Assembly: GCA_965216875.1 (NCBI GenBank)
Contig: OZ244207.1
Span: forward strand, 288,001 to 352,000
Source: Rubripirellula sp.
GTDB lineage: Bacteria > Planctomycetota > Planctomycetia > Pirellulales > Pirellulaceae
DNA length: 64,000 nucleotides
Reading direction: 5' to 3'
In this document: positions 1 to 64,000 of the stretch, piece after piece
Numbering within the stretch: the first letter of the stretch is position 1
Layout of the letters: every line of letters begins with the position of its first letter
The notes under the pieces: generated by a model
Database searches by the model: none
Seen by the model: only the letters and a program-made list of their open reading frames with translations
Told to the model about the DNA's origin: nothing
Translations under genes and position numbers: made by a program

Positions 1-478
1 CAAACTCGAGTGTGGTCGAATCGTCACCCAGCGACGGCAACACCGAGACGTCGAGTCCGGTTGGCAATTCGAGGTCAAGTTGATCGTCGCCGCCGAGCAT
101 GTCGAAGACGATTTGGCCGCCCGTGACATCGGCTGGATTCAGTGGCGACGTTTCGGCGCCCGGTCCATCGGGATGATTGGTGATCGGGATGACGGTTCCA
201 CCACCGTCGCGCAACAAAAGCTCGCCGGCGCTGTCGACATCAAGATCGACACTTTCCGCACCATCAGTGCCGGTAACAAACAAACCCAAAGCGGTCAGTT
301 CGGCGGTCGCATTGAGAACCAACCGCGGCTCGAGCGGTCGCACTTGCGGGCGAAACGCCTCCGGCTCGGCGGCGATGGCCGCTCTGTTGCGAACGATCAG
401 TCTGCGCAGAAGACGACGCAAGGAAAACGCGTTGACACGGTCGAGCGATGGTCGCTGGGATTGTGCTCGAGCGCACAT
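1..478 (-). CDS. LEPR-xLL (planctomycete extracellular signal) large secreted protein, N-terminal part, runs off the window edge
   Basis: Not in the ORF track. Manual translation from ATG at 478: MCARAQSQRPSLDRVNAFSLRRLLRRLIVRNR...FRPQVRPLEPRLVLNATAELT..., open to base 1. Arg-rich leader then LEPRLVL motif. Confidence 0.8.
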   Translation of the reverse strand, partial: MCARAQSQRPSLDRVNAFSLRRLLRRLIVRNRAAIAAEPEAFRPQVRPLEPRLVLNATAELTALGLFVTGTDGAESVDLDVDSAGELLLRDGGGTVIPITNHPDGPGAETSPLNPADVTGGQIVFDMLGGDDQLDLELPTGLDVSVLPSLGDDSTTLEF

Positions 479-630
479 TGGTTTTCTCGTAGCTGCTGTC
501 CCAAAAACGGGCGAGCAAGGCTACGGCTCGCAGGGACTGGATCCAACCACCATATTAGTCGGAACTCGCTTTGGCGTCAGAACGAAGCGACGGCGTTTGG
601 CTGGTGGAACCAGGTGTCGGTGAGCGCGAG

Positions 631-841
631 GTAGCTACCTTCGCCAGAAGGTGGTCTGTGTTGGCAGACGGCCACCCACCATCCCACGCTCTGGCGAGCG
701 TAGCTACGTACTGAGGAGAGCAAAGCCCGGCCGCTTACGCGATCGCGGCTCAAGAGGGCGCGAGGTAGCTACCTTTGCCAGAAGGTGGTCTGTGCTGGCA
801 GACGTCCACCCACCACCCCACGCTCTGGCGAGCGTAGCTAC
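631..841. repeat. BIME-like REP cluster: two inverted REP pairs plus a second palindrome type
   Basis: GTAGCTACCTTCGCCAGAAGGTGG...CCACGCTCTGGCGAGCGTAGCTAC at 631-707 and 765-841, separated by GCCCGGCCGCTTACGCGATCGCGGCTC (725-751). Confidence 0.85.
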
Positions 842-889
842 GGCGTTTGAATCCGTTTGATGTCAGGCCGTTTCGGACCGCAATGCGGC

Positions 890-1447
890 TCAGGCAGCCA
901 GCGAGTTTTGGCCAAGCGACGATTCACCTGCCAGGGATCGACGCCGGCTTTGAGCCATTTGGCGCGACAGTTCGAAGCAGCCGAACATCAGCACGGTGAA
1001 GAACAAGTCACCGGCAATCGTGTAGCCGAAGAAGGGGATCGCGTTGAAGTAGCAGGTGCCCAGTCCGGCAGCGGTCATCGGGTACCAACCTGCCATCCAG
1101 ACGCCAAAGTTGCTCAACAGGAAGAAGCTGGCCGAAGCAGCGAGCGAGCCGGCCGGGATGCGAACCCAACGATTGCCCTCACGCAAGTGGCGACCGATTG
1201 GAACGGTCACCATGGCGGCGATGTAGACCATCGCCATCGCGACGGGGCTGTAGAAACCCATTCCAGGCACAGCAAAGATCTGACCAACCACATCGCTGAT
1301 GAGCAGCACGGCCAAGGGGACCAAATAGGCTCGGCGCCCCGTCATGTAGCACCCTGCAAACAGCCCGAGAGCTCCCAGGCACGCAACGTTTGGCGGGTGG
1401 GGCAGGAAACGGCTGACAGCGACGACGAGGGTGAGGACGTAAAACAT
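890..1447 (-). CDS. DUF6580-like membrane protein, putative vitamin transporter substrate component
   Basis: RFLPHPPN, FFLLSNFGVW, YPMT..GL..CY..AIPFF..T..GDL motifs; multiple TM helices. Confidence 0.7.
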   Translation of the reverse strand: MFYVLTLVVAVSRFLPHPPNVACLGALGLFAGCYMTGRRAYLVPLAVLLISDVVGQIFAVPGMGFYSPVAMAMVYIAAMVTVPIGRHLREGNRWVRIPAGSLAASASFFLLSNFGVWMAGWYPMTAAGLGTCYFNAIPFFGYTIAGDLFFTVLMFGCFELSRQMAQSRRRSLAGESSLGQNSLAA

Positions 1448-1605
1448 GAATGAACCAGACGGGCCAGAATTCGAGGAATTGCTTCACACTGTTCTAGCGT
1501 TTTTCAGAGGCGGGCAAAAGACGGCTCCTGTCTGTTTGCCCGATCGCATTGCCCGGTGCCTCGCACAGCCCTGAATCGGCATCGTCGCTGTGGGGAAGTG
1601 GTCGC

Positions 1606-2301
1606 TTACGGGAAGGCGACGATGACCCCGGCAACCACCCCCGCCTGAACCACGGCCGCATTTCGCTCGAGCGGTGGGCGTTGAAGCATCACGGGGCCAC
1701 AGGATCCCGAGCGATAATAGCCCATGGTCGATTCGCACTCACAGGGCGGCCGAACCGTCATCAAGTAGGGCATCATCGGAACGGTCGCGAAGAACCGAGC
1801 TCCACTGGTAATCGGCGTCAAACAGGGGAAGCGTTCTTGCCCGTGCCGTTCGAGCATTCGATCTTCGAAGTACCGTGGATGCGAAAACGTATTTGCCGCA
1901 GCCCAATTCGAAACGGCCCAATTCCAGTCTTCCCCACGTTCACGCGCGTCTTCGGGCAGCGGCTGGGTTGGTGATGGCTTGCCACCGCGGAAACCCTCCG
2001 GAATGCGTCCGTTGCCAATGCTGCCGGTTTCCGTCGAAACGGCGGCGATCGGTGGGAGTGCGAGGCCGCCATCTTGTACCTGCGGCAACCATTGCTCACG
2101 TTCGCGAACCATTTCGCTGATTTCCTGTTCGACGCGATCAGGCGTGTCAGCGGGAATGAGCGGGATGTCACTCGGACTTACCGGTTGACGCTGTTCGGGA
2201 ATACGATTGATCGGTTCTTCTTGGCCGATCGCACTTCCGATGGTCATGGTGCAGACGAGTGATGCCAGCGCAGCGCGCAGGGAGGTTGAAGACATCTTCA
2301 T
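1606..2301 (-). CDS. Conserved planctomycete secreted hypothetical protein
   Basis: Signal peptide; HPRYFED..LERHG and GYYRSGSC motifs. Confidence 0.7.
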   Translation of the reverse strand: MKMSSTSLRAALASLVCTMTIGSAIGQEEPINRIPEQRQPVSPSDIPLIPADTPDRVEQEISEMVREREQWLPQVQDGGLALPPIAAVSTETGSIGNGRIPEGFRGGKPSPTQPLPEDARERGEDWNWAVSNWAAANTFSHPRYFEDRMLERHGQERFPCLTPITSGARFFATVPMMPYLMTVRPPCECESTMGYYRSGSCGPVMLQRPPLERNAAVVQAGVVAGVIVAFP

Positions 2302-2720
2302 CGTTAGGGTCCATCAATTCTTTGGGGAGGTCATTCAATGCAATCGACTGACCGGCCCCGGCAAATCAAATGCTTCACCTCCCCGACCAACAACCATCAC
2401 AAAGATCAGAACCGCAACCGCAGAGAGTCCAAACTCGTCGTCGTTCATCCGCTAGGATCCGAACCACCGTTGCGTTCCGCACCCGTGAACAACCGACGCC
2501 CGCTTGGGAAGTTCGTAGTACCGAGCATTAGCCGAGATCTTCAGACGCTTCCGCCTAAAGGCGGGACTACGAACCGCGACGCAGTGCGGCTGAGAGAGCG
2601 TTGCCACCGGGAGAGTGCGGCGGCGATTGGGACGAAACGGTTGTGTCGATCGTTTCGTTTGCCGGTTCCGTCGAACAAGGTATGGTTAAGGGAACGTCGT
2701 CCAACGAAACGAGCGGTGAC

Positions 2721-3692
2721 ATGGCTGAGAATGAAGAGAGACGCGAAAAGATTCGCCCGCAGCGAGCACGCATGGGCTTGCCAGCGCGGCTGGCGTTTTC
2801 TGCGTTGTTTTTTGGCGGAGCAGCCTACTTTGTTTCGCAGACCGATTACGTCTTGGCTGCCTTTCTTGCCGCAACCGGGATCGCCGCCTTTGGTGGCTAC
2901 CGCGCCGGAGCTGTCCGCATCTTTGGAACGCTCATCGCCTTCACCGCGGCAATCCTTGTTGCACCCAGTATCGGGATGGGCAACGAAGAACGTTTCGCCG
3001 GCTGGTTCGGCACAACGGGACTGACCAATCGAGTCCTTGCCATCGGCGCGGTGGGGATCCTGATCTCGATGATTGTGTCGATGATCACCTTCCTCGTGGC
3101 GGGCATGTTCCTTGCAAAACGTCCGAAACTCGATTCCGCGAATCGATGGCTTGGTTTCGGGATCGGTGCTGCGGAGGGAATGATCGGAATCTTGTTGCTG
3201 CTTGGTGGTTTGTTGATCATCGAGCCAACGCTGCGCGATCGCATGGCAAAGCTCAACGCAGCCGACGCCCAGCGCGCACGTGTCGCCAATTGGGTGCTCG
3301 CCGTCAACGACAATGTGCATTCGAGTCGGGTTGGCCATTTGGTCGAACAATACAACCCGTTCAAACTCGTTCCTCAACTCAACAAGCTCGAAGAAATCCA
3401 GCAGAGCGTTACCGTACTGAGCGACCCACAAAAGATTGACGAGCTGATTCAACACCCGTCCATCAAAGACCTTCAAAAGCGACCCGAAGTGAAACAGGCC
3501 GTTCGCTCGTTGATGCAGGATCCTGAGATCAAAGAGATTCTCAGTTCGGGAAAGAGAATTGATCGCGATTCAGCGATGAAGTTTCTCAATCATCCCGCGG
3601 TGCTGGAATTGATTGACCAGCCCGGCTTCACCGAAGAAGCTTATCGAATCATTCAAGAATCGGGCGCGATGCCATTTGCGCCGACACGATGA
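2721..3692 (+). CDS. CvpA (colicin V production) family membrane protein with C-terminal helical domain
   Basis: GYRAG...NRWLGFGIGAAEG TM pattern; start moved to ATG 2721. Confidence 0.7.
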   Translation: MAENEERREKIRPQRARMGLPARLAFSALFFGGAAYFVSQTDYVLAAFLAATGIAAFGGYRAGAVRIFGTLIAFTAAILVAPSIGMGNEERFAGWFGTTGLTNRVLAIGAVGILISMIVSMITFLVAGMFLAKRPKLDSANRWLGFGIGAAEGMIGILLLLGGLLIIEPTLRDRMAKLNAADAQRARVANWVLAVNDNVHSSRVGHLVEQYNPFKLVPQLNKLEEIQQSVTVLSDPQKIDELIQHPSIKDLQKRPEVKQAVRSLMQDPEIKEILSSGKRIDRDSAMKFLNHPAVLELIDQPGFTEEAYRIIQESGAMPFAPTR

Positions 3693-3703
3693 GCATGCGG
3701 ACC

Positions 3704-3949
3704 GTAGATACCTTCGCCAGAAGGTGGTTTGTGTCGGCAAACACTCGGCCATCACCCCACGCTCTGGCGAGCGTAGCTACGGTGAGTTATGGGCCCGGCC
3801 GCTTACGCGATCGCGGCTTACGGTGACGAGATGTAGCCACCTTCGCCAGAAGGTGGTTTGTGTTGGCGAGCGGACAACCGCCACCCCACGCTCTGGCGAG
3901 CGTAGCTACGGTGAGTTATGGGCACGGCCGCTTACGCGATCGCGGCTCA
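3704..3949. repeat. BIME-like REP cluster of the same family as 631-841, between convergent genes
   Basis: Two ~129-bp units (REP pairs 3704-3780 and 3833-3909), each followed by GGCCGCTTACGCGATCGCGGCT. Confidence 0.85.
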
Positions 3950-3975
3950 GTGGAGTGCTGCTTGCTTAATTTTGC

Positions 3976-4527
3976 CTACTTCTTTTCGCTCTCGTCTTTC
4001 TTGTCGGATTCTTTGACAAACCGAAGCGAAGCACTGTTCATGCAGTAGCGTTTTCCGGTTGGTTTCGGTCCGTCATCAAACACGTGCCCCAAGTGGGCTC
4101 CGCAGCGTTTGCAGTGGACTTCAACGCGGGTGTAAAAGAGTTTGTTGTCGGTTCGAAAACCGACGCTCTCGCGTTTCATCGGTGCCCAGAAACTTGGCCA
4201 CCCGGTACCCGACTTGTACTTGGTGTTGCTGGTAAAGAGATCGCGATCACAAACGATGCACTTGTAGACCCCGTCGACCTTGTTGTTCCAATACTTGTTG
4301 CGAAACGCTTTTTCGGTCGCTTCGTTCTGAGTCACGTCGTATTGCATCCTGGAGAGCTTGCGACGCAGTTCGGCTTGCGAGGGTTTGACGTACGGCTTTT
4401 CTTCCTCGGCTTCGGCGCCCTTTTCCTGGGCGACCTCCTGCGGCGATGAGGCTTCATCATCAGCGACGACCTGCCAGGAAAGTCCTGTCAGTGAAATCGC
4501 GATCGCAATAAACAACGTTTTCTTCAT
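3976..4527 (-). CDS. msrB: Peptide-methionine (R)-S-oxide reductase with signal peptide
   Basis: CIVC, KYKSGTGWPSF, RVEVHCKRCGAHLGHVFDDGP, RYCMNS; start MKKTLFIAI at 4527. Confidence 0.95.
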   Translation of the reverse strand: MKKTLFIAIAISLTGLSWQVVADDEASSPQEVAQEKGAEAEEEKPYVKPSQAELRRKLSRMQYDVTQNEATEKAFRNKYWNNKVDGVYKCIVCDRDLFTSNTKYKSGTGWPSFWAPMKRESVGFRTDNKLFYTRVEVHCKRCGAHLGHVFDDGPKPTGKRYCMNSASLRFVKESDKKDESEKK

Positions 4528-4663
4528 CGTCTCACTCCAGGGCTGGTGAGTGGGCAGAGTTTCAGTTGTTTGTCGGTTAATATGGAGCCATCGATTGTTC
4601 GAGAGCTTCCAAATACCGTGACGGAAGACGCCCGCGAGCACCTTCCGCTTGACCAAACATTAT

Positions 4664-5752
4664 ATGTCGACCGTCCAGCTGCGCGAAATCAAACATTCCT
4701 ACGGCCCGCGCAGGGTCCTCGACGGCTTGAATTTGACCGCGGAGTCGGGGCGATACGTGGTTTTGCTGGGCGAGAGCGGTTGTGGCAAAACCACAACCCT
4801 TCAATTGATCGCCGGCCTTCAGAAACCGTCATCGGGCAGCGTTCTGTTAGATGGCCAACCGATCGACGGTGTTCCGCCCAGGCGTCGCGATGTGTCGATG
4901 GTCTTCCAGCATGACGCCCTCTACCCCCACCTGACCGTCCGCGGATCGATCGAATTCGGCTTGCGAAAAATCGTCGCCGGCAAGGAGCTGCCAAGGCGGA
5001 TCGAAGAGGCGGCGGAATTGGCCGGCGCGACGGGCCTGCTCGATCGTTACCCCGACAAGCTGAGCGGCGGCGAACTACGCCGGGCGTCGATTGCCAAAGC
5101 CATCGCGCGGCGAGCATCGGTGAGGCTGATGGATGAGCCAATGTCGGCGCTCGATGCATCCGTTCGGCACGAGTTGCAACAGGATCTGTTGAATTGGCAT
5201 CGGAGCACTTCGGGGACGACCCTGCACGTGACCCATGATGGTGCCGAAGCGATGCGGATGGCCGACGACATCGCGGTCATGAAGGGAGGACGGATTGTTC
5301 AGCTCGGTGAGCCCGAAGAAATCTACCGTCGCCCGGAGCACCTTGCCGTTGCCAAAGCAATCGGTTGGCCGCCGATGAATGTGATCCCGGCGAATGTGAT
5401 TCAGGGAGGAGCTGCTTCAATCGTAGGGCCCACTCCTGAGTTGGCCGCGCCATGGGTTGTCGGCTTCCGAGCAAATGCGATTGAGATCGTCGCCGCTGGG
5501 AACGATCAAGCGACGTCGGGGGCTTCGGTGAACAGCGGTCTTTTCCTCGACGTTCATGTCGAATCTGCACAGTTTGTCGACGGTCGAATTCAGATTTCGG
5601 GTCTCTGTGGAACCGAGTCGATCTTGGCGTCCGCCCAAACGGGTGCCGCATTGACGGTCGGGTCGGCGATGCGTTGGCACGTCGACGCGCGCGAGCTGCA
5701 TTTCTTCTCGGTCGAAAGCGGGCATCGAATCGACGTCGAATCAGTCGGCTGA
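4664..5752 (+). CDS. ABC transporter ATP-binding protein (MalK/PotA-like)
   Basis: Walker A GESGCGKTT, VFQ..ALYPH, LSGG, MDEPMSALD, HVTHD. Confidence 0.9.
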   Translation: MSTVQLREIKHSYGPRRVLDGLNLTAESGRYVVLLGESGCGKTTTLQLIAGLQKPSSGSVLLDGQPIDGVPPRRRDVSMVFQHDALYPHLTVRGSIEFGLRKIVAGKELPRRIEEAAELAGATGLLDRYPDKLSGGELRRASIAKAIARRASVRLMDEPMSALDASVRHELQQDLLNWHRSTSGTTLHVTHDGAEAMRMADDIAVMKGGRIVQLGEPEEIYRRPEHLAVAKAIGWPPMNVIPANVIQGGAASIVGPTPELAAPWVVGFRANAIEIVAAGNDQATSGASVNSGLFLDVHVESAQFVDGRIQISGLCGTESILASAQTGAALTVGSAMRWHVDARELHFFSVESGHRIDVESVG

Positions 5753-5784
5753 CGTAGCGCCGGTTCGTTCGCTACGATGCCTGG

Positions 5785-6546
5785 ATGGAATACCTTGTTT
5801 CCCTCCTGCCGTTTGTCCTTGTCGTTTGCATTGGCATCTTCGTTCAATCGGCGACCGGATTCGCAGCAGGTTTGTTGATCGTGCCGACGCTGATGTGGTT
5901 CGGCTACTCCATTCCCGAAGCCCAATGCGCGCTGCTCGTCGCGACCGTGCCACAGAATGTTTGGGGCGTTTGGAGCCTGAGGGATTCGGTCGAGTTCAAG
6001 CAGACGCTGTGGCCTGGAATTGGTCGCATCAGTTTCTTGCCTCTCGGCGTGATCGCTCTTCGATCGATCGAAGCATTGGACGTGACGACGCTGCGCCAGA
6101 TCGTCGGTGCCATCGTCTTGTTGGTGACTCTCGCGGTCATGTCGTTTCGTCCCGCCCCGCGCGAGAAACTGCATCCCATTTGGACGCTCGTCGCCTTTCC
6201 AATCAGCGGATTCTTTCAAGGGCTGGTTGGGATGGGAGGTCCGGCGATGGTCTTTTGGGTACAAGCCCATGATTGGAGCAGCCGGAAGATGCGTGCGTTT
6301 ATGTTCTCGATGTACTTGGTCAGCATCGCCCCGGCGCTTCTGTTCCTTTACCTCGCTTTTGGCGATCGCATTATCCAGCCTGCGGTGGTCACGACCCTGC
6401 TGGTGCCGCTATTGTTGCTGGTGACGTATTACGGGTTGCGATTCGGAACGTGGTTGGGGCGCGCTCGGTTGAGACGCGTGTCGATGGTCCTGCTGCTGTT
6501 GATCGGTCTTGCTGGACTTGCCGCGCCCCTGATCACGCCGAATTGA
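5785..6546 (+). CDS. Sulfite exporter TauE/SafE family protein
   Basis: QSATGFAAGL and SGFFQGLVGMGGP repeats; about 8 TM. Confidence 0.85.
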   Translation: MEYLVSLLPFVLVVCIGIFVQSATGFAAGLLIVPTLMWFGYSIPEAQCALLVATVPQNVWGVWSLRDSVEFKQTLWPGIGRISFLPLGVIALRSIEALDVTTLRQIVGAIVLLVTLAVMSFRPAPREKLHPIWTLVAFPISGFFQGLVGMGGPAMVFWVQAHDWSSRKMRAFMFSMYLVSIAPALLFLYLAFGDRIIQPAVVTTLLVPLLLLVTYYGLRFGTWLGRARLRRVSMVLLLLIGLAGLAAPLITPN

Positions 6547-6659
6547 ACCTTGAGTCCTTATCGATGCTCGATGCGATCGCTTGCCCCAACGGCTGATCGC
6601 TTTACCCCGCCGGCCGGTCACCTTCGCTCGCCGGCTGCATGCCTGGAGTTTGAAATCCG

Positions 6660-7553
6660 ATGTTGCTCGCTTCGACCATCAGCCTGGGTGCCGAGACGCC
6701 TCTGTTCTCCTTCGAATCAGGCGTCGCCTTGTTGGCCCTGACGGCGATGGAGATTGTGCTCGGGATCGACAACATCGTGTTCATCGCGATCATCACCGGA
6801 CGATTGCCCGAGGAGAAACGGTCCTTCGCACGACGGTTTGGGTTGGTGCTCGCGATGGTCATGCGGATCTTGTTGTTGTTCGCGATTGGCGCTCTGGCAA
6901 CCTTGACCGAACCGCTCTTTCACGTCGCTGACCTGATCCCGATTGAATCGATCGCCAACGAGCTTCGCGCCGATGAAGAGATCAGCGGTGTTTCGGGCCG
7001 CGACCTCATCTTATTGCTAGGCGGCCTTTTCCTACTTTGGACCGCCGTCCGTGAGATTCATCACAAGATCGAAGGCGACGCCGAAGAGGCTGAGATTGGA
7101 AACCTGCCAGGCGACGAAGGCGGCGCGGCCGATGGCATCACCCCCGCATCACAAGCCAAGGAAAAGATCACGGTCAGCGGCGTTCTGTTTCGAATCGCGT
7201 TCATGGACGTGATTTTCTCGCTCGACTCGGTGATCACCGCGGTCGGCATGGCAAGCCATATCGAGATCATGATCGCCGCAGTCGTCATTTCGATTGGCGT
7301 GATGATCACGTTTGCCAATCAGATCAGTGACTTTGTCCAGGATCATCCGACCGTCAAAATGTTGGCTCTCTCGTTCTTGATCCTGATCGCCGTCGTCCTG
7401 GTCAGTGAAGGTGCTGGGACGCCGATCAACAAAGGCTATGTGTACTTTGCGATGGCCTTTTCGCTGATGGTCGAGTTCTTGAACCTGCGCGTGAGCATGA
7501 AGCGCGTTCGACCCAGTCGTGGTGAAGGCGAAACGGGAACGATTCGGACGTAA
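6660..7553 (+). CDS. TerC family membrane protein
   Basis: MEIVLGIDNIVFI, DVIFSLDSVITAVG, KGYVYFAMAFS. Confidence 0.92.
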   Translation: MLLASTISLGAETPLFSFESGVALLALTAMEIVLGIDNIVFIAIITGRLPEEKRSFARRFGLVLAMVMRILLLFAIGALATLTEPLFHVADLIPIESIANELRADEEISGVSGRDLILLLGGLFLLWTAVREIHHKIEGDAEEAEIGNLPGDEGGAADGITPASQAKEKITVSGVLFRIAFMDVIFSLDSVITAVGMASHIEIMIAAVVISIGVMITFANQISDFVQDHPTVKMLALSFLILIAVVLVSEGAGTPINKGYVYFAMAFSLMVEFLNLRVSMKRVRPSRGEGETGTIRT

Positions 7554-7747
7554 TCGGGGGCCTGCTCGCGATTTGGCGTCAGAAGAGTGGCAACAAAAAA
7601 CACAAGATGACACGAAGAGGCTGCTGTCAGGGGAAGATAGAATAGGGGCTTGTGCCGCTCGTCGAAGGTTGGGCTTCCCACCCTTTGGCGAAGCGAGCTG
7701 CGAAGATGTTTAGCGACCCGAAACATTCCTAGTGACCTGCAGGTGAG

Positions 7748-8713
7748 ATGGCTTCTACGACCGCCGAGACCGTTTCGTCACACGGGGTGACGATTGATGC
7801 CCAGTCACATCAGAAGCTGCATGCGATGAGCCATGCGTCGCTGGTTCGCGGCGTGGTCTTTGTCGTGCTCTATTTCGCGAGCGTCGGCGGTGTTCTCACG
7901 ATCCTATCCACGCAGGAAGGCGTCTGGCGTTGGGGCCCAATGCGTTGGGGCTGCTGCGTTCCGCTCTACTTGATTGCTGCAGCCTCACTTCACGGGGTGA
8001 GTTTATTCACGCACGAAGCTGTTCACGGCGTGCTCAGCCGCATCCGGATCGTCAATCGATGGATGGGTATGATCTGCGCGATGCCAGTACTGCAGAACTT
8101 TTCAGCCTACAAAGTCTTGCATCTGAGGCATCACAAACACCTCGGCCAGGATGGCGATCCCGATCACTACGACAACTACAGTCGTTGGACATGGTTGGTC
8201 TTTTCGATGCACTGGGTGCGGTTGTTGGTCGGCTATCCGATCTATATCGTCATGATTCCGATCCTCGGGTATCGGCAGGCCAACCCAGCCGATCGGCGTT
8301 GGATACTGTTCGAAGTCGCGTTGCTGGCTTGTGCGGTCACGCTCATTCTCTCTTCGCCCGTTTCTTGGTGGACGCTTTGGCATGCGTGGGCCGTGCCGAT
8401 GTTGATCATCAACACGTTTGTGAACATTCGAGGGATGAGCCAGCACACATTTCTTGAGCTTCCAGAGGATCCCGTTCAGGGGACACGGTCAATACTGACC
8501 AACCCGGTCACCGAGTTTTTCATGTGCAATGAAAACTACCACCTCGAGCATCATCTCTTTCCGCGTGTGCCGTGGTACCACTTGAAGGGGCTGCATGCCG
8601 AAATCAAAGATCAACTCACCGAACGCCGCGCCCCCTTCGTCGCGTCTTACTTCGAGTTTGTACGTGAATTCGTTCGGAAAAGCTGGGCTCGAAGTCCGCT
8701 AGGCCGAGGCTAA
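7748..8713 (+). CDS. Membrane fatty acid desaturase family protein
   Basis: His boxes HEAVH, HLRHH, YHLEHH; FPRVPWYHL. Confidence 0.9.
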   Translation: MASTTAETVSSHGVTIDAQSHQKLHAMSHASLVRGVVFVVLYFASVGGVLTILSTQEGVWRWGPMRWGCCVPLYLIAAASLHGVSLFTHEAVHGVLSRIRIVNRWMGMICAMPVLQNFSAYKVLHLRHHKHLGQDGDPDHYDNYSRWTWLVFSMHWVRLLVGYPIYIVMIPILGYRQANPADRRWILFEVALLACAVTLILSSPVSWWTLWHAWAVPMLIINTFVNIRGMSQHTFLELPEDPVQGTRSILTNPVTEFFMCNENYHLEHHLFPRVPWYHLKGLHAEIKDQLTERRAPFVASYFEFVREFVRKSWARSPLGRG

Positions 8714-8716
8714 CGC

Positions 8717-9595
8717 GTGCTGGCGGAAAGACCATCGACAACCCACAGCAGTACGCTGATGCGGCACGAGGTTCTGCTCATGCTGATGGGCCTTGGCACT
8801 CTTGTCGCCTTGCTTGTGGGGACAGAAAACTCCCATCGGGTCTGCGCCGAGGTGTTTCTTGCAACGGCCATCTACGCAGGCCTTGGTCTCCTACTGGGAC
8901 GCCTCCGTTCCGGCCACACCGTCAAGCTACGCTTGTCGCTCGGATATTTCTATGTCCTTTGGTACTTCTTGTCAGTCGCTCGGTTTGTCGAGGCGTTGGA
9001 GCTGACAACCTTTGACACGACCTTGCTCGCCATCGACCAAAAGTTCCTTGGCGATACGCCCGCAGTCACGCTCGATCGTTGGGTCTCGCCCGCAGCGACC
9101 GAAGTCATGAGTGGCTTGTATCTGTCGTATCTCGTTTATTTGCACGTTGCGATCGTGCACGCGTTGGTTATGCCGGTCGAGACGAGCCGCAAGTTTGCGA
9201 CCTGGTTGTTTAGCGCGTATGCGATCAGTATGCCCTGCTATTTGCTCGTCCCCGCGGTTGGTCCCAAGCTTGCCTTTGCTGATCTGTTTGCCAGCGACTT
9301 GGTCGGAGGCTTTCTCTCTCGCTGGAATCGTCGGATCGTCGAGCCGGCCGGTGCAAAGTACGATGTCTTTCCCAGTCTACACGTGTTGATCACTTTGACG
9401 CTGTTGACCTTCGACTACCGTTTCTGTCGCATTCGGTTTTACGTGATGTCGGTTGTCGCCATCGGGATTTTTGCATCAACGCTTTATTTGCGTTACCACT
9501 ATCTTGTCGATCTTGTCGCTGGGATTGGTTTCTACTTCGTGGCGCTGGTTCTCTTTTGGGAAAGGAAAGAATTGGATGTGGCTACCGACACCTGA
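8717..9595 (+). CDS. PAP2 superfamily membrane protein (PAP2_3, Aur1/IPC-synthase-like)
   Basis: YLLVPAVGP, DVFPSLHV, STLYLRYHYLVDL motifs. Confidence 0.85.
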   Translation: MLAERPSTTHSSTLMRHEVLLMLMGLGTLVALLVGTENSHRVCAEVFLATAIYAGLGLLLGRLRSGHTVKLRLSLGYFYVLWYFLSVARFVEALELTTFDTTLLAIDQKFLGDTPAVTLDRWVSPAATEVMSGLYLSYLVYLHVAIVHALVMPVETSRKFATWLFSAYAISMPCYLLVPAVGPKLAFADLFASDLVGGFLSRWNRRIVEPAGAKYDVFPSLHVLITLTLLTFDYRFCRIRFYVMSVVAIGIFASTLYLRYHYLVDLVAGIGFYFVALVLFWERKELDVATDT

Positions 9596-10688
9596 ATCGG
9601 AAGAGGGTGAGCAAGCGGATTGGGGTGAGTCGGCGGCCAAGCTTCCGTTGGCGTTTGCACAGGTGCGCGAAGATCCTGAGGTCGACTTGCAGATCCTCGA
9701 TCGCCTTGAGTCTCCCAAGCGAGCGTTGATGATTGCATCCGGCGGTGAAACGGCGGCCGTACTCGCCACCCGGTCGCTTGAACAGATTCATTTGGTCGAC
9801 GTGAATCCAGCTCAAGTCGCGCTGACCTTCTACAAGCTGTTCTTGCTTGAAACACATAGCGCGGCCGAAAGATTGGCGCTGCTGGGGCATGCCGACTGCG
9901 ACCCCGAGCAACGTCAAAACACGCTCGATGGGTATTTGCATTCGATCGAATTGCCGTCCGATTTCTTCGGCCCCGCAGAGACGATTGCGCGGTTTGGTGT
10001 CGACTATTGCGGCCGATACGAATGGCTGTTCGCGCGGATGCGACAACGACTTCGTCCTCACCAGGACGCGTTGCATGAGCTGCTCTGCCTTTCGGATCCA
10101 GAGAAACAGTCAGCGATCGCTGCACCGCGCACAACGCTTGGGCAAGCCATCGATGCGGCGTTCGAAGAAACGATGGAGCTTTCAAAGTTGGTCGAATTGT
10201 TTGGTCCCGACGCAACAGCTAATCGAGTCAAGCCGTTTAGCCAACACTTTGCGGATCAAACCCGTGCGGTACTTCGATCGCAGTCTGCTGCAAACAACCC
10301 GTTCTTGCATGATCTGTTTCTCGGGCGATTTGACTCTTCGCCCTGGGATTGGTTGAAGCTTGACCCACAGGAGATACAACCCGCGTTTTCATGGTCGGTA
10401 TCAACGATGAAGGAGTACCTAGAGTCGGAGGACGATCTCCGATTTGATTTCATCCATTTGTCGAACACGCTCGATTGGATCAGTCCCGAGGAGGCAAAGA
10501 CGGTCCTGAAATTAGCTCACCAGAAACTCACAAGTGGCGGAGCCGTCTTGATTCGTCAACTCAATTCGCAACTCGATATTCGTGCGATCGAAAGCGAGCT
10601 CCGTTGGGATGTTGAACTCTCGACGCAGCTTCATCGTAGAGATAAGAGTTTCTTTTATCGAGAACTCCATGTCGGGTGGAAACATTGA
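9576..10688 (+). CDS. DUF3419 / BtaA-like SAM-dependent transferase
   Basis: FAQVREDPEVD, IASGG, VDVNPAQ, GRYE, LSNTLDW; ATG 9576 preceded by AAAGGAAAG. Confidence 0.75.
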   Translation: MWLPTPESEEGEQADWGESAAKLPLAFAQVREDPEVDLQILDRLESPKRALMIASGGETAAVLATRSLEQIHLVDVNPAQVALTFYKLFLLETHSAAERLALLGHADCDPEQRQNTLDGYLHSIELPSDFFGPAETIARFGVDYCGRYEWLFARMRQRLRPHQDALHELLCLSDPEKQSAIAAPRTTLGQAIDAAFEETMELSKLVELFGPDATANRVKPFSQHFADQTRAVLRSQSAANNPFLHDLFLGRFDSSPWDWLKLDPQEIQPAFSWSVSTMKEYLESEDDLRFDFIHLSNTLDWISPEEAKTVLKLAHQKLTSGGAVLIRQLNSQLDIRAIESELRWDVELSTQLHRRDKSFFYRELHVGWKH

Positions 10689-11632
10689 CCGAGATCATGA
10701 CGCTCGACGAGCAACCGGGGGCGGAGCTTGCCGAGGCGCTCGGCGAATTTGAAAAGCGTTTTCGCTACCCGCTCGGTCAGGGACGCAGTTTTTGGATCAG
10801 TCACGGTAGCGACTACACGCGATTCTTTCGCGCGATCGGCCAGGCACGTTGTTTTGTGGCTCGACGGGGCGACGAGATTGCGGGCGTTGTTTCGGTCGCA
10901 CGCTGTCCCTTGCGTTTGACCTCCGGCGAAGTGATCGAAGCATCCTTCATCGCGGACCTCAAGCTTGCAAAGCCAAGTGATGGTTGGACGTTGGTCCGTC
11001 TGCTGCGCGAAGCCGTTCCCTGGGCACGCGTGACCAATCAGACCCCCGGTTTTTCGGTGGTGATGGGCGGAACCGCCCGAAACCCCACCCAATACACGGG
11101 GCGATTGGGAATCCCCGCGTACGAAAAGTTGGCGGAAATCACGATTCTGCGAATCCCAAGCGACTTGTTGCCGAGTACTCAACCCTGGCAGGCCATCACT
11201 CCGAATGAAGCGGCCGCTCGGCACGTCGAGTTGACGCCAGGACACTTTGCCACACAGGGCGGCAATCACGTTTTGCGCAGTCAAGTGCAACCACACGGGC
11301 TCCTGTTAACAAGCGGAAAGGCCTGCGGGATTCTCGAAGACACAAGGCAATGCAAGAGGTTGTTCCTGGATGACGGGGAAGAACTCGTGTCCGCCCACCT
11401 GTCGAGCTTCGGATTCGAGGACTCCGAGGATGCGATCCAGTTGCTGGCTGTGGCGTCCGCAGTCTGCCGCGAACACGGCATACCCGCCTTCTTCGTTTCC
11501 GTGCCTAGCGTGAGTTGCAACGAGATCCTCGGAAAGCTCCGACAAGCTGACATCATGATCGCGCCGGCAACGGTTTACGGTTTTGGACTCGCACCCGATC
11601 AAAGATGGTCCGTCAATACAGCAGAGGTTTAG
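10676..11632 (+). CDS. GNAT-like N-acyltransferase
   Basis: FVARRGDEIAGVVS, FIADLKL, tandem GNAT-like organisation; overlaps the upstream gene. Confidence 0.6.
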   Translation: METLTEIMTLDEQPGAELAEALGEFEKRFRYPLGQGRSFWISHGSDYTRFFRAIGQARCFVARRGDEIAGVVSVARCPLRLTSGEVIEASFIADLKLAKPSDGWTLVRLLREAVPWARVTNQTPGFSVVMGGTARNPTQYTGRLGIPAYEKLAEITILRIPSDLLPSTQPWQAITPNEAAARHVELTPGHFATQGGNHVLRSQVQPHGLLLTSGKACGILEDTRQCKRLFLDDGEELVSAHLSSFGFEDSEDAIQLLAVASAVCREHGIPAFFVSVPSVSCNEILGKLRQADIMIAPATVYGFGLAPDQRWSVNTAEV

Positions 11633-11637
11633 CAAGA

Positions 11638-12324
11638 ATGATTGACCAAGACATGGAACGGAAAACAAGTCGCGTGGCTGCCGCGGCGACGGACATCGTG
11701 CAGCAAAGCGATATTTTGAAAAATCAGTATTTCGCCAAGCTTGCCAATGGCGAGATGACGCGAGATGAGTTTATTCGCAGTCAACGTCAGTTCTATTTTG
11801 CCGTGGAGTTTTTCTCACGCCCGATGTCGGCGCTTCTGATGCGGGTTCCTTCGGGCCCTCAGCGACTCGGCATCCTCGAGAACGTGGTCGAAGAGCATGG
11901 CAACTTTGATCGCAAGGCGTTTCATGAGGCGACGTTCCGTCAATTCCTCGGTGCATTGGGCGATAGCGAACCGATTGATCGAGATGAAGTCGAGCCAGCC
12001 GCACACGCATTCAACTCCGCGATCATGGCAGCATGCCTGTCCGATAGTTTGCGCGTTGGCATCGGTTGTCTCGGGATCATCGAATTAGCCTTCGCCGACA
12101 TCTCCGCATTGATCGGTAACGCTGTCGTTGGGCGAGGGTGGTTAACCGAAGACGCGCTCGTGCACTACACGCTGCATGCGGAGTTGGACAAAAAGCACGC
12201 GGCCGATTTCTTTGAACTAGTGGAAGCTGACTGGAACGAACCAGAGCATGTCGCCGAAATCGAACGAGGACTGCGGCTCGGCGTGTACGTCTTCGACCGC
12301 CTCTACAAAGACCTTCTTAGCTGA
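11638..12324 (+). CDS. Heme-oxygenase-like diiron enzyme (TenA/PqqC/CADD-like iron-containing redox enzyme)
   Basis: ENVVEEHG, FHEATF, GIIE, HYTLHAELDKKH candidate diiron ligands. Confidence 0.75.
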   Translation: MIDQDMERKTSRVAAAATDIVQQSDILKNQYFAKLANGEMTRDEFIRSQRQFYFAVEFFSRPMSALLMRVPSGPQRLGILENVVEEHGNFDRKAFHEATFRQFLGALGDSEPIDRDEVEPAAHAFNSAIMAACLSDSLRVGIGCLGIIELAFADISALIGNAVVGRGWLTEDALVHYTLHAELDKKHAADFFELVEADWNEPEHVAEIERGLRLGVYVFDRLYKDLLS

Positions 12325-12352
12325 ATCGGTTTCGGGGAGTTGCGATCGAAAA

Positions 12353-12757
12353 GGGACAGAAAGATGAAGGACAGAAAAATGGGGTGAGGGAACGGGAGGT
12401 TTGAGAGAGGCAAAAAGATGGTGGGCAGAAAAATGAAGAGTGGGTTGATGGATTGGTGAAGTTGGGGTTGAAGAGGGACAGAGAGATGAAGGGCAGAATA
12501 ATGGGGTGAGGGATCGGGAGGTTTGAGAGAGGCAAAAAGATGGTGGGCAGAAAAACGAAGAGTGGGTTGATGGATTGGTGAAGTTGGGGTTGAAGAGGGA
12601 CAGAGAGATGAAGGGCAGAATAATGGGGTGAGGGGACGGGAGGTTTGAGGGGAGGCAAAAAGATTGTGGGCAGAAAAATGAAGAGTGAGCTGATTGATTG
12701 GTGAGGTTGGGGTTGAAGAGGGACAGAAAGATGGAGGACAGAAAATGGGGTGAGGGA
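12353..12757 (+). repeat. Purine-rich tandem repeat, about 3.3 copies of a 122-123 bp unit
   Basis: GGGACAGA unit starts at 12353, 12475, 12597, 12720. Confidence 0.9.
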
Positions 12758-12909
12758 TGGTGCTCGATGGACGGAAAACAGATGACGGATTAGTGAGCGG
12801 ACGAGCAAAGCGATTGATCGGTTGGAGAAGCCGGCAGGGGCATTGATCTCAGCACCGCTCCTTGATGCTCCCAATCGTCAAGGAATTTGCCACTCTCAAT
12901 CTCGCACGT

Positions 12910-13180
12910 CCCCTCACTCCATTTTTCTGTCTCATCTCCCCGCCCCTCACTCCTCGATTCCCGTCCCACATTTTTTTTTGCCCCCCATCTTTTTGCCTCT
13001 CTCCAATCTCTCCCACCAGCCACCCCATTTTTCTGTCCTCCATCTTTCTGTCCCATCTCCCCGCCCCTCACTCCTCGATTCTCGTCCCGCAATATTTTTG
13101 CCCCCATCTTTTTGCCTCTCTCCAATCTCCCCCACCAGCCACTCCATTTTTCTGTCCTTCAATCTTTCTGTCTCATCTCT
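12910..13180 (-). repeat. Pyrimidine-rich tandem repeat (~120-bp period) carrying the 12353-12757 core motifs in inverted orientation
   Basis: CACCCCATTTTTCTGTCCTCCATCTTTCTGTCCC and CCATCTTTTTGCCTCTCTC are reverse complements of the left-array motifs. Confidence 0.85.
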
Positions 13181-13300
13181 CCCCGCAATTCCCCACCTCA
13201 GCTCGTTGGCAAACTGGGCGATGGATGACTAAATTGTGTCTTCCTGCCTGCCGGAATATGAACTTCGGCGCCCCGCCCCACCACCACAGCGAGTCCATTG

Positions 13301-14767
13301 ATGACGAAGAATGAACCGAGCCGTCGTAGCTTTATCAAGACGACGGCGACGGCCGTCGGTGCTGCAACCCTGACGAAAACGGCGGCTTCTGCCGCTCCCT
13401 CTCCAGCAAGCAAGCTGCGAATTGGCTTCATCGGTCCTGGCGGCCGAGGATTCGGTGCTCACGTCAAACGGCTGACCAAGCTGCAGGTTGAAGGCGAACC
13501 GATCGAACTGGTTGCCGTTTGTGATGTCTACAACGAACACCGCGACCGCGCCGCGAAACACATCGAAAAAGAAACTGGCGTTGCGCCGAGCAAGTACGAA
13601 GACTACTTGGACATGATTGCCAAGGAAGATCTCGACGCCGTTTGCATTGGGACGCCCGATCATTGGCATGCCAAACAAACGATCGATGCACTCAATGCCG
13701 GTTTGCACGTCTATTGCGAAAAGCCGATGACCAAGACGGTCGAAGAAGCGATCCGCGTCATGAAGACGTGGCGTGATAGCGGCAAAGTGATGCAGGTCGG
13801 TGTGCAATCGACAAGTTTGCCCGTTTGGAACCAGGTCAACGAGATTTTGTGTTCAGGAAAACTTGGCAAGGTATTGATGTACCAAACCGAGTTCTTCCGC
13901 AATTCGGCGCAGGGCCAGTGGCGCTATTACAAGCTAGAACCACAGATGACGCCCAAGAACATCAACTGGCGCAAGTGGCTTGGTGTTGATGAGGGACTGG
14001 CAGAGTACGAAGATTTTGACCGTGCAAAGTACAAACAATGGCGCCGCTTCTGGCCTTATGGATCGGGGATGTTCACCGACCTGTTTGTGCACCGAACGAC
14101 CACGATGTTGAAAGGGACGGGATTGCGATTCCCGGGGCGTGTCGTGGGCGCCGGCGGCATCTTCTTAGAGTATGACGGGCGCGATGTGCCTGATGTTGCG
14201 ACCGTCGTTGCTGACTTTCCGGAGGGTGTGCAAGGTTTGGTGACGGCGACGATGGCCTGCCAAAACACGCCGATTCGTCAGATGATTCGCGGGCACCACG
14301 GTTCGTTGGTCTTTGGAACTGGCGAGCAGTTTGAAGGGTTTGATTTCGTTGCCGAACGGCCGCAAGTCACTCGTGACAGTAAGCTCAAAGACGAACGTAT
14401 CGAGGTTGGTCAAGTGCCTGACACAACCTACGCGCACTTCAAGAACTGGGTCGACGCGATGGTGGCGAACGATCCATCATTGTGTAACAACGACCCGGCA
14501 CTTGGCGCCGCGGCAATCACGACCGTGATTCTGGGCGCGCGAAGTTATCGAGAAGGGAAAGCATTCTTCTTTGACGACAAGAGCCTTGAAGTCAAAGAAG
14601 CCGACGCGTCGTGGGCCAAGGGATGGGAGCAACGCTCGCACGAACGCGGAAAGCCCAACCACATCGCGGGCTGGAACGCTGGCGACCACGGTAGCGTCTT
14701 GGAAGAACCTGACTACATGAGTCTGGCCGGGCCTTGGAAGGGTGGTCGCCCACCAGAACGCAACTAA
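13301..14767 (+). CDS. Tat-exported Gfo/Idh/MocA family oxidoreductase
   Basis: SRRSFIK Tat motif, IGPGGRG, TPDHWH, YCEKPM. Confidence 0.92.
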   Translation: MTKNEPSRRSFIKTTATAVGAATLTKTAASAAPSPASKLRIGFIGPGGRGFGAHVKRLTKLQVEGEPIELVAVCDVYNEHRDRAAKHIEKETGVAPSKYEDYLDMIAKEDLDAVCIGTPDHWHAKQTIDALNAGLHVYCEKPMTKTVEEAIRVMKTWRDSGKVMQVGVQSTSLPVWNQVNEILCSGKLGKVLMYQTEFFRNSAQGQWRYYKLEPQMTPKNINWRKWLGVDEGLAEYEDFDRAKYKQWRRFWPYGSGMFTDLFVHRTTTMLKGTGLRFPGRVVGAGGIFLEYDGRDVPDVATVVADFPEGVQGLVTATMACQNTPIRQMIRGHHGSLVFGTGEQFEGFDFVAERPQVTRDSKLKDERIEVGQVPDTTYAHFKNWVDAMVANDPSLCNNDPALGAAAITTVILGARSYREGKAFFFDDKSLEVKEADASWAKGWEQRSHERGKPNHIAGWNAGDHGSVLEEPDYMSLAGPWKGGRPPERN

Positions 14768-14869
14768 TTCCGTTGCGTTCGATAGATGTCTGTTGACGGG
14801 GCACGCCGCCGGTTGCGCGGCGTGTCCTCGATCGAGTTCGTTTGGTCCCTCCGTTTTGGATCGTTTGTC

Positions 14870-16294
14870 ATGCAGCTTTCGCGTTGCCTTTTGGTCTTGG
14901 TCGTCTCGGCGTTTGCTGCCGTTCCATTCGAAAATTCGTCGGCCGAACAGACTCGCCCCAACGTTCTTCTGCTTTGCATCGACGACTTGCGTCCCGAGCT
15001 TCATTGCTTTGGCAAAGACTACATTCACTCTCCAAACATCGACGCTTTGGCTGAGGGTGGGCGGGCGTTTCACCGACACTATGTCCAAGCACCGACCTGT
15101 GGCGCATCACGTTACACGCTTTTGACAGGGCGATACGGTGGCACGAACAACGGCGCGCTTTTCGCACGCGCCACGCAAATCAAGAAATCGTCCGACGCCG
15201 TTGCGCCGAGTATGCCGGCATGGTTTCGCCAGCGGGGATACACAACGGTTTCAGTTGGAAAGGTTTCGCATCATCCCGGCGGATCGGGTGGCAAGGATTG
15301 GAATGATACGTCTCAACTCGAAATGCCAAACTCATGGGATCGGCACTTGTTGCCCGAAGGGCCGTGGCAGCACCCACGTGGTGCGATGCACGGATTGGCC
15401 AATGGCGAGATCCGCGTGAAGGCGGGCGAGATGGATGTTTATCAGTCGACTCAAGGCGACGATTCGATCTATCCGGACGGCTTGATTGTCGACCAATCAC
15501 TCCAGCAGCTTGACGAACTCGCATCCGATGGCAAACCTTTCTTTTTGGCCGTGGGCATCATCCGGCCGCACCTTCCCTTTGGCGCGCCGGCGAAATACAT
15601 GTCGCACTACAAAGACGTGACGTTGCCTGCGATTCCGCATCCCACGAAGCCTGATGGGAAGACGACTTGGCACGGCTCGGGCGAGTTCATGAAATACAAC
15701 CGCTGGGGTCGCAACCCAAACAATGACCCCGAGTTTGCCGATCTTGTGCGCCGGCACTACGCAGCGTGCGTCACTTACGCCGATGCATCGGTTGGTCGCG
15801 TTCTCGAGCGTTTGACGAAACATGGACTGCGCGACAACACGATCGTGGTTCTCTGGGGTGATCATGGTTGGCATCTCGGCGAGCACGCGATTTGGGGCAA
15901 GCATGCTCTGTTCGAAGAATCACTTCGCTCGCCAATGATCATTCATTACAAGGGGATGGCACACGCTGGTGAAAAGACCGATTCCATGGTCGAAACACTC
16001 GACATCTTTCCGACACTGTGTGAACTGACGGGCATCGAGAAGCCTGACTTCGTTCATGGCGTTTCGTTGGTTCCGATCTTGAACGATCCCAACGCCGGTG
16101 GCCACGCAGCGCTCTCGTATGGCGGGAACCGCAAGACGATTCGAACCGATTCCCATCGGCTCGTTTTGCACAAGGACGGCTATGCCGAACTCTACGATCA
16201 TCGGACGCCTGCAAGCGAGACGGCGAACGTTGCGAAAGAGAACCCATCGCTTGTGGCCGAACTCTCAAAGCAGATTCGCGATCGGTTACCGTGA
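14870..16294 (+). CDS. Sulfatase (iduronate-2-sulfatase-like)
   Basis: [45 protein letters not shown]. Confidence 0.92.
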
Positions 16295-16753
16295 GGGAGT
16301 CGCAACGGCCGTGATGCGCATCACACCGTATTTCCACTTGCCGTCGTCTTTGACAACCACGGTGGACCACGCACCACTTGATGGGTAATCGGATGGGCCG
16401 TTTTCTACTTTCCAACGACCGGTGGCGACGACGACATCGTCGCGGAGGTGTCGTCGCGTCAACTGTTTTCCGTCGATCTTTGCACCCGGATTGTTTTTGA
16501 AAAATGCGGCATGCCCAGCCGCAATCTGTGGCCGACCCATAAGAAGATCGCCAGTCAAGATGCTGTAGTCACCATCGGCAGTGAAAAGGGATGCAATGGC
16601 TTTGGCATCTTGCTGGTTGAACGCTGTTGCGTACGCTTCGTTGAGCTGGCCGATGGCGGCAAAGTCGGGGCCAGAATCTTCGGCAGCGATTGGATTGCAA
16701 ATCAGGCACGATCCAACAAGTAGGCCGCAGGAAACGAGATTGCGAAGCAACAT
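16286..16753 (-). CDS. SgcJ/EcaC (NTF2-like, DUF4440) family secreted protein
   Basis: [21 protein letters not shown]...GRPQI...[10 protein letters not shown]. Confidence 0.8.
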
Positions 16754-16798
16754 GGAAGTGCACCTTTGGGTTTGTGGGCAGTGATCTGCCAACGACAT

Positions 16799-16823
16799 CC
16801 ACCCTTCTGGCGAAGGTCGCTAC
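16799..16823 (-). repeat. Single REP copy (GTAGC family)
   Basis: CCACCCTTCTGGCGAAGGTCGCTAC. Confidence 0.65.
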
Positions 16824-17039
16824 GAAGCGTCGGCGGGCTGGGGAGAGACTGAATGCGAAGCTAGAGGCCAGTTTAACCGCTGCGACGCAGGTCGGGTCGC
16901 GATGAGAGAACAAAGAATGCGGTCTGGCTTGCGGTCAAAACGACTTGCCCATGCCACGGTCGAGGGGTGAAGGCCATCGCATCAGGGGCCTCCCTATAAT
17001 GAACGCCGGGCTGACCACCCATAACCAGGCGGGATTCAG

Positions 17040-18392
17040 GTGGAGTCGAAAAACCCAAACCAATCGTTCCATTGGCAAGTGCATGCCGATGCCGCAGCAC
17101 TCGTTGCCCATTTGATCGACGAAGTGTCTCAGCATTTGCCGGCACTGACGCGACTCAAGCAATTGATGCTCGATCATACGGGCACGCGTCTGATGGACTG
17201 GATTGACCATTTCTTCTTCGGTGTTGATCCTACGCTTCAGGGTCAATTGGAAGCGTGTGGCTTTGAGTCGGTGCCAGAAGAGGAAGGCGTTTGGCGGCAC
17301 GCCGGCGGGTTGTTTCCCGATGTATTGATGAAACAAACATCGGTCGCTGGACTCGCTTTAAAAGTTGAAAGCGTCGACGATTTTCTATTCAGTCACGCCA
17401 TCACCGCGTTGGTGGAAGGCGAACCCGATTCGCAGCTGCGTCGATGTGTGGTTTGGGAGAAGGGGCGTTGGCAATGTGTGGTCGTTGAACGACATGGCTA
17501 CGGCGGCTACGAGCCACAGCGCATCGATATGCGCATGCTCGGCCAGTCGGTCGTCCATGGTGTTCAACTAAAGCGGGTCCGGCGTATTTACGATGACGTC
17601 AATGCAGCGTTCGACGAACTCGATGCGTTGGTCGATGCCTCCACGGCAGACATCGGTTGCGATTGGACATGCGACCTTTTCTTTGCTGCGGAGCGAGCCT
17701 ATTGGCAAAGTCGCAATCACGCGGCGAGGATTCAAAAGGCACGGCAAGACGCTCTGGGACTTGGTTGGGCCAATCACGACCATCATACCTATCGATCGAG
17801 TCGAGAGCATTTTGCCAGACTCATCGGCTTGCTTGAAAAGATGGGCTTCGTTTGTCGAGAACGGTTTTACGGAGGTGCTGAAGCGGGCTGGGGGGCGCAA
17901 GTGCTTGAGCAAACCGGTACAGGGATTGTGGTGTTTGCCGACGTCGACATGTCGCCCGAGGAAGTGATGGGCGACTTTGCTCACGAAGGGTTACCGCAAA
18001 ACGACGATTTGGGCACGGTGGGGTTGTGGTGCAAACTTCATGGAGAAGCGATTTTCGAAGCGGGCATGCATCATCTTGAATGTCAATTTGATTATCGTGC
18101 CGCCGTGAAGCAACTCGCGGTTTTCGGCATCGAAACGATGTCGCCGTTTACCGATTTGCCCCACCTCAAACAGGCCTTTACCAAAGGGCAACGCTGGCCC
18201 ATTCGGACGTCGAAGATCAAAGCGGCCTTGGATGCGGGTGCCATTGATCAACAACAAGCCGATCGCTTTCGGCAGGAGGGCGCGATCGGATCCCACCTCG
18301 AGATTCTAGAACGCAACGGCGGCTACAAAGGCTTCAATCAATCTGGGATCAGCGAGATCATTCGGCAAACCGATCCACGCGGCGATGCGTAA
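17040..18392 (+). CDS. Conserved hypothetical protein, probably a VOC/HPPD-like metalloenzyme
   Basis: NHDHHTYR, GMHHLE, LKQAFT, HLEILERNGGYKGFN parallel the HPPD motif order. Confidence 0.65.
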   Translation: MESKNPNQSFHWQVHADAAALVAHLIDEVSQHLPALTRLKQLMLDHTGTRLMDWIDHFFFGVDPTLQGQLEACGFESVPEEEGVWRHAGGLFPDVLMKQTSVAGLALKVESVDDFLFSHAITALVEGEPDSQLRRCVVWEKGRWQCVVVERHGYGGYEPQRIDMRMLGQSVVHGVQLKRVRRIYDDVNAAFDELDALVDASTADIGCDWTCDLFFAAERAYWQSRNHAARIQKARQDALGLGWANHDHHTYRSSREHFARLIGLLEKMGFVCRERFYGGAEAGWGAQVLEQTGTGIVVFADVDMSPEEVMGDFAHEGLPQNDDLGTVGLWCKLHGEAIFEAGMHHLECQFDYRAAVKQLAVFGIETMSPFTDLPHLKQAFTKGQRWPIRTSKIKAALDAGAIDQQQADRFRQEGAIGSHLEILERNGGYKGFNQSGISEIIRQTDPRGDA

Positions 18393-18442
18393 GATAAACA
18401 GCCGAAGAACGATACGACGATTCTGTAGGGTTGAATCTGCCG

Positions 18443-19771
18443 ATGCCACATGTTGCTTTCGCCGCCATGTCCGGTTTGAGAGTTCGCGAGAGTGAACTGC
18501 TCGAATTTGGAATGACCTTGCCAGGCCTGGCGAAGCGAGCGACCGCGTTGTCTGGCCTTCCATCGCTCGGACTGTTGACGCTCGCCGGAATGACTTCTGA
18601 CAGCGGTTGGACTTACAGCTACCACGATTCAAGCAGCGATACCCTTTTTGATGAAATCCTTGAACAGCAGCCGGATCTCGTTGCCGTCAGCGCGTTGACG
18701 GCATCAATCAATCAGGCCTATGCGCTGTGCGACTCACTTCGTGGATCCAATGTTCCGACGGTGATTGGCGGGCTTCATGCTACGGCGTTGCCGGACGAAG
18801 CGGCCGTGCACGCAACCAGTGTTTGCGTTGGTGATGGCGAATCGAGCTGGCCAACCATTCTCGCGGATGCCACGTTGGGACAGCTCAAGCCCATCTATCG
18901 CGCGACCAAACCATTCGACCTCGCTCATTGTCCGATGCCCGCGTTTTCGGCGTTGCCCGATCGTCGCCCTCAACGTTGGACGTTGCAGACCCAGCGTGGT
19001 TGCCCTTGGGCCTGTGAGTTTTGCGCGGCTAGTCGATTACTTGGGCCACCGAGATTCAAGCCAGTCGACCGTATTGCTGAAGAACTCGGCGTGATCAAAA
19101 AGCTTTCCCGCAACACACCCTGGGTCGAGCTTGCTGACGACAATACTTTTGCGGGACGACGTGACGCTCAGGAACTTCTTGATGTGCTCGCAGACGCGAA
19201 CATACGTTTTTTCACCGAAAGCGATTGGCGAATTGGCTGTCAACCCAAAGTTGTCCAGCGACTCGCCGAAGCGGGTTGCGTGCAATTACTCGTCGGCCTC
19301 GAATCACTTGCGTTTCGATATCCAGGTATGGGACGCAAACGCGCCGAACTTGACCAAATGACCGACGCGGTCGCAACGATCCAGGACCATGGAATTGTTG
19401 TCAACGGTTGTTTTATCATTGGTGCCGATGGTGAAACCAACGCATCGCTTGATGCGCTCGCCCAGTTTATTGACGAAAGCCCCATCGCGGAAATCCAACT
19501 GACTCTGCAGACCCCCTTTCCCGGGACCGCGCTTCATCGGCGTTTGGCAAAGCAAGGGCGACTACTTGTCGATCGTGATTGGTCCCACTGCACGTTATTC
19601 GACGTCGTGCACCAACCAGACCTCATGTCGGTCACCGAATTGGAGCAGGGGTTTCGGCGCGTTATGCGTGCCGTCTTTGGGGGGACGAGTGGCAAACGCC
19701 GATCCGAATTGCGACGCGAAGTGTCGCGGCGTCATCCCAACCATCACAGGATCAAGCGGGGGCATTCATGA
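18443..19771 (+). CDS. B12-binding-domain radical SAM enzyme
   Basis: LPSLGLLTLAG, GGLHAT, GDGE, QRGCPWACEFC (CxxxCxxC), DDN, GLES, TPFPGT. Confidence 0.92.
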   Translation: MPHVAFAAMSGLRVRESELLEFGMTLPGLAKRATALSGLPSLGLLTLAGMTSDSGWTYSYHDSSSDTLFDEILEQQPDLVAVSALTASINQAYALCDSLRGSNVPTVIGGLHATALPDEAAVHATSVCVGDGESSWPTILADATLGQLKPIYRATKPFDLAHCPMPAFSALPDRRPQRWTLQTQRGCPWACEFCAASRLLGPPRFKPVDRIAEELGVIKKLSRNTPWVELADDNTFAGRRDAQELLDVLADANIRFFTESDWRIGCQPKVVQRLAEAGCVQLLVGLESLAFRYPGMGRKRAELDQMTDAVATIQDHGIVVNGCFIIGADGETNASLDALAQFIDESPIAEIQLTLQTPFPGTALHRRLAKQGRLLVDRDWSHCTLFDVVHQPDLMSVTELEQGFRRVMRAVFGGTSGKRRSELRREVSRRHPNHHRIKRGHS

Positions 19772-21042
19772 TCAGTCCGTGGACCATTGTTCAGTTTTTG
19801 TTTTTTCGCGAATCGGCGATTGTCAAGATTGCGGCATCACCTGCGGCGATAGGGGTTGGCGCAGGCTTTGTTCTGTCGGCTGGATTCGCAAGGGAGTATG
19901 ACGGCGAATATCTATTGGCCGAACCGTGGCACTTGCTCATCCCGTTGGTGGCTTCGTTGCTCGGCTGCATCGTGCTGTTCATCACGCTAGCGATCATCGA
20001 CGCGAACTGTACCAGAAAGTCGTTTGTGCCTTTGTTGAGAGTCTATTGGATGATGGCGCCGATGGCCTGGCTTTACGCGATCCCATTTGAACGCTTCCTT
20101 TCCGCGGGCGATGCGACACGAGCCAACCTGTGCTTGTTGGGAGTGGTTGCAATATGGCGCGTCGCGCTCATGATCCGCTGTATTCAGGTTCTATTTCATG
20201 CTCACTTGGTCTCGGCCACTGTTCCCGTGCTTCTTTTTGGGGATGCACTTGCACTGCTTGCACTCAAATTCGTTCCGGGGCCGATTTTCATGATCATGGG
20301 TGGCGTCCGCCTGACCGAGAGTGAGGGGACGATTCTCGGCATGCGAATGCTGCTTGGATTCGTTGGGGTGATTGCTCTGCCATTTCTTGTGATCTCTTTC
20401 GCCGTGCTATGCAACCGTGGAAAGCCCTGGCGGTGGATCGGGAAAGACCCTCGGTGGCAACCTGTGAAAGTCGCGAGAGCAACTTGGGCGGTGGTCATCC
20501 TTTCCCTGCTGATCTGGATTCCCATTTTGCCGACCACGCAAAAGGAGCAGGCGTTGCGTTACGATGCCGATCGGTTCATTCGAGGTGGCGATTTTGGTTC
20601 TCTCGTGACACGGTTGCAGGGCGTCGCGCAAGCAGAGATGCCACCCCATTGGGATCCGCCGCCGCGAACGGGCTACGGCGAGTTCAGTCCACACGTGCAC
20701 GACGTCGCAGCCAATCTGATGGATTCGGACGCACCCGATTGGTTGATCGAACGCTACGTAGAAAAGCTACGTTGGCAAGCCTCCTCTGGCGTTCCATGGT
20801 TCTTCAACTCGCACCAGTTCACTGAGCACGATGTTGTCGCCTACGTTGATTTGTTGGAACGTATTGACCCAGAGGTGGGACGTGAAATCGCCCGGCACGT
20901 TCGACCCTCGAGCGAGATGCCAGGTGATTCAAGCCCTCGAGCCGATGCATTGCGACGATTGCGAAAAATCGCTGGCGTCGAAGAAGAGCCCAAGCCCTCA
21001 GTGGAAGCGTTTCTCGATGACGAGCAAGACACGCCGCTGTGA
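19768..21042 (+). CDS. Hypothetical multi-pass membrane protein
   Basis: ATGA overlap with the rSAM stop; several TM segments, AREYDG, WMMAPMAWLYAIPFERF. Confidence 0.75.
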   Translation: MISPWTIVQFLFFRESAIVKIAASPAAIGVGAGFVLSAGFAREYDGEYLLAEPWHLLIPLVASLLGCIVLFITLAIIDANCTRKSFVPLLRVYWMMAPMAWLYAIPFERFLSAGDATRANLCLLGVVAIWRVALMIRCIQVLFHAHLVSATVPVLLFGDALALLALKFVPGPIFMIMGGVRLTESEGTILGMRMLLGFVGVIALPFLVISFAVLCNRGKPWRWIGKDPRWQPVKVARATWAVVILSLLIWIPILPTTQKEQALRYDADRFIRGGDFGSLVTRLQGVAQAEMPPHWDPPPRTGYGEFSPHVHDVAANLMDSDAPDWLIERYVEKLRWQASSGVPWFFNSHQFTEHDVVAYVDLLERIDPEVGREIARHVRPSSEMPGDSSPRADALRRLRKIAGVEEEPKPSVEAFLDDEQDTPL

Positions 21043-21174
21043 CGACGGAGCGGTGTTCCAAGATTGCGCCGAGTACACCTTTGGCGCAACTTGCGTTGGG
21101 TGACGCGGTCTCTTACGCTGTCCTGCTAGTCAACGCTCTCCGGGAATCACGAGCCGCTAAGGAGTCATGGATCG

Positions 21175-23013
21175 ATGTCGGGTGCTTCCTCCAACCAGCC
21201 AGAGGGTGAAGAGTACGACGGCGACATTCGAATTCGTCGTGGACTCTATCCCGAATTCACATGGACGGCCGTCATTGTCGGTTGGGTCATCGGTGTGCTG
21301 ATCGCGATTTCGATCGGCTATGCCGCGCTCATTCTCGGCTTTGCCATCGAAGGCTCGGAACTTGCCGCGATCCTCGGATGGGGTGTCCTACGCGGTGTGA
21401 TGCAACGAACAAGTATCGTTGAAAACAATATCAACCAAACGATCGCTTCGGCCGTCAATGGTGCTTCCTCGGGCATCATGTTTTCGGTCCCGGCGTTGTT
21501 CATCTTGAGCCGCAAAGAGGGACTCGAGTCGGTCGCCGACTTTAGCATCCCGCTGATGATTCTGTCGTGCATCACCGGCAGCATCCTTGGGCTTGCTTTT
21601 GTGATCCCGCTGCGAAAACAGATGATCGACTTCGATCGGCTCGCCTATCCAGGTGGGATTGCGGTGGCAACCATCTTGAAGTCGCCCGGCGCTGGAGTGC
21701 GCAAAGCGGTGTTGTTGCTCGGCGGAGCACTCTTCTCGGCGATCGCCTCTTTGATCGTCTTGAAGTTCTATGGTGGGCATGGCGATTGGCATCTTGGCGA
21801 TCAGATCGGGATGCCGCCAATGATGAACCTGATGTTCTTCTTGTCCGTGATGACAATCGGAGTCGGCTTCTTGTCGGGCAAGGGAGGGTTTTGGTTTGGT
21901 GCTGGCGGTTTCGTTTGCTATTTCATCCTGTCACCGCTACTGGCTAATTTCGCGGGTTCCGAAGAGCTGCGAACCCTTGTCGACACGCCTGGCGAGATGC
22001 GTGGGGAAATCTACAAACCTCTTGGAATTGGAATGCTCGTGGGCGCCGCGGTGGGCGGGATCATCGCGGCGTTTCCGTTGATCATCAGTGCGATGCGGTC
22101 GATGCACTCGGCGAGCAAGCACGAAGGTGGGGCCGGCAATGATGAGATGCCGATCAAGTTCTTGTACAGCGCCATCGGTGCTGGCCTGTTGGTGATGATC
22201 TGGGTTGCCTTCAGTTCGACTGCCGACATGACCTTCGGTCGGGCTGCTGCGATGGCGGTCCTGGGGACGCTTTGGGTGTGGGTTGCGGGGGTCGTTGTTG
22301 CCGAGTGTATCGGCCGCACGAATTGGTCGCCGCTATCGGGCATGACGTTGATTGCAGTGACAATTTTGATCTTGGTTGCCAAAGGCGGACTGGATCACGT
22401 CGGCACGATCACCAGTTGCATGGTGGTGGGGGCCGCAATCTGCTTGGCCATTTCGCAAGCGAGCGACATGATGCTTGACTTGAAGTCAGGCTATTTGGTT
22501 GGCGCGATTCCACGACGACAACAGCTTGCACAATTTGTCGGCGCTTGGCTCGGACCCGTGGTGGTTGTGTTTTTGATGATCGTACTCAACGGTGACGACA
22601 ACGCGATTGGCTCGGAACGCTTTCCAGCTCCCCAGGCCAACGCGCTCGCGTCGGTGACGGACGCGATCTTGAACGATGATGTCCCGGCCTATCGGTACGT
22701 TGCCGGCGGCGGTCTCGGCTTGATGCTGGCGATGAGCGGATTGGGTGGGATCGGCGTGCTGATTGCGCTCGGGTTTTATATGCCGTTCAACATTGCACTT
22801 ACTTACACCCTGGGGAACATCCTTCGCATCGTGTCGGACAAGACGATGGGAACGAAGTGGAGCCATGAGGTCGGAATTCCGATCGCCGCAGGTTTGATCG
22901 TTGGTGAAGCACTCGTCGGGGTTGGGCACGCGTTCTACGTCGTGTTTGCCAAGGCCATTGAATCAGCCGAGACGGCGATGGTGGTGAGCGAGCAAGTCGG
23001 AAACTGGATGTGA
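21175..23013 (+). CDS. OPT/YSL family oligopeptide transporter
   Basis: ENNINQTIAS, IPLRKQMI..LAYPGG, SPLSG, DLKSGYLVGA.PRRQQ, APQA, GLIVGE. Confidence 0.92.
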   Translation: MSGASSNQPEGEEYDGDIRIRRGLYPEFTWTAVIVGWVIGVLIAISIGYAALILGFAIEGSELAAILGWGVLRGVMQRTSIVENNINQTIASAVNGASSGIMFSVPALFILSRKEGLESVADFSIPLMILSCITGSILGLAFVIPLRKQMIDFDRLAYPGGIAVATILKSPGAGVRKAVLLLGGALFSAIASLIVLKFYGGHGDWHLGDQIGMPPMMNLMFFLSVMTIGVGFLSGKGGFWFGAGGFVCYFILSPLLANFAGSEELRTLVDTPGEMRGEIYKPLGIGMLVGAAVGGIIAAFPLIISAMRSMHSASKHEGGAGNDEMPIKFLYSAIGAGLLVMIWVAFSSTADMTFGRAAAMAVLGTLWVWVAGVVVAECIGRTNWSPLSGMTLIAVTILILVAKGGLDHVGTITSCMVVGAAICLAISQASDMMLDLKSGYLVGAIPRRQQLAQFVGAWLGPVVVVFLMIVLNGDDNAIGSERFPAPQANALASVTDAILNDDVPAYRYVAGGGLGLMLAMSGLGGIGVLIALGFYMPFNIALTYTLGNILRIVSDKTMGTKWSHEVGIPIAAGLIVGEALVGVGHAFYVVFAKAIESAETAMVVSEQVGNWM

Positions 23014-23020
23014 GATAGAG

Positions 23021-23596
23021 ATGTTGCGAGCAATTGGACAAATCTTGTTGTGGCTTGGCTTCGTGGTAGGTGCGTATGCGTCCGTCTGCCAACTCGAAGT
23101 TGCGGTACCCGTCGAAGGCGAAAGCGAAGTCGATAAGTGGGCTACCATTCCGTGGACCAACTACTTTGTTGGCATCTTCATTGGCATCGGCGGTATCGTT
23201 TGCCTGAGGCTTGCCGCAAAACAGGAACACGAGGACGTCGAGCAGACGGAAGCCGAATACTCGGTCATACGAGCGAGTTTGGATAGAATCACCGCGGTGG
23301 TTGGCGAGTTGTGCCAACAGAGTGAGCACAAGCCAACGCAGGTCTTGCAGACGATCGACGATCAATGCGTCGAAGGGTTCTCGGAATTTGCTGATTCACG
23401 ACAAGCATTGGTGAAGCGTTTCGGCATGAAGGTCTACGCTGATGTGATGACCGAGTTTGCAGCGGCCGAACGGTATGTGAACCGGTCGTGGTCGGCCGCG
23501 GCGGACGGTTATGTGGAAGAAGTCGCCTCAAGCCTCAAACGGGCCAAGTCTCATTTGGACAACGCACAAGAGCTTCTTGCTGCTGCTGAAGGTTAG
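23021..23596 (+). CDS. Hypothetical membrane-anchored protein, co-operonic with the OPT gene
   Basis: Two N-terminal TM helices; FAAAERYVNRSWSAAADGY motif; 7-bp gap to upstream gene. Confidence 0.75.
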   Translation: MLRAIGQILLWLGFVVGAYASVCQLEVAVPVEGESEVDKWATIPWTNYFVGIFIGIGGIVCLRLAAKQEHEDVEQTEAEYSVIRASLDRITAVVGELCQQSEHKPTQVLQTIDDQCVEGFSEFADSRQALVKRFGMKVYADVMTEFAAAERYVNRSWSAAADGYVEEVASSLKRAKSHLDNAQELLAAAEG

Positions 23597-23833
23597 GTAG
23601 TGGACGAGGCGACGAGTCCCTCAACAGCCCGCCGGCCTTGAGCGGCAAGGCGTTAGTTAACACTCTCCCTTGGAAGAGTCGGGCTCTAAGGCCCGGAGAG
23701 GGTTTGTATATCGAGGGATGATTCCCTCCCCGGACTTTGCGTCCGACCCTCCCGCAAGCGGGAGGGTGATTGTTGGAGCACTTTACCTCATGGCACTGTA
23801 ACTCCAAGGCCCGACGCTAACGCGTTCGGCTCA
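23597..23833. repeat. Mosaic of REP-like palindromes between convergent genes
   Basis: GTAGTGGACGAGGCGACGAGTCC (23597-23619), CCCTCCC-family composite (23659-23768), GCCCGACGCTAACGCGTTCGGCTCAC (~23809-23833). Confidence 0.75.
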
Positions 23834-23848
23834 CGAGTTGGGGCAAGA

Positions 23849-26800
23849 CTATCGGAGTCCCAGGTGCGTGAAGACAGCGTCGCCGCCAAAGAAGATCGCA
23901 CTGTTTTTTGTGTGCAGGAAGGGGGCGTAGTCGCCGATGTCAGGGATCGTCGATTCAAAATCGTCAGGTGACTCTCCGTCGTTGTCGACATCGACGGCAA
24001 AGGTAATCGCACTGCCGCTTTTGATGATCGAGATACGATGAGTTCCGGCTTCACGCAACTTGCCGATCTCTTGGACACTGTTGCGATCGAGTCTTCCGTC
24101 GGCGCCTGTCTTGCCGATATTGACTGAGCCGTCACCCTGGAAATGATCGGGCGGATTGATGCGCAGACGCACGCAACGTTCGACTTCATGAAGCCGGTCG
24201 TAGCTTCCGTCACCGATGCCGATAAAGATCGGTCGATCGAGCGGCTGACGCGCCGATCCAGGTGGTACCGTAAGGACGAGGTCAAAGTGGAAATCGCCGC
24301 GCAGGAAGTCGGCGCGTCGCGACCGGACCACCGCTTGTGGTTTGACGACAAGTCCGTCCTTGCCCAGCATTGCGTTGGCAAAGTTGAAACCGGTTGTGCG
24401 GCGACCAATCGGTTTCACCCCGAGTGGCAGGGCCGCGATCGGTGCTCGGGCGGCGGGCGGTTTGGCTGCTGGTGCGACAACCGCTGCGCCTTGATTGAGT
24501 CGAAGACGATTGAAGGTGCCGCCACCACCAAAGAAGAGGTGGCTGTTTTTGGAATGCAGGAAAGGAGCAAAGTCCTCAATGTCTGGAATCGTTCTTTCCA
24601 GGTCGTCGGGGCCGTCGCCGTCGTTGTCGATATCAATCTTGAAGGTCACCGACTTGCCTTCCTTGGTGATGATGGCTCGGTGAGTTCCAGCGTTGGGGAT
24701 CCTGCCCATGCCTTCGCCGCCAACACCGGTTTTGGAAAGAGCGACTTCACCTTTGTGTGTGACAGGTGGATGGATTCGCAAGTTCACACTGGATGCAGGT
24801 TCCTTGTAGGAGCCGCGGCCGCGACCTTCACCAAGCCCAACGAACATGATCGAGTCGTCTTTGGTGATTGTAAAAACGATTTCGAAGGTGAAATCTTTGG
24901 CAAGGAAGTCGCCCTTTTTCGTTCGCACATATTGATCGCGACCGATGTTGTAGAGTCCGTCTTTGTTGGCCAGCACACGAGTCGCTTCCAAAAACGAGGG
25001 GTAGCGCGAACGCCCGCCAAAATTGAACCAGCGGCCTCCGCCTTCTGCGATGCCGCCACCAATCGCCGGTGCGCCGCCGATGGCCGGGACGCCGCCGGCA
25101 CCAATCCGCGGAGCGACTCGGTGAGTCGGGCGCATGTACGACCCCAGCGACAGCGGACCAACGAGAGATCCAAACGCACTTTCAAACGCGTCTCGCTTGA
25201 TCGTGCCGCCCGGCAATCGCAAGGTGCCGATCAATCGCTGAAGATCGAGACGCCCTTGGATGCGGCCCAGGAGTTTGGTACGCGTCATGCCGAGTTCGGC
25301 GGCAGCGAGTGATGCGTCGAGTTCATCTTCGAATCTTGCCGCCATGTTGAACACGGGTTCGCCCGTCACCGAAGTACGCCGAATGCCAAGCTCGGCCATC
25401 GCCTCGGTGAAACGGCGAGTGTCCTTTTCGAATGCGTCGTCGAGCACGGATTGGTCAGGATAGATCGCCTTGATGGTTTCCAAGTTGTCTCGGAACGCGG
25501 GTGAGTTGACCAAGACGTTGCGGCGAACTTCGTCGTCTTTCGCGATCAGCCCCGCCGAGTGACATCGCATGCAGGAGAGACCATTGACGACCGAACCGTC
25601 GGCCTGGCTTGGATCTTTGACAATCGATGTGGGCGCTTTGTCGAGCCGCGTCCCTGCTGCGTCAGCCAAGTAGTATGCCTGCAATCCATTGGGCAAGTTA
25701 AAAATGATCTCGCCACCATCGGCTGCGAATTGCAGCGGGTTGGAAAAGAAATTCTTGTCACCGGCTGCTCCTGCGAAGTCGTACGAAACCCAACATGCGC
25801 CGTCGGACGTTTCATGACGCTCGATGATTCGTGGGTGGACGGAGATGCCCGATTCATTGAATCCCGCACGCGCCACACGTTCCTGACGAACATCTTGCGC
25901 GAAATCAATCTTGAGTAGACGCTGAAGCTGGGACGACGTTTCGGGCAAGCCGAGCACGGCGTGGTAGAGCGGCGGGCGCGATGCAACCGCGACGAACCAA
26001 TCACCACGTACAAATGGCAGCGAACTTCGTGTTTCTGAAGTCACGCGTTGGAAATCGGGTCCAGAGGCACGAATTGCATAGGGATAGAGCGACCGAATGG
26101 CGATCCAAGTCTCGGTACTCCAACGAAGGTCGCGAATGTCGATGCGGAAGATCGTTGCCGCGGGATCGATCGGCCGCGGATGAACAAGGCGGCGCTCCCA
26201 TGAAAGGCTATTGAGGAGTTTCGCAATCGCTAATCGATACGTTTGCAGTTCATCATTAGAACGTTGCGCGTTGTAAAGATGGGTGATCGTAAAGTACCGC
26301 GTGAAGCGACGATCACGCTCGTTGACCGAATCGAGGTCGATTCGAATCGCCTTCAAGATGTCCGCGTTGCTAATGAACTCGCGTTTCGGTTTGGCGACGG
26401 GGCGGGCCCCGGCGCGGATCCAAGCACGCACGGCAGCGATTTCTTCGGCGGTCGGTCGCGGCTCCGTTCCCTCTGGCGGCATGTCTCCATCGACCATCCG
26501 CTCGAGCATCGGCGAATCCTCGGGGGTTCCCGAAACAACCTTTTCGGTTTCGACGAGCCGTTCCAAGTCGATTGCGTAGTTCATGCCCCCTTCGTTCGAC
26601 CCGCCTTCGCCATGGCACGAGTAGCAGTGCTTGCGAAACACGGTCAAAGCGGCTGCGGTTTCGGGGGCCGCCGATCGCTGTGCGATGAACTGTTGATCCG
26701 CTTCACTCAGCTTTCCGAGCGGCACAGACACGATCGAGCCGTCAGGTCGGCGAAGCCGCGCGACACCCTTTTGGACATCCACCAATTCGGCTTCGATTCG

Positions 26801-26977
26801 ATAGGCTCCGCTTTGGTCGGTCCATTCACGGGCATCGACCCTTGCTGGCGTTACTAGGCAGATCGCGAGCGAAACGAGCAGCAACGTTTGGCCAGTGGAG
26901 GCTGGCAAACTGCGGACCAGGGGAATACAGGCGGGCAGGAAACGGGCAGGCAGGAAACGGGGGGGCACACTCTTCAT
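23849..26977 (-). CDS. Secreted SHD1 + cytochrome c (CYSCH, CMRCH) protein with a duplicated C-terminal beta-rich domain
   Basis: REWTDQSG..IEAELV...VPLGKLSEADQQFI (SHD1); two CxxCH; twin C-terminal repeats; start approximate. Confidence 0.8.
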   Translation of the reverse strand: MKSVPPRFLPARFLPACIPLVRSLPASTGQTLLLVSLAICLVTPARVDAREWTDQSGAYRIEAELVDVQKGVARLRRPDGSIVSVPLGKLSEADQQFIAQRSAAPETAAALTVFRKHCYSCHGEGGSNEGGMNYAIDLERLVETEKVVSGTPEDSPMLERMVDGDMPPEGTEPRPTAEEIAAVRAWIRAGARPVAKPKREFISNADILKAIRIDLDSVNERDRRFTRYFTITHLYNAQRSNDELQTYRLAIAKLLNSLSWERRLVHPRPIDPAATIFRIDIRDLRWSTETWIAIRSLYPYAIRASGPDFQRVTSETRSSLPFVRGDWFVAVASRPPLYHAVLGLPETSSQLQRLLKIDFAQDVRQERVARAGFNESGISVHPRIIERHETSDGACWVSYDFAGAAGDKNFFSNPLQFAADGGEIIFNLPNGLQAYYLADAAGTRLDKAPTSIVKDPSQADGSVVNGLSCMRCHSAGLIAKDDEVRRNVLVNSPAFRDNLETIKAIYPDQSVLDDAFEKDTRRFTEAMAELGIRRTSVTGEPVFNMAARFEDELDASLAAAELGMTRTKLLGRIQGRLDLQRLIGTLRLPGGTIKRDAFESAFGSLVGPLSLGSYMRPTHRVAPRIGAGGVPAIGGAPAIGGGIAEGGGRWFNFGGRSRYPSFLEATRVLANKDGLYNIGRDQYVRTKKGDFLAKDFTFEIVFTITKDDSIMFVGLGEGRGRGSYKEPASSVNLRIHPPVTHKGEVALSKTGVGGEGMGRIPNAGTHRAIITKEGKSVTFKIDIDNDGDGPDDLERTIPDIEDFAPFLHSKNSHLFFGGGGTFNRLRLNQGAAVVAPAAKPPAARAPIAALPLGVKPIGRRTTGFNFANAMLGKDGLVVKPQAVVRSRRADFLRGDFHFDLVLTVPPGSARQPLDRPIFIGIGDGSYDRLHEVERCVRLRINPPDHFQGDGSVNIGKTGADGRLDRNSVQEIGKLREAGTHRISIIKSGSAITFAVDVDNDGESPDDFESTIPDIGDYAPFLHTKNSAIFFGGDAVFTHLGLR

Positions 26978-27176
26978 AGTCCAAATTGTATCAAGCGACA
27001 CCAGCAATTGCCGGTTCCAGGATTCGTGGTCGGATCCGCTGCCGATAGGACGCGGGGCGATCGGGTGAGTTAGAATGTCTGCGACTTCGAGATGGCGGTG
27101 TTTTGCTTTGACGCGCGCCATGCCGTGGTCGGTTCCCACCTATTGCTGCCACAGTCCTCCCTCGGCATTTGTCCTG

Positions 27177-30100
27177 ATGACGCAACGCCTCTTGGTCTTC
27201 GCCACCGTTGTCTTGTTCTGTTTCGTGAAGCCGTCGCTGTCCGAGACGCTGCGGCACCCCGAATCGCTCGAGCAACAGCTCAAAGCGACCTCGTTGGCAC
27301 GGTTGGTCAAAGAGACTCGGCGGCGCGGCGATCCTCGTCGTGGTGCGTTGGTCTTTTACAAATCAGCCGCTGCCTGCGCATCGTGCCATGCGTCCGGAGA
27401 GGGGGCGACGCCTCTCGGCCCGAATCTGGCTGAACTCGGAAAGGTCACTGACGAGCACGTCATTGATGCTCTGTTGCGTCCGTCCAAGTCGATTCGCGAG
27501 GGCTACGAATCCGTTTCTGTCTTAACGATCGATGGAGATGTCTTGGTTGGCATGAAGGTGGGCCAAAGTGAGGATGCCATCACGCTGCGTCCGGCCGACG
27601 ACCTGACGAAAGACAAAGTGATCGACATGGACGACGTCGAAGCGATTCGCAAAGGTGACAAGTCGTTGATGCCTGAAGGGCTTGTCGCATCGATCGCAGA
27701 CCAACGTGACTTCTACGACTTGGTGGCCTACATCATCGAAGTTGCCGCTGGTGGAAAAAGACGCGCCGCAGAACTCAAGCCCTCCGCCGAAGCATTGGCG
27801 ATCAAAGACGACTCGATTGGTCTTGATCACGCGGGCATCATCAAGAAGCTTAAACAGCGTGATTTTGATGCGGGCAAAGGAATCTACCACGGCTACTGTT
27901 TCAATTGCCACGGCAACGATGGCAACACACCTTCGCTGCCAACGGCGCGTGCATTCGGCACTCAAAAACTCAAGTTTGGAAGTGACCCGTACGCAATGTT
28001 CATGACGCTCACGCGCGGCAATGGCTTGATGTCGCCCATGTCCCATTTGACACCCAAGGAGCGTTACCAAGTCGTTCACTACATTCGTGAGCGGTTCATG
28101 AAACCGTCCAATCCGGACTACGTCAAAGTCACCAAGGGCTACTTGGCCAAGCTTCCAGAGGGTACCAAAGATGGCACCGAGCAAGATCTGACGCCGCGTG
28201 ACTATGGACCTGTCCTTGCATCACAGCTGAGGCGTGAATTCAGTAGCGTTCTGACAGCGCGACTTGACGGAATCTCCCTCGCCTATGACCTGCACACGAT
28301 GGGTCAGGCTGATGTTTGGGAGGGCGACCTGGACCTGAGTGACACACAACACTACCGGCCGCGCGGTGAAGGGACCGCCGACCCACAAGGAAAAACGATC
28401 AACGGACTTGCGGGGTGGAATTGGGGACACGAGGGAACACTTGACTATCCGAAAGACGATCTCTTGCCTCGAGGTCCGATGCCGACAAAGTGGATGGACT
28501 ACCGAGGCCATTACTTGCATGGCGAACGGTTGGTGCTGAGCTACGCGATCGATGGTCGCGATGTTTTGGAAACGCCCCATCGAGTCGCGGGAGCCGTTGG
28601 CCTTCGCCACTCGCTCCGCATCGGACCAGGTAAGTCCCTTGTCTTAGCCGTCGCTTCACCGGCGTCAAAGGAACAACTGAATCCGTTCGTGATCAAGGTA
28701 GGACATTCGTCAGCAACGTCGCTCGGTCTCGTCACACTTCGAAGGCATTCGGCGAACCGGGCGCCTGGCCCATTCACTGCCGCGGGAGCGGTGGGTGATG
28801 TGTCGGGCGCAACATTGAAGCTCGACGCCAAACAACGGCTTGTGTTGACAATCCCCGCCGACACGAAACCACGTCAGATCGAATTGATTCGAGGCGTCGG
28901 CGCAAGCGACGCCGACATGGCAGCATTGGTTGACGAGCTCAACTCATACGAGGAGGCTCCGAAGACCAACTTTGCAAAACTCACCTCGGGCGGTCCGCAG
29001 CTTTGGCCCGACGTGTTGAAAACCGTTGGCTACCCAGGGCTCGAACGTGATGGCTATGCACTCGACACGATCACGATTCCTGACGCCACACCCTGGAACA
29101 CCTGGTTTCGCACATCGGCGATCGATTTCTTTCGCGATGGTCGAATGGTGGTGGCGACCCATGGTGGTGACGTTTGGATCGTCTCGGGCGTCGACGACGA
29201 ACTGCTTGACTTGCGTTGGAAACGTTTTGCTGGCGGCTTGTATGAACCGTTCGGAGTGAAAGTCGTTGATGAGACGATCTATGTCACATGTAAAGACCGC
29301 CTGACACGGCTCCACGATTTGAACAACGACGGCGAAGCCGACTTCTACGAAAGTTTTTCTGCGGACGAAGACGTTTCTGTCAATTTCCACGCCTTCAACT
29401 TTGATTTACAGACCGACAACGAAGGCAACTTCTACTATTCCAAGAGTGGCCACGGCACCGATTCCGAGATCCCGGGCGCGGTGATCAAGGTCACGAAAGA
29501 TGGCAAACAACGCGAGATTTTTTGCACCGGATTTCGAACCCCCAATGGAATGGGCAGCTTTCCTGATGGCACCGTCACAGCCAGTGACAATCAAGGTCAG
29601 TGGACGCCAGCGTCCAAAGTGAGCTTGTTGAAAAAAGGTGGCTTTTATGGCTGGGTCAACAACTATTCGATTCCGGGAAAATGGGAACCTGGTGGCGGTT
29701 CGATTGACCTCGATGCAATCGTTCCTCCCGAGACGTTCGATCAGCCACTCGTATGGATGCCACAAGAATTTGACAACTCATCCGGTGGACAAGTCTTTGT
29801 GGATGACAAACGTTTTGGACCGTTGTCGGGACGCATGTTCCACACCAGTTTCGGAAAAGGTTGGCTCTATTACATGATGACCCAACACATTGGTGATGTC
29901 GCACAATCGGCAATCATCAAATTGCCTTTGAACTTCAGCACCGGCATCATGCGCGCTCGGGTCAATCCGGCGGACGGTCAAGTTTATGCAACCGGGCTGC
30001 AAGGTTGGAACGGTGGAGGTCGCGTCGGGCTTGCTGAAAAAGGCGTCCAACGTGTTCGCTATACCGGTCGCCAGCACCATCTCGTTCGTGATTGCCTGGT

Positions 30101-30437
30101 CGAAAGTGATGGTCTGAGACTTGCGTTCAACTTTGAGCTCGACCCCGATGTGGCGACCAACCTGAAGTCCTACGACGTCCGGCACTGGAATTACCACTGG
30201 GAAAAGTCATACGGAAGCGACCAGTATTCGCCAACGACCGACAAGCCGGGGCCCGAGGCAATGAATGTGACTTCGGTCACGCTTGGTGCCGATGGCAAGA
30301 GTGTGAAATTGAACATCCCCGACCTCAAACCCGTCAATCAAGTTCACCTTTTGTTGAAGGTGTGGGCCAAAGATGGCACCGGATTTGAGGAAGAAATCTA
30401 TTGGACAATCAATCGGGTTCCGTCCCGATCGCCGTGA
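27177..30437 (+). CDS. Heme-binding c-type cytochrome / DUF6797-like / beta-propeller dehydrogenase-like protein
   Basis: GDPRRG..VF....CASCH, SLMPEG, CFNCH, TGFRTPNG, DNQGQW. Confidence 0.8.
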   Translation: MTQRLLVFATVVLFCFVKPSLSETLRHPESLEQQLKATSLARLVKETRRRGDPRRGALVFYKSAAACASCHASGEGATPLGPNLAELGKVTDEHVIDALLRPSKSIREGYESVSVLTIDGDVLVGMKVGQSEDAITLRPADDLTKDKVIDMDDVEAIRKGDKSLMPEGLVASIADQRDFYDLVAYIIEVAAGGKRRAAELKPSAEALAIKDDSIGLDHAGIIKKLKQRDFDAGKGIYHGYCFNCHGNDGNTPSLPTARAFGTQKLKFGSDPYAMFMTLTRGNGLMSPMSHLTPKERYQVVHYIRERFMKPSNPDYVKVTKGYLAKLPEGTKDGTEQDLTPRDYGPVLASQLRREFSSVLTARLDGISLAYDLHTMGQADVWEGDLDLSDTQHYRPRGEGTADPQGKTINGLAGWNWGHEGTLDYPKDDLLPRGPMPTKWMDYRGHYLHGERLVLSYAIDGRDVLETPHRVAGAVGLRHSLRIGPGKSLVLAVASPASKEQLNPFVIKVGHSSATSLGLVTLRRHSANRAPGPFTAAGAVGDVSGATLKLDAKQRLVLTIPADTKPRQIELIRGVGASDADMAALVDELNSYEEAPKTNFAKLTSGGPQLWPDVLKTVGYPGLERDGYALDTITIPDATPWNTWFRTSAIDFFRDGRMVVATHGGDVWIVSGVDDELLDLRWKRFAGGLYEPFGVKVVDETIYVTCKDRLTRLHDLNNDGEADFYESFSADEDVSVNFHAFNFDLQTDNEGNFYYSKSGHGTDSEIPGAVIKVTKDGKQREIFCTGFRTPNGMGSFPDGTVTASDNQGQWTPASKVSLLKKGGFYGWVNNYSIPGKWEPGGGSIDLDAIVPPETFDQPLVWMPQEFDNSSGGQVFVDDKRFGPLSGRMFHTSFGKGWLYYMMTQHIGDVAQSAIIKLPLNFSTGIMRARVNPADGQVYATGLQGWNGGGRVGLAEKGVQRVRYTGRQHHLVRDCLVESDGLRLAFNFELDPDVATNLKSYDVRHWNYHWEKSYGSDQYSPTTDKPGPEAMNVTSVTLGADGKSVKLNIPDLKPVNQVHLLLKVWAKDGTGFEEEIYWTINRVPSRSP

Positions 30438-30498
30438 CCAAACGTGTCAACGCGGCCGGCTACCTTCGTTCTTCGTCTCCCATCAACAGAGGTGAAGC

Positions 30499-30738
30499 AT
30501 GTCGAAGGATTCACGCCAGCACCACAGCGAACGAGATTTTGAGCCGATTATCGAGGGGTGGCTGATCCATCGGATCGATACGGATTGCCGCGAGCGATAT
30601 CTGCAGATCGCAACCGGCCAGTGGTGCCCCGATGTCTACGCAACGCTTTTTCCAGTCCAATCCGCGGCCAAAATCTACGCAGATGAATTTGGTTACGAAG
30701 TCGGGGTCGATGTAGAAATCGTTCGATTTCAGTTTTGA
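30499..30738 (+). CDS. Small hypothetical protein
   Basis: ATG preceded by AGAGGTG; 79 aa filling the intergenic gap. Confidence 0.55.
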   Translation: MSKDSRQHHSERDFEPIIEGWLIHRIDTDCRERYLQIATGQWCPDVYATLFPVQSAAKIYADEFGYEVGVDVEIVRFQF

Positions 30739-30887
30739 CATTGGCTCCTGCGCCCTTTTAGGTGCGTGACGACAATCGAGCAGCCGACTACAATCTGGAG
30801 TCCCACCTTTCGCTTCGAGTGAAAGCGGCGTCGACGCTCGATGCCGCCCAAGAAATCATCTTCCGGTTGATCGAAAGAAACCTCTCC

Positions 30888-33254
30888 ATGCCGATTCGCA
30901 TCGCGCTGTTCCTTTTTGCATTCGTTCCCAGCCTGCTTGCGCCCTGCCTTGTAGCCAACCTGATTGCGGCCGAGCCGAGTTCGGTTTCCGACACGCAAGG
31001 TTCGTCCGATGCACCTGCCGGCCACAGCTATCATGGCGAAGCGTTCAACGAAGGACCGCGGCAAGCTGCTGAATTGATCGAGGGGATGGCAGACATTGAC
31101 TTTCCGACGTCAGCCAAGAACGAGCGGACGCAACAGTTTATCGAGCAAGGGATCTCACAGCTTCACGGCTTTTGGTATCTCGAAGCCGAACGATCGTTTC
31201 GCCAAGCGGCCAAAGAAGAACCGGAACTTGCGATCGCTTATTGGGGTATGGCGATGGCCAATGCCAACAACGACGAGCGTGCGCGCGGTCTGATCGACAA
31301 GGCGATGGAACTTCGTGAAAAGAACGCCTCCAAGCGAGAGAAACTCTACATCGAGGCGCTCGATCGGTTCGTTCCCAAGCCCAAGAAAAAAGATGATCAA
31401 GATTCGGAAAAGAAGGAACTGACCGATGATGAAAAACGCGAGCAAAAGAAGAAGCAAGCCGAACGCTTTCTTTCAGACCTCGAAAAAATCCTGCACGAGT
31501 TCCCCGAAGACACCGAAGCACGCGCTTTCATTGCCGTGCATCTTTGGATGTTCGAACGGCGCGGTGTCAAAATTGCCAGCCGATATGCGGCGAACGCATT
31601 GATTGGCGAGGTCTTTGCCGAAAATGAATTGCACCCCGCTCATCACTATCGCATTCACCTATGGGACGGTTCACGCCCCGAGAATGCACTCAAGTCGGCC
31701 GCACTGTGTGGTCCGTCGAGTCCCGGGATTGCCCATATGTGGCACATGCCCGGCCACATCTATTCACGTTTGAAGCGTTATTCCGACGCAGCTTGGCAAC
31801 AAGAAGCATCGGCGCGTGTCGATCACGCTCACATGATTCGTGCGCGGCTGATTCCCGATCAAATCCACAACTACGCGCACAACAACGAGTGGCTGACTCG
31901 GAACCTGATTCACGTTGGACGCGTCCACGATGCTCTTGAGCAATCCCGTAACCTCGTTTCGTTGCCGCGACATCCGAAGTACAACACGCTCGACAAACGG
32001 GGCAGCTACAAGTACGGCCGTCAGCGGTTGTTGCAGACGTTGACCGAATACGGACTCTGGGACGAGTTGATCGACGAGTCGGGCGGACACTACTTGCCAC
32101 CGACATCCAACAAACTTCAGCAAGAAGAATGGCTCGGCTGGTTGGCTGTCGCGCAGTTCAAAACGGGTGATGCCAAGGCCGGAGGCAAGACGCTACGGTC
32201 GTTGCGTCGTCGTATGCTCGGACTTCGTAGTGATCTTCTTGACTTGGCCGAAAAGGAAGCAGCCGGAAACACCGATGCCGACGACGCCGATGAGGAGTCG
32301 GACGATGACGAGTCCGATGAGAAGGAGGAGGATGCGGGGCGCGACAAAATCAAAGAACACATCTCCAAACTGAAACGCATCGTCGCCCGCGCTGCTGCGG
32401 CAGGAGCGTCTGAGCGTCAGGACAAAGACGCGTTTGAAAAGAACGTCAAGGAAGCGAAGCTTGATGGCGTCATGCACGCGCAATGGAAAGCTGATGTCGG
32501 CGATCTTGACGGCGCGATCAAGATGGCTGAAAAAGAGGTGCGCAACAGCAAAGGGGAAGTTCGTCCGGTCGCAGTCTTGACGGATCTGCTCTGGCGAAAA
32601 GGGGACAAGAAAAAAGCCAAAGAACAATTCCAAACGCTACGAAAGTTAGCGGGGCATGCCGACATCGAAACACCGATGCTCGCCAAATTGGCTCCGATCG
32701 CAACGGAGTTGGAATTGGATGCCGATTGGCGGATCAAGCCACAGCCGGCGGACGACCTCGGCGAGCGGCCACCGTTGGACGACCTCGGTCCTTTTCGTTG
32801 GCAACCCTATCAAGCACCCTCCTGGGGAGCCCACAACGGGGACGGGCAACTCGTTGCCAGCGACGAGCTCAGCGGCCGACCGCACATCGTGATCTTTTAT
32901 CTCGGTTCGGGGTGCCTGCATTGTGTTGAGCAGTTACATAGCTTTTCGCCAATGCTTGATGAATTCAAAGAGGCAGGCATGGAGATCGTTGGGATCAGCA
33001 CCGAGACGCAGGAGCAGCTGCAAGAAGGCATCAAGAATTTTGGCGAGAAGGTTGCGATTCCATTACTCGCCAATGGTGATCACCACGTCTTCAAGTCGTT
33101 TCGCTGTTGGGACGATTTCGAAGATCAGCCGTTGCACGGAACCTTCCTCATTGACTCGCGGGGACGTGTGCGTTGGCAAGACATCGGTCATGAACCGTTC
33201 AACGATGGCAAGTTCCTGCTCGAAGAAGCGAAACGGCTACTTGCTCTGCCATAA
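30888..33254 (+). CDS. TPR-repeat protein fused to a C-terminal peroxiredoxin/AhpC-like (redoxin) domain
   Basis: HGFWYLEAERSF, HMWHMPGHIY, FYLGSGCLHCVEQL, HGTFLID..G.VRW. Confidence 0.85.
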   Translation: MPIRIALFLFAFVPSLLAPCLVANLIAAEPSSVSDTQGSSDAPAGHSYHGEAFNEGPRQAAELIEGMADIDFPTSAKNERTQQFIEQGISQLHGFWYLEAERSFRQAAKEEPELAIAYWGMAMANANNDERARGLIDKAMELREKNASKREKLYIEALDRFVPKPKKKDDQDSEKKELTDDEKREQKKKQAERFLSDLEKILHEFPEDTEARAFIAVHLWMFERRGVKIASRYAANALIGEVFAENELHPAHHYRIHLWDGSRPENALKSAALCGPSSPGIAHMWHMPGHIYSRLKRYSDAAWQQEASARVDHAHMIRARLIPDQIHNYAHNNEWLTRNLIHVGRVHDALEQSRNLVSLPRHPKYNTLDKRGSYKYGRQRLLQTLTEYGLWDELIDESGGHYLPPTSNKLQQEEWLGWLAVAQFKTGDAKAGGKTLRSLRRRMLGLRSDLLDLAEKEAAGNTDADDADEESDDDESDEKEEDAGRDKIKEHISKLKRIVARAAAAGASERQDKDAFEKNVKEAKLDGVMHAQWKADVGDLDGAIKMAEKEVRNSKGEVRPVAVLTDLLWRKGDKKKAKEQFQTLRKLAGHADIETPMLAKLAPIATELELDADWRIKPQPADDLGERPPLDDLGPFRWQPYQAPSWGAHNGDGQLVASDELSGRPHIVIFYLGSGCLHCVEQLHSFSPMLDEFKEAGMEIVGISTETQEQLQEGIKNFGEKVAIPLLANGDHHVFKSFRCWDDFEDQPLHGTFLIDSRGRVRWQDIGHEPFNDGKFLLEEAKRLLALP

Positions 33255-33301
33255 GGTGATTTGACTTATCGAATCGCGACACCATTGACGGGGGATTGGA
33301 A

Positions 33302-35434
33302 ATGAGAGTTTCGATTGCGTTGACGTTGGCTCTCTTCGCAAGCTTGGTCACTGCGGAACCGCCTCGTGCATTGCCCGAGGGAGAAACTTCCACGGACCCT
33401 CGCCATGAGGAACTGAAGAACCTCAACGGCTACTTTCCCTTCAAACCGGTCACGTCGGTCGATCAGTGGGAAAAGCGACACGAAGAGATTCGTCGCCGCA
33501 TCCTTGTTTCGCAGGGATTGTGGCCAATGCCAACCAAGGCTCCGCTGAATCCGATCATTCATGGTCGCGTTGAGCGCGAGGACTATACCGTCGACCGCGT
33601 CTTCTTCGAATCCATTCCAGGTCACTTTGTGACGGGCAGTCTTTACCGCCCCAAGAATCGCCCCGGTCGTTTGCCGACGATTCTCTCGCCACACGGGCAT
33701 TGGTCCAACGGCCGTTTTTATGATGCTGGGGAGGCAAAGGTCAAAGACGAGATCGCAAGCGGCGCTGAAAAGTATGAGCTCGGTGGACGCTTTCCCATTC
33801 AAGCACGCGCGGTGGGTCTAGCGCGAATGGGATGTAACGTGTTCGTCTATGACATGACGGGCAACGCCGATTCGATCCAAATCAAACATCGTCCGGACAA
33901 GTGGTCACATCTGGATCGCAACGCGGACTGGGGCTTTATGAGTGTCCAGGCCGAATTGCGACTGCAGAACATGATGGGGCTGCAAACTTGGAACTCGATT
34001 CGTGTCATCGACTTTTTGACGACCCAAGACTTTGTCGATTCCGGTCGGATTGGGGTCACTGGCGGCAGTGGGGGCGGAACGCAATCCATGCTGATTGGTG
34101 CGATCGATGATCGAATCGCCGCCGCCATGCCATGCGTGATGGTTTCGACATCGATGCAAGGCGGATGCACCTGCGAGAACGCGCCGCTTCTGAGGATCGA
34201 TCAAGGCAACGTCGATATTGCCGCCGCGGTCGCGCCGCGTCCGCTCGGTTTGACCGCAGCCGATGATTGGACCATCGAGCTCGAGACCAAAGGTTACCCC
34301 GACCTGTTGCGACTCTACCGAATGCTCGGTCACGCCGATCGATTGACGGCTGTGTTCGAGACCCGATTCAAACACAACTACAACCGAGTCAATCGACTTG
34401 CGATGTATCAATTCTTCAATCGACACTTTCAACTTGGTGCCGATGAACCGATTGATGAAGCGGACTTCATACCGCTTTCTCGCGAAGAGGCCACCGTTTG
34501 GACCGCGGACTACCCGGCCCCAGCGGGCGCTCAAATTGGTGATGAGCACGAAGTCGCGATTTTAAGGATTGCTGATCAAGATTCACGGCGAAACCTAAAC
34601 ACGCTTATTCCAAAGACGCGGGATGCAATCGAACCCTTCCATTCCGTTGTCGGCGGTGCTTGGGAAACCATCATTGGACGCCGTTTCGACGAAGTGCCAA
34701 AGGTGCGTTTCCAACCGGAAGCGACAACGTCCAATGGCGCGGTGGAAAAGGGCATCCTTCATGTCGATGAACTGGGCGAACAGATCTCGCTGGTTCACTA
34801 TTCAACGCCCGATCCCAAAGCGACCGTCATCTACTTGACCGATGCAGGCATGTCCGATTTGGAAAAGGACTCAGAGCTGTCGAAGATTGTCAAAAACGGG
34901 TATGCGGTTGTTTGCGCCGATCTGTTTGGCCAAGGTGATTCCGATGTGATCGATGCTGAAACGGAGACGCAGCCGATGTGGTTTCAGTACAAAGGCGAGG
35001 TTGGGTGGCAGCGTTTTGCCGGTTACACGTATGGCTACAACCACAGTCTGTACGCCAAGCGTGTTCACGATGTCTTGTCGTTGATCAAATGGGCGGGGCA
35101 GAATGGTGACGTCCAGCTGGTTGGTGTCGGCGCGATCGCCGGTCCCGTCGCATTGGGCGCTGCAACTCAGGCGCGTGATGAGCTGGCCCACACGTTTGTT
35201 GATTGCAAGGGATTTCGTTTTGGCAACGTCACCCGCCATAACGACCCGATGTTCGTGCCTGGATCGGTGAAGTACTTTGGCATCGACGGGCTCGTCTCGC
35301 TTGTCTTGCCAAGCAAGCTTTCACTCGTCGGCGTCGATGCGTCGGAGATGGTCCAGAGCGTATCGCGAGCTTCCGGCACATCGCCCCGCTACGTCGATGC
35401 ACGCGCCGAGTTGCTGCTTCCGCTGCTCGATTGA
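33302..35434 (+). CDS. Acetylxylan-esterase-like alpha/beta hydrolase
   Basis: LSPHGHW, IGVTGGSGGGTQ nucleophile elbow, MQGGCTCEN, HNYN. Confidence 0.85.
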   Translation: MRVSIALTLALFASLVTAEPPRALPEGETSTDPRHEELKNLNGYFPFKPVTSVDQWEKRHEEIRRRILVSQGLWPMPTKAPLNPIIHGRVEREDYTVDRVFFESIPGHFVTGSLYRPKNRPGRLPTILSPHGHWSNGRFYDAGEAKVKDEIASGAEKYELGGRFPIQARAVGLARMGCNVFVYDMTGNADSIQIKHRPDKWSHLDRNADWGFMSVQAELRLQNMMGLQTWNSIRVIDFLTTQDFVDSGRIGVTGGSGGGTQSMLIGAIDDRIAAAMPCVMVSTSMQGGCTCENAPLLRIDQGNVDIAAAVAPRPLGLTAADDWTIELETKGYPDLLRLYRMLGHADRLTAVFETRFKHNYNRVNRLAMYQFFNRHFQLGADEPIDEADFIPLSREEATVWTADYPAPAGAQIGDEHEVAILRIADQDSRRNLNTLIPKTRDAIEPFHSVVGGAWETIIGRRFDEVPKVRFQPEATTSNGAVEKGILHVDELGEQISLVHYSTPDPKATVIYLTDAGMSDLEKDSELSKIVKNGYAVVCADLFGQGDSDVIDAETETQPMWFQYKGEVGWQRFAGYTYGYNHSLYAKRVHDVLSLIKWAGQNGDVQLVGVGAIAGPVALGAATQARDELAHTFVDCKGFRFGNVTRHNDPMFVPGSVKYFGIDGLVSLVLPSKLSLVGVDASEMVQSVSRASGTSPRYVDARAELLLPLLD

Positions 35435-35437
35435 TTG

Positions 35438-36895
35438 TTACTTCGAGAGGACGATCGGTTCGGCCATCTCGGCGTTGAGAGCGTGCCAACGGCCGATCAG
35501 TTTGCCGAGCATTTGCGGTTGCTCGCTGGCGAGGTTGCGTTTCTCGCCAGCGTCGCTGGCCAAGTGATAGAGTTCGATGGGGCTCTTGCGGTTGGGACGA
35601 ACGATTTTCCAGTTGCCACTGCGCAGCGCAATGCGTCCGTTGGGCATCCGCCAGAAGAGGTCTTGGTGTGGGTCTTTGCGAAGCGGATCGTCGATCCAAT
35701 CCAAGATGCTCTTGCCATCGGCCGCCGGGTCTTCATCGAGTCCAGCAAGATCGAGCGCGGTAGCAGCGATGTCGAGACTGAGGACAGGTCGATCTTCGAC
35801 GCGACCGGCCGGAAGTGTGTCGGGCATCGTCCACGTCATCGGAACGCGAATCCCGCCTTCATAGAGTGACCCTTTGCCGCCGCGAAGAGGCAGGTTGCTG
35901 CTGGTCAGTTCCGCGGTCGGGCCACCGTTGTCACTGACAAACACGATCAGCGTTTTGCGGGTCAGCGAGTGTTCGGCAATCGCATCACGTATCTTGCCGA
36001 CGCCGCGATCCAAAGCGATTAGCATTCCGGCGAAAATCCGCCGCTGGTCATCCTCGATGCGAGCTAGGCCAGCCAGGTCTTCATGCGTCGCTTGCATCGG
36101 ACTATGGACCGCACCATAAGCAACCATCAAACAAAAAGGCGCATCCTTGTTTGAATTGATAAAGTCGACGGCTTCATTTGAAATGGCATCGGTCAAATAG
36201 TCGTTCTCGACAATTTCCGTTTCACCTCGCAACACCGGGTTGTCCGCGTCGTAGGGTGGCTCGCTCATTCGAGCGTAGTTGCCACGAATCAAGTCGCCCT
36301 CGCGAACACGTTGGCCCTCTTCGAGAGACGAATCGCGAACCATCGTTAGCACGTTTTCATAGGGTGGTCCCGGTACATAAAAATGTCCTTCGTGAAGGAA
36401 CCCATAGAAATGATCGAAACCATGTCGCAGCGGGTGTTTGGGGGGCGTCCCACCGAGATGCCATTTGCCGACCATGCCAGTTGCGTAACCGGCATCGGCT
36501 AAACGCGATACGAATGTCGTTTCCGTTTCGGGTAATCCCGCTTTCGGATCGAGATTGCGTTTGCCCGTTGGGTTGAAGTCATAGCCAAAGCGAGCCTGAT
36601 AGCGTCCCGTAACCATCCCTGCTCGCGAAGGACTGCAGTAGGACGCCGTGACATAGCCGGCCGTGCAGCGAACGCCATCGGTGGCCAACGAATCGATGTG
36701 GGGCGTTGGGATTTCGTGATTGCCCATCATTCCCGTTTCGCCGTAGCCGAGATCATCTGCAATGATCACGACAACGTTGGGTGTGCGCTCCGGTTGTTCA
36801 ATCTCGTCTTCGGCAACCACCAACGGCGTGAACAAGCAGACGCAAACACCAACAGCCTGTATGCGTAACACTTCGATCAAACGATGTGCAAACAT
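35438..36895 (-). CDS. Sulfatase (arylsulfatase/GALNS-like)
   Basis: PNVVVIIADDLGY, CSPSRAG..TGR, GKWHLG, SDNGG, KGSLYEGG. Confidence 0.93.
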   Translation of the reverse strand: MFAHRLIEVLRIQAVGVCVCLFTPLVVAEDEIEQPERTPNVVVIIADDLGYGETGMMGNHEIPTPHIDSLATDGVRCTAGYVTASYCSPSRAGMVTGRYQARFGYDFNPTGKRNLDPKAGLPETETTFVSRLADAGYATGMVGKWHLGGTPPKHPLRHGFDHFYGFLHEGHFYVPGPPYENVLTMVRDSSLEEGQRVREGDLIRGNYARMSEPPYDADNPVLRGETEIVENDYLTDAISNEAVDFINSNKDAPFCLMVAYGAVHSPMQATHEDLAGLARIEDDQRRIFAGMLIALDRGVGKIRDAIAEHSLTRKTLIVFVSDNGGPTAELTSSNLPLRGGKGSLYEGGIRVPMTWTMPDTLPAGRVEDRPVLSLDIAATALDLAGLDEDPAADGKSILDWIDDPLRKDPHQDLFWRMPNGRIALRSGNWKIVRPNRKSPIELYHLASDAGEKRNLASEQPQMLGKLIGRWHALNAEMAEPIVLSK

Positions 36896-37031
36896 TTGAA
36901 TACTTCACCTCGATCCCTGACGTCGAATTCAATCAATCCGTTGAGTTTCCACCTTCACAATTGCGAAGTCAATTGGATCGTCGAGAAGACTGTTAAACTG
37001 CAGTAGGTAGGTTGTGTTGAGTAAGTCACCT

Positions 37032-37071
37032 GTAGGCCGGATCAAAGAGCGACAGCGATGCAGATCCGGCA
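37032..37071. repeat. REP-like palindrome downstream of selD
   Basis: GTAGGCCGGATC...GATCCGGCA. Confidence 0.6.
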
Positions 37072-37167
37072 CAATTGCCTCGCTGTACTTCCTGCGCGTT
37101 TGTCGGTCAGACGATCAGACGAGTAGATCTAGATTCTCTGCGAAAACGTCTTCCGTTTGAGGCACCA

Positions 37168-39335
37168 TTAAGGGTTCACAGTCAATCGTTTGGTCTGGTC
37201 GCTCGCCTGAGTCACGTCACCAATGACCGCCGTTTCAATGCCAGTTGTTTTCGAAATGGTGTTGGCTAGATCCTCGCAGGCGTCTGCGGCGACGCCCAAC
37301 AACAGTCCGCCGCACGTTTGTGGGTCAAAAAGCAGTTTGTAGACGGCTTGGTCTCGCAGTGTGATGTCAGCTTTGATCTTGCGATCGATGCGTCGATTCT
37401 GTGGTGCAAGCGTGCTTTCGATTCCCGCTTCGACCTGTTGGGTTGCGCCGATGAGGGTGGGAATGGATGCCAATGAGATTTCGGCCGCGACGTTACCTGT
37501 TTCAAGCATTTCGATCAGGTGACCACCGAGCCCGAAGCCGGTGATGTCGGTGCCCGCGCACACGCCTGCGGTGACGGCCAGGCCCGCGAGTTCATGTTGC
37601 CGCTCAAGCATCGTCGTGATCGCCGCGGTGTAGCCTGCGGCCGGACAGAGACTGCGCATGTGGGCGGCCAACAGGACTCCGATACCGATCGGTTTGGTGA
37701 GCAGGAGTTTGTCACCAACACGAAGTCGGTCCTTGTGCAGTAGGTTCTCGGAAATCGATCGTCCGATGACGGTAAAGCCGACTTCGAAACGGGGGCCGAC
37801 GATGGTGTGGCCGCCGACGATCTCGGCACCCATTGCGCCGAATTCTTCGCGTGCACCGGCCAGAAAGTCCGACAACATCTGACGCTGGGTCGCTGCGTTG
37901 CCCTCGGGCAAGACAACGTTCGCAAGCGCTTTGGTTGGCCGTGCTCCAGTGGCGATGATGTCGCTCGCTGAATGCAACGCGGCGACGCGCCCCGTGAGGT
38001 AGGCGTCATCGACGGGGCTTGTGAAAAAATCGGTTGATGCGATGAGTGTCTGTTGGTCGTCGCGCCCGATCGGCGCGGCGTCTTCAAGCTGGATCGGCTG
38101 GTCGCTTTGAAGGGCTTCTTCCAAGAGGTCGCCACCCAGTTTGCAACCGCAACCGCGGCACTGCATGTCGTCTTGGCCGGTCGTCCCATCCGGTGTCATC
38201 GACAACGGTTGGTACATCTCCATGAAACGTGTGTCGATCCGGTCCTTCATGCGCATCACCCACTGACCCTGAAAGGAGAACCCTTTCCATTGGCCGATGG
38301 CGTCGCCGTTGCCAAGGTTGATCAACTTCATGAATGAGGTTTGCGGCTGGTAGTCGACAAGCGGTCGCCCACTTAGGCCGCGTTGCAGATTGTCCCAAAG
38401 GATGGGGCCTTGGCGGACGGCATAGACTCCTGCTTTGGGAAGTTTCTGGTTCGCGATGGTGCCCGTGTCGCCGACGGCAAAAATGTTTCCGCCCGCCGTC
38501 GACTGCAACGTCGCGTCAGTCTCCAGAAAGCCGCGGTCGTCTACCGGTAGGCCAAGTCTCGACAGCAGCGGTGGTGCTGTCGCGCCCGTTGCCCAAACAA
38601 CAAGGTCGGCTTCAAGCTGCTGACCATCGTCAAGTGTTAGGTGCTGGTCGGTGACTTTCGCAACCGCTTTGCGTGTGTGGACGGTCACGCCGCGGCGACG
38701 GAGTTGACCGGCGACTCGGCGCCGCGTCGATTCGGCCACATCGGGAAGGACATCGTCGCTTCGCGTGATCAGAGTGATCGAGGGCTCCGCTCCGGTTTGT
38801 TGCTCGACAAAGGTTGGTAAGCAGAAACTGATTTCGATCCCCGCGACCCCTGCACCGACGATGGCGATGCGAAGTGCTTTTCGGTCTGTTCGTGCGATGG
38901 CATCATCGATTGCGCGGGCCAACCTCTCCATAAAGGTTTGCATCGGCTTGATGCGCAAGACATGTTGTTCGCCCGCTTCGAGTTCGCCATCGATTGGGAC
39001 TGAGCCGATACCAATCGACAACGCGTCGTAGGGAATCGCAGGTCGGTCGTCAAAAAGCAGCCGCCCGTTCGCTCGGTCGATTCCTGTGACGTCGTCGGTG
39101 ATCAGGCGTGCTCCGACCGAATTGCACAAGCGAACAAGGTCAATCTCCATCGCCGCTTGGGGGATTTGTCCCGCAAGGGCTGCCGGCAACATTCCAGAAT
39201 AGGTTGCCACGGTGTGATTCGAGACGCACGTCAGACTTGCGTCAGGAATCGGGTTCATCCCCCACATCCGCACGACGTGAGCGTTGGTGTGCCCGATGCC
39301 TAGCAGGACGACATGTTTGCTCGGCAGTCGCTCGA

Positions 39336-39339
<4 letters not shown>
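37168..39339 (-). CDS. selD: Selenide, water dikinase fused to an N-terminal NADH-dehydrogenase-like flavoprotein domain
   Basis: YSGMLP, YDALSIGIGS, VGAGVAG, PKAGVYAVRQG; then CRGCGCK, EDAA, STDFF, GGHT, TDITGFGL.GH, DPQTCGGLL. Confidence 0.93.
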
Positions 39340-40713
<1,374 letters not shown>

Positions 40714-40724
<11 letters not shown>

Positions 40725-42633
40725 CCGATTCCTCCGTCATCAACACTTCCTGTAACTTGGGTCCGGCCATCCTTGCGTTGTCGCGCCGCGTCGTCACACC
40801 CATTTTGTCGCAGTATTCCAAATAAGGGATCGCGTGTTTGCGGGTGACTTGCCAACGGTCACGGATTTCAGCGACGGATTGTTCCGGTTGCTGATCAAAC
40901 AACTCCCGCAATTCGCTACAGAGTTGCCGGAACATGTCGCTCGATATCAGGAATCCGTTGCCGAGGTCGACGAGTAAACGTTGTTGAGCCGCGAATCGAA
41001 CCAGCGACGCGATCGCATCGACTTTGGTGTCCATTTTGTCGGCCACTTCTTTGAGGGTCGGCGGCAAACGGTCACCGTCAAACATGCGAACGATTTGGTC
41101 CATTTTGGCACGTTGCTTCTTTGACAGAAGATTGTCTTCCGAAGCGATCGCTACCATTCTATTCAGTCGAACGATCGACTTTTCAGAAACCATTTTCGAC
41201 AACACCCAGCGAACCACCTCGGGGCTTCCTGTCGAACGGACCCGCTCAATCAACGAGGTTTCGACCGACCAGGCGTCCTCGGTCTCTTCGGCCTGCTTGG
41301 TCAGGATTTTCAACGCGTAGTTTTGGATCTTGGTGATCGTTTTCTCGGAAACCAGCCGCCCCTCGACCGGCATGGCGATGGCATCCTGTTTGAGCACTTG
41401 CTTGACGACGGCTGCGCACTGGGCGCGATCAATTCCGATTTGCAATTCGAACCGAACAGGATCGACTTCGACCTCGCCGAGCCAATGAATCCATGCGGTC
41501 AGACGCTCGGCCGCATCGCTACGGGCAAGGCTGCTGCCGAACTCGATAATCTGTTTGCCCGCGCCGAGCCTTGCTTCGATCGGCGCGAGCACGCGCCCGC
41601 CTCCAAAGGAACCGACGGGATAGGGACTGCGCAGTAAGAACTGTTGGTCGTACGTGGCCAACAATTCGTGTTCGGCATCGAGAACGGCAATCGTCGGCTC
41701 GCCAGGCTTGAGTTTCTTAGCGCCAGTGATACGTGCCGAACAGGCGCCCGTGGCGGTGTGCAGTTGAACGGTTGCCGGACATTTAATCTCGGCTGCATCG
41801 CGAAAGGTTGTGACTTCGACAACCATCCGTCGCACGGGCAAGTTTGCTGGAGGGGCGACCAGTTCATCACCACGGGATAGTTCCGCAGCGGAGACACCGG
41901 TGATGTTCATCGCCGTGCGATGCCCCGATGAAGATTGCTCGACCGATTCGCCGTGCACTTCCAACTCGCGCACTCGGACTGGAGTGCCTGTCACGCCAAC
42001 CTCGACGGTGTCACCCACCGACACCTGGCCACTCCACAGCGTTCCCGCCACGACGCAGCCACGCCCCGGAACGCTGAAGACACGATCGATCGGCATACGA
42101 AAGAACCCTTCGCTTGGCCGGTCACTTTGGCGGGCGTATCGGCAAAGTTGATCCTTCAGTTGGTCGATCCCTTCGCGCGTCACCGACGAAAAGGGAATCG
42201 TTGGCACATCGGTAAAGCCGTAGTCGGCGAGGAAGACTTCGAGTTCTTCGGAGAGTTCAAGACGCGTCTCTTCGTCTGATAGATCGATGCGTGAAATCGC
42301 AGCGATCAGTTTTTTCACGCCAAGCGTTTGCAGGATCGCGGCGTGCTCAAGCGTTTGTTGTTGGATGCCTTGATCACAGGCGACGACCAACAGACCGACG
42401 TCGATACCAGAAACACCGGCCAAGAGGTTGCCGATGTACTTTTGGTGTCCCGGGGCATCGATGAGTGCAAAGTCGTTTTCACCCTCGGTGAACGAGGCAA
42501 ATCCAAGGTCGATCGTGATCCCGCGCAGCTTCTCCTCGGGATGCGTGTCGGTGTCGACCCCTGTGAGGACACCGACGAGGGAAGTCTTGCCATGATCGAT
42601 GTGTCCGATCACGCCGACAATCGTATAGCTCAT
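40714..42633 (-). CDS. selB: Selenocysteine-specific translation elongation factor
   Basis: GHIDHGKT, PEEKLRGITIDLGF, DAPGH, RMPIDRVF, C-terminal TRKHAIPYLEYCD winged helix. Confidence 0.96.
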
Positions 42634-42888
42634 CGTTAGTTCGGCGTCCCTTCATTCGGCGTGCCAGCCGATCGGCAGGGTTGGGCGATCGGGAGGGGCT
42701 TGGTCTTTTGCGGAGGCTAATTATCTTCGCTGATACGGCGCCAGATCGCTACCACCGTGATGCGGCGGCACGCTTGTTGGTCGGACGCACGCGGTCCATC
42801 GCCAAGGTGATTGTTCCCTGTTCTCTGGCGGCCATCTGCGATAAGCTTGGCATCGATTTCTCAGCGATTCTCTGACAAAACCAACGAT

Positions 42889-43773
42889 ATGTCTCAACCC
42901 AAGATTGACGATACGTTCGCGGAAGCTTTCCCGATGCACGGAACGCGGTTGGTGTTCACGGCACTCGACCGTGAGCTTGCCAACGTGGCGGCGACCGAGT
43001 TTTGCGGGAATGCTTCAAGTGTGATCGGTTGCGACTGTGAGGCCGGAATCGAGAAGCAAGTCGATGCCGAAGAGACGATGGATGGTCGCCCGGGCGTCGC
43101 GGTGTTGGTCTTTGCGTTCAACCGCGAGTCGCTCGAAAAAGCGGTCACCGAGCGGATCGGCCAGAACGTTTTGACCTGCCCAACGACCGCCTGTTTTTCA
43201 GGTTTGGCGGCCACGACAAAAAAGAACCGCATCAAGGTCGGTGCACAGCTTCGTTTCTTTGGTGACGGACACCAGTTCTCGAAAAAGCTTGGTGACCGCC
43301 GCTTTTGGCGTGTTCCCGTGATGGATGGTGAATTCCTTTGTGACGACATTTCAGGAACGGTCAAAGGAATCGGTGGCGGCAATTTGCTGTTCGCTGCCGA
43401 GAGTCAAGTTGCTGCACTTACGGCGGCTCGCAAAGCGGCAGCAGCGATCGATGCACTGGACGATGTCATCATGCCTTTCCCCGCAGGGATCGTTCGATCA
43501 GGTTCGAAGGTGGGTTCGAAGTACGCCAAGATGAAGGCGAGCACGAACGACAAATGGTGCCCAACCCTACGCGGCCAAACCGATAGCGTTCTGGAAGAAA
43601 ATGAACGCGCGGTCTACGAGATTGTGATCGACGGTCTGAGCGAAGACTCGATTTCCGCAGCGATGAAGGCGGGGCTCGAAGCCGCCTCCGCCGTCGAAGG
43701 GGTCGTTCGTATTTCGGCCGGCAATTACGGCGGAAAGCTCGGCCCGCACCACTTCCATTTGCACCAACTGTAA
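42889..43773 (+). CDS. fhcD: Formylmethanofuran:tetrahydromethanopterin formyltransferase (Ftr/FhcD)
   Basis: IDDTFAEAF, SVIGCDCEAG, DGRPG, RIGQNVLTCPTTA, RFFGDG, GIVRSGSKVGSKY, ISAGNYGGKLG. Confidence 0.95.
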   Translation: MSQPKIDDTFAEAFPMHGTRLVFTALDRELANVAATEFCGNASSVIGCDCEAGIEKQVDAEETMDGRPGVAVLVFAFNRESLEKAVTERIGQNVLTCPTTACFSGLAATTKKNRIKVGAQLRFFGDGHQFSKKLGDRRFWRVPVMDGEFLCDDISGTVKGIGGGNLLFAAESQVAALTAARKAAAAIDALDDVIMPFPAGIVRSGSKVGSKYAKMKASTNDKWCPTLRGQTDSVLEENERAVYEIVIDGLSEDSISAAMKAGLEAASAVEGVVRISAGNYGGKLGPHHFHLHQL

Positions 43774-43789
43774 CTAGCACGCTCACAAA

Positions 43790-43907
43790 CACCCTCCCGC
43801 TTGCGGGAGGGTCGGACGCAAAGTCCGGGGAGGGAATGAACTCTCAGCGTGCAAACCCTCTCCGGGCCTGAGAGCCCGACTCTCCCAAGGGCCCTAGTGA
43901 GAGTGTT
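43790..43907. repeat. CCCTCCC-family REP composite, inverted copy of 23659-23768
   Basis: ACCCTCCCGCTTGCGGGAGGGTCGGACGCAAAGTCCGGGGAGGG + CAAACCCTCTCCGGGCC..GAGCCCGACTCT. Confidence 0.8.
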
Positions 43908-43920
43908 CGGACGCGCACGC

Positions 43921-43961
43921 TCGTTTTTGTTCAAATGACGCATCAATTTGTACAAAAACGA
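43921..43961. promoter_or_regulatory. AT-rich inverted repeat upstream of fwdD, candidate operator or hairpin
   Basis: TCGTTTTTGT-T-CAAAT...ATTTG-T-ACAAAAACGA, 15 of 16 arm positions complementary. Confidence 0.45.
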
Positions 43962-44086
43962 TCGGGGTTTCAAAAACTGTCCGTTTGTGCTGGCGAGTGT
44001 GCTCGCTGACAGCCGGTTTACATTGCGAGCGGGAGTGCGTTTACCTATCTTCTAGCCAGTGGAACTCTTCCAGGAAAAATCGAGCC

Positions 44087-44425
44087 ATGCCGTCGCAACG
44101 CCTCCTTCTCAATCCGATTCGCACCGCCAAGCAGGGTGTGAATGTCAACGTTGGCAAAGATGGCGATGAATACAAGACGATCGTCACAACCCTGACGATC
44201 CACGCCAGTGACATGGAGGCCCTTGGGGTTTCTGACGGCGACACGGTTCGAGTGACCAGTGAATTTGGTGATGCCGAATTCAAATGCGAAACCGGCAAGG
44301 TTCCTGAAGGTATGATATTTGTGCCGTACGGCCCTCCCACTTGCAAACTGATGGGCGGAAACACCCATGGCACAGGCATGCCGACCAGCAAGGGTTGGGA
44401 AGTCGACGTCGAACCAATCGGTTAG
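44087..44425 (+). CDS. fwdD: Formylmethanofuran dehydrogenase subunit D (molybdopterin dinucleotide-binding domain)
   Basis: RTAKQG, DMEALGVSDGDTVRVTSEFG, PEGMIFVPYGP, THGTGMPTSKGWEV. Confidence 0.9.
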   Translation: MPSQRLLLNPIRTAKQGVNVNVGKDGDEYKTIVTTLTIHASDMEALGVSDGDTVRVTSEFGDAEFKCETGKVPEGMIFVPYGPPTCKLMGGNTHGTGMPTSKGWEVDVEPIG

Positions 44426-44461
44426 ACCTGACAAGACATTGCATGGCAAATAAGAATTGAC

Positions 44462-44716
44462 ATGGAAAACGCAAATCCAGCGAACGACGATTTCACTCAT
44501 CCGGAATCAGCTCACTTTGTCGCGGGCGATGGCGAGACGCCAGATCAAGCGTGGGAAGAGGTTGCCGAAGGACGCTTTATGCCCAAACGAGTGCGCGGCA
44601 GTTGTCACGGCCGCGCCCTTGGCTGAACGTTCACCGTTCCTTCGTCCGGTTCGGACGAGCCCGTTTGTGAAGATGAACCCGTCAATCAACCTGAAGACGC
44701 AAACGATCCTTCCTGA
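44462..44716 (+). CDS. Small acidic protein, candidate selenoprotein (UGA at codon 55; 54 aa if UGA is a stop)
   Basis: MENANPANDDFTHPESAHFVAGDGETPDQAWEEVAEGRFMPKRVRGSCHGRALG-U-TFTVPSSGSDEPVCEDEPVNQPEDANDPS; SECIS-like hairpin follows the TGA; not in the ORF track. Confidence 0.6.
44641..44659 (+). promoter_or_regulatory. Candidate bacterial SECIS element of the small ORF
   Basis: UUCGUCCG-GUU-CGGACGAG, 8-bp stem, G-first loop 22 nt after TGA 44624-44626. Confidence 0.6.
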
Positions 44717-44743
44717 TCATCACGCGCGACTTGGAATCACCTT

Positions 44744-46084
44744 ATGGATTTGAACGTAATCAATAACGCAACTTGCACTTTTTGTGGTTGCGTTTGCGAC
44801 GACATCCAACTGCACCACGATGATGTTCGGATTCATCAAGCCAAGAATGCGTGCGTGTTGGGCAAGGCATGGTTCCTCAATCACACCGCCGAAAAGAAGT
44901 ATCCCGACGCACTTGTCGACGGCAAAGAAGCGACGCTTGATGAAGCGATCGAAGCGGCTGCAGAGCATCTTTATCATGCGGACATGCCGCTTGTGTACGG
45001 GATGAGCAATACGACCTGTGAAGCTCAGAAGGAGTGTGTGGCGATGGCCGACAAGCTTGGCGGCTTGCTCGACAGCCACACATCGTTGTGACATGGTCCA
45101 ACGGAAATCGCCGCCCAGTTGGGAGGCAAGGTCACCTGCACACTTGGCGAAGTCAAGAATCGCGCCGACTTTATCGTCTATTGGGGCGGTAATCCGGCCG
45201 AGTGCCACCCGCGTCACTTCACCAAGTACAGCTTGATGAAGAAGAGCAAGTTTTTGCCCAAGGGACGCAAAGACCGCACGATGGTGTTGGTCGACATTCG
45301 TGAAACCAAAAGCGCTAAAGCGTCGGACATTTTCCTGCAAGTGCGCCCTGGCAAAGATTTTGAATTGATCACGTTGCTTCGAGCGATGATCAAAGACCAA
45401 CCGGTCGACGATGCCCAGATCGAAGAAACCGGATTGACGCGAACCGAGGTCGAAGACTTCATCGCGCGAATGAAAGGGGCCAAGTTTGGTGTGATGTTCT
45501 TTGGCATGGGCTTGTCGATGACACGCGGCAAACACATGAACTCGGCGGCACTGTTGACGCTCGCGGCCGAGATGAACGCATTCACCAAGTTCGTCGCCAT
45601 GCCGATGCGAGGGCACGGCAACGTGACCGGCGCCGACGTGATCATGCGTTGGCAAACAGGTTACCCGTTCGGAATCACGTTCAATCGTGGCTACCCGCGA
45701 TACAATCCCGGCGAGTTTTCGACGGTGGACGTTTTGGTCCGCGGCGACACCGATGCGGCATTCATCATTGGTGCCGATCCGGGTGCGACAATGCCGCAGC
45801 CAGCGATCGATCATTTGGCGCGAATCCCGACCATCGTGCTCGACCCTCACGTGACCCATACCAGCAGGCTCTCGCGGGTTCATATCACCACCGCGCCGGC
45901 CGGCATCTGTGCACCCGGGACGGGTTATCGGATGGATGAAATTCCGCTACCGTTACGTCCTGCACTCAAGTCGCCCTACCCGACCGACGAAGAAGTCGTC
46001 CGCAGGATTCATGAAGCGATTTCAGCGAAGCCAGACTACATCGCTGAGCAAACACCACAGATGCTGACGTCCCAGATTTATTAG
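44744..46084 (+). CDS. fwdB: Formylmethanofuran dehydrogenase subunit B, selenocysteine-containing (U116)
   Basis: Track ORFs 44744-45091 and 45119-46084 are the same frame. CTFCGCVCDD...C cluster motif; DSHTSL-TGA-HGP at the conserved Cys ligand; TCTLGEVKNRAD, WGGNPAECHPRH, PMRGHGNVTG, YNPGE. Confidence 0.92.
45088..45135 (+). promoter_or_regulatory. Candidate bacterial SECIS element of fwdB
   Basis: Upper hairpin GCCGCCC-AGUU-GGGAGGC (45110-45127), loop 25 nt after UGA; lower stem GUGAC(45088-92)/GUCAC(45131-35) includes the UGA. Confidence 0.7.
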
Positions 46085-46094
46085 TGCAGCGAAC

Positions 46095-46118
46095 GTAGTC
46101 GACGAGGCAACGAGTCCC
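46095..46118. repeat. Single GTAG REP between fwdB and fwdA
   Basis: GTAGTCGACGAGGCAACGAGTCCC, same family as 23597. Confidence 0.6.
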
Positions 46119-46169
46119 GACACTAAGTTTTGTTTCTCCGTTTGAATATCAGCATATAGAAGGCATCGA

Positions 46170-47804
46170 ATGCTCCGCATCTCGGGAGGCAAGGTCTACG
46201 ACCCGGCCAACGGAATCAACGGCGAAGTCCGAGATCTGTATATTTCCGACGGCAAGTTCGTCGCCGAAGGAGCGGCATCGCGCACGATCGACGCCACCGG
46301 AATGGTGATCTTTCCTGGCGGCGTCGACGTCCATACTCATGTTGCCGGTGGTTCGATTAACTTTGCCCGCGCGATGACCCCCGAAGATCATCGCCGCACG
46401 CAAGCTTTCATTCGTACGAAGACAACACGCAGTGGTTTGGGCGGGATGGCGCCAACCACGTTTGCCACCGGCTACCTCTATGCCGGTATGGGCTTCACGA
46501 CCGTTAACGAAGCGGCTGTCCCTGTTCTCTCGGCCCGCCACACTCACGAAGAGATGGCGGACATCCCGATTCTCGATAAGAGTAGTTTGGTCTTGATGGC
46601 CAACAACGAGATCATGATGGATCTGATCGAGAAGGGAGAGTACGAGCGAGCCAAGCAAGTGGTCGCTTGGTACATCTGGGCTGCGAAAGCCTATGGTGTG
46701 AAAGCGGTGAATCCGGGTGGCGTCGCAGCGTGGAAATGGGGTGACGACTCGAAACAACTCACGTCGCCGATCGCTGGTTTCAGCAAGCTGACTCCCGGCG
46801 GGATCGTCACCGCACTTTCGAAGATCGTTGACGACCTTGGGTTGCCGCATCCGATTCACTTGCACTGCAACAACCTTGGTGCACCGGGCAACATCAAGAC
46901 GACGCTTAATACGATCTCGCATCTCGAAGGCCGCCGCGCCCACTTGGCTCACCTTCAATATCACGCCTACGGTGGCGACGATTGGTCGACGATGTGTTCG
47001 GCGACCACCGAATTGGCCGAAGTTTTCAACAACAGTCCCAATTTGACGACCGATGCCGGTGCCGTCCTGTTTGGTGATACCGTGACGATCACCGCCGACG
47101 GCCCATGGCAACACTTGCTTTACAAGTTGACCGGCCGCAAATGGGGCAACATCGATGTCGAAAACGAAACTGGTTGCGGCATCGTTCCCTACACCTACAA
47201 GCCATCCAACCTGGTCAACGCCGTCCAATGGGCGAGCGGACTGGAATTGTTGCTGTTGATCAACGATCCATGGCGCGTGTTCCTTTCGACCGACCATCCC
47301 AACGGCGGCTGTTTTTGGCGGTATCCCGAAATCATCAAGCTGTTGATGTCGGCCGACTTCCGCAAAGAGTGCATGAAGTCGTTGCCAACCAACATCATGA
47401 ACAAGATCTCGTTGCCCGAGATTGACCGCGAATACACGCTGTATGAAATCGCCACGATTTCTTCGGCCGGACCGGCGCGTGCTTTGGGGCTGACTCAAAA
47501 AGGGTCGCTCGGTGTTGGCAAAGACGCTGACTTCGTCATTTACAACCAAGACGACGACGTCGAACGCATGTTCAGCCATCCTCGCTATGTCTTCAAGAGC
47601 GGCGCGATGGTGATCGAAGAAGGCGATATTCGCGAAACACCTGAAGGCAGCGAGTTTATCGTCAAGCCGGACTATGACCCGAACACGGACGAATTCATCA
47701 AGCCGTTGTTCGAAGAGTGCTACACGATGTCGTTCGAAAACTATCCGGTCGAGATGGAAAGAATTGAACGACCCGATATGCAAGATTGCATTGAAGTGGA
47801 ATGA
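46170..47804 (+). CDS. fwdA: Formylmethanofuran dehydrogenase subunit A (amidohydrolase; FwdA/FhcA)
   Basis: VYDPANG, DVHTHVAG, YGVKAVNPGG, HPIHLHCNNLG, HLQYHAYG, ETGCGIVP, STDHPNGG. Confidence 0.95.
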   Translation: MLRISGGKVYDPANGINGEVRDLYISDGKFVAEGAASRTIDATGMVIFPGGVDVHTHVAGGSINFARAMTPEDHRRTQAFIRTKTTRSGLGGMAPTTFATGYLYAGMGFTTVNEAAVPVLSARHTHEEMADIPILDKSSLVLMANNEIMMDLIEKGEYERAKQVVAWYIWAAKAYGVKAVNPGGVAAWKWGDDSKQLTSPIAGFSKLTPGGIVTALSKIVDDLGLPHPIHLHCNNLGAPGNIKTTLNTISHLEGRRAHLAHLQYHAYGGDDWSTMCSATTELAEVFNNSPNLTTDAGAVLFGDTVTITADGPWQHLLYKLTGRKWGNIDVENETGCGIVPYTYKPSNLVNAVQWASGLELLLLINDPWRVFLSTDHPNGGCFWRYPEIIKLLMSADFRKECMKSLPTNIMNKISLPEIDREYTLYEIATISSAGPARALGLTQKGSLGVGKDADFVIYNQDDDVERMFSHPRYVFKSGAMVIEEGDIRETPEGSEFIVKPDYDPNTDEFIKPLFEECYTMSFENYPVEMERIERPDMQDCIEVE

Positions 47805-48616
47805 GCAAGATTCGATTAACCCTAAAGAAGTCGCCAACCGTTCCCTTGGAAGCGGAAGTGTTGAGCCCCGATCGCTTGGCGGATTTGTCTCGCGACGAAA
47901 TCGCTGCGCTCACGCTTTATCACGGCAAACGCCAAGTTCGCATCGACGAGTTCTTTGATGTCGAAGGCGAAAAGAGCGAAGAGGTCGAAGTCGAAGGCGA
48001 CTTGAACAAGGTTCGCTGGATCGGCCGCGCGATGTCTCGCGGGACGCTTACCGTGCGCGGAAGCGTCGGGATGCATCTTGGCGCCCATATGACCGGTGGC
48101 GAAATCAACGTCGACGGCGATGCGGGCGATTGGATCGGCGCCGAAATGGCTGGTGGCACGATCCGTGTCAGCGGTAATGGCGGCGGGCAAATTGGCGCCG
48201 CCTACCGCGGCGCTCTCGTTGGCATGCGAGGCGGCACGATCATCATCGGCGGCACGGCTGGATTGGAAGTCGGCATGCGGATGCGTCGCGGCACGATCAT
48301 CATCGGTGGCGTCGTTCGCGACTTTGCTGGCCTGCAAATGAAAGGCGGAACGATCATCATGCTTAGCGGCGCGGAGATCCGCACTGGAGCTTGGATGAAT
48401 CGTGGCACGATCATTTCACTCAAACCGCTGCAAGTCCTGCCGACCTTCCGCTACTGCAGCGACTACAACCCGACGTTCATGAACGTCTACTCACGCGAAC
48501 TTGCAAAGCACGGAATCGATTTGCCGTACGATCCGAGCGAGGGCAGCTATTCCCGCTACACCGGCGACGCCTCGGTTCCCGGCAAAGGCGAGCTCCTCGT
48601 CTGGAACGCCAGCTAG
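47801..48616 (+). CDS. fwdC: Formylmethanofuran dehydrogenase subunit C (FwdC/FhcC)
   Basis: PLEAEVLSPD, repeated GxxMxGGxI beta-helix, LPTF, YTGD...GKGE; ATGA overlap with fwdA. Confidence 0.95.
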   Translation: MSKIRLTLKKSPTVPLEAEVLSPDRLADLSRDEIAALTLYHGKRQVRIDEFFDVEGEKSEEVEVEGDLNKVRWIGRAMSRGTLTVRGSVGMHLGAHMTGGEINVDGDAGDWIGAEMAGGTIRVSGNGGGQIGAAYRGALVGMRGGTIIIGGTAGLEVGMRMRRGTIIIGGVVRDFAGLQMKGGTIIMLSGAEIRTGAWMNRGTIISLKPLQVLPTFRYCSDYNPTFMNVYSRELAKHGIDLPYDPSEGSYSRYTGDASVPGKGELLVWNAS

Positions 48617-48677
48617 TCAGGCGACTTGTTTCGACTCGGCGTGGGGATCGGACCGGTCGATTCGACGTTGTGCCAAA

Positions 48678-48753
48678 GTAGGGTGTCGTGCTTGCACGCA
48701 CCAAACATGCTTGCCATTCTCGAAGATTGGTGCGTGCAAGCACGGCACCCTAC
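48678..48753. repeat. Inverted REP doublet (REPIN-like) between convergent genes; may act as a terminator or RNA stabiliser
   Basis: GTAGGGTGTCGTGCTTGCACGCACCAA...TTGGTGCGTGCAAGCACGGCACCCTAC, 27-bp arms with 1 mismatch. Confidence 0.8.
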
Positions 48754-48788
48754 GGGCAAACCGCCGTCACTCCTTGATCCAGCCTACC

Positions 48789-51700
48789 CTACTTCCACTC
48801 ATGGAGCAGTTTGCCGTCGGCGACGTTCCAGACGCGGACGACGCCGCTCTGCCCGCCAGCAACAAGTGTCTTGCCGTCTGGGGTCAGTGAGAGGGCAAAC
48901 AGGAAATCGCCGGAACTGTTGAACGACCGGAGCGATTTGCCGTTGCCTGTGTCGTGCAGCCGAACGTAACCATCGGCACAGGAGGTCAAGACTTGATTGG
49001 TCTTGGTCACGAATTGAATCGCGGTGATTTCCTTCGGGAAGCCTCCGATGGTTCGCCGTTGTTCGCCCGTGGCAATGTTCCAAACCTTGATGTTCTGGTC
49101 CGCACTGGCCGACGCGATCGTTTGGCCATCGTCTTGCCATGCAAGCGACAGAACATGATGCGTGTGCCCTTCGAGTGATCGAGAGGCCTTGCCTGTTGTG
49201 ATGTCGAGTAGCCGAACGGTTTTGTCGGCCGCCGAGGATGCCAGTCGCCGACCATCGGGTGAAAACTTGATGCCAAGCACGGTGTCGCTGTGAACGGCGC
49301 CAAAGTCTCGAACCAGTTGTCCTGTCATCGTCGAGAAGATCTGGACCTCGCCCGAGCGGCTCGGTGGGCCACTGCCGACGGCGATGGCCAAACCGTCAGG
49401 GCGAAAGTCGAGTGCGGTCACACGGTCCGAAATCAACGTGTCGTTGGGCGACCCGATCGAGCGAACCAATTGCCAGGGTGCATTGAGCGTCCAGCTCTGG
49501 GGCTGACGTGCGCTTCCGATCGCTGTGACTTGATCGCTGTTGAGTAGCACGCGGGTGATGGCACCGGTCGATTCGAACGATTCGATCGGTAGGCCGTCAT
49601 CGCGATAGAGCGTCACGTTGCCATCACCGTCTGCGGTGGCGAGTTGGGAGCCCGAATCGAAGGTGACGGCGGTCACCGGAACGCTGGTGAACTGTTGCTT
49701 TAGGTTCGAAAGACGTGTTTCAAGTGAGGTGTGTCGTCGAGTTTCGGCGGCGATCCGAGTCTTGTGATCGGGGATCGCTTGCTCGGCCCGTTTGTGGGCA
49801 AGCGTGGCGGTGTCAAAGGCTTGCTTGCGTTTGGCAACGTTCGTTTCACTTTTCTTTTTCGCCTCGTCCGCAGCGGTGAGTGCCTTTTTGTCGGCTTCGA
49901 GCTGCTTGGTGGATTTGTCCGTCGCTGCCTTTGCCGCTGCGATCGCTTTGTTAGCGGCATCCATCTCAGCCTTTGCCTTGGTGGCCGACTCAGCAGCTTT
50001 TGCGATTTGCATTTCACGGGTCGCAACTTCTTTGGCGAACTTATCGACCTCAGCTTGAGCTTGTTGCATTGCCTTGTTGGCGGCCTCGACTTGCTGCTTG
50101 GCCTTTTCCGCTGCCTCTTTGGCTTTGGCAAGTTGGTCGGCGAGAGGTTTAACCTCCGCCTTTAGCTTGTCCGACGTCGCATTGGCCGAGGCGAGCGTTT
50201 TGTTGGCACTGTCAAGCATCGTGTTCGCTGCGGCCGAGTCACTTTTTGCCTTTGCGATCGCCGCTTCCGTGCCGGTGACCTTTGCCGCTGCGTCGTTGCG
50301 TTTCTTTTCCTCCGCTGCTAAAGCTTCCACCGCCTTGTCACGTTCTTCGGTCACCTTTTTGAGAGCTTCGGTTTCGGCGGTCAGTGTCTTTTCCAAAGAT
50401 TCCGTTTGCTTGTTCAAGCGATCGACGGCCAACTTTTGACGGTCGGAATCGGATTGGGCACGGGCGAGCAATACACGAGTGCGCGGTTGACCCTCGAGTG
50501 TTAACAACGGCTTGGAGTCTGCGACATTCCACGTCTTGGTTTTTCCGTCGCGCCCGCCAGTTGCAAGTTTGCTGCCGTCGTTGGCAAACGCAACGGCATC
50601 GACGGGCGATCCATGATTGACCTTACGAAGCAGCTTGCCGCTGGTTGCATCGATCAAGAGGACTCCTTGCGATTCGCTGGCGACGGCCAAGGTCGGAGTG
50701 GGCTTCGCGGTTGCTGTGATCGCGGTTGCGTCGGCGACCGCCTTCAAGCCTTCGAAGGTTGCAGCGGCGAGCGAGGGTTTCGCAGCATCCAAACGCAGCG
50801 TCAGAACTTTCCGATCAGCAGTCCTCACTGCGATGAAATGTCCGTCGCCTGTCGTGACAAGGTCCACCAAAGGGCTTTGCACATCGAGCGTTGCCAACTC
50901 GTTGCCGTCGGCGACACGGTGCACGACAACGCGGCCTTGTGAGTCGCAATAGCAAAGCGCGTCTTTGGTCACGGCGAGTCCACAGACCGGATCACTGCCA
51001 ACGGCGATCGTCTGCTTGAGTGAGTTGTCGTTACCGCGAAGCTCGATGTCGCCGATCGCATTGACCAACGCGAATAGTGAGCGATCCTCGGTTGCGGACA
51101 CCAGGCCAGACGCGCCGGCAAGTGGCGACTGAGCAAGTGAACGCTCGGCGGAGCCCTTGGCCCAAATCTTGACGCTACGGAAGCCTCCCGTTGCGATCGT
51201 TTGTCCGTCGGGAGCAAACGCAATCGATTGAATCAGGTCGACATCGGCCACTTCTCCCTGCCCGCTTGAGGAGAGTGTTGGATCGACAAGCGAGCCGAGT
51301 TGCTGTTTGGTCGAGAGGTCAAAAACGCTGACACGGTTGCCGCGGCCCGTGGCGACAAGTCGACCATCAGGCGAAATGTCCATTGCGTAGATGGTGCGGA
51401 TCGATTCGGGAATCGGTTGGAACTCGATGACCCGTGCTTCCATCGAGTCGCTGCCGGACGCGCCTTGCTCGATCCATAACTTGATCAGCCCGAGTTCTTC
51501 GGGCGTGAGCGGCTTCGCCCCCACCGAGTTGTCCTCGGGCGGCATCAGTGGTTCTTCGGCGCCCGTAGCGCGAGTCAGCAACAGAGAGGCAGCGGCGTCT
51601 TTCGCCGTGACGGTTTCGCCGGTGTCACCACCCTTCATCAAGCTCGAGTGCGATTCGAGATTCAAGCCACCTTCGGATTCCTTTTCGTGATGGCATGCGA

Positions 51701-51866
51701 CGCAATTGCGTTTGAGCAGCGGCATGATCTCCTTTGCAAAGTCGACCGGCGCATCACGCTTCACTTCGGAAACGGGAATCGGCAGGTCGATGGCAAAGCA
51801 GAGAGGGGAAACCAGCAGTGATGCCAACGTCGTGGCAATCAAAGGAAAGCGACACAGTCTGATCAT
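48789..51866 (-). CDS. Planctomycete cytochrome c domain + WD40 repeats + long coiled coil
   Basis: VDFAKEIMPLLKRNCVACH, LMPP, WIEQGA; many WD40 repeats; A/K/E-rich central helix. Confidence 0.88.
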   Translation of the reverse strand: MIRLCRFPLIATTLASLLVSPLCFAIDLPIPVSEVKRDAPVDFAKEIMPLLKRNCVACHHEKESEGGLNLESHSSLMKGGDTGETVTAKDAAASLLLTRATGAEEPLMPPEDNSVGAKPLTPEELGLIKLWIEQGASGSDSMEARVIEFQPIPESIRTIYAMDISPDGRLVATGRGNRVSVFDLSTKQQLGSLVDPTLSSSGQGEVADVDLIQSIAFAPDGQTIATGGFRSVKIWAKGSAERSLAQSPLAGASGLVSATEDRSLFALVNAIGDIELRGNDNSLKQTIAVGSDPVCGLAVTKDALCYCDSQGRVVVHRVADGNELATLDVQSPLVDLVTTGDGHFIAVRTADRKVLTLRLDAAKPSLAAATFEGLKAVADATAITATAKPTPTLAVASESQGVLLIDATSGKLLRKVNHGSPVDAVAFANDGSKLATGGRDGKTKTWNVADSKPLLTLEGQPRTRVLLARAQSDSDRQKLAVDRLNKQTESLEKTLTAETEALKKVTEERDKAVEALAAEEKKRNDAAAKVTGTEAAIAKAKSDSAAANTMLDSANKTLASANATSDKLKAEVKPLADQLAKAKEAAEKAKQQVEAANKAMQQAQAEVDKFAKEVATREMQIAKAAESATKAKAEMDAANKAIAAAKAATDKSTKQLEADKKALTAADEAKKKSETNVAKRKQAFDTATLAHKRAEQAIPDHKTRIAAETRRHTSLETRLSNLKQQFTSVPVTAVTFDSGSQLATADGDGNVTLYRDDGLPIESFESTGAITRVLLNSDQVTAIGSARQPQSWTLNAPWQLVRSIGSPNDTLISDRVTALDFRPDGLAIAVGSGPPSRSGEVQIFSTMTGQLVRDFGAVHSDTVLGIKFSPDGRRLASSAADKTVRLLDITTGKASRSLEGHTHHVLSLAWQDDGQTIASASADQNIKVWNIATGEQRRTIGGFPKEITAIQFVTKTNQVLTSCADGYVRLHDTGNGKSLRSFNSSGDFLFALSLTPDGKTLVAGGQSGVVRVWNVADGKLLHEWK

Positions 51867-54043
51867 GGATCGACGACTCTCAGGGTCACGTTTGGGGAGG
51901 GCAGGAAAAGCGTCAGGTCTTGATCCTTGGCTGAGCCTTGCGCGGCGTTGACACGCTGGTCAGCGGTTTTGATCGCCGCTTTGATTGCGTCAAGCTGTGG
52001 GGCATTGGCCGGATCTTCACTGAGCTTTTGAAGGTGGGCTCGATACGCTTGGGCACGCTCGAGTGATTGGGGGTTGGGTTTGACCTTTAGTTTAGTTTCC
52101 GCTTGGAACCAGAGCGAATAAGTTCCGGCAGGAGCGTCTCCAGCCGCTTTGATTTCGAGCTCACCGGTCTCTTTGTCCGCGGCAATGGTCAGGTCGCCAC
52201 AGGTCACTTTGGGCGGCAAATCACGGGCGCGAAGCACGTAATTGACTTTGCCATTGTCGGCTCGAGTCAATTTCACAGGAATCTTCAGCGATTGACCTTT
52301 CTTCAGTTCGGCCACCGCTCCGTCGGAATGATGACCTTCGAAATGGACGCTCACCGGCAGGGTGTCTTTGTCCGAAACCGCAAGGGTCAACGCGGTCGTT
52401 TGACGGGATCGCACGAATTCTCGTAGCCTTCCTCGGCCCCAGCGGATGGCTGCAGGTTTGGCTTCAACGGTATACTCACCCTCTCCGATTCTCGCTTTGC
52501 CGGTGACCTTGGCATCGAACACAGCCGCTGGTGCATCGGTTGCCGCCGCGACCGTGATCTGTGTTTGGGTTTGATTGGCTGCGATCACAGCCGGTCCGGC
52601 GGTAACGCCCGTGGGTAAGCCATCGACCGTTAATTCGATTGCGCCGTTGAAGCCATCTTTGCGAATCGCAAAGACGCGTATTGCTTCGGTGCCGCCGCGA
52701 AAGAGTTGCGATCCGGCTTGGCGAAAGGCGTTGGCGTCTTTGTGTAAGAAGGGGCGGTAGGCGATCAGGTCGAATCCAGGTTCAGGTCGCCGGATGTCGA
52801 GGTAATATTGCTGGCGTCGACTCAGCATTTCGCCGGTATCAAGGTCTTTCACAACGGCGCGGTAGGTCGCTGATTCGGGAACGCTTAGCGTATGGCGACA
52901 GTCGGCGGACCAAAGTTTGATGCCGGCGTCGTTGATGTTCGGCATGTCATCGACGGTCGCGAGCGTTTTCCAAGTTCGGGTCTCGCTCTTGCCGTCAATC
53001 GCTTGTTCGATCACCAACCTGCAATCGGTCGGCTGCCCGATGCGTTCGGACACAACGTCGAATACGAAACGGTCACCTTTGTTGGCCGTGAACTCATAGG
53101 TGTCGACATCATGTTGATTGTCGAACCAAGCTTTCACCGTCGTGGGTAATGTGAGTGTCTTGGCATTTGAGGTTTCTTCGATCGCGGTGGCGCGAGCGTC
53201 AAGGCCATCGGGGATCGTGATGGCGGTCACGGAATCGAGTGTCGGAAGACCTTGTGACACATCGTCGTCAAACGCGGCGGCATGCTTTGCGTCTTGAGCA
53301 ACAAGCAAATAGGGATACTCTTCGCCACCACGATAGATCGCATCGTGGACTGCGAGTGTGAAGCTTGCCGGCGATTCGCTTTCAACGACGAGCGTTGGAT
53401 CGATGTCATCCGACCCTGTCTGCGTCATCACCGTGCGCCCTTTGGCATCAAGCAAAGTGAGGACCGGGATTGCTGCCGAATCGACTCGTGCTGCGAGGCA
53501 ATCGATCCGCAAGGTGCTGCCGGCATCGACATCGACTTGATAGTAGTGCACGTTGCCTGTGGCGGTTTTGGCGTGCACCATCGTCTTTGTCGCGAGCGCG
53601 GTTGGCTCGGCGGCGTTGGTACTTGGCGAGACCAACGCGTCGCTGTCGAGGGCGTGGACGAACAGCACACGCGGATTCGACACGCCATGTCGACCGACAC
53701 AGCGAACGTCATAACGCCCCGCGGGGACTTCTTCGGCAACCGTTACCCGAAAGTGTCCGTAGCGTGGTTGCCGCGATTCCTGGTACGGCAGCGGATCGTC
53801 GGTCAGCAACTCGGCCGAGATGCCAGGGTGCGAGAATCGAAGCTCGGTGACTTCATCAAGTCGTGAACCAGCGGATGGTCGCAGCTCAAAGGTTGTTCCC
53901 GACTTTGCGGCAACTTGCGAAACAGCAGTGAGTTCGTAGATGGGCAGCTGCGCGGAAGCGACCTTGACGCCAAGCAGCGCAAAGAGCGACAACGCGACGC
54001 GAGCGACCGATCGCTGAAGTGTTTTTGAAAGTAAACGTGGCAT
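51863..54043 (-). CDS. PPC-domain (pre-peptidase C-terminal) containing secreted protein
   Basis: GRYDVRCVGRHGVSNPR, DVDTYEF, YRGG..YPY.L; TGATG coupling to the upstream gene. Confidence 0.8.
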   Translation of the reverse strand: MPRLLSKTLQRSVARVALSLFALLGVKVASAQLPIYELTAVSQVAAKSGTTFELRPSAGSRLDEVTELRFSHPGISAELLTDDPLPYQESRQPRYGHFRVTVAEEVPAGRYDVRCVGRHGVSNPRVLFVHALDSDALVSPSTNAAEPTALATKTMVHAKTATGNVHYYQVDVDAGSTLRIDCLAARVDSAAIPVLTLLDAKGRTVMTQTGSDDIDPTLVVESESPASFTLAVHDAIYRGGEEYPYLLVAQDAKHAAAFDDDVSQGLPTLDSVTAITIPDGLDARATAIEETSNAKTLTLPTTVKAWFDNQHDVDTYEFTANKGDRFVFDVVSERIGQPTDCRLVIEQAIDGKSETRTWKTLATVDDMPNINDAGIKLWSADCRHTLSVPESATYRAVVKDLDTGEMLSRRQQYYLDIRRPEPGFDLIAYRPFLHKDANAFRQAGSQLFRGGTEAIRVFAIRKDGFNGAIELTVDGLPTGVTAGPAVIAANQTQTQITVAAATDAPAAVFDAKVTGKARIGEGEYTVEAKPAAIRWGRGRLREFVRSRQTTALTLAVSDKDTLPVSVHFEGHHSDGAVAELKKGQSLKIPVKLTRADNGKVNYVLRARDLPPKVTCGDLTIAADKETGELEIKAAGDAPAGTYSLWFQAETKLKVKPNPQSLERAQAYRAHLQKLSEDPANAPQLDAIKAAIKTADQRVNAAQGSAKDQDLTLFLPSPNVTLRVVDP

Positions 54044-56553
54044 CAGTGATTGAACATGAATTCTTTGGAATTGACCAATCCCCAAACCACGTCCTCGTAA
54101 GCTTGGCGGCGATCCTCCTTGCCTTGGACATACTTAACGGTTGCAGTGAGTTCTTCGTTGCGCGGCGATCGGCTGAAAGCGATCAAGTAGAGCTCGCGAA
54201 CCTTGTCTTCGTCGCTGCGCGGGTCGGAGGCCATCGATGCTGCGCGTCCATCGTCGGTCGATAGCTTGGCCTGCATCTCTTCCGAATTGAGCAGGTGCAA
54301 GCTTTGCGCGAGGTTGGCTTCCTGTGATCGTTCGCATTCGCAGGCGGTGCGCGCGTCGGGCTTTCCGAAGACATCAAGGAAGTAGGAACTGAACCCGGAG
54401 TCGGGCAGTTCAATCGCTCGTGTTCCGGCGGGCAAGCCTGCAAAGCTCGTGCGGCTTGACGCAACACGGTCCACTGCGTCGAGCAAGACTTCGGCGTTGA
54501 GACGTTTGGGATAGAAACGCGAATGACTGCGCCGGTCGGCGAGGTTGCCATCAGCAGCCTCGCTGGACGAACCGTACACGCGCGAGTTGCAAATCAGACG
54601 CACAAGATCCTTCAGGTCGTAACTCGATTCGACGAGCGAAGTCGCCATCGCGTCGAGTAACTCGGGATTAGAAGGAGGGTTGGTCACGCGCATGTCGTCT
54701 TCCGGTTCGACGATGCCGCGGCCCAGGAAGTGTTTCCAGTATCGATTGGCGAGTGAACGGGCAAAGAACGGATTGTTCGGGTTGGTCATCCAGTCGGCCA
54801 AGTGCTTTCGCGGGTCATCGGTCGTCGCGATCGCAAGCTCGCCGCCATCGAGTCCGGCTGGCTTCAAACCCTGTCTGGTTTTTGGATGGGGGGCCGATGC
54901 ACCTCCAACGCGAGAAATGAATCGCGGCTCGTTCTTGTCCGCCACATCCTTCTTGCTCACCAGCGTGAAGAAGGCGGACATTTGTGCGTAGTTCTTTTGG
55001 CTCCACTTTTCGTACGGGTGATGATGACACCGCGCACATTGAATGCGTTGCCCTAAGAAGAGCTGAGCGACATCTTCGACGCGTTGGTTGGTGTCGGGGA
55101 CTTGGCGAAGCCACGCGACTGCTGGGTTGCTTGCGACCGTGCCGGAAGCGGTGACCAGTTCACGGACCAATTGGTCGTACGGTTTGTTGACACGAAAACT
55201 CTCTTTCAACCAGCGGTGAAACGCCAGCGTGCTCAATTGCAAATTGCCGCCGTCACGCGAGTTGCGCAGGATGCCGCTCCATTTTTGAGCGAAGAAGCTT
55301 GCGTAGTCATCGCTATCAAGTAAGCGATCGACAAGCAGCGCTCGCTTGTCCCCGCGAGCGTCGTCAACAAACTCATTGACTTCGGCAAGCGTCGGTAACC
55401 GGCCAGCGATGTCGAGTGTGGTGCGCCGGATAAAGGTCGCGTCGTCACATGGAGGTGCGGGGGGAATGCCCAGTGATTTAAGTTTGGCGTAGACCTTTTC
55501 GTCGATCACGTTGTTTGGTTTTGGCCACTGCTCGTCGGTCCAATCGTTAGTGGCGCCGAGCGGTATGTCGGCTCGAAAGACCGTCACCTGTCCTTGAAAC
55601 CGAGCCATCACGGCGACATCGCCAAACATCTTTTCGAGTTTGACCAAGCCGTTTGGTGTCACGTCAGCCATTTCCGAATCATTCGACTCGTAGACCGCAG
55701 CGCCGGTGATGTCTTCGGTCGATCCGTCGGCATAGGTGGCAACGACTGAAAGTTGTTGCGTCGCACTCGCTTCGAGTCGGCGTTGTTTCGGAAACACGTC
55801 GATCGAAACGACTTCGTTGGCCGCTTCGCCCTTCTGCATGCCGGTGGCGATCCAACGCCGCAGCATACGATACTCGTGTGAGTCTTTCTCGAGTCGTTGG
55901 CCGCCACCATGGGGCGACGCGTTGATGGCTTTGGTCAGTAAAAGACTCTCGTCGGGCGAAGCTGGCGAAAGTCGACGTCCGCGTGATTCGACCACCAGAT
56001 GCTCGTAGTCTTCTTGTGGTTCGAAGCCAAGCAGCGAAAGTCGAAAGCCGTTTTGCCCTGCAATCTTGCCATGGCAGCCACCGCCGTTACAGCCCAACTT
56101 GGTAAAGATGGGGACGATCTGGCCGGCGAAGCTTGGTGGCACTTGGTGCCCAACGCCAGTCACTTCGATCGTGGTCGCGGCTTGCGTGCCTTGGTCGTCG
56201 ATCGCGGTGATTTGAACCGTGCCATCGGCGATCGGCGTTACCATCGCGGAGTCGATGCTGACGATTCCGCTGGGTTCCGTTTTGAATTCGACCTTGTGTG
56301 TCCAATCACGCAGATGGCCTGGTTCGAATTCGGCGGTGACGATCAATTGAAGCCGCGCGTCACGACCACGAAGCGTGCGCTCGAGCCCCTTGGGTTGCTC
56401 GTCGGTTGTCTCGGCAACGCCATTCTCAATTCGAAGCGACGAGGGTTTTTCAGCCTGCGCCGTCGCTGCACCATGGGATGTCATTGCCCCGATGAATAAC
56501 GCCATCACGCAATGGTTCGCGAAACGCAATGGCGTTCGACAAAGCAACGTCAT
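54043..56553 (-). CDS. DUF1549/DUF1553 (PSCyt2/PSD1) protein with Ig-like domains
   Basis: CNGGGCHG, FIRRTTLDIAGRLPT, CARCHHHP, NRYWKHFLGRG, CECER; start approximate. Confidence 0.92.
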   Translation of the reverse strand: MTLLCRTPLRFANHCVMALFIGAMTSHGAATAQAEKPSSLRIENGVAETTDEQPKGLERTLRGRDARLQLIVTAEFEPGHLRDWTHKVEFKTEPSGIVSIDSAMVTPIADGTVQITAIDDQGTQAATTIEVTGVGHQVPPSFAGQIVPIFTKLGCNGGGCHGKIAGQNGFRLSLLGFEPQEDYEHLVVESRGRRLSPASPDESLLLTKAINASPHGGGQRLEKDSHEYRMLRRWIATGMQKGEAANEVVSIDVFPKQRRLEASATQQLSVVATYADGSTEDITGAAVYESNDSEMADVTPNGLVKLEKMFGDVAVMARFQGQVTVFRADIPLGATNDWTDEQWPKPNNVIDEKVYAKLKSLGIPPAPPCDDATFIRRTTLDIAGRLPTLAEVNEFVDDARGDKRALLVDRLLDSDDYASFFAQKWSGILRNSRDGGNLQLSTLAFHRWLKESFRVNKPYDQLVRELVTASGTVASNPAVAWLRQVPDTNQRVEDVAQLFLGQRIQCARCHHHPYEKWSQKNYAQMSAFFTLVSKKDVADKNEPRFISRVGGASAPHPKTRQGLKPAGLDGGELAIATTDDPRKHLADWMTNPNNPFFARSLANRYWKHFLGRGIVEPEDDMRVTNPPSNPELLDAMATSLVESSYDLKDLVRLICNSRVYGSSSEAADGNLADRRSHSRFYPKRLNAEVLLDAVDRVASSRTSFAGLPAGTRAIELPDSGFSSYFLDVFGKPDARTACECERSQEANLAQSLHLLNSEEMQAKLSTDDGRAASMASDPRSDEDKVRELYLIAFSRSPRNEELTATVKYVQGKEDRRQAYEDVVWGLVNSKEFMFNH

Positions 56554-56627
56554 CAATACCAACTTGGTTGGAGAAACGAACGATTCCAATCTGGGAATGC
56601 GGGGGAAGGACTCTCGCAATGAAAACC

Positions 56628-56673
56628 ATTCCCTCCCCGGACTTTGCGTCCCAACCTCCCGCAAGCGGGAGGG
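56628..56673. repeat. CCCTCCC-family REP
   Basis: ATTCCCTCCCCGGACTTTGCGTCCCAACCTCCCGCAAGCGGGAGGG. Confidence 0.75.
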
Positions 56674-56695
56674 GGATTTCTGGTGCGCAATCGGA

Positions 56696-58042
56696 TTACG
56701 AAACCAGTTCGCTGATAGGTGGGTGATCAACTAAGTATTGCGGGCGACCGGTTGGATCCGGGATCGTGACCGTGGCGGTATCGATCCCCAAGTTGTGATA
56801 GAGGGTCGCCATGATCTCTTGCATGTGAACCGGACGGTTTGCCGGTTCTTCGCCCATGCGGTTGGTCGACCCGATCGCTTGTCCCGTGTTCATTCCGCCA
56901 CCGGCAAGGTAGGCGCAGCTCACGCGAGTCCAGTGGTCGCGACCAGCGTTCTTGTTGATCTTGGGTGTGCGTCCGAATTCGCCCCAAACCGCGATCGTCA
57001 CGTCATCAAGCATGCCGCGCTGATCAAGGTCTTCGATCAAGGCACTGAGTGCTTGATCGAGCTTGCCGCCGTGGTCTCGGACCAAATCAAAGTTCTGGCC
57101 GTGACTGTCCCAACGACCGAAACTGAGGCTGACAACACGGCAACCGGCTTCGATCAGTCGTCTTGCGATCAGAAGATGATCGTTGCACGTCGGGGCGCCG
57201 TCGTATTGGTAGTTGTAGGGTTTGCCGTCGCCGTAGCGCTCGACGATCTTCGGATCTTCTTTGCTCAAGTCGAGGGCGTCGACCATCTTGCTGCTGGTCA
57301 GGACGTCGAGGGCCCGTTTGCCAAAGGCATCCATTCCCTCCATCGTTCCGGTGATGTCGATGTCGCGACGCATCGTGTCGATTTGACCAAGCAGCTTGCG
57401 ACGGTCGGCAAGACGATCAAGGGTGATGCCATTGAGCGTCATGTTCTTCATGCCCTCGCCATCAGGCTTGAAGGGAGCATACGCCGAACCGAGGAAACCA
57501 GGTGTGCCTGAATCAGACCAAGGCACATGTTTCGTTTTGGCCGCCAATCCGACATAGGGTGGCACGGAGGGATCCACCGGACCGTAAAGTTTTGAAACGG
57601 CACTGCCGAGTGCGGGGCGTCCGCCAACACTGCGCAGGTCGTTTTTGTTCCAACCTGTCATGCATTGAAACGCCTCGTGACCGCCGCTGCATCCAACGAC
57701 GCTGCGAATCACTGCGGCTTTGTCCATCAGACCGGCAAGCTTCGGAAAGACTTCGCAGATCTCGATGCCGGGAACGTTTGTCTTGATCGGACTGAACTCG
57801 CCGCGAACTTCGCTCGGCGCGTCCGACTTGATTTCCCACATGTCCTGGTGAGGCGGTCCGCCGGCCAGGAAAATGTTGATGAGTGATTTCTGTGGTTTGG
57901 AATCTCCACTGGCTGCTTCGGCACGAAGCAAATCGGCGAGCGTGAAGCCGCCGACGCCAAAGGACAGACCACCAACTTTCAAGAAACCGCGTCGCGACAC
58001 TCCGTCGCAGAAACGGCTCGCTGGGCCAAGGATCGACAACAT
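56696..58042 (-). CDS. DUF1501 family Tat-exported protein
   Basis: [43 protein letters not shown]. Confidence 0.93.
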
Positions 58043-58212
58043 AGCAATCGCCGAAATTGAGGAAGGGATGGTGAGGCGGGCAACCGATGGTCGTTCGAAT
58101 TCCGTCGACCGACTAAGGGTTGTGAGATACCCATCGTAGCCCAACGAGTGCGCTTCCGGCAAGCTTTCCTCCCACGACCCACCCCGAAAGAGGGTTGCGC
58201 CTGTTCACCGGT

Positions 58213-58365
58213 CGTGAGCCGTACGCGCCAGCGTCGCGGATCGGGTTGCGGACAATCACCCTCCCGCTTGCGGGACGGTCGGACGCAAAGTCCGGGGAGG
58301 GAACGGTTTTTTCAAAACAAACCGTCTGCGGGCCTTAGGGCCCGACGCTAGCGCGGTGGGTGCAC
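58213..58365. repeat. REP mosaic (CCCTCCC family at 58257-58303 plus GAGCCG/GCCCGACGCTA-type palindromes)
   Basis: CACCCTCCCGCTTGCGGGACGGTCGGACGCAAAGTCCGGGGAGGG; GCCCGACGCTAGCGCGG. Confidence 0.65.
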
Positions 58366-58418
58366 GGGGTGAGCCGGCGGGCGAGCAGATTCCGGCGAAA
58401 GCTCGGTACTACAAACGA

Positions 58419-59357
58419 CTAACCGCGAGGGACGCTTGCTTCGCGCATGGCGACCGAAAGGTGCTGGAAGCTTGAATTGAGCGCTGCGATTGGGTCGTAA
58501 CCGGGCTTGCGCCAGATTTGCGAGCTTACTTCGACGCAAATGTCGCCGCGGTAACCGCCTTGATAAAAGAGGCGGAAGAGTTTGGCGTAGTCGATCGTCT
58601 TGGCTCCGCCTGGCAAATCGAATCGAACACCCGAGTCGGTTTCGACGGCGTCTTTGACGGCGATCCCGCCGGTGATGGAAAGTGATTGTTGGACCATTTG
58701 GTCCATGGGCAGATCACGAAACGCAAAATGGCTGTAGTCGAACCACATGCTTAGCCGTTTGGGTTTGCCGAGTTCCGCCAGGACCCATGCAGCCTCGCTT
58801 GGTTTGGTCATCGCGTGACCACGATGTGGCTTGAAGGCAATGTTGGTTTCGGTTTCGTCGGCGACTTTGACCCAATCGGCCAATCTCTCGACGCAAAGTT
58901 GGTCGACTTCGCCCCAGTTCTTGCCCCCCAATACCGTTTGCACCGTTGGCGGGGCATCGGGGGCAAGGTCGTGAGCAAGCTCGCAGGCACGCTTCAACCG
59001 CTCGACATCCTTTTTGTGCTGTCCTTCGGTTCCGATCGGTCGCAGGTTGGCCAACAGTGAAGTCAACCGCAGCGACTTGTCCTTCAGAAAGCCGCTGACC
59101 TTCTTGCGTCGGTCTGCCGTCAGATTCTCGGGAGATGAATCGCGATCGGGAAGGATACAGATTTCAATACTGTTGTATCCGACCGAAGCGACTGCGGTGA
59201 TCGCAGCTTCGAGTGAGTGCTTGGGCAAACCATAGGTGCCAAATCCGAGGGAACATTTCGCCGGATCGCTTGCGGCGTGTGCTTGGTTGGGAGCCAAGAG
59301 AGCAGCGACGGCCGTCGCAGAAAGTGTGCACAAGGCACTGCGTCGGTTGGGCATCAT
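58419..59357 (-). CDS. Tat-exported sugar phosphate isomerase/epimerase (xylose-isomerase-like TIM barrel)
   Basis: NRRSAL Tat motif, GYNSIE, FKPH, FDYSHF, VKD, GYRGDICVE. Confidence 0.85.
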   Translation of the reverse strand: MMPNRRSALCTLSATAVAALLAPNQAHAASDPAKCSLGFGTYGLPKHSLEAAITAVASVGYNSIEICILPDRDSSPENLTADRRKKVSGFLKDKSLRLTSLLANLRPIGTEGQHKKDVERLKRACELAHDLAPDAPPTVQTVLGGKNWGEVDQLCVERLADWVKVADETETNIAFKPHRGHAMTKPSEAAWVLAELGKPKRLSMWFDYSHFAFRDLPMDQMVQQSLSITGGIAVKDAVETDSGVRFDLPGGAKTIDYAKLFRLFYQGGYRGDICVEVSSQIWRKPGYDPIAALNSSFQHLSVAMREASVPRG

Positions 59358-59638
59358 CGGTAGGCGCTTTGGGGGAGTTCGGGGCAAGTTGACTCCATTC
59401 TATTTGACTTGTGATTCCCCTGCCAATCGCAGAATCTTGGTCAGAAGAGTTTCACGCCGCTCGGTAACGATGCCAAACGTTTTCAACGAAAAACGCGCGG
59501 CTTTCATCGCGATCGTTTCGAACCCCATTTTTTGAGGTCTCTGACACGCCAATTGCGAATGTGAAGCAGCCGAGAACGCTAAGCTAGTCTTAGCAATCTT
59601 GTCTTGTGTTGTGAAACAAACTCTTCGGAATCAAATCG

Positions 59639-61129
59639 ATGGCGGTTGTCCTCGCGTTCGATCAGGGAACGACAAGTTCTCGCGCAATCCTATTCGATCA
59701 GTCGCGCGCGATTCTTGGCGTCGCGCAAAAGGAATTCACTCAGCACTATCCCGAGCCAGGTTGGGTCGAACACGACGCCAACGAAATTTGGTCGACCCAA
59801 TTAGCTGTCGGGCAAGAAGTGCTAGAACAGACGGGGATTTCAGCAAACGATGTTGCCGCAATAGGGATCACCAACCAGCGTGAAACGACGGTCCTTTGGG
59901 ATCGCAAGACGGGCAAGCCGATCTTCAACGCGATTGTTTGGCAGGATCGGCGTACGGCCGGAATGTGCAAAGCGATGTCGGGGCACATCAATGCGGTCCA
60001 AGAGAAAACCGGCTTGCTGATCGATTCCTACTTTTGCGCAACCAAAATCAAGTGGTTGCTCGAAAACGTGGATGGGGCACGTGACAAAGCGGAGCGTTGC
60101 GAGTTGGCGTTCGGGACGATCGACAGTTGGCTGATTTGGAACTTGACCGGCGGGCGCGTTCATGCGACGGATGTCACGAACGCGTCACGCACGATGTTGA
60201 TGAATTTACATACCTGCCAGTGGGACGACGATCTGCTTGACCTGTTTGGCATTCCCAAATCGTTGTTGCCGGAAATCAAACCATCGAGTCATCGATACGG
60301 AAAAAGTGACGCAAACCTGCTCGGCTCCGAAATCACGATTGGCGGTGCGGCTGGCGATCAGCAATCAGCGTTGTTCGGTCAGAACTGTACCGAAAACGGA
60401 ATGGCCAAAAACACATACGGAACAGGCTGCTTTTTGTTGATGAATGTCGGGCAGTCTCCACCGCTGTCCAAATCGAAACTGCTCACGACGGTTGCCTGCA
60501 GTACTGGCGGCCCCACCCAATACGCTCTTGAAGGCAGCGTGTTCATTGGGGGCGCGACCGTGCAGTGGTTACGAGACGGACTGGGAATCATCAAATCTTC
60601 CGAAGAGGTCGAGGCGCTGGCTCGTAGTGTTCCCGATAGTGGCGGCGTTTACCTCGTCCCCGCGTTCGCTGGTCTCGGCGCACCTCACTGGGACCCGTAC
60701 GCGCGCGGAGCGATGATTGGGATCACACGTGGAACGAATCAAGGGCACATCGCGAGGGCTGCGCTCGAAGCCATCGCGTTCCAAGTCGCCGATGTTCTCG
60801 AAGCGATGAAAACGGATTCGGGCATTGCAATCGAACAGTTGCGTGTCGATGGTGGCGCGTGCGCGAACAATCTGCTCATGCAATTCCAGGCTGACATTCT
60901 GCAGGTTCCAGTGGTGCGCCCGAAGGTGATCGAAACGACAGCGCTCGGGGCGGCATTGCTCGCGGGTCTGTCGGTCGGAGTCTGGACGGGCGATGATGCC
61001 TTTGACGACTCATCAGCTGATGCGATCATCGACAAACGGTTTGAACCGGCCATGTCACAGAGAGAAGTGGACGCGCGTCGCGAGCGATGGCACGATGCGC
61101 TTCAGCGATCACGCGAGTGGGCAACATGA
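59639..61129 (+). CDS. glpK: Glycerol kinase
   Basis: [48 protein letters not shown]. Confidence 0.97.
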
Positions 61130-62721
61130 ATTCGCAATCGAATCCGTTTACGCGGGAAGCCGGTCTGCAGCGTCTCGAAGCACGCCAACAACCTTGGGAC
61201 GTGATCGTGATTGGTGGCGGTGCCACCGGAGTCGGCATCGCACTCGACGCAGCGTCGAGAGAGTTGGATGTGTTGCTGGTCGAACAGAGCGACTTTGGCA
61301 AAGGAACGTCAAGCCGCAGCACGAAGCTCGTTCACGGTGGTGTTCGGTATCTCAAGCAAGGCAACCTGACACTTGTCCGCGATGCGCTGCGCGAGAGAGC
61401 GTTGCTAAAACGGAACGCCCCTCACCTGGTTCACGACCTCTCTTTTTTGATCCCGTGCGCCTCACGCTGGGAGCGTTTCTTTTATGGGACAGGACTCAAA
61501 CTCTACGATTTCTTGGCATGGGGGGACGAATTCGGAACGTCTGCTGCGGTGCCCAAGCAAAAGGCGATTGACCTTGCGCCGTCGATCAACCCACAAGGGT
61601 TACACGGAGGTGTGCTTTATCACGATGGACAATTCGATGACGCGCGGTTGCTGATCAACATGGCGCGCACCGCCAGCGACCACGGCGCTTGCCTGTTGAA
61701 TTATGTTGCCGCCAAAGGGCTCATGAAGACAAGCGACGGATGCGTTTGTGGTGTCGAAATGGAGGATGCCGAAAGTGGACGCACCTTCGAAGCGAAGGCT
61801 CGTTCGGTCGTCAACGCAGCAGGTCCGTTCTGTGACGCGGTGCGCGAACTTGACCAGCCCGATGGGGAAAAGATGCTGTCGGTCAGTCAAGGCGTCCACC
61901 TTGTTGTCCAGCGCAAGCACTTTCCGTCCGACGTCGCGTTGATGGTCCCCAAGACTTCCGATGGACGAGTCATCTTCATCATTCCGTGGCATGACCATGT
62001 CTTGATCGGGACGACCGACACCGAGATCGATCGACCGGAGCTCGAGCCCCGTTCTTTCCCGCAGGAGATCGAGTTCCTGCTGGAAACGAGTTCACGCTTT
62101 TTGGCTTCGCCCCTTTCGAGGGCTGATGTGCGGAGCGTGTTCGTGGGCATTCGACCTTTGGTCAAAGGCGATCGTTCCGCAAAGACAGCGTCTCTTTCGC
62201 GGGACCATGTCATCAGGGAATCGGATTCGGGATTGATCACCATCGCAGGTGGGAAATGGACGACCGTTCGCAAGATGAGCGAAGACTGTGTCGATCATGT
62301 CGTGAAACAAAAAGGGCTTCACGCCAAGCCTTGCCAAACCGAATCGCTCAAGATTCATGGAAGCGTGCCGGAAGGCGAACTGCCTGTTGGTCCACGAGCC
62401 TACTATGGCAGCGACTTGAAGCAGATCGAAGCGATGGAAGCGACCGATCCTGGTTTGTCCGGAGCGATTGTGCACGGACTGCCGCTGAGCCGCAGCGACG
62501 TGCGTTGGGCGGTCCAGCAGGAAATGGCCAGGCAGGTCGAAGATGTGCTTGCCCGCCGCAGTCGAACGCTCGTGCTCGACAGCCAAGCTGCTCTCGCTGC
62601 GTCCGACGTGGTGGCACAGGAGATGGCAGCTTTGCTAAACAAAGATGCTGCATGGATCAGCCAGCAGCGTTGTGCATTTGAAGAGCTCGCCCTCAAATGC
62701 ACCTGCCCCAAAAACGCTTGA
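61126..62721 (+). CDS. glpD: FAD-dependent glycerol-3-phosphate dehydrogenase
   Basis: [45 protein letters not shown]. Confidence 0.95.
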
Positions 62722-62872
62722 CAGGCCGAAAAAACAAACGCGCGGCCGATCTCCGAAACGCTCCCCGTGTGGAATGTTTCGAGCCCCAAGATCGCCGCGG
62801 CGTTCGTTAGCCCCATGAAGGCTAAAGCCTGTGCAGGCCAATGCCTTGTGCTGGACTAATGGGGGTATCGTC

Positions 62873-63547
62873 TTAGTTCTCTGCGGAACTTGCTACGTGT
62901 TTCCGCAATGTCGACAGCCCGTGGTAGCCAAACCGCATCAGCACGCGGTATTCCGTAGTTTTGGCGACCAATTCTGGCGTAGATTCCGCATCAAAGGATG
63001 ATAATAGCCGCGATCGTTCGATTTCGATTGTCCTTTGTGAGACATCAAGTTTGACAGCGATCGCCTTGCTGGGCAGGCCTTCGACGATCAAATCGAGGAC
63101 CCGGCGTTGCCGCTCGCTGGTCTTTGCCCAGCGGCGTTGGAGTTCCCGGTAGCGGTCGTAGATGTCGGTTTGACAGCGATCGTATTCAATCGCCTTTTCG
63201 ATGTACTGACGCAACATTCCAGGCTCGAACGGCTTTTCGAGCAGTGTGATGGCACCTTTCTCCATCACACGCACCGACGTTTCCACTGTCGCGGAATCCG
63301 AAATCACGATCATCGGAAGCGGATTGACGTGCTCGGCCAGTTGCCGATGCAGCTCGTCGCCGTTGAGCGACGGTTGTTTCATATCAACAATCAAACAGCC
63401 TGGGCGTCGAAAGGGTGCGTCAGCGAGAAACGCCTCCGAAGACGAATACGGGTGCGGCTGGCTCCCGTGTTCGGTCGCGATGGAGACCAACTCGTCGCGT
63501 TGTGCTGTCGAAGACTCGACAATGTAGACATGGCTTTGGGCGATCAT
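62873..63547 (-). CDS. FixJ-family response regulator (REC + LuxR HTH)
   Basis: SSEAFL..RPGCLIVDM, LLEKP, KAIAVKLDVSQRTIE. Confidence 0.88.
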   Translation of the reverse strand: MIAQSHVYIVESSTAQRDELVSIATEHGSQPHPYSSSEAFLADAPFRRPGCLIVDMKQPSLNGDELHRQLAEHVNPLPMIVISDSATVETSVRVMEKGAITLLEKPFEPGMLRQYIEKAIEYDRCQTDIYDRYRELQRRWAKTSERQRRVLDLIVEGLPSKAIAVKLDVSQRTIEIERSRLLSSFDAESTPELVAKTTEYRVLMRFGYHGLSTLRKHVASSAEN

Positions 63548-63834
63548 GATCCCAGTGGTGCAGCCAACGATCTGATCAACTGTTTTGAAGCAGTTTGAAG
63601 GGCGATCAGCGGATGCGGTCCATCCCAAGAAGTTGATGACGAGCTCGTCGAGAGAATCACGTGACTGACTGATGAGTTCTCGTCGTTGACGGGCCGATCA
63701 TAGCACGGCATTTGCACCCTCGAAATAACAAGTATCATGCGGTTTACCAATCGCCATTACGGTAATCCGCAGAACAAAAACACCGCTATGGGTAAAGCCG
63801 AAACGACCTCACGTCGTTTTGAAGTTTGAGCCCG

Positions 63835-64000
63835 TTAGGTGACGTCAAAGGGGCGATCGAGCCCTCTCTTTTTAGACCTCAAATCGGAACGATCTTGGCT
63901 ATTCGAGAGAACGATCGAGAAGACCTTTTGCGTGACGCGGTCAACTTGCCCAACCGTGGTCAAGCGGTCATACGTGACGCTCAAGTCGTCGTCGGTTTCC
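63835..64000 (-). CDS. Possible C-terminus of a gene entering from the right edge
   Basis: Open frame ETDDDLSVTYDRLTTVGQVDRVTQKVFSIVL...FDVT* ending at TAA 63835; only 54 codons visible. Confidence 0.3.
   Translation of the reverse strand, partial: ETDDDLSVTYDRLTTVGQVDRVTQKVFSIVLSNSQDRSDLRSKKRGLDRPFDVT

Follow-up and report, generated by a model that had tools for sequence, protein, structure and literature searches.

A predicted selenocysteine-containing formylmethanofuran dehydrogenase subunit B gene with an in-frame SECIS-type hairpin in a planctomycete

To our knowledge, it has not been settled what the methanogen-like one-carbon genes do in planctomycetes.

In reviews, FwdB is counted as a verified selenoprotein of Methanopyrus (PMC13188914, PMC9312934). 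Among bacteria, a selenocysteine (Sec) form of the gene, fmdB, was reported in the planctomycete P2 and in two unclassified bacteria, three cases in all (Kim et al. 2016, PMC4807772). According to that report, the P2 gene was annotated as two genes and lies in an fmdD-fmdB-fmdA-fmdC operon, in a genome with a Cys-type second copy and a full sel set; Table S9 gives 'SECIS present: no' (bSECISearch). Since the P2 case had been reported, a bacterial Sec-FwdB is not new; on this point an earlier note on the present DNA, which named Sec forms from Methanococcales and Methanopyrus, is corrected. In PMC10100899, 149 bacterial FwdB matches were counted, revising the absence of bacterial FwdB noted in PMC7331816, which also claimed Sec as the ancestral ligand of the family. 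The bacterial complex is treated as a cofactor-less hydrolase in PMC6926001, and fwdD is given as not present in Planctomycetes in PMC5020050.

The Sec fwdB described here shares with P2 (as far as PMC4807772 describes it) the planctomycete host, split annotation, D-B-A-C gene order, Cys copy and sel set, and the two probably belong to the same clade. It differs from the published description of P2 in its conserved SECIS-type hairpin, its occurrence in at least 148 loci in several phyla, and the ftr and selBAD genes adjoining the cluster. While largely precedented otherwise, the present work adds the hairpin, the spread over Planctomycetota, Acidobacteriota and Rokubacteria, the separation from archaeal Sec genes in a tree and the co-occurrence with fwdD. 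A literature search, with most subscription journals lying outside it, returned no paper on a bacterial fwdB SECIS, its breadth or its separate origin.

The fwdB reading frame and the selenocysteine machinery

Features were located in the window, i.e. the whole 64-kb stretch of DNA analysed (Table 1). Translation confirmed the earlier proposal that two open reading frames, listed as 44744-45091 (115 aa) and 45119-46084 (321 aa, TTG start), share one frame and are parted only by a TGA, the single internal stop of the gene, with DSHTSL before it and HGP after it. The read-through protein scored 492.5 bits with TIGR03129 (cut-off 327.8, which ligand-less relatives also pass). Its alignment to archaeal FwdB ran over the full length (E 2e-110 to 8e-93 across five chains; 8e-106 for 5t5i_B), whereas that to FhcB (6s6y_B) was weak (E 5e-10). 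The residue encoded by codon 116 coincides with the Mo/W-ligand Cys118 of M. wolfeii FwdB; its counterparts are the C in the ASVCHGP motif of 5t5i_B and 8rja_B and the X in 9sfi_Q. The ligand position assigned to the TGA beforehand was thus borne out by solved structures. The active-site residues U116, H117, R289 and H291 correspond to Cys/Sec118, His119, Arg288 and His290 (M. wolfeii numbering), whose roles are taken from passages of PMC6926001 and PMC11656701, and all N-terminal [4Fe-4S] ligands (C11, C14, C18 and C37) are kept. The predicted structure (pLDDT 96, from an alignment of 96 sequences) gave TM-scores of 0.92 to 5t5i_B and 0.68 to FhcB; an earlier model built from 8 sequences (pLDDT 59.6) was left unused.

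Table 1. Positions of the annotated features within the window
Feature	Coordinates	Strand	Basis and remarks
selD fusion (Cys form, GCGCK) with a pyridine nucleotide-disulfide oxidoreductase domain at the N terminus	37168..39339	-	TIGR00476 247.5 bits, TIGR03169 380.6 bits
selA, Sec synthase	39336..40724	-	TIGR00474 507.8 bits
selB, Sec-specific elongation factor; carries the SECIS-binding winged-helix domain	40714..42633	-	TIGR00475 343.8 bits, PF09107
ftr/fhcD formyltransferase	42811..43773	+	TIGR03119 411.5 bits; likely ATG start 42889
fwdD/fmdD, domain capping pterin cofactor	44087..44425	+	PF01568, NF042908 (below cut-off); E 8e-14 to 5t5i_D
fwdB/fmdB	44744..46084	+	446 aa with TGA read as Sec; TIGR03129
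In-frame TGA, predicted selenocysteine, Mo/W ligand position	45089..45091	+	codon 116; alignment and conservation
Predicted bacterial SECIS upper stem-loop, GCCGCCC-AGUU-GGGAGGC	45110..45127	+	loop 45117-45120; overlaps codons A123-G128
fwdA/fmdA binuclear amidohydrolase	46170..47804	+	TIGR03121 684.6 bits; metal-ligand motifs present
fwdC/fmdC	47801..48616	+	TIGR03122 267.8 bits, cut-off 130.65

Among the best 80 of at least 599 pattern matches in genome contigs, 79 loci covered codon 116; it was TGA in 75, which were 64-91% identical to the window gene and free of other stops in the aligned region, and TGT in the remaining four, all at 54-56% identity. The residues HGPTE (codons 117-121) were invariant in 76/76 TGA rows while their third positions varied; this stretch, upstream of the first start codon after the TGA, is thus translated. 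A contig from a second study covers the DNA in full and differs at 16 positions, codon 116 not among them; 13 of the substitutions lie inside fwdB and, by arithmetic on the contig comparison, all 13 are third-position changes. Of the other runs compared, X4 may be the origin of the present DNA, and X6 and X8 do not reach codon 116. The TGA is no assembly error, a check made on contigs rather than raw reads. Decoding of TGA as Trp or general read-through was rejected, with TGA terminating 1169 of 3342 long training ORFs and Cys as the aligned residue. From these comparisons, fwdB is almost certainly one gene and not two, its internal stop coding for selenocysteine, and Sec recoding of UGA-116 is held with very high confidence.

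As had been anticipated, annotation pipelines hide the gene: 108 of the 120 best protein-database matches were C-terminal fragments starting after residue 116, none carried U, and TTG-126 had been chosen as start by gene callers in 86. For the source genome itself, the entry is a fragment of 282 aa. Sec fwdB genes are, in effect, hidden in protein databases as fragments.

The selB, selA and SelD-fusion genes expected close by were found 2.1-7.6 kb upstream of fwdB on the opposite strand, and the requisite tRNA-Sec lies outside the window (C1 c7784436-7784530; Rfam RF01852, 71.5 bits vs cut-off 47). In the phylum sample, selA was present in 10/10 other TGA-fwdB genomes vs 7/40 without TGA (one below cut-off). 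A tRNA-Sec (at least 65 bits) was found in 15/15 TGA genomes vs 6/15 with operon-type Cys genes; the compared genomes are kin, and these counts are not independent trials. Linkage of sel genes to fwdB (within 10 kb) was seen in 7/79 loci among the best 80 of at least 599 matches, and in 3/24 of those with long flanks on both sides; the seven linked loci had two arrangements, either as in the window or with selD immediately preceding fwdD.

FwdB as the sole selenoprotein maintaining the Sec trait was considered and rejected: nine of 24 hand-picked other TGA candidates in the source genome have a redox domain spanning the TGA. These nine further probable selenoproteins are located on C1 (L257-L274) at 6090558(-), 1772173(+), 5006761(+), 1259663(-), 8114242(-), 3799792(+), 4481819(-), 1685310(+) and 353597(+). 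The spanning domains are BCP peroxiredoxin, AhpC/TSA redoxin, HMA, rhodanese, DUF3179, thioredoxin-like, deiodinase-like, ArsC (above the cut-off of NF041106) and YciW/CMD; the selenoproteome predicted for this genome is probably sizeable. Three more TGA candidates, C1 3658658(-) (L271), 5002400(-) (L257) and 1386418(-) (L264), have no domain spanning the codon; among them are a long unannotated protein (GGL-U-PGCKS, AGUUU-loop hairpin), an FG-GAP repeat protein (VY-U-CIAS, AGUUU loop) and a thioredoxin-like protein, possibly representing undescribed selenoprotein families.

Several other features were recorded. Two big tRNA arrays lie at C1 c591000-607000 and c628016-632638 (~17 and ~31 genes), a tRNA-Ile(TAT) being part of one of them, and ARAGORN returned a CTA-anticodon tRNA at C1 c3282034-3282109. 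Within the window, a long antisense ORF (23849-27139, minus strand; 1096 aa, no NCBIfam match) and a gene for a 1120-aa heme/PQQ-type dehydrogenase (27075-30437, plus strand) were noted, and a DUF1501-DUF1549/1553-PPC-WD40 cluster typical of planctomycetes lies downstream of fwdC (48789-58162, minus strand).

A candidate SECIS hairpin in the coding sequence

The GU-containing hairpin loop that the earlier note had placed 25 nt downstream of the TGA was found there: an AGUU loop begins 25 nt past the UGA on a 7-bp stem, of which six pairs form in the window copy (one G.A mismatch), with an MFE of -10.9 to -12.4 kcal/mol. It falls within every published constraint on bacterial SECIS elements as summarised in the Fig. 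2 legend of PMC13188914, namely a loop of 3-9 nt, an upper stem of 4-16 bp, a G in the first two loop positions, a distance of 16-37 nt from the UGA and an MFE of at most -7.5 kcal/mol. Folding of the hairpin alone did not exceed chance level (dinucleotide shuffles: z = +0.80 over 52 nt, -1.30 over 36 nt; synonymous recoding: z = -0.38). The support for it comes from conservation among relatives and not from the folding of a single sequence.

In 86 TGA loci from a protein search, Gln125 was encoded by CAG in 86/86 and Leu126 by TTG in 85/85, codons used elsewhere in the gene at 69% and 21%, respectively; the exception at position 126 was GTG in one locus (L074), which is also a start codon. 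The five windows of lowest synonymous entropy, out of 140, all start at codons 121-125 in these loci. Among 148 dereplicated TGA loci, many of which were found by a DNA pattern fixing codons up to 122 and thus leaving the hairpin outside, the full 7-bp stem was present in 127 and lacked one pair in 21, and the AGUU loop was present in 147. A codon-usage null for the same peptides gave means of 12 (full stem) and 21 (loop), with maxima of 21 and 34 in 200 draws. The full stem was found in 0/21 Cys forms, and the fold was absent from 15 archaeal Sec genes.

No two-sided compensatory changes were detected and the covariation score was not above shuffles, which is to be expected of a sequence in which two out of every three bases are set by the protein. 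Five of the seven pairs varied on one side with pairing kept, and 95.8% of cells were paired vs 29-55% when slid. Five other TGA candidates in the source genome showed, by eye, AGUU-containing loops. Rfam gave no match in the 64-kb window, and a promoter and terminator scan of it returned results at chance level. The hairpin is best read as a putative SECIS held by strong synonymous constraint across relatives, and it is this constraint over 148 loci that lends support to the in-frame bacterial element proposed in the earlier note.

Gene cluster, distribution and descent

The cluster has the order ftr-fwdD-fwdB-fwdA-fwdC, with fwdD, fwdA and fwdC adjoining fwdB and co-directional with it; the fwdD frame is open from 43985, its likely start being the ATG at 44087. 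FwdA, encoded by the sole copy found in the source genome (1 match), scored 475 bits with archaeal FwdA vs 359 bits with FhcA. Among the best 80 of at least 599 matches, fwdD was found upstream of fwdB in 65/68, fwdA downstream in 38/45 and ftr within 3 kb upstream in 19/59 of the TGA loci with enough flank; no other conserved neighbour, including fwdF/fwdG-like or ferredoxin-type genes, was seen in 79 loci of the same set, and profile searches found neither FwdF nor FwdG in the window cluster.

The phylum sample comprised 401 genomes, with only four candidates scored per genome. A TIGR03129 match (E <= 1e-40) was obtained in 51, and 11 of these, the source genome included, had one TGA. A ligand-intact B gene together with D was present in 25/50 sampled planctomycete genomes with a B-type gene, in ten of them as Sec. 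In a 60-genome phylum sample, fwdD was detected with the query used in 10/10 Sec genomes, 15/15 genomes with operon-type Cys genes and 0/35 others; as judged from these matches, bacterial Sec-fwdB co-occurs strictly with fwdD in the phylum sample. The 25 sampled planctomycete genomes with fwdD speak against the statement on its absence in PMC5020050.

By record title, the at least 148 distinct TGA loci belong to Planctomycetota (110), Acidobacteriota (18), Rokubacteria (3) and Ca. Sysuimicrobiota (1), with 12 unlabelled; four titled Pseudomonadota or Nitrososphaerota were taken to be binning errors. The alternation of TGA and TGC at codon 116 that the earlier note had suggested looking for is almost lacking inside the clade, Cys forms occurring in neighbouring clades: the clade motif gave at least 120 matches with TGA in genome contigs vs one with TGY. 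The latter (L357 3587-5005, a Gemmataceae MAG) has TGC, an intact hairpin, selA and tRNA-Sec and no fwdD match, and reflects either a recent change or an assembly error. An archaeal-style motif gave 78 pattern matches, of which 15 encode FwdB, all archaeal by title, and revealed no further bacterial type. The cultured Stieleria marina K23_9, whose genome is complete, carries a Sec fwdB with selA and tRNA-Sec, which makes the question directly testable.

A quick, unrooted tree was built from 67 rows, including 15/149 Sec loci (L163 was dropped because its alignment was too short); groups were named after viewing the tree, and several rows lacked taxonomy. The bacterial Sec genes formed one branch (SH-aLRT 99), with Cys forms as the sister and next branches, and archaeal Sec and Cys genes grouped apart (support 100). 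Forcing the bacterial Sec genes together with the archaeal Sec-containing branch was rejected (p-AU 1.2e-5), on this unrooted tree with groups named post hoc. The simplest reading of the branching order would be an independent Cys-to-Sec gain in bacteria; ancestral Sec with many losses is a possible history as well. The bacterial Sec tree also bears on the claim of ancestral Sec made in PMC7331816.

In several rows of the Sec branch, including an Anatilimnocola protein cluster, the ligand is lost (Ser, Thr, Asn or Arg), and the repetition of this loss points to a dehydrogenase that is dispensable in some lineages. The source genome has one fwdC, one fwdA and two B genes. The second B gene (C1:3900814-3902106) is a stop-free, stand-alone TIGR03129 gene with no fwdD or fwdA nearby; its product keeps Cys-His and Arg, has Gln in place of His291 and clusters with ligand-less copies, and a counterpart exists in Stieleria marina. 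The branch that contains it (support 100) lies apart and has Cys, Ser or Phe at the ligand site; its members often lack the ligand and fwdD. Six further B-family proteins (P0136, P0138, P0139, P0143, P0148 and P0158; 570-606 aa) have ~140-165 extra N-terminal residues and are probably fwdD-fwdB fusions.

Proposed role, alternatives and comparison with known systems

The source genome has mch, two fae genes, one mtd, a mobA-like gene (below cut-off), moeA and a stand-alone FdxA-type ferredoxin. No match to fdhD was found in it, leaving the route for a sulfido ligand unexplained; a TupA-like search returned only a PstS match, and a ModA-like match was below cut-off. An orphan NuoEF and HoxU-like/polyferredoxin pair (C1:3136573-3140841, minus strand) was not supported as electron partner, being present in 10/66 genomes, in 1/10 phylum-sample Sec genomes and in four genomes without a B match. 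It consists of a NuoE/F fusion followed by an 817-aa protein, with no adjoining catalytic subunit; the 817-aa protein combines a HoxU/NuoG-type Fe-S region with cNMP-binding domains and a second ferredoxin region.

The best overall explanation, to which a probability of about 0.8 is assigned, is a single Sec fwdB whose product acts within a cofactor-loaded FwdABCD complex together with Ftr in the oxidative direction. SelB would bind the hairpin in the coding sequence, whereupon the ribosome would read UGA-116 as Sec. As suggested by the ligands present, Sec116 would be a ligand to Mo or W in a bis-pterin cofactor that FwdD would cap, and FwdB would carry one [4Fe-4S] cluster. FwdA, FwdC, Ftr and FwdB/D could then carry out the terminal step of the one-carbon pathway based on H4MPT and methanofuran: Fae, Mtd and Mch would convert formaldehyde to formyl-H4MPT, Ftr would hand the formyl moiety on to the furan carrier, formate would be released by FwdA, and Sec-FwdB/D would oxidise it to CO2, passing electrons via the cluster to a soluble carrier, possibly the FdxA-type ferredoxin. 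A cofactor-loaded, active dehydrogenase is likely on these grounds. Given activity, the oxidative direction is probable, though held a little less firmly; it is favoured because CO2 reduction requires about -0.53 V (PMC11656701) and a low-potential partner is not linked.

The best-surviving alternative is an active enzyme working towards formyl-furan, with CO2 reduced either to supply biosynthesis or to dispose of electrons. The core subunits are nearer to archaeal Fwd than to Fhc, the methanogen Sec forms work in this direction (as given in PMC13188914) and the FdxA-type ferredoxin is at hand, but the potential named above, with no polyferredoxin or bifurcating partner linked, and the two fae genes with mtd, which point to formaldehyde oxidation, render it unlikely. 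It is more doubtful still that Sec is inserted into a pterin-free scaffold like Methylorubrum FhcB, in a complex that only releases formate. The missing fdhD match, the lack of a linked electron-transfer subunit in 79 loci (best 80 of at least 599 matches) and the repeated loss of the ligand within the clade would fit such a scaffold, which is also what the only structurally studied bacterial homologue is (PMC6926001); yet every feature lost in FhcB according to the same source is present here, FwdD and the [4Fe-4S] domain included, 148 loci have kept the Sec codon, which is costly, along with its hairpin, and the model is closer to FwdB than to FhcB.

A truly split gene, with the 115-aa piece and a 321-aa piece started at TTG-126 assembling in trans, is very improbable. 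An invariant TTG-126, a variant that is again a start codon and the choice made by gene callers speak for it; against it, residues 117-125, which such a scheme leaves untranslated, keep their amino acids while their codons vary synonymously, the catalytic Sec/Cys-His pair would be absent, the neighbouring CAG is equally invariant and has no explanation in a start codon, and the trait tracks selA and tRNA-Sec. A pseudogene or sequencing error, for which the TGC with intact hairpin in L357 and the second, stop-free TIGR03129 gene could be cited, can be dismissed in view of the TGA in 75/79 relatives (best 80 of at least 599 matches) and in the independent contig with its exclusively third-position changes in the gene.

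Returning to the oxidative Sec-FwdABCD reading, a selenium-dependent switch is conceivable since one fwdA and one fwdC are accompanied by two B genes. Tentatively, the A/C/Ftr core might be toggled by selenium availability between a form that produces CO2 (Sec-B with D) and one that releases formate (stand-alone B), within a wider picture of an independent Sec gain with its own SECIS and a widespread working dehydrogenase without FwdF/G in Planctomycetota, Acidobacteriota and Rokubacteria. Taken as a whole, the interpretation given in the earlier note was supported.

Among known systems, the Sec-FwdB of the archaeal Methanococcales and Methanopyrus (TIGR03129, UHxP; PMC13188914, Table 1; 9sfi_Q) agrees with the present one in codon position, UHGP motif, fold and DBAC set. 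It differs in that its SECIS lies in the untranslated region (as described in PMC13188914), whereas the recoding hairpin here lies inside the coding sequence, and in falling on a separate tree branch; moreover, fwdF/G were not found near fwdB here (79 loci; best 80 of at least 599 matches), whereas the methanogen Fwd/Fmd holo-complex has the electron-transfer subunits FwdF/FwdG, not found at the present cluster. FhcABCD of Methylorubrum extorquens (6s6y) is likewise bacterial, has ftr/fhcD clustered with the A, B and C genes and, in the account of PMC6926001, stands at the end of the H4MPT formaldehyde oxidation route, as proposed here; in contrast, its FhcB is described there as being without the metal ligand, the His and Arg residues, the Fe-S domain and FwdD. 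Each of these is retained in the window cluster. With the bacterial Sec formate dehydrogenases (FdhF/FdhH, FdnG), FwdB shares the UHxP-type ligand, the bis-pterin fold (Foldseek E 3e-22 to 1fdi) and an in-frame SECIS, here a predicted one, whose apical loop contains a G, but here the fourth domain is encoded by a separate gene, fwdD, the partner is an amidohydrolase, and the formate dehydrogenase profile TIGR01591 gave 53 bits vs a cut-off of 666.
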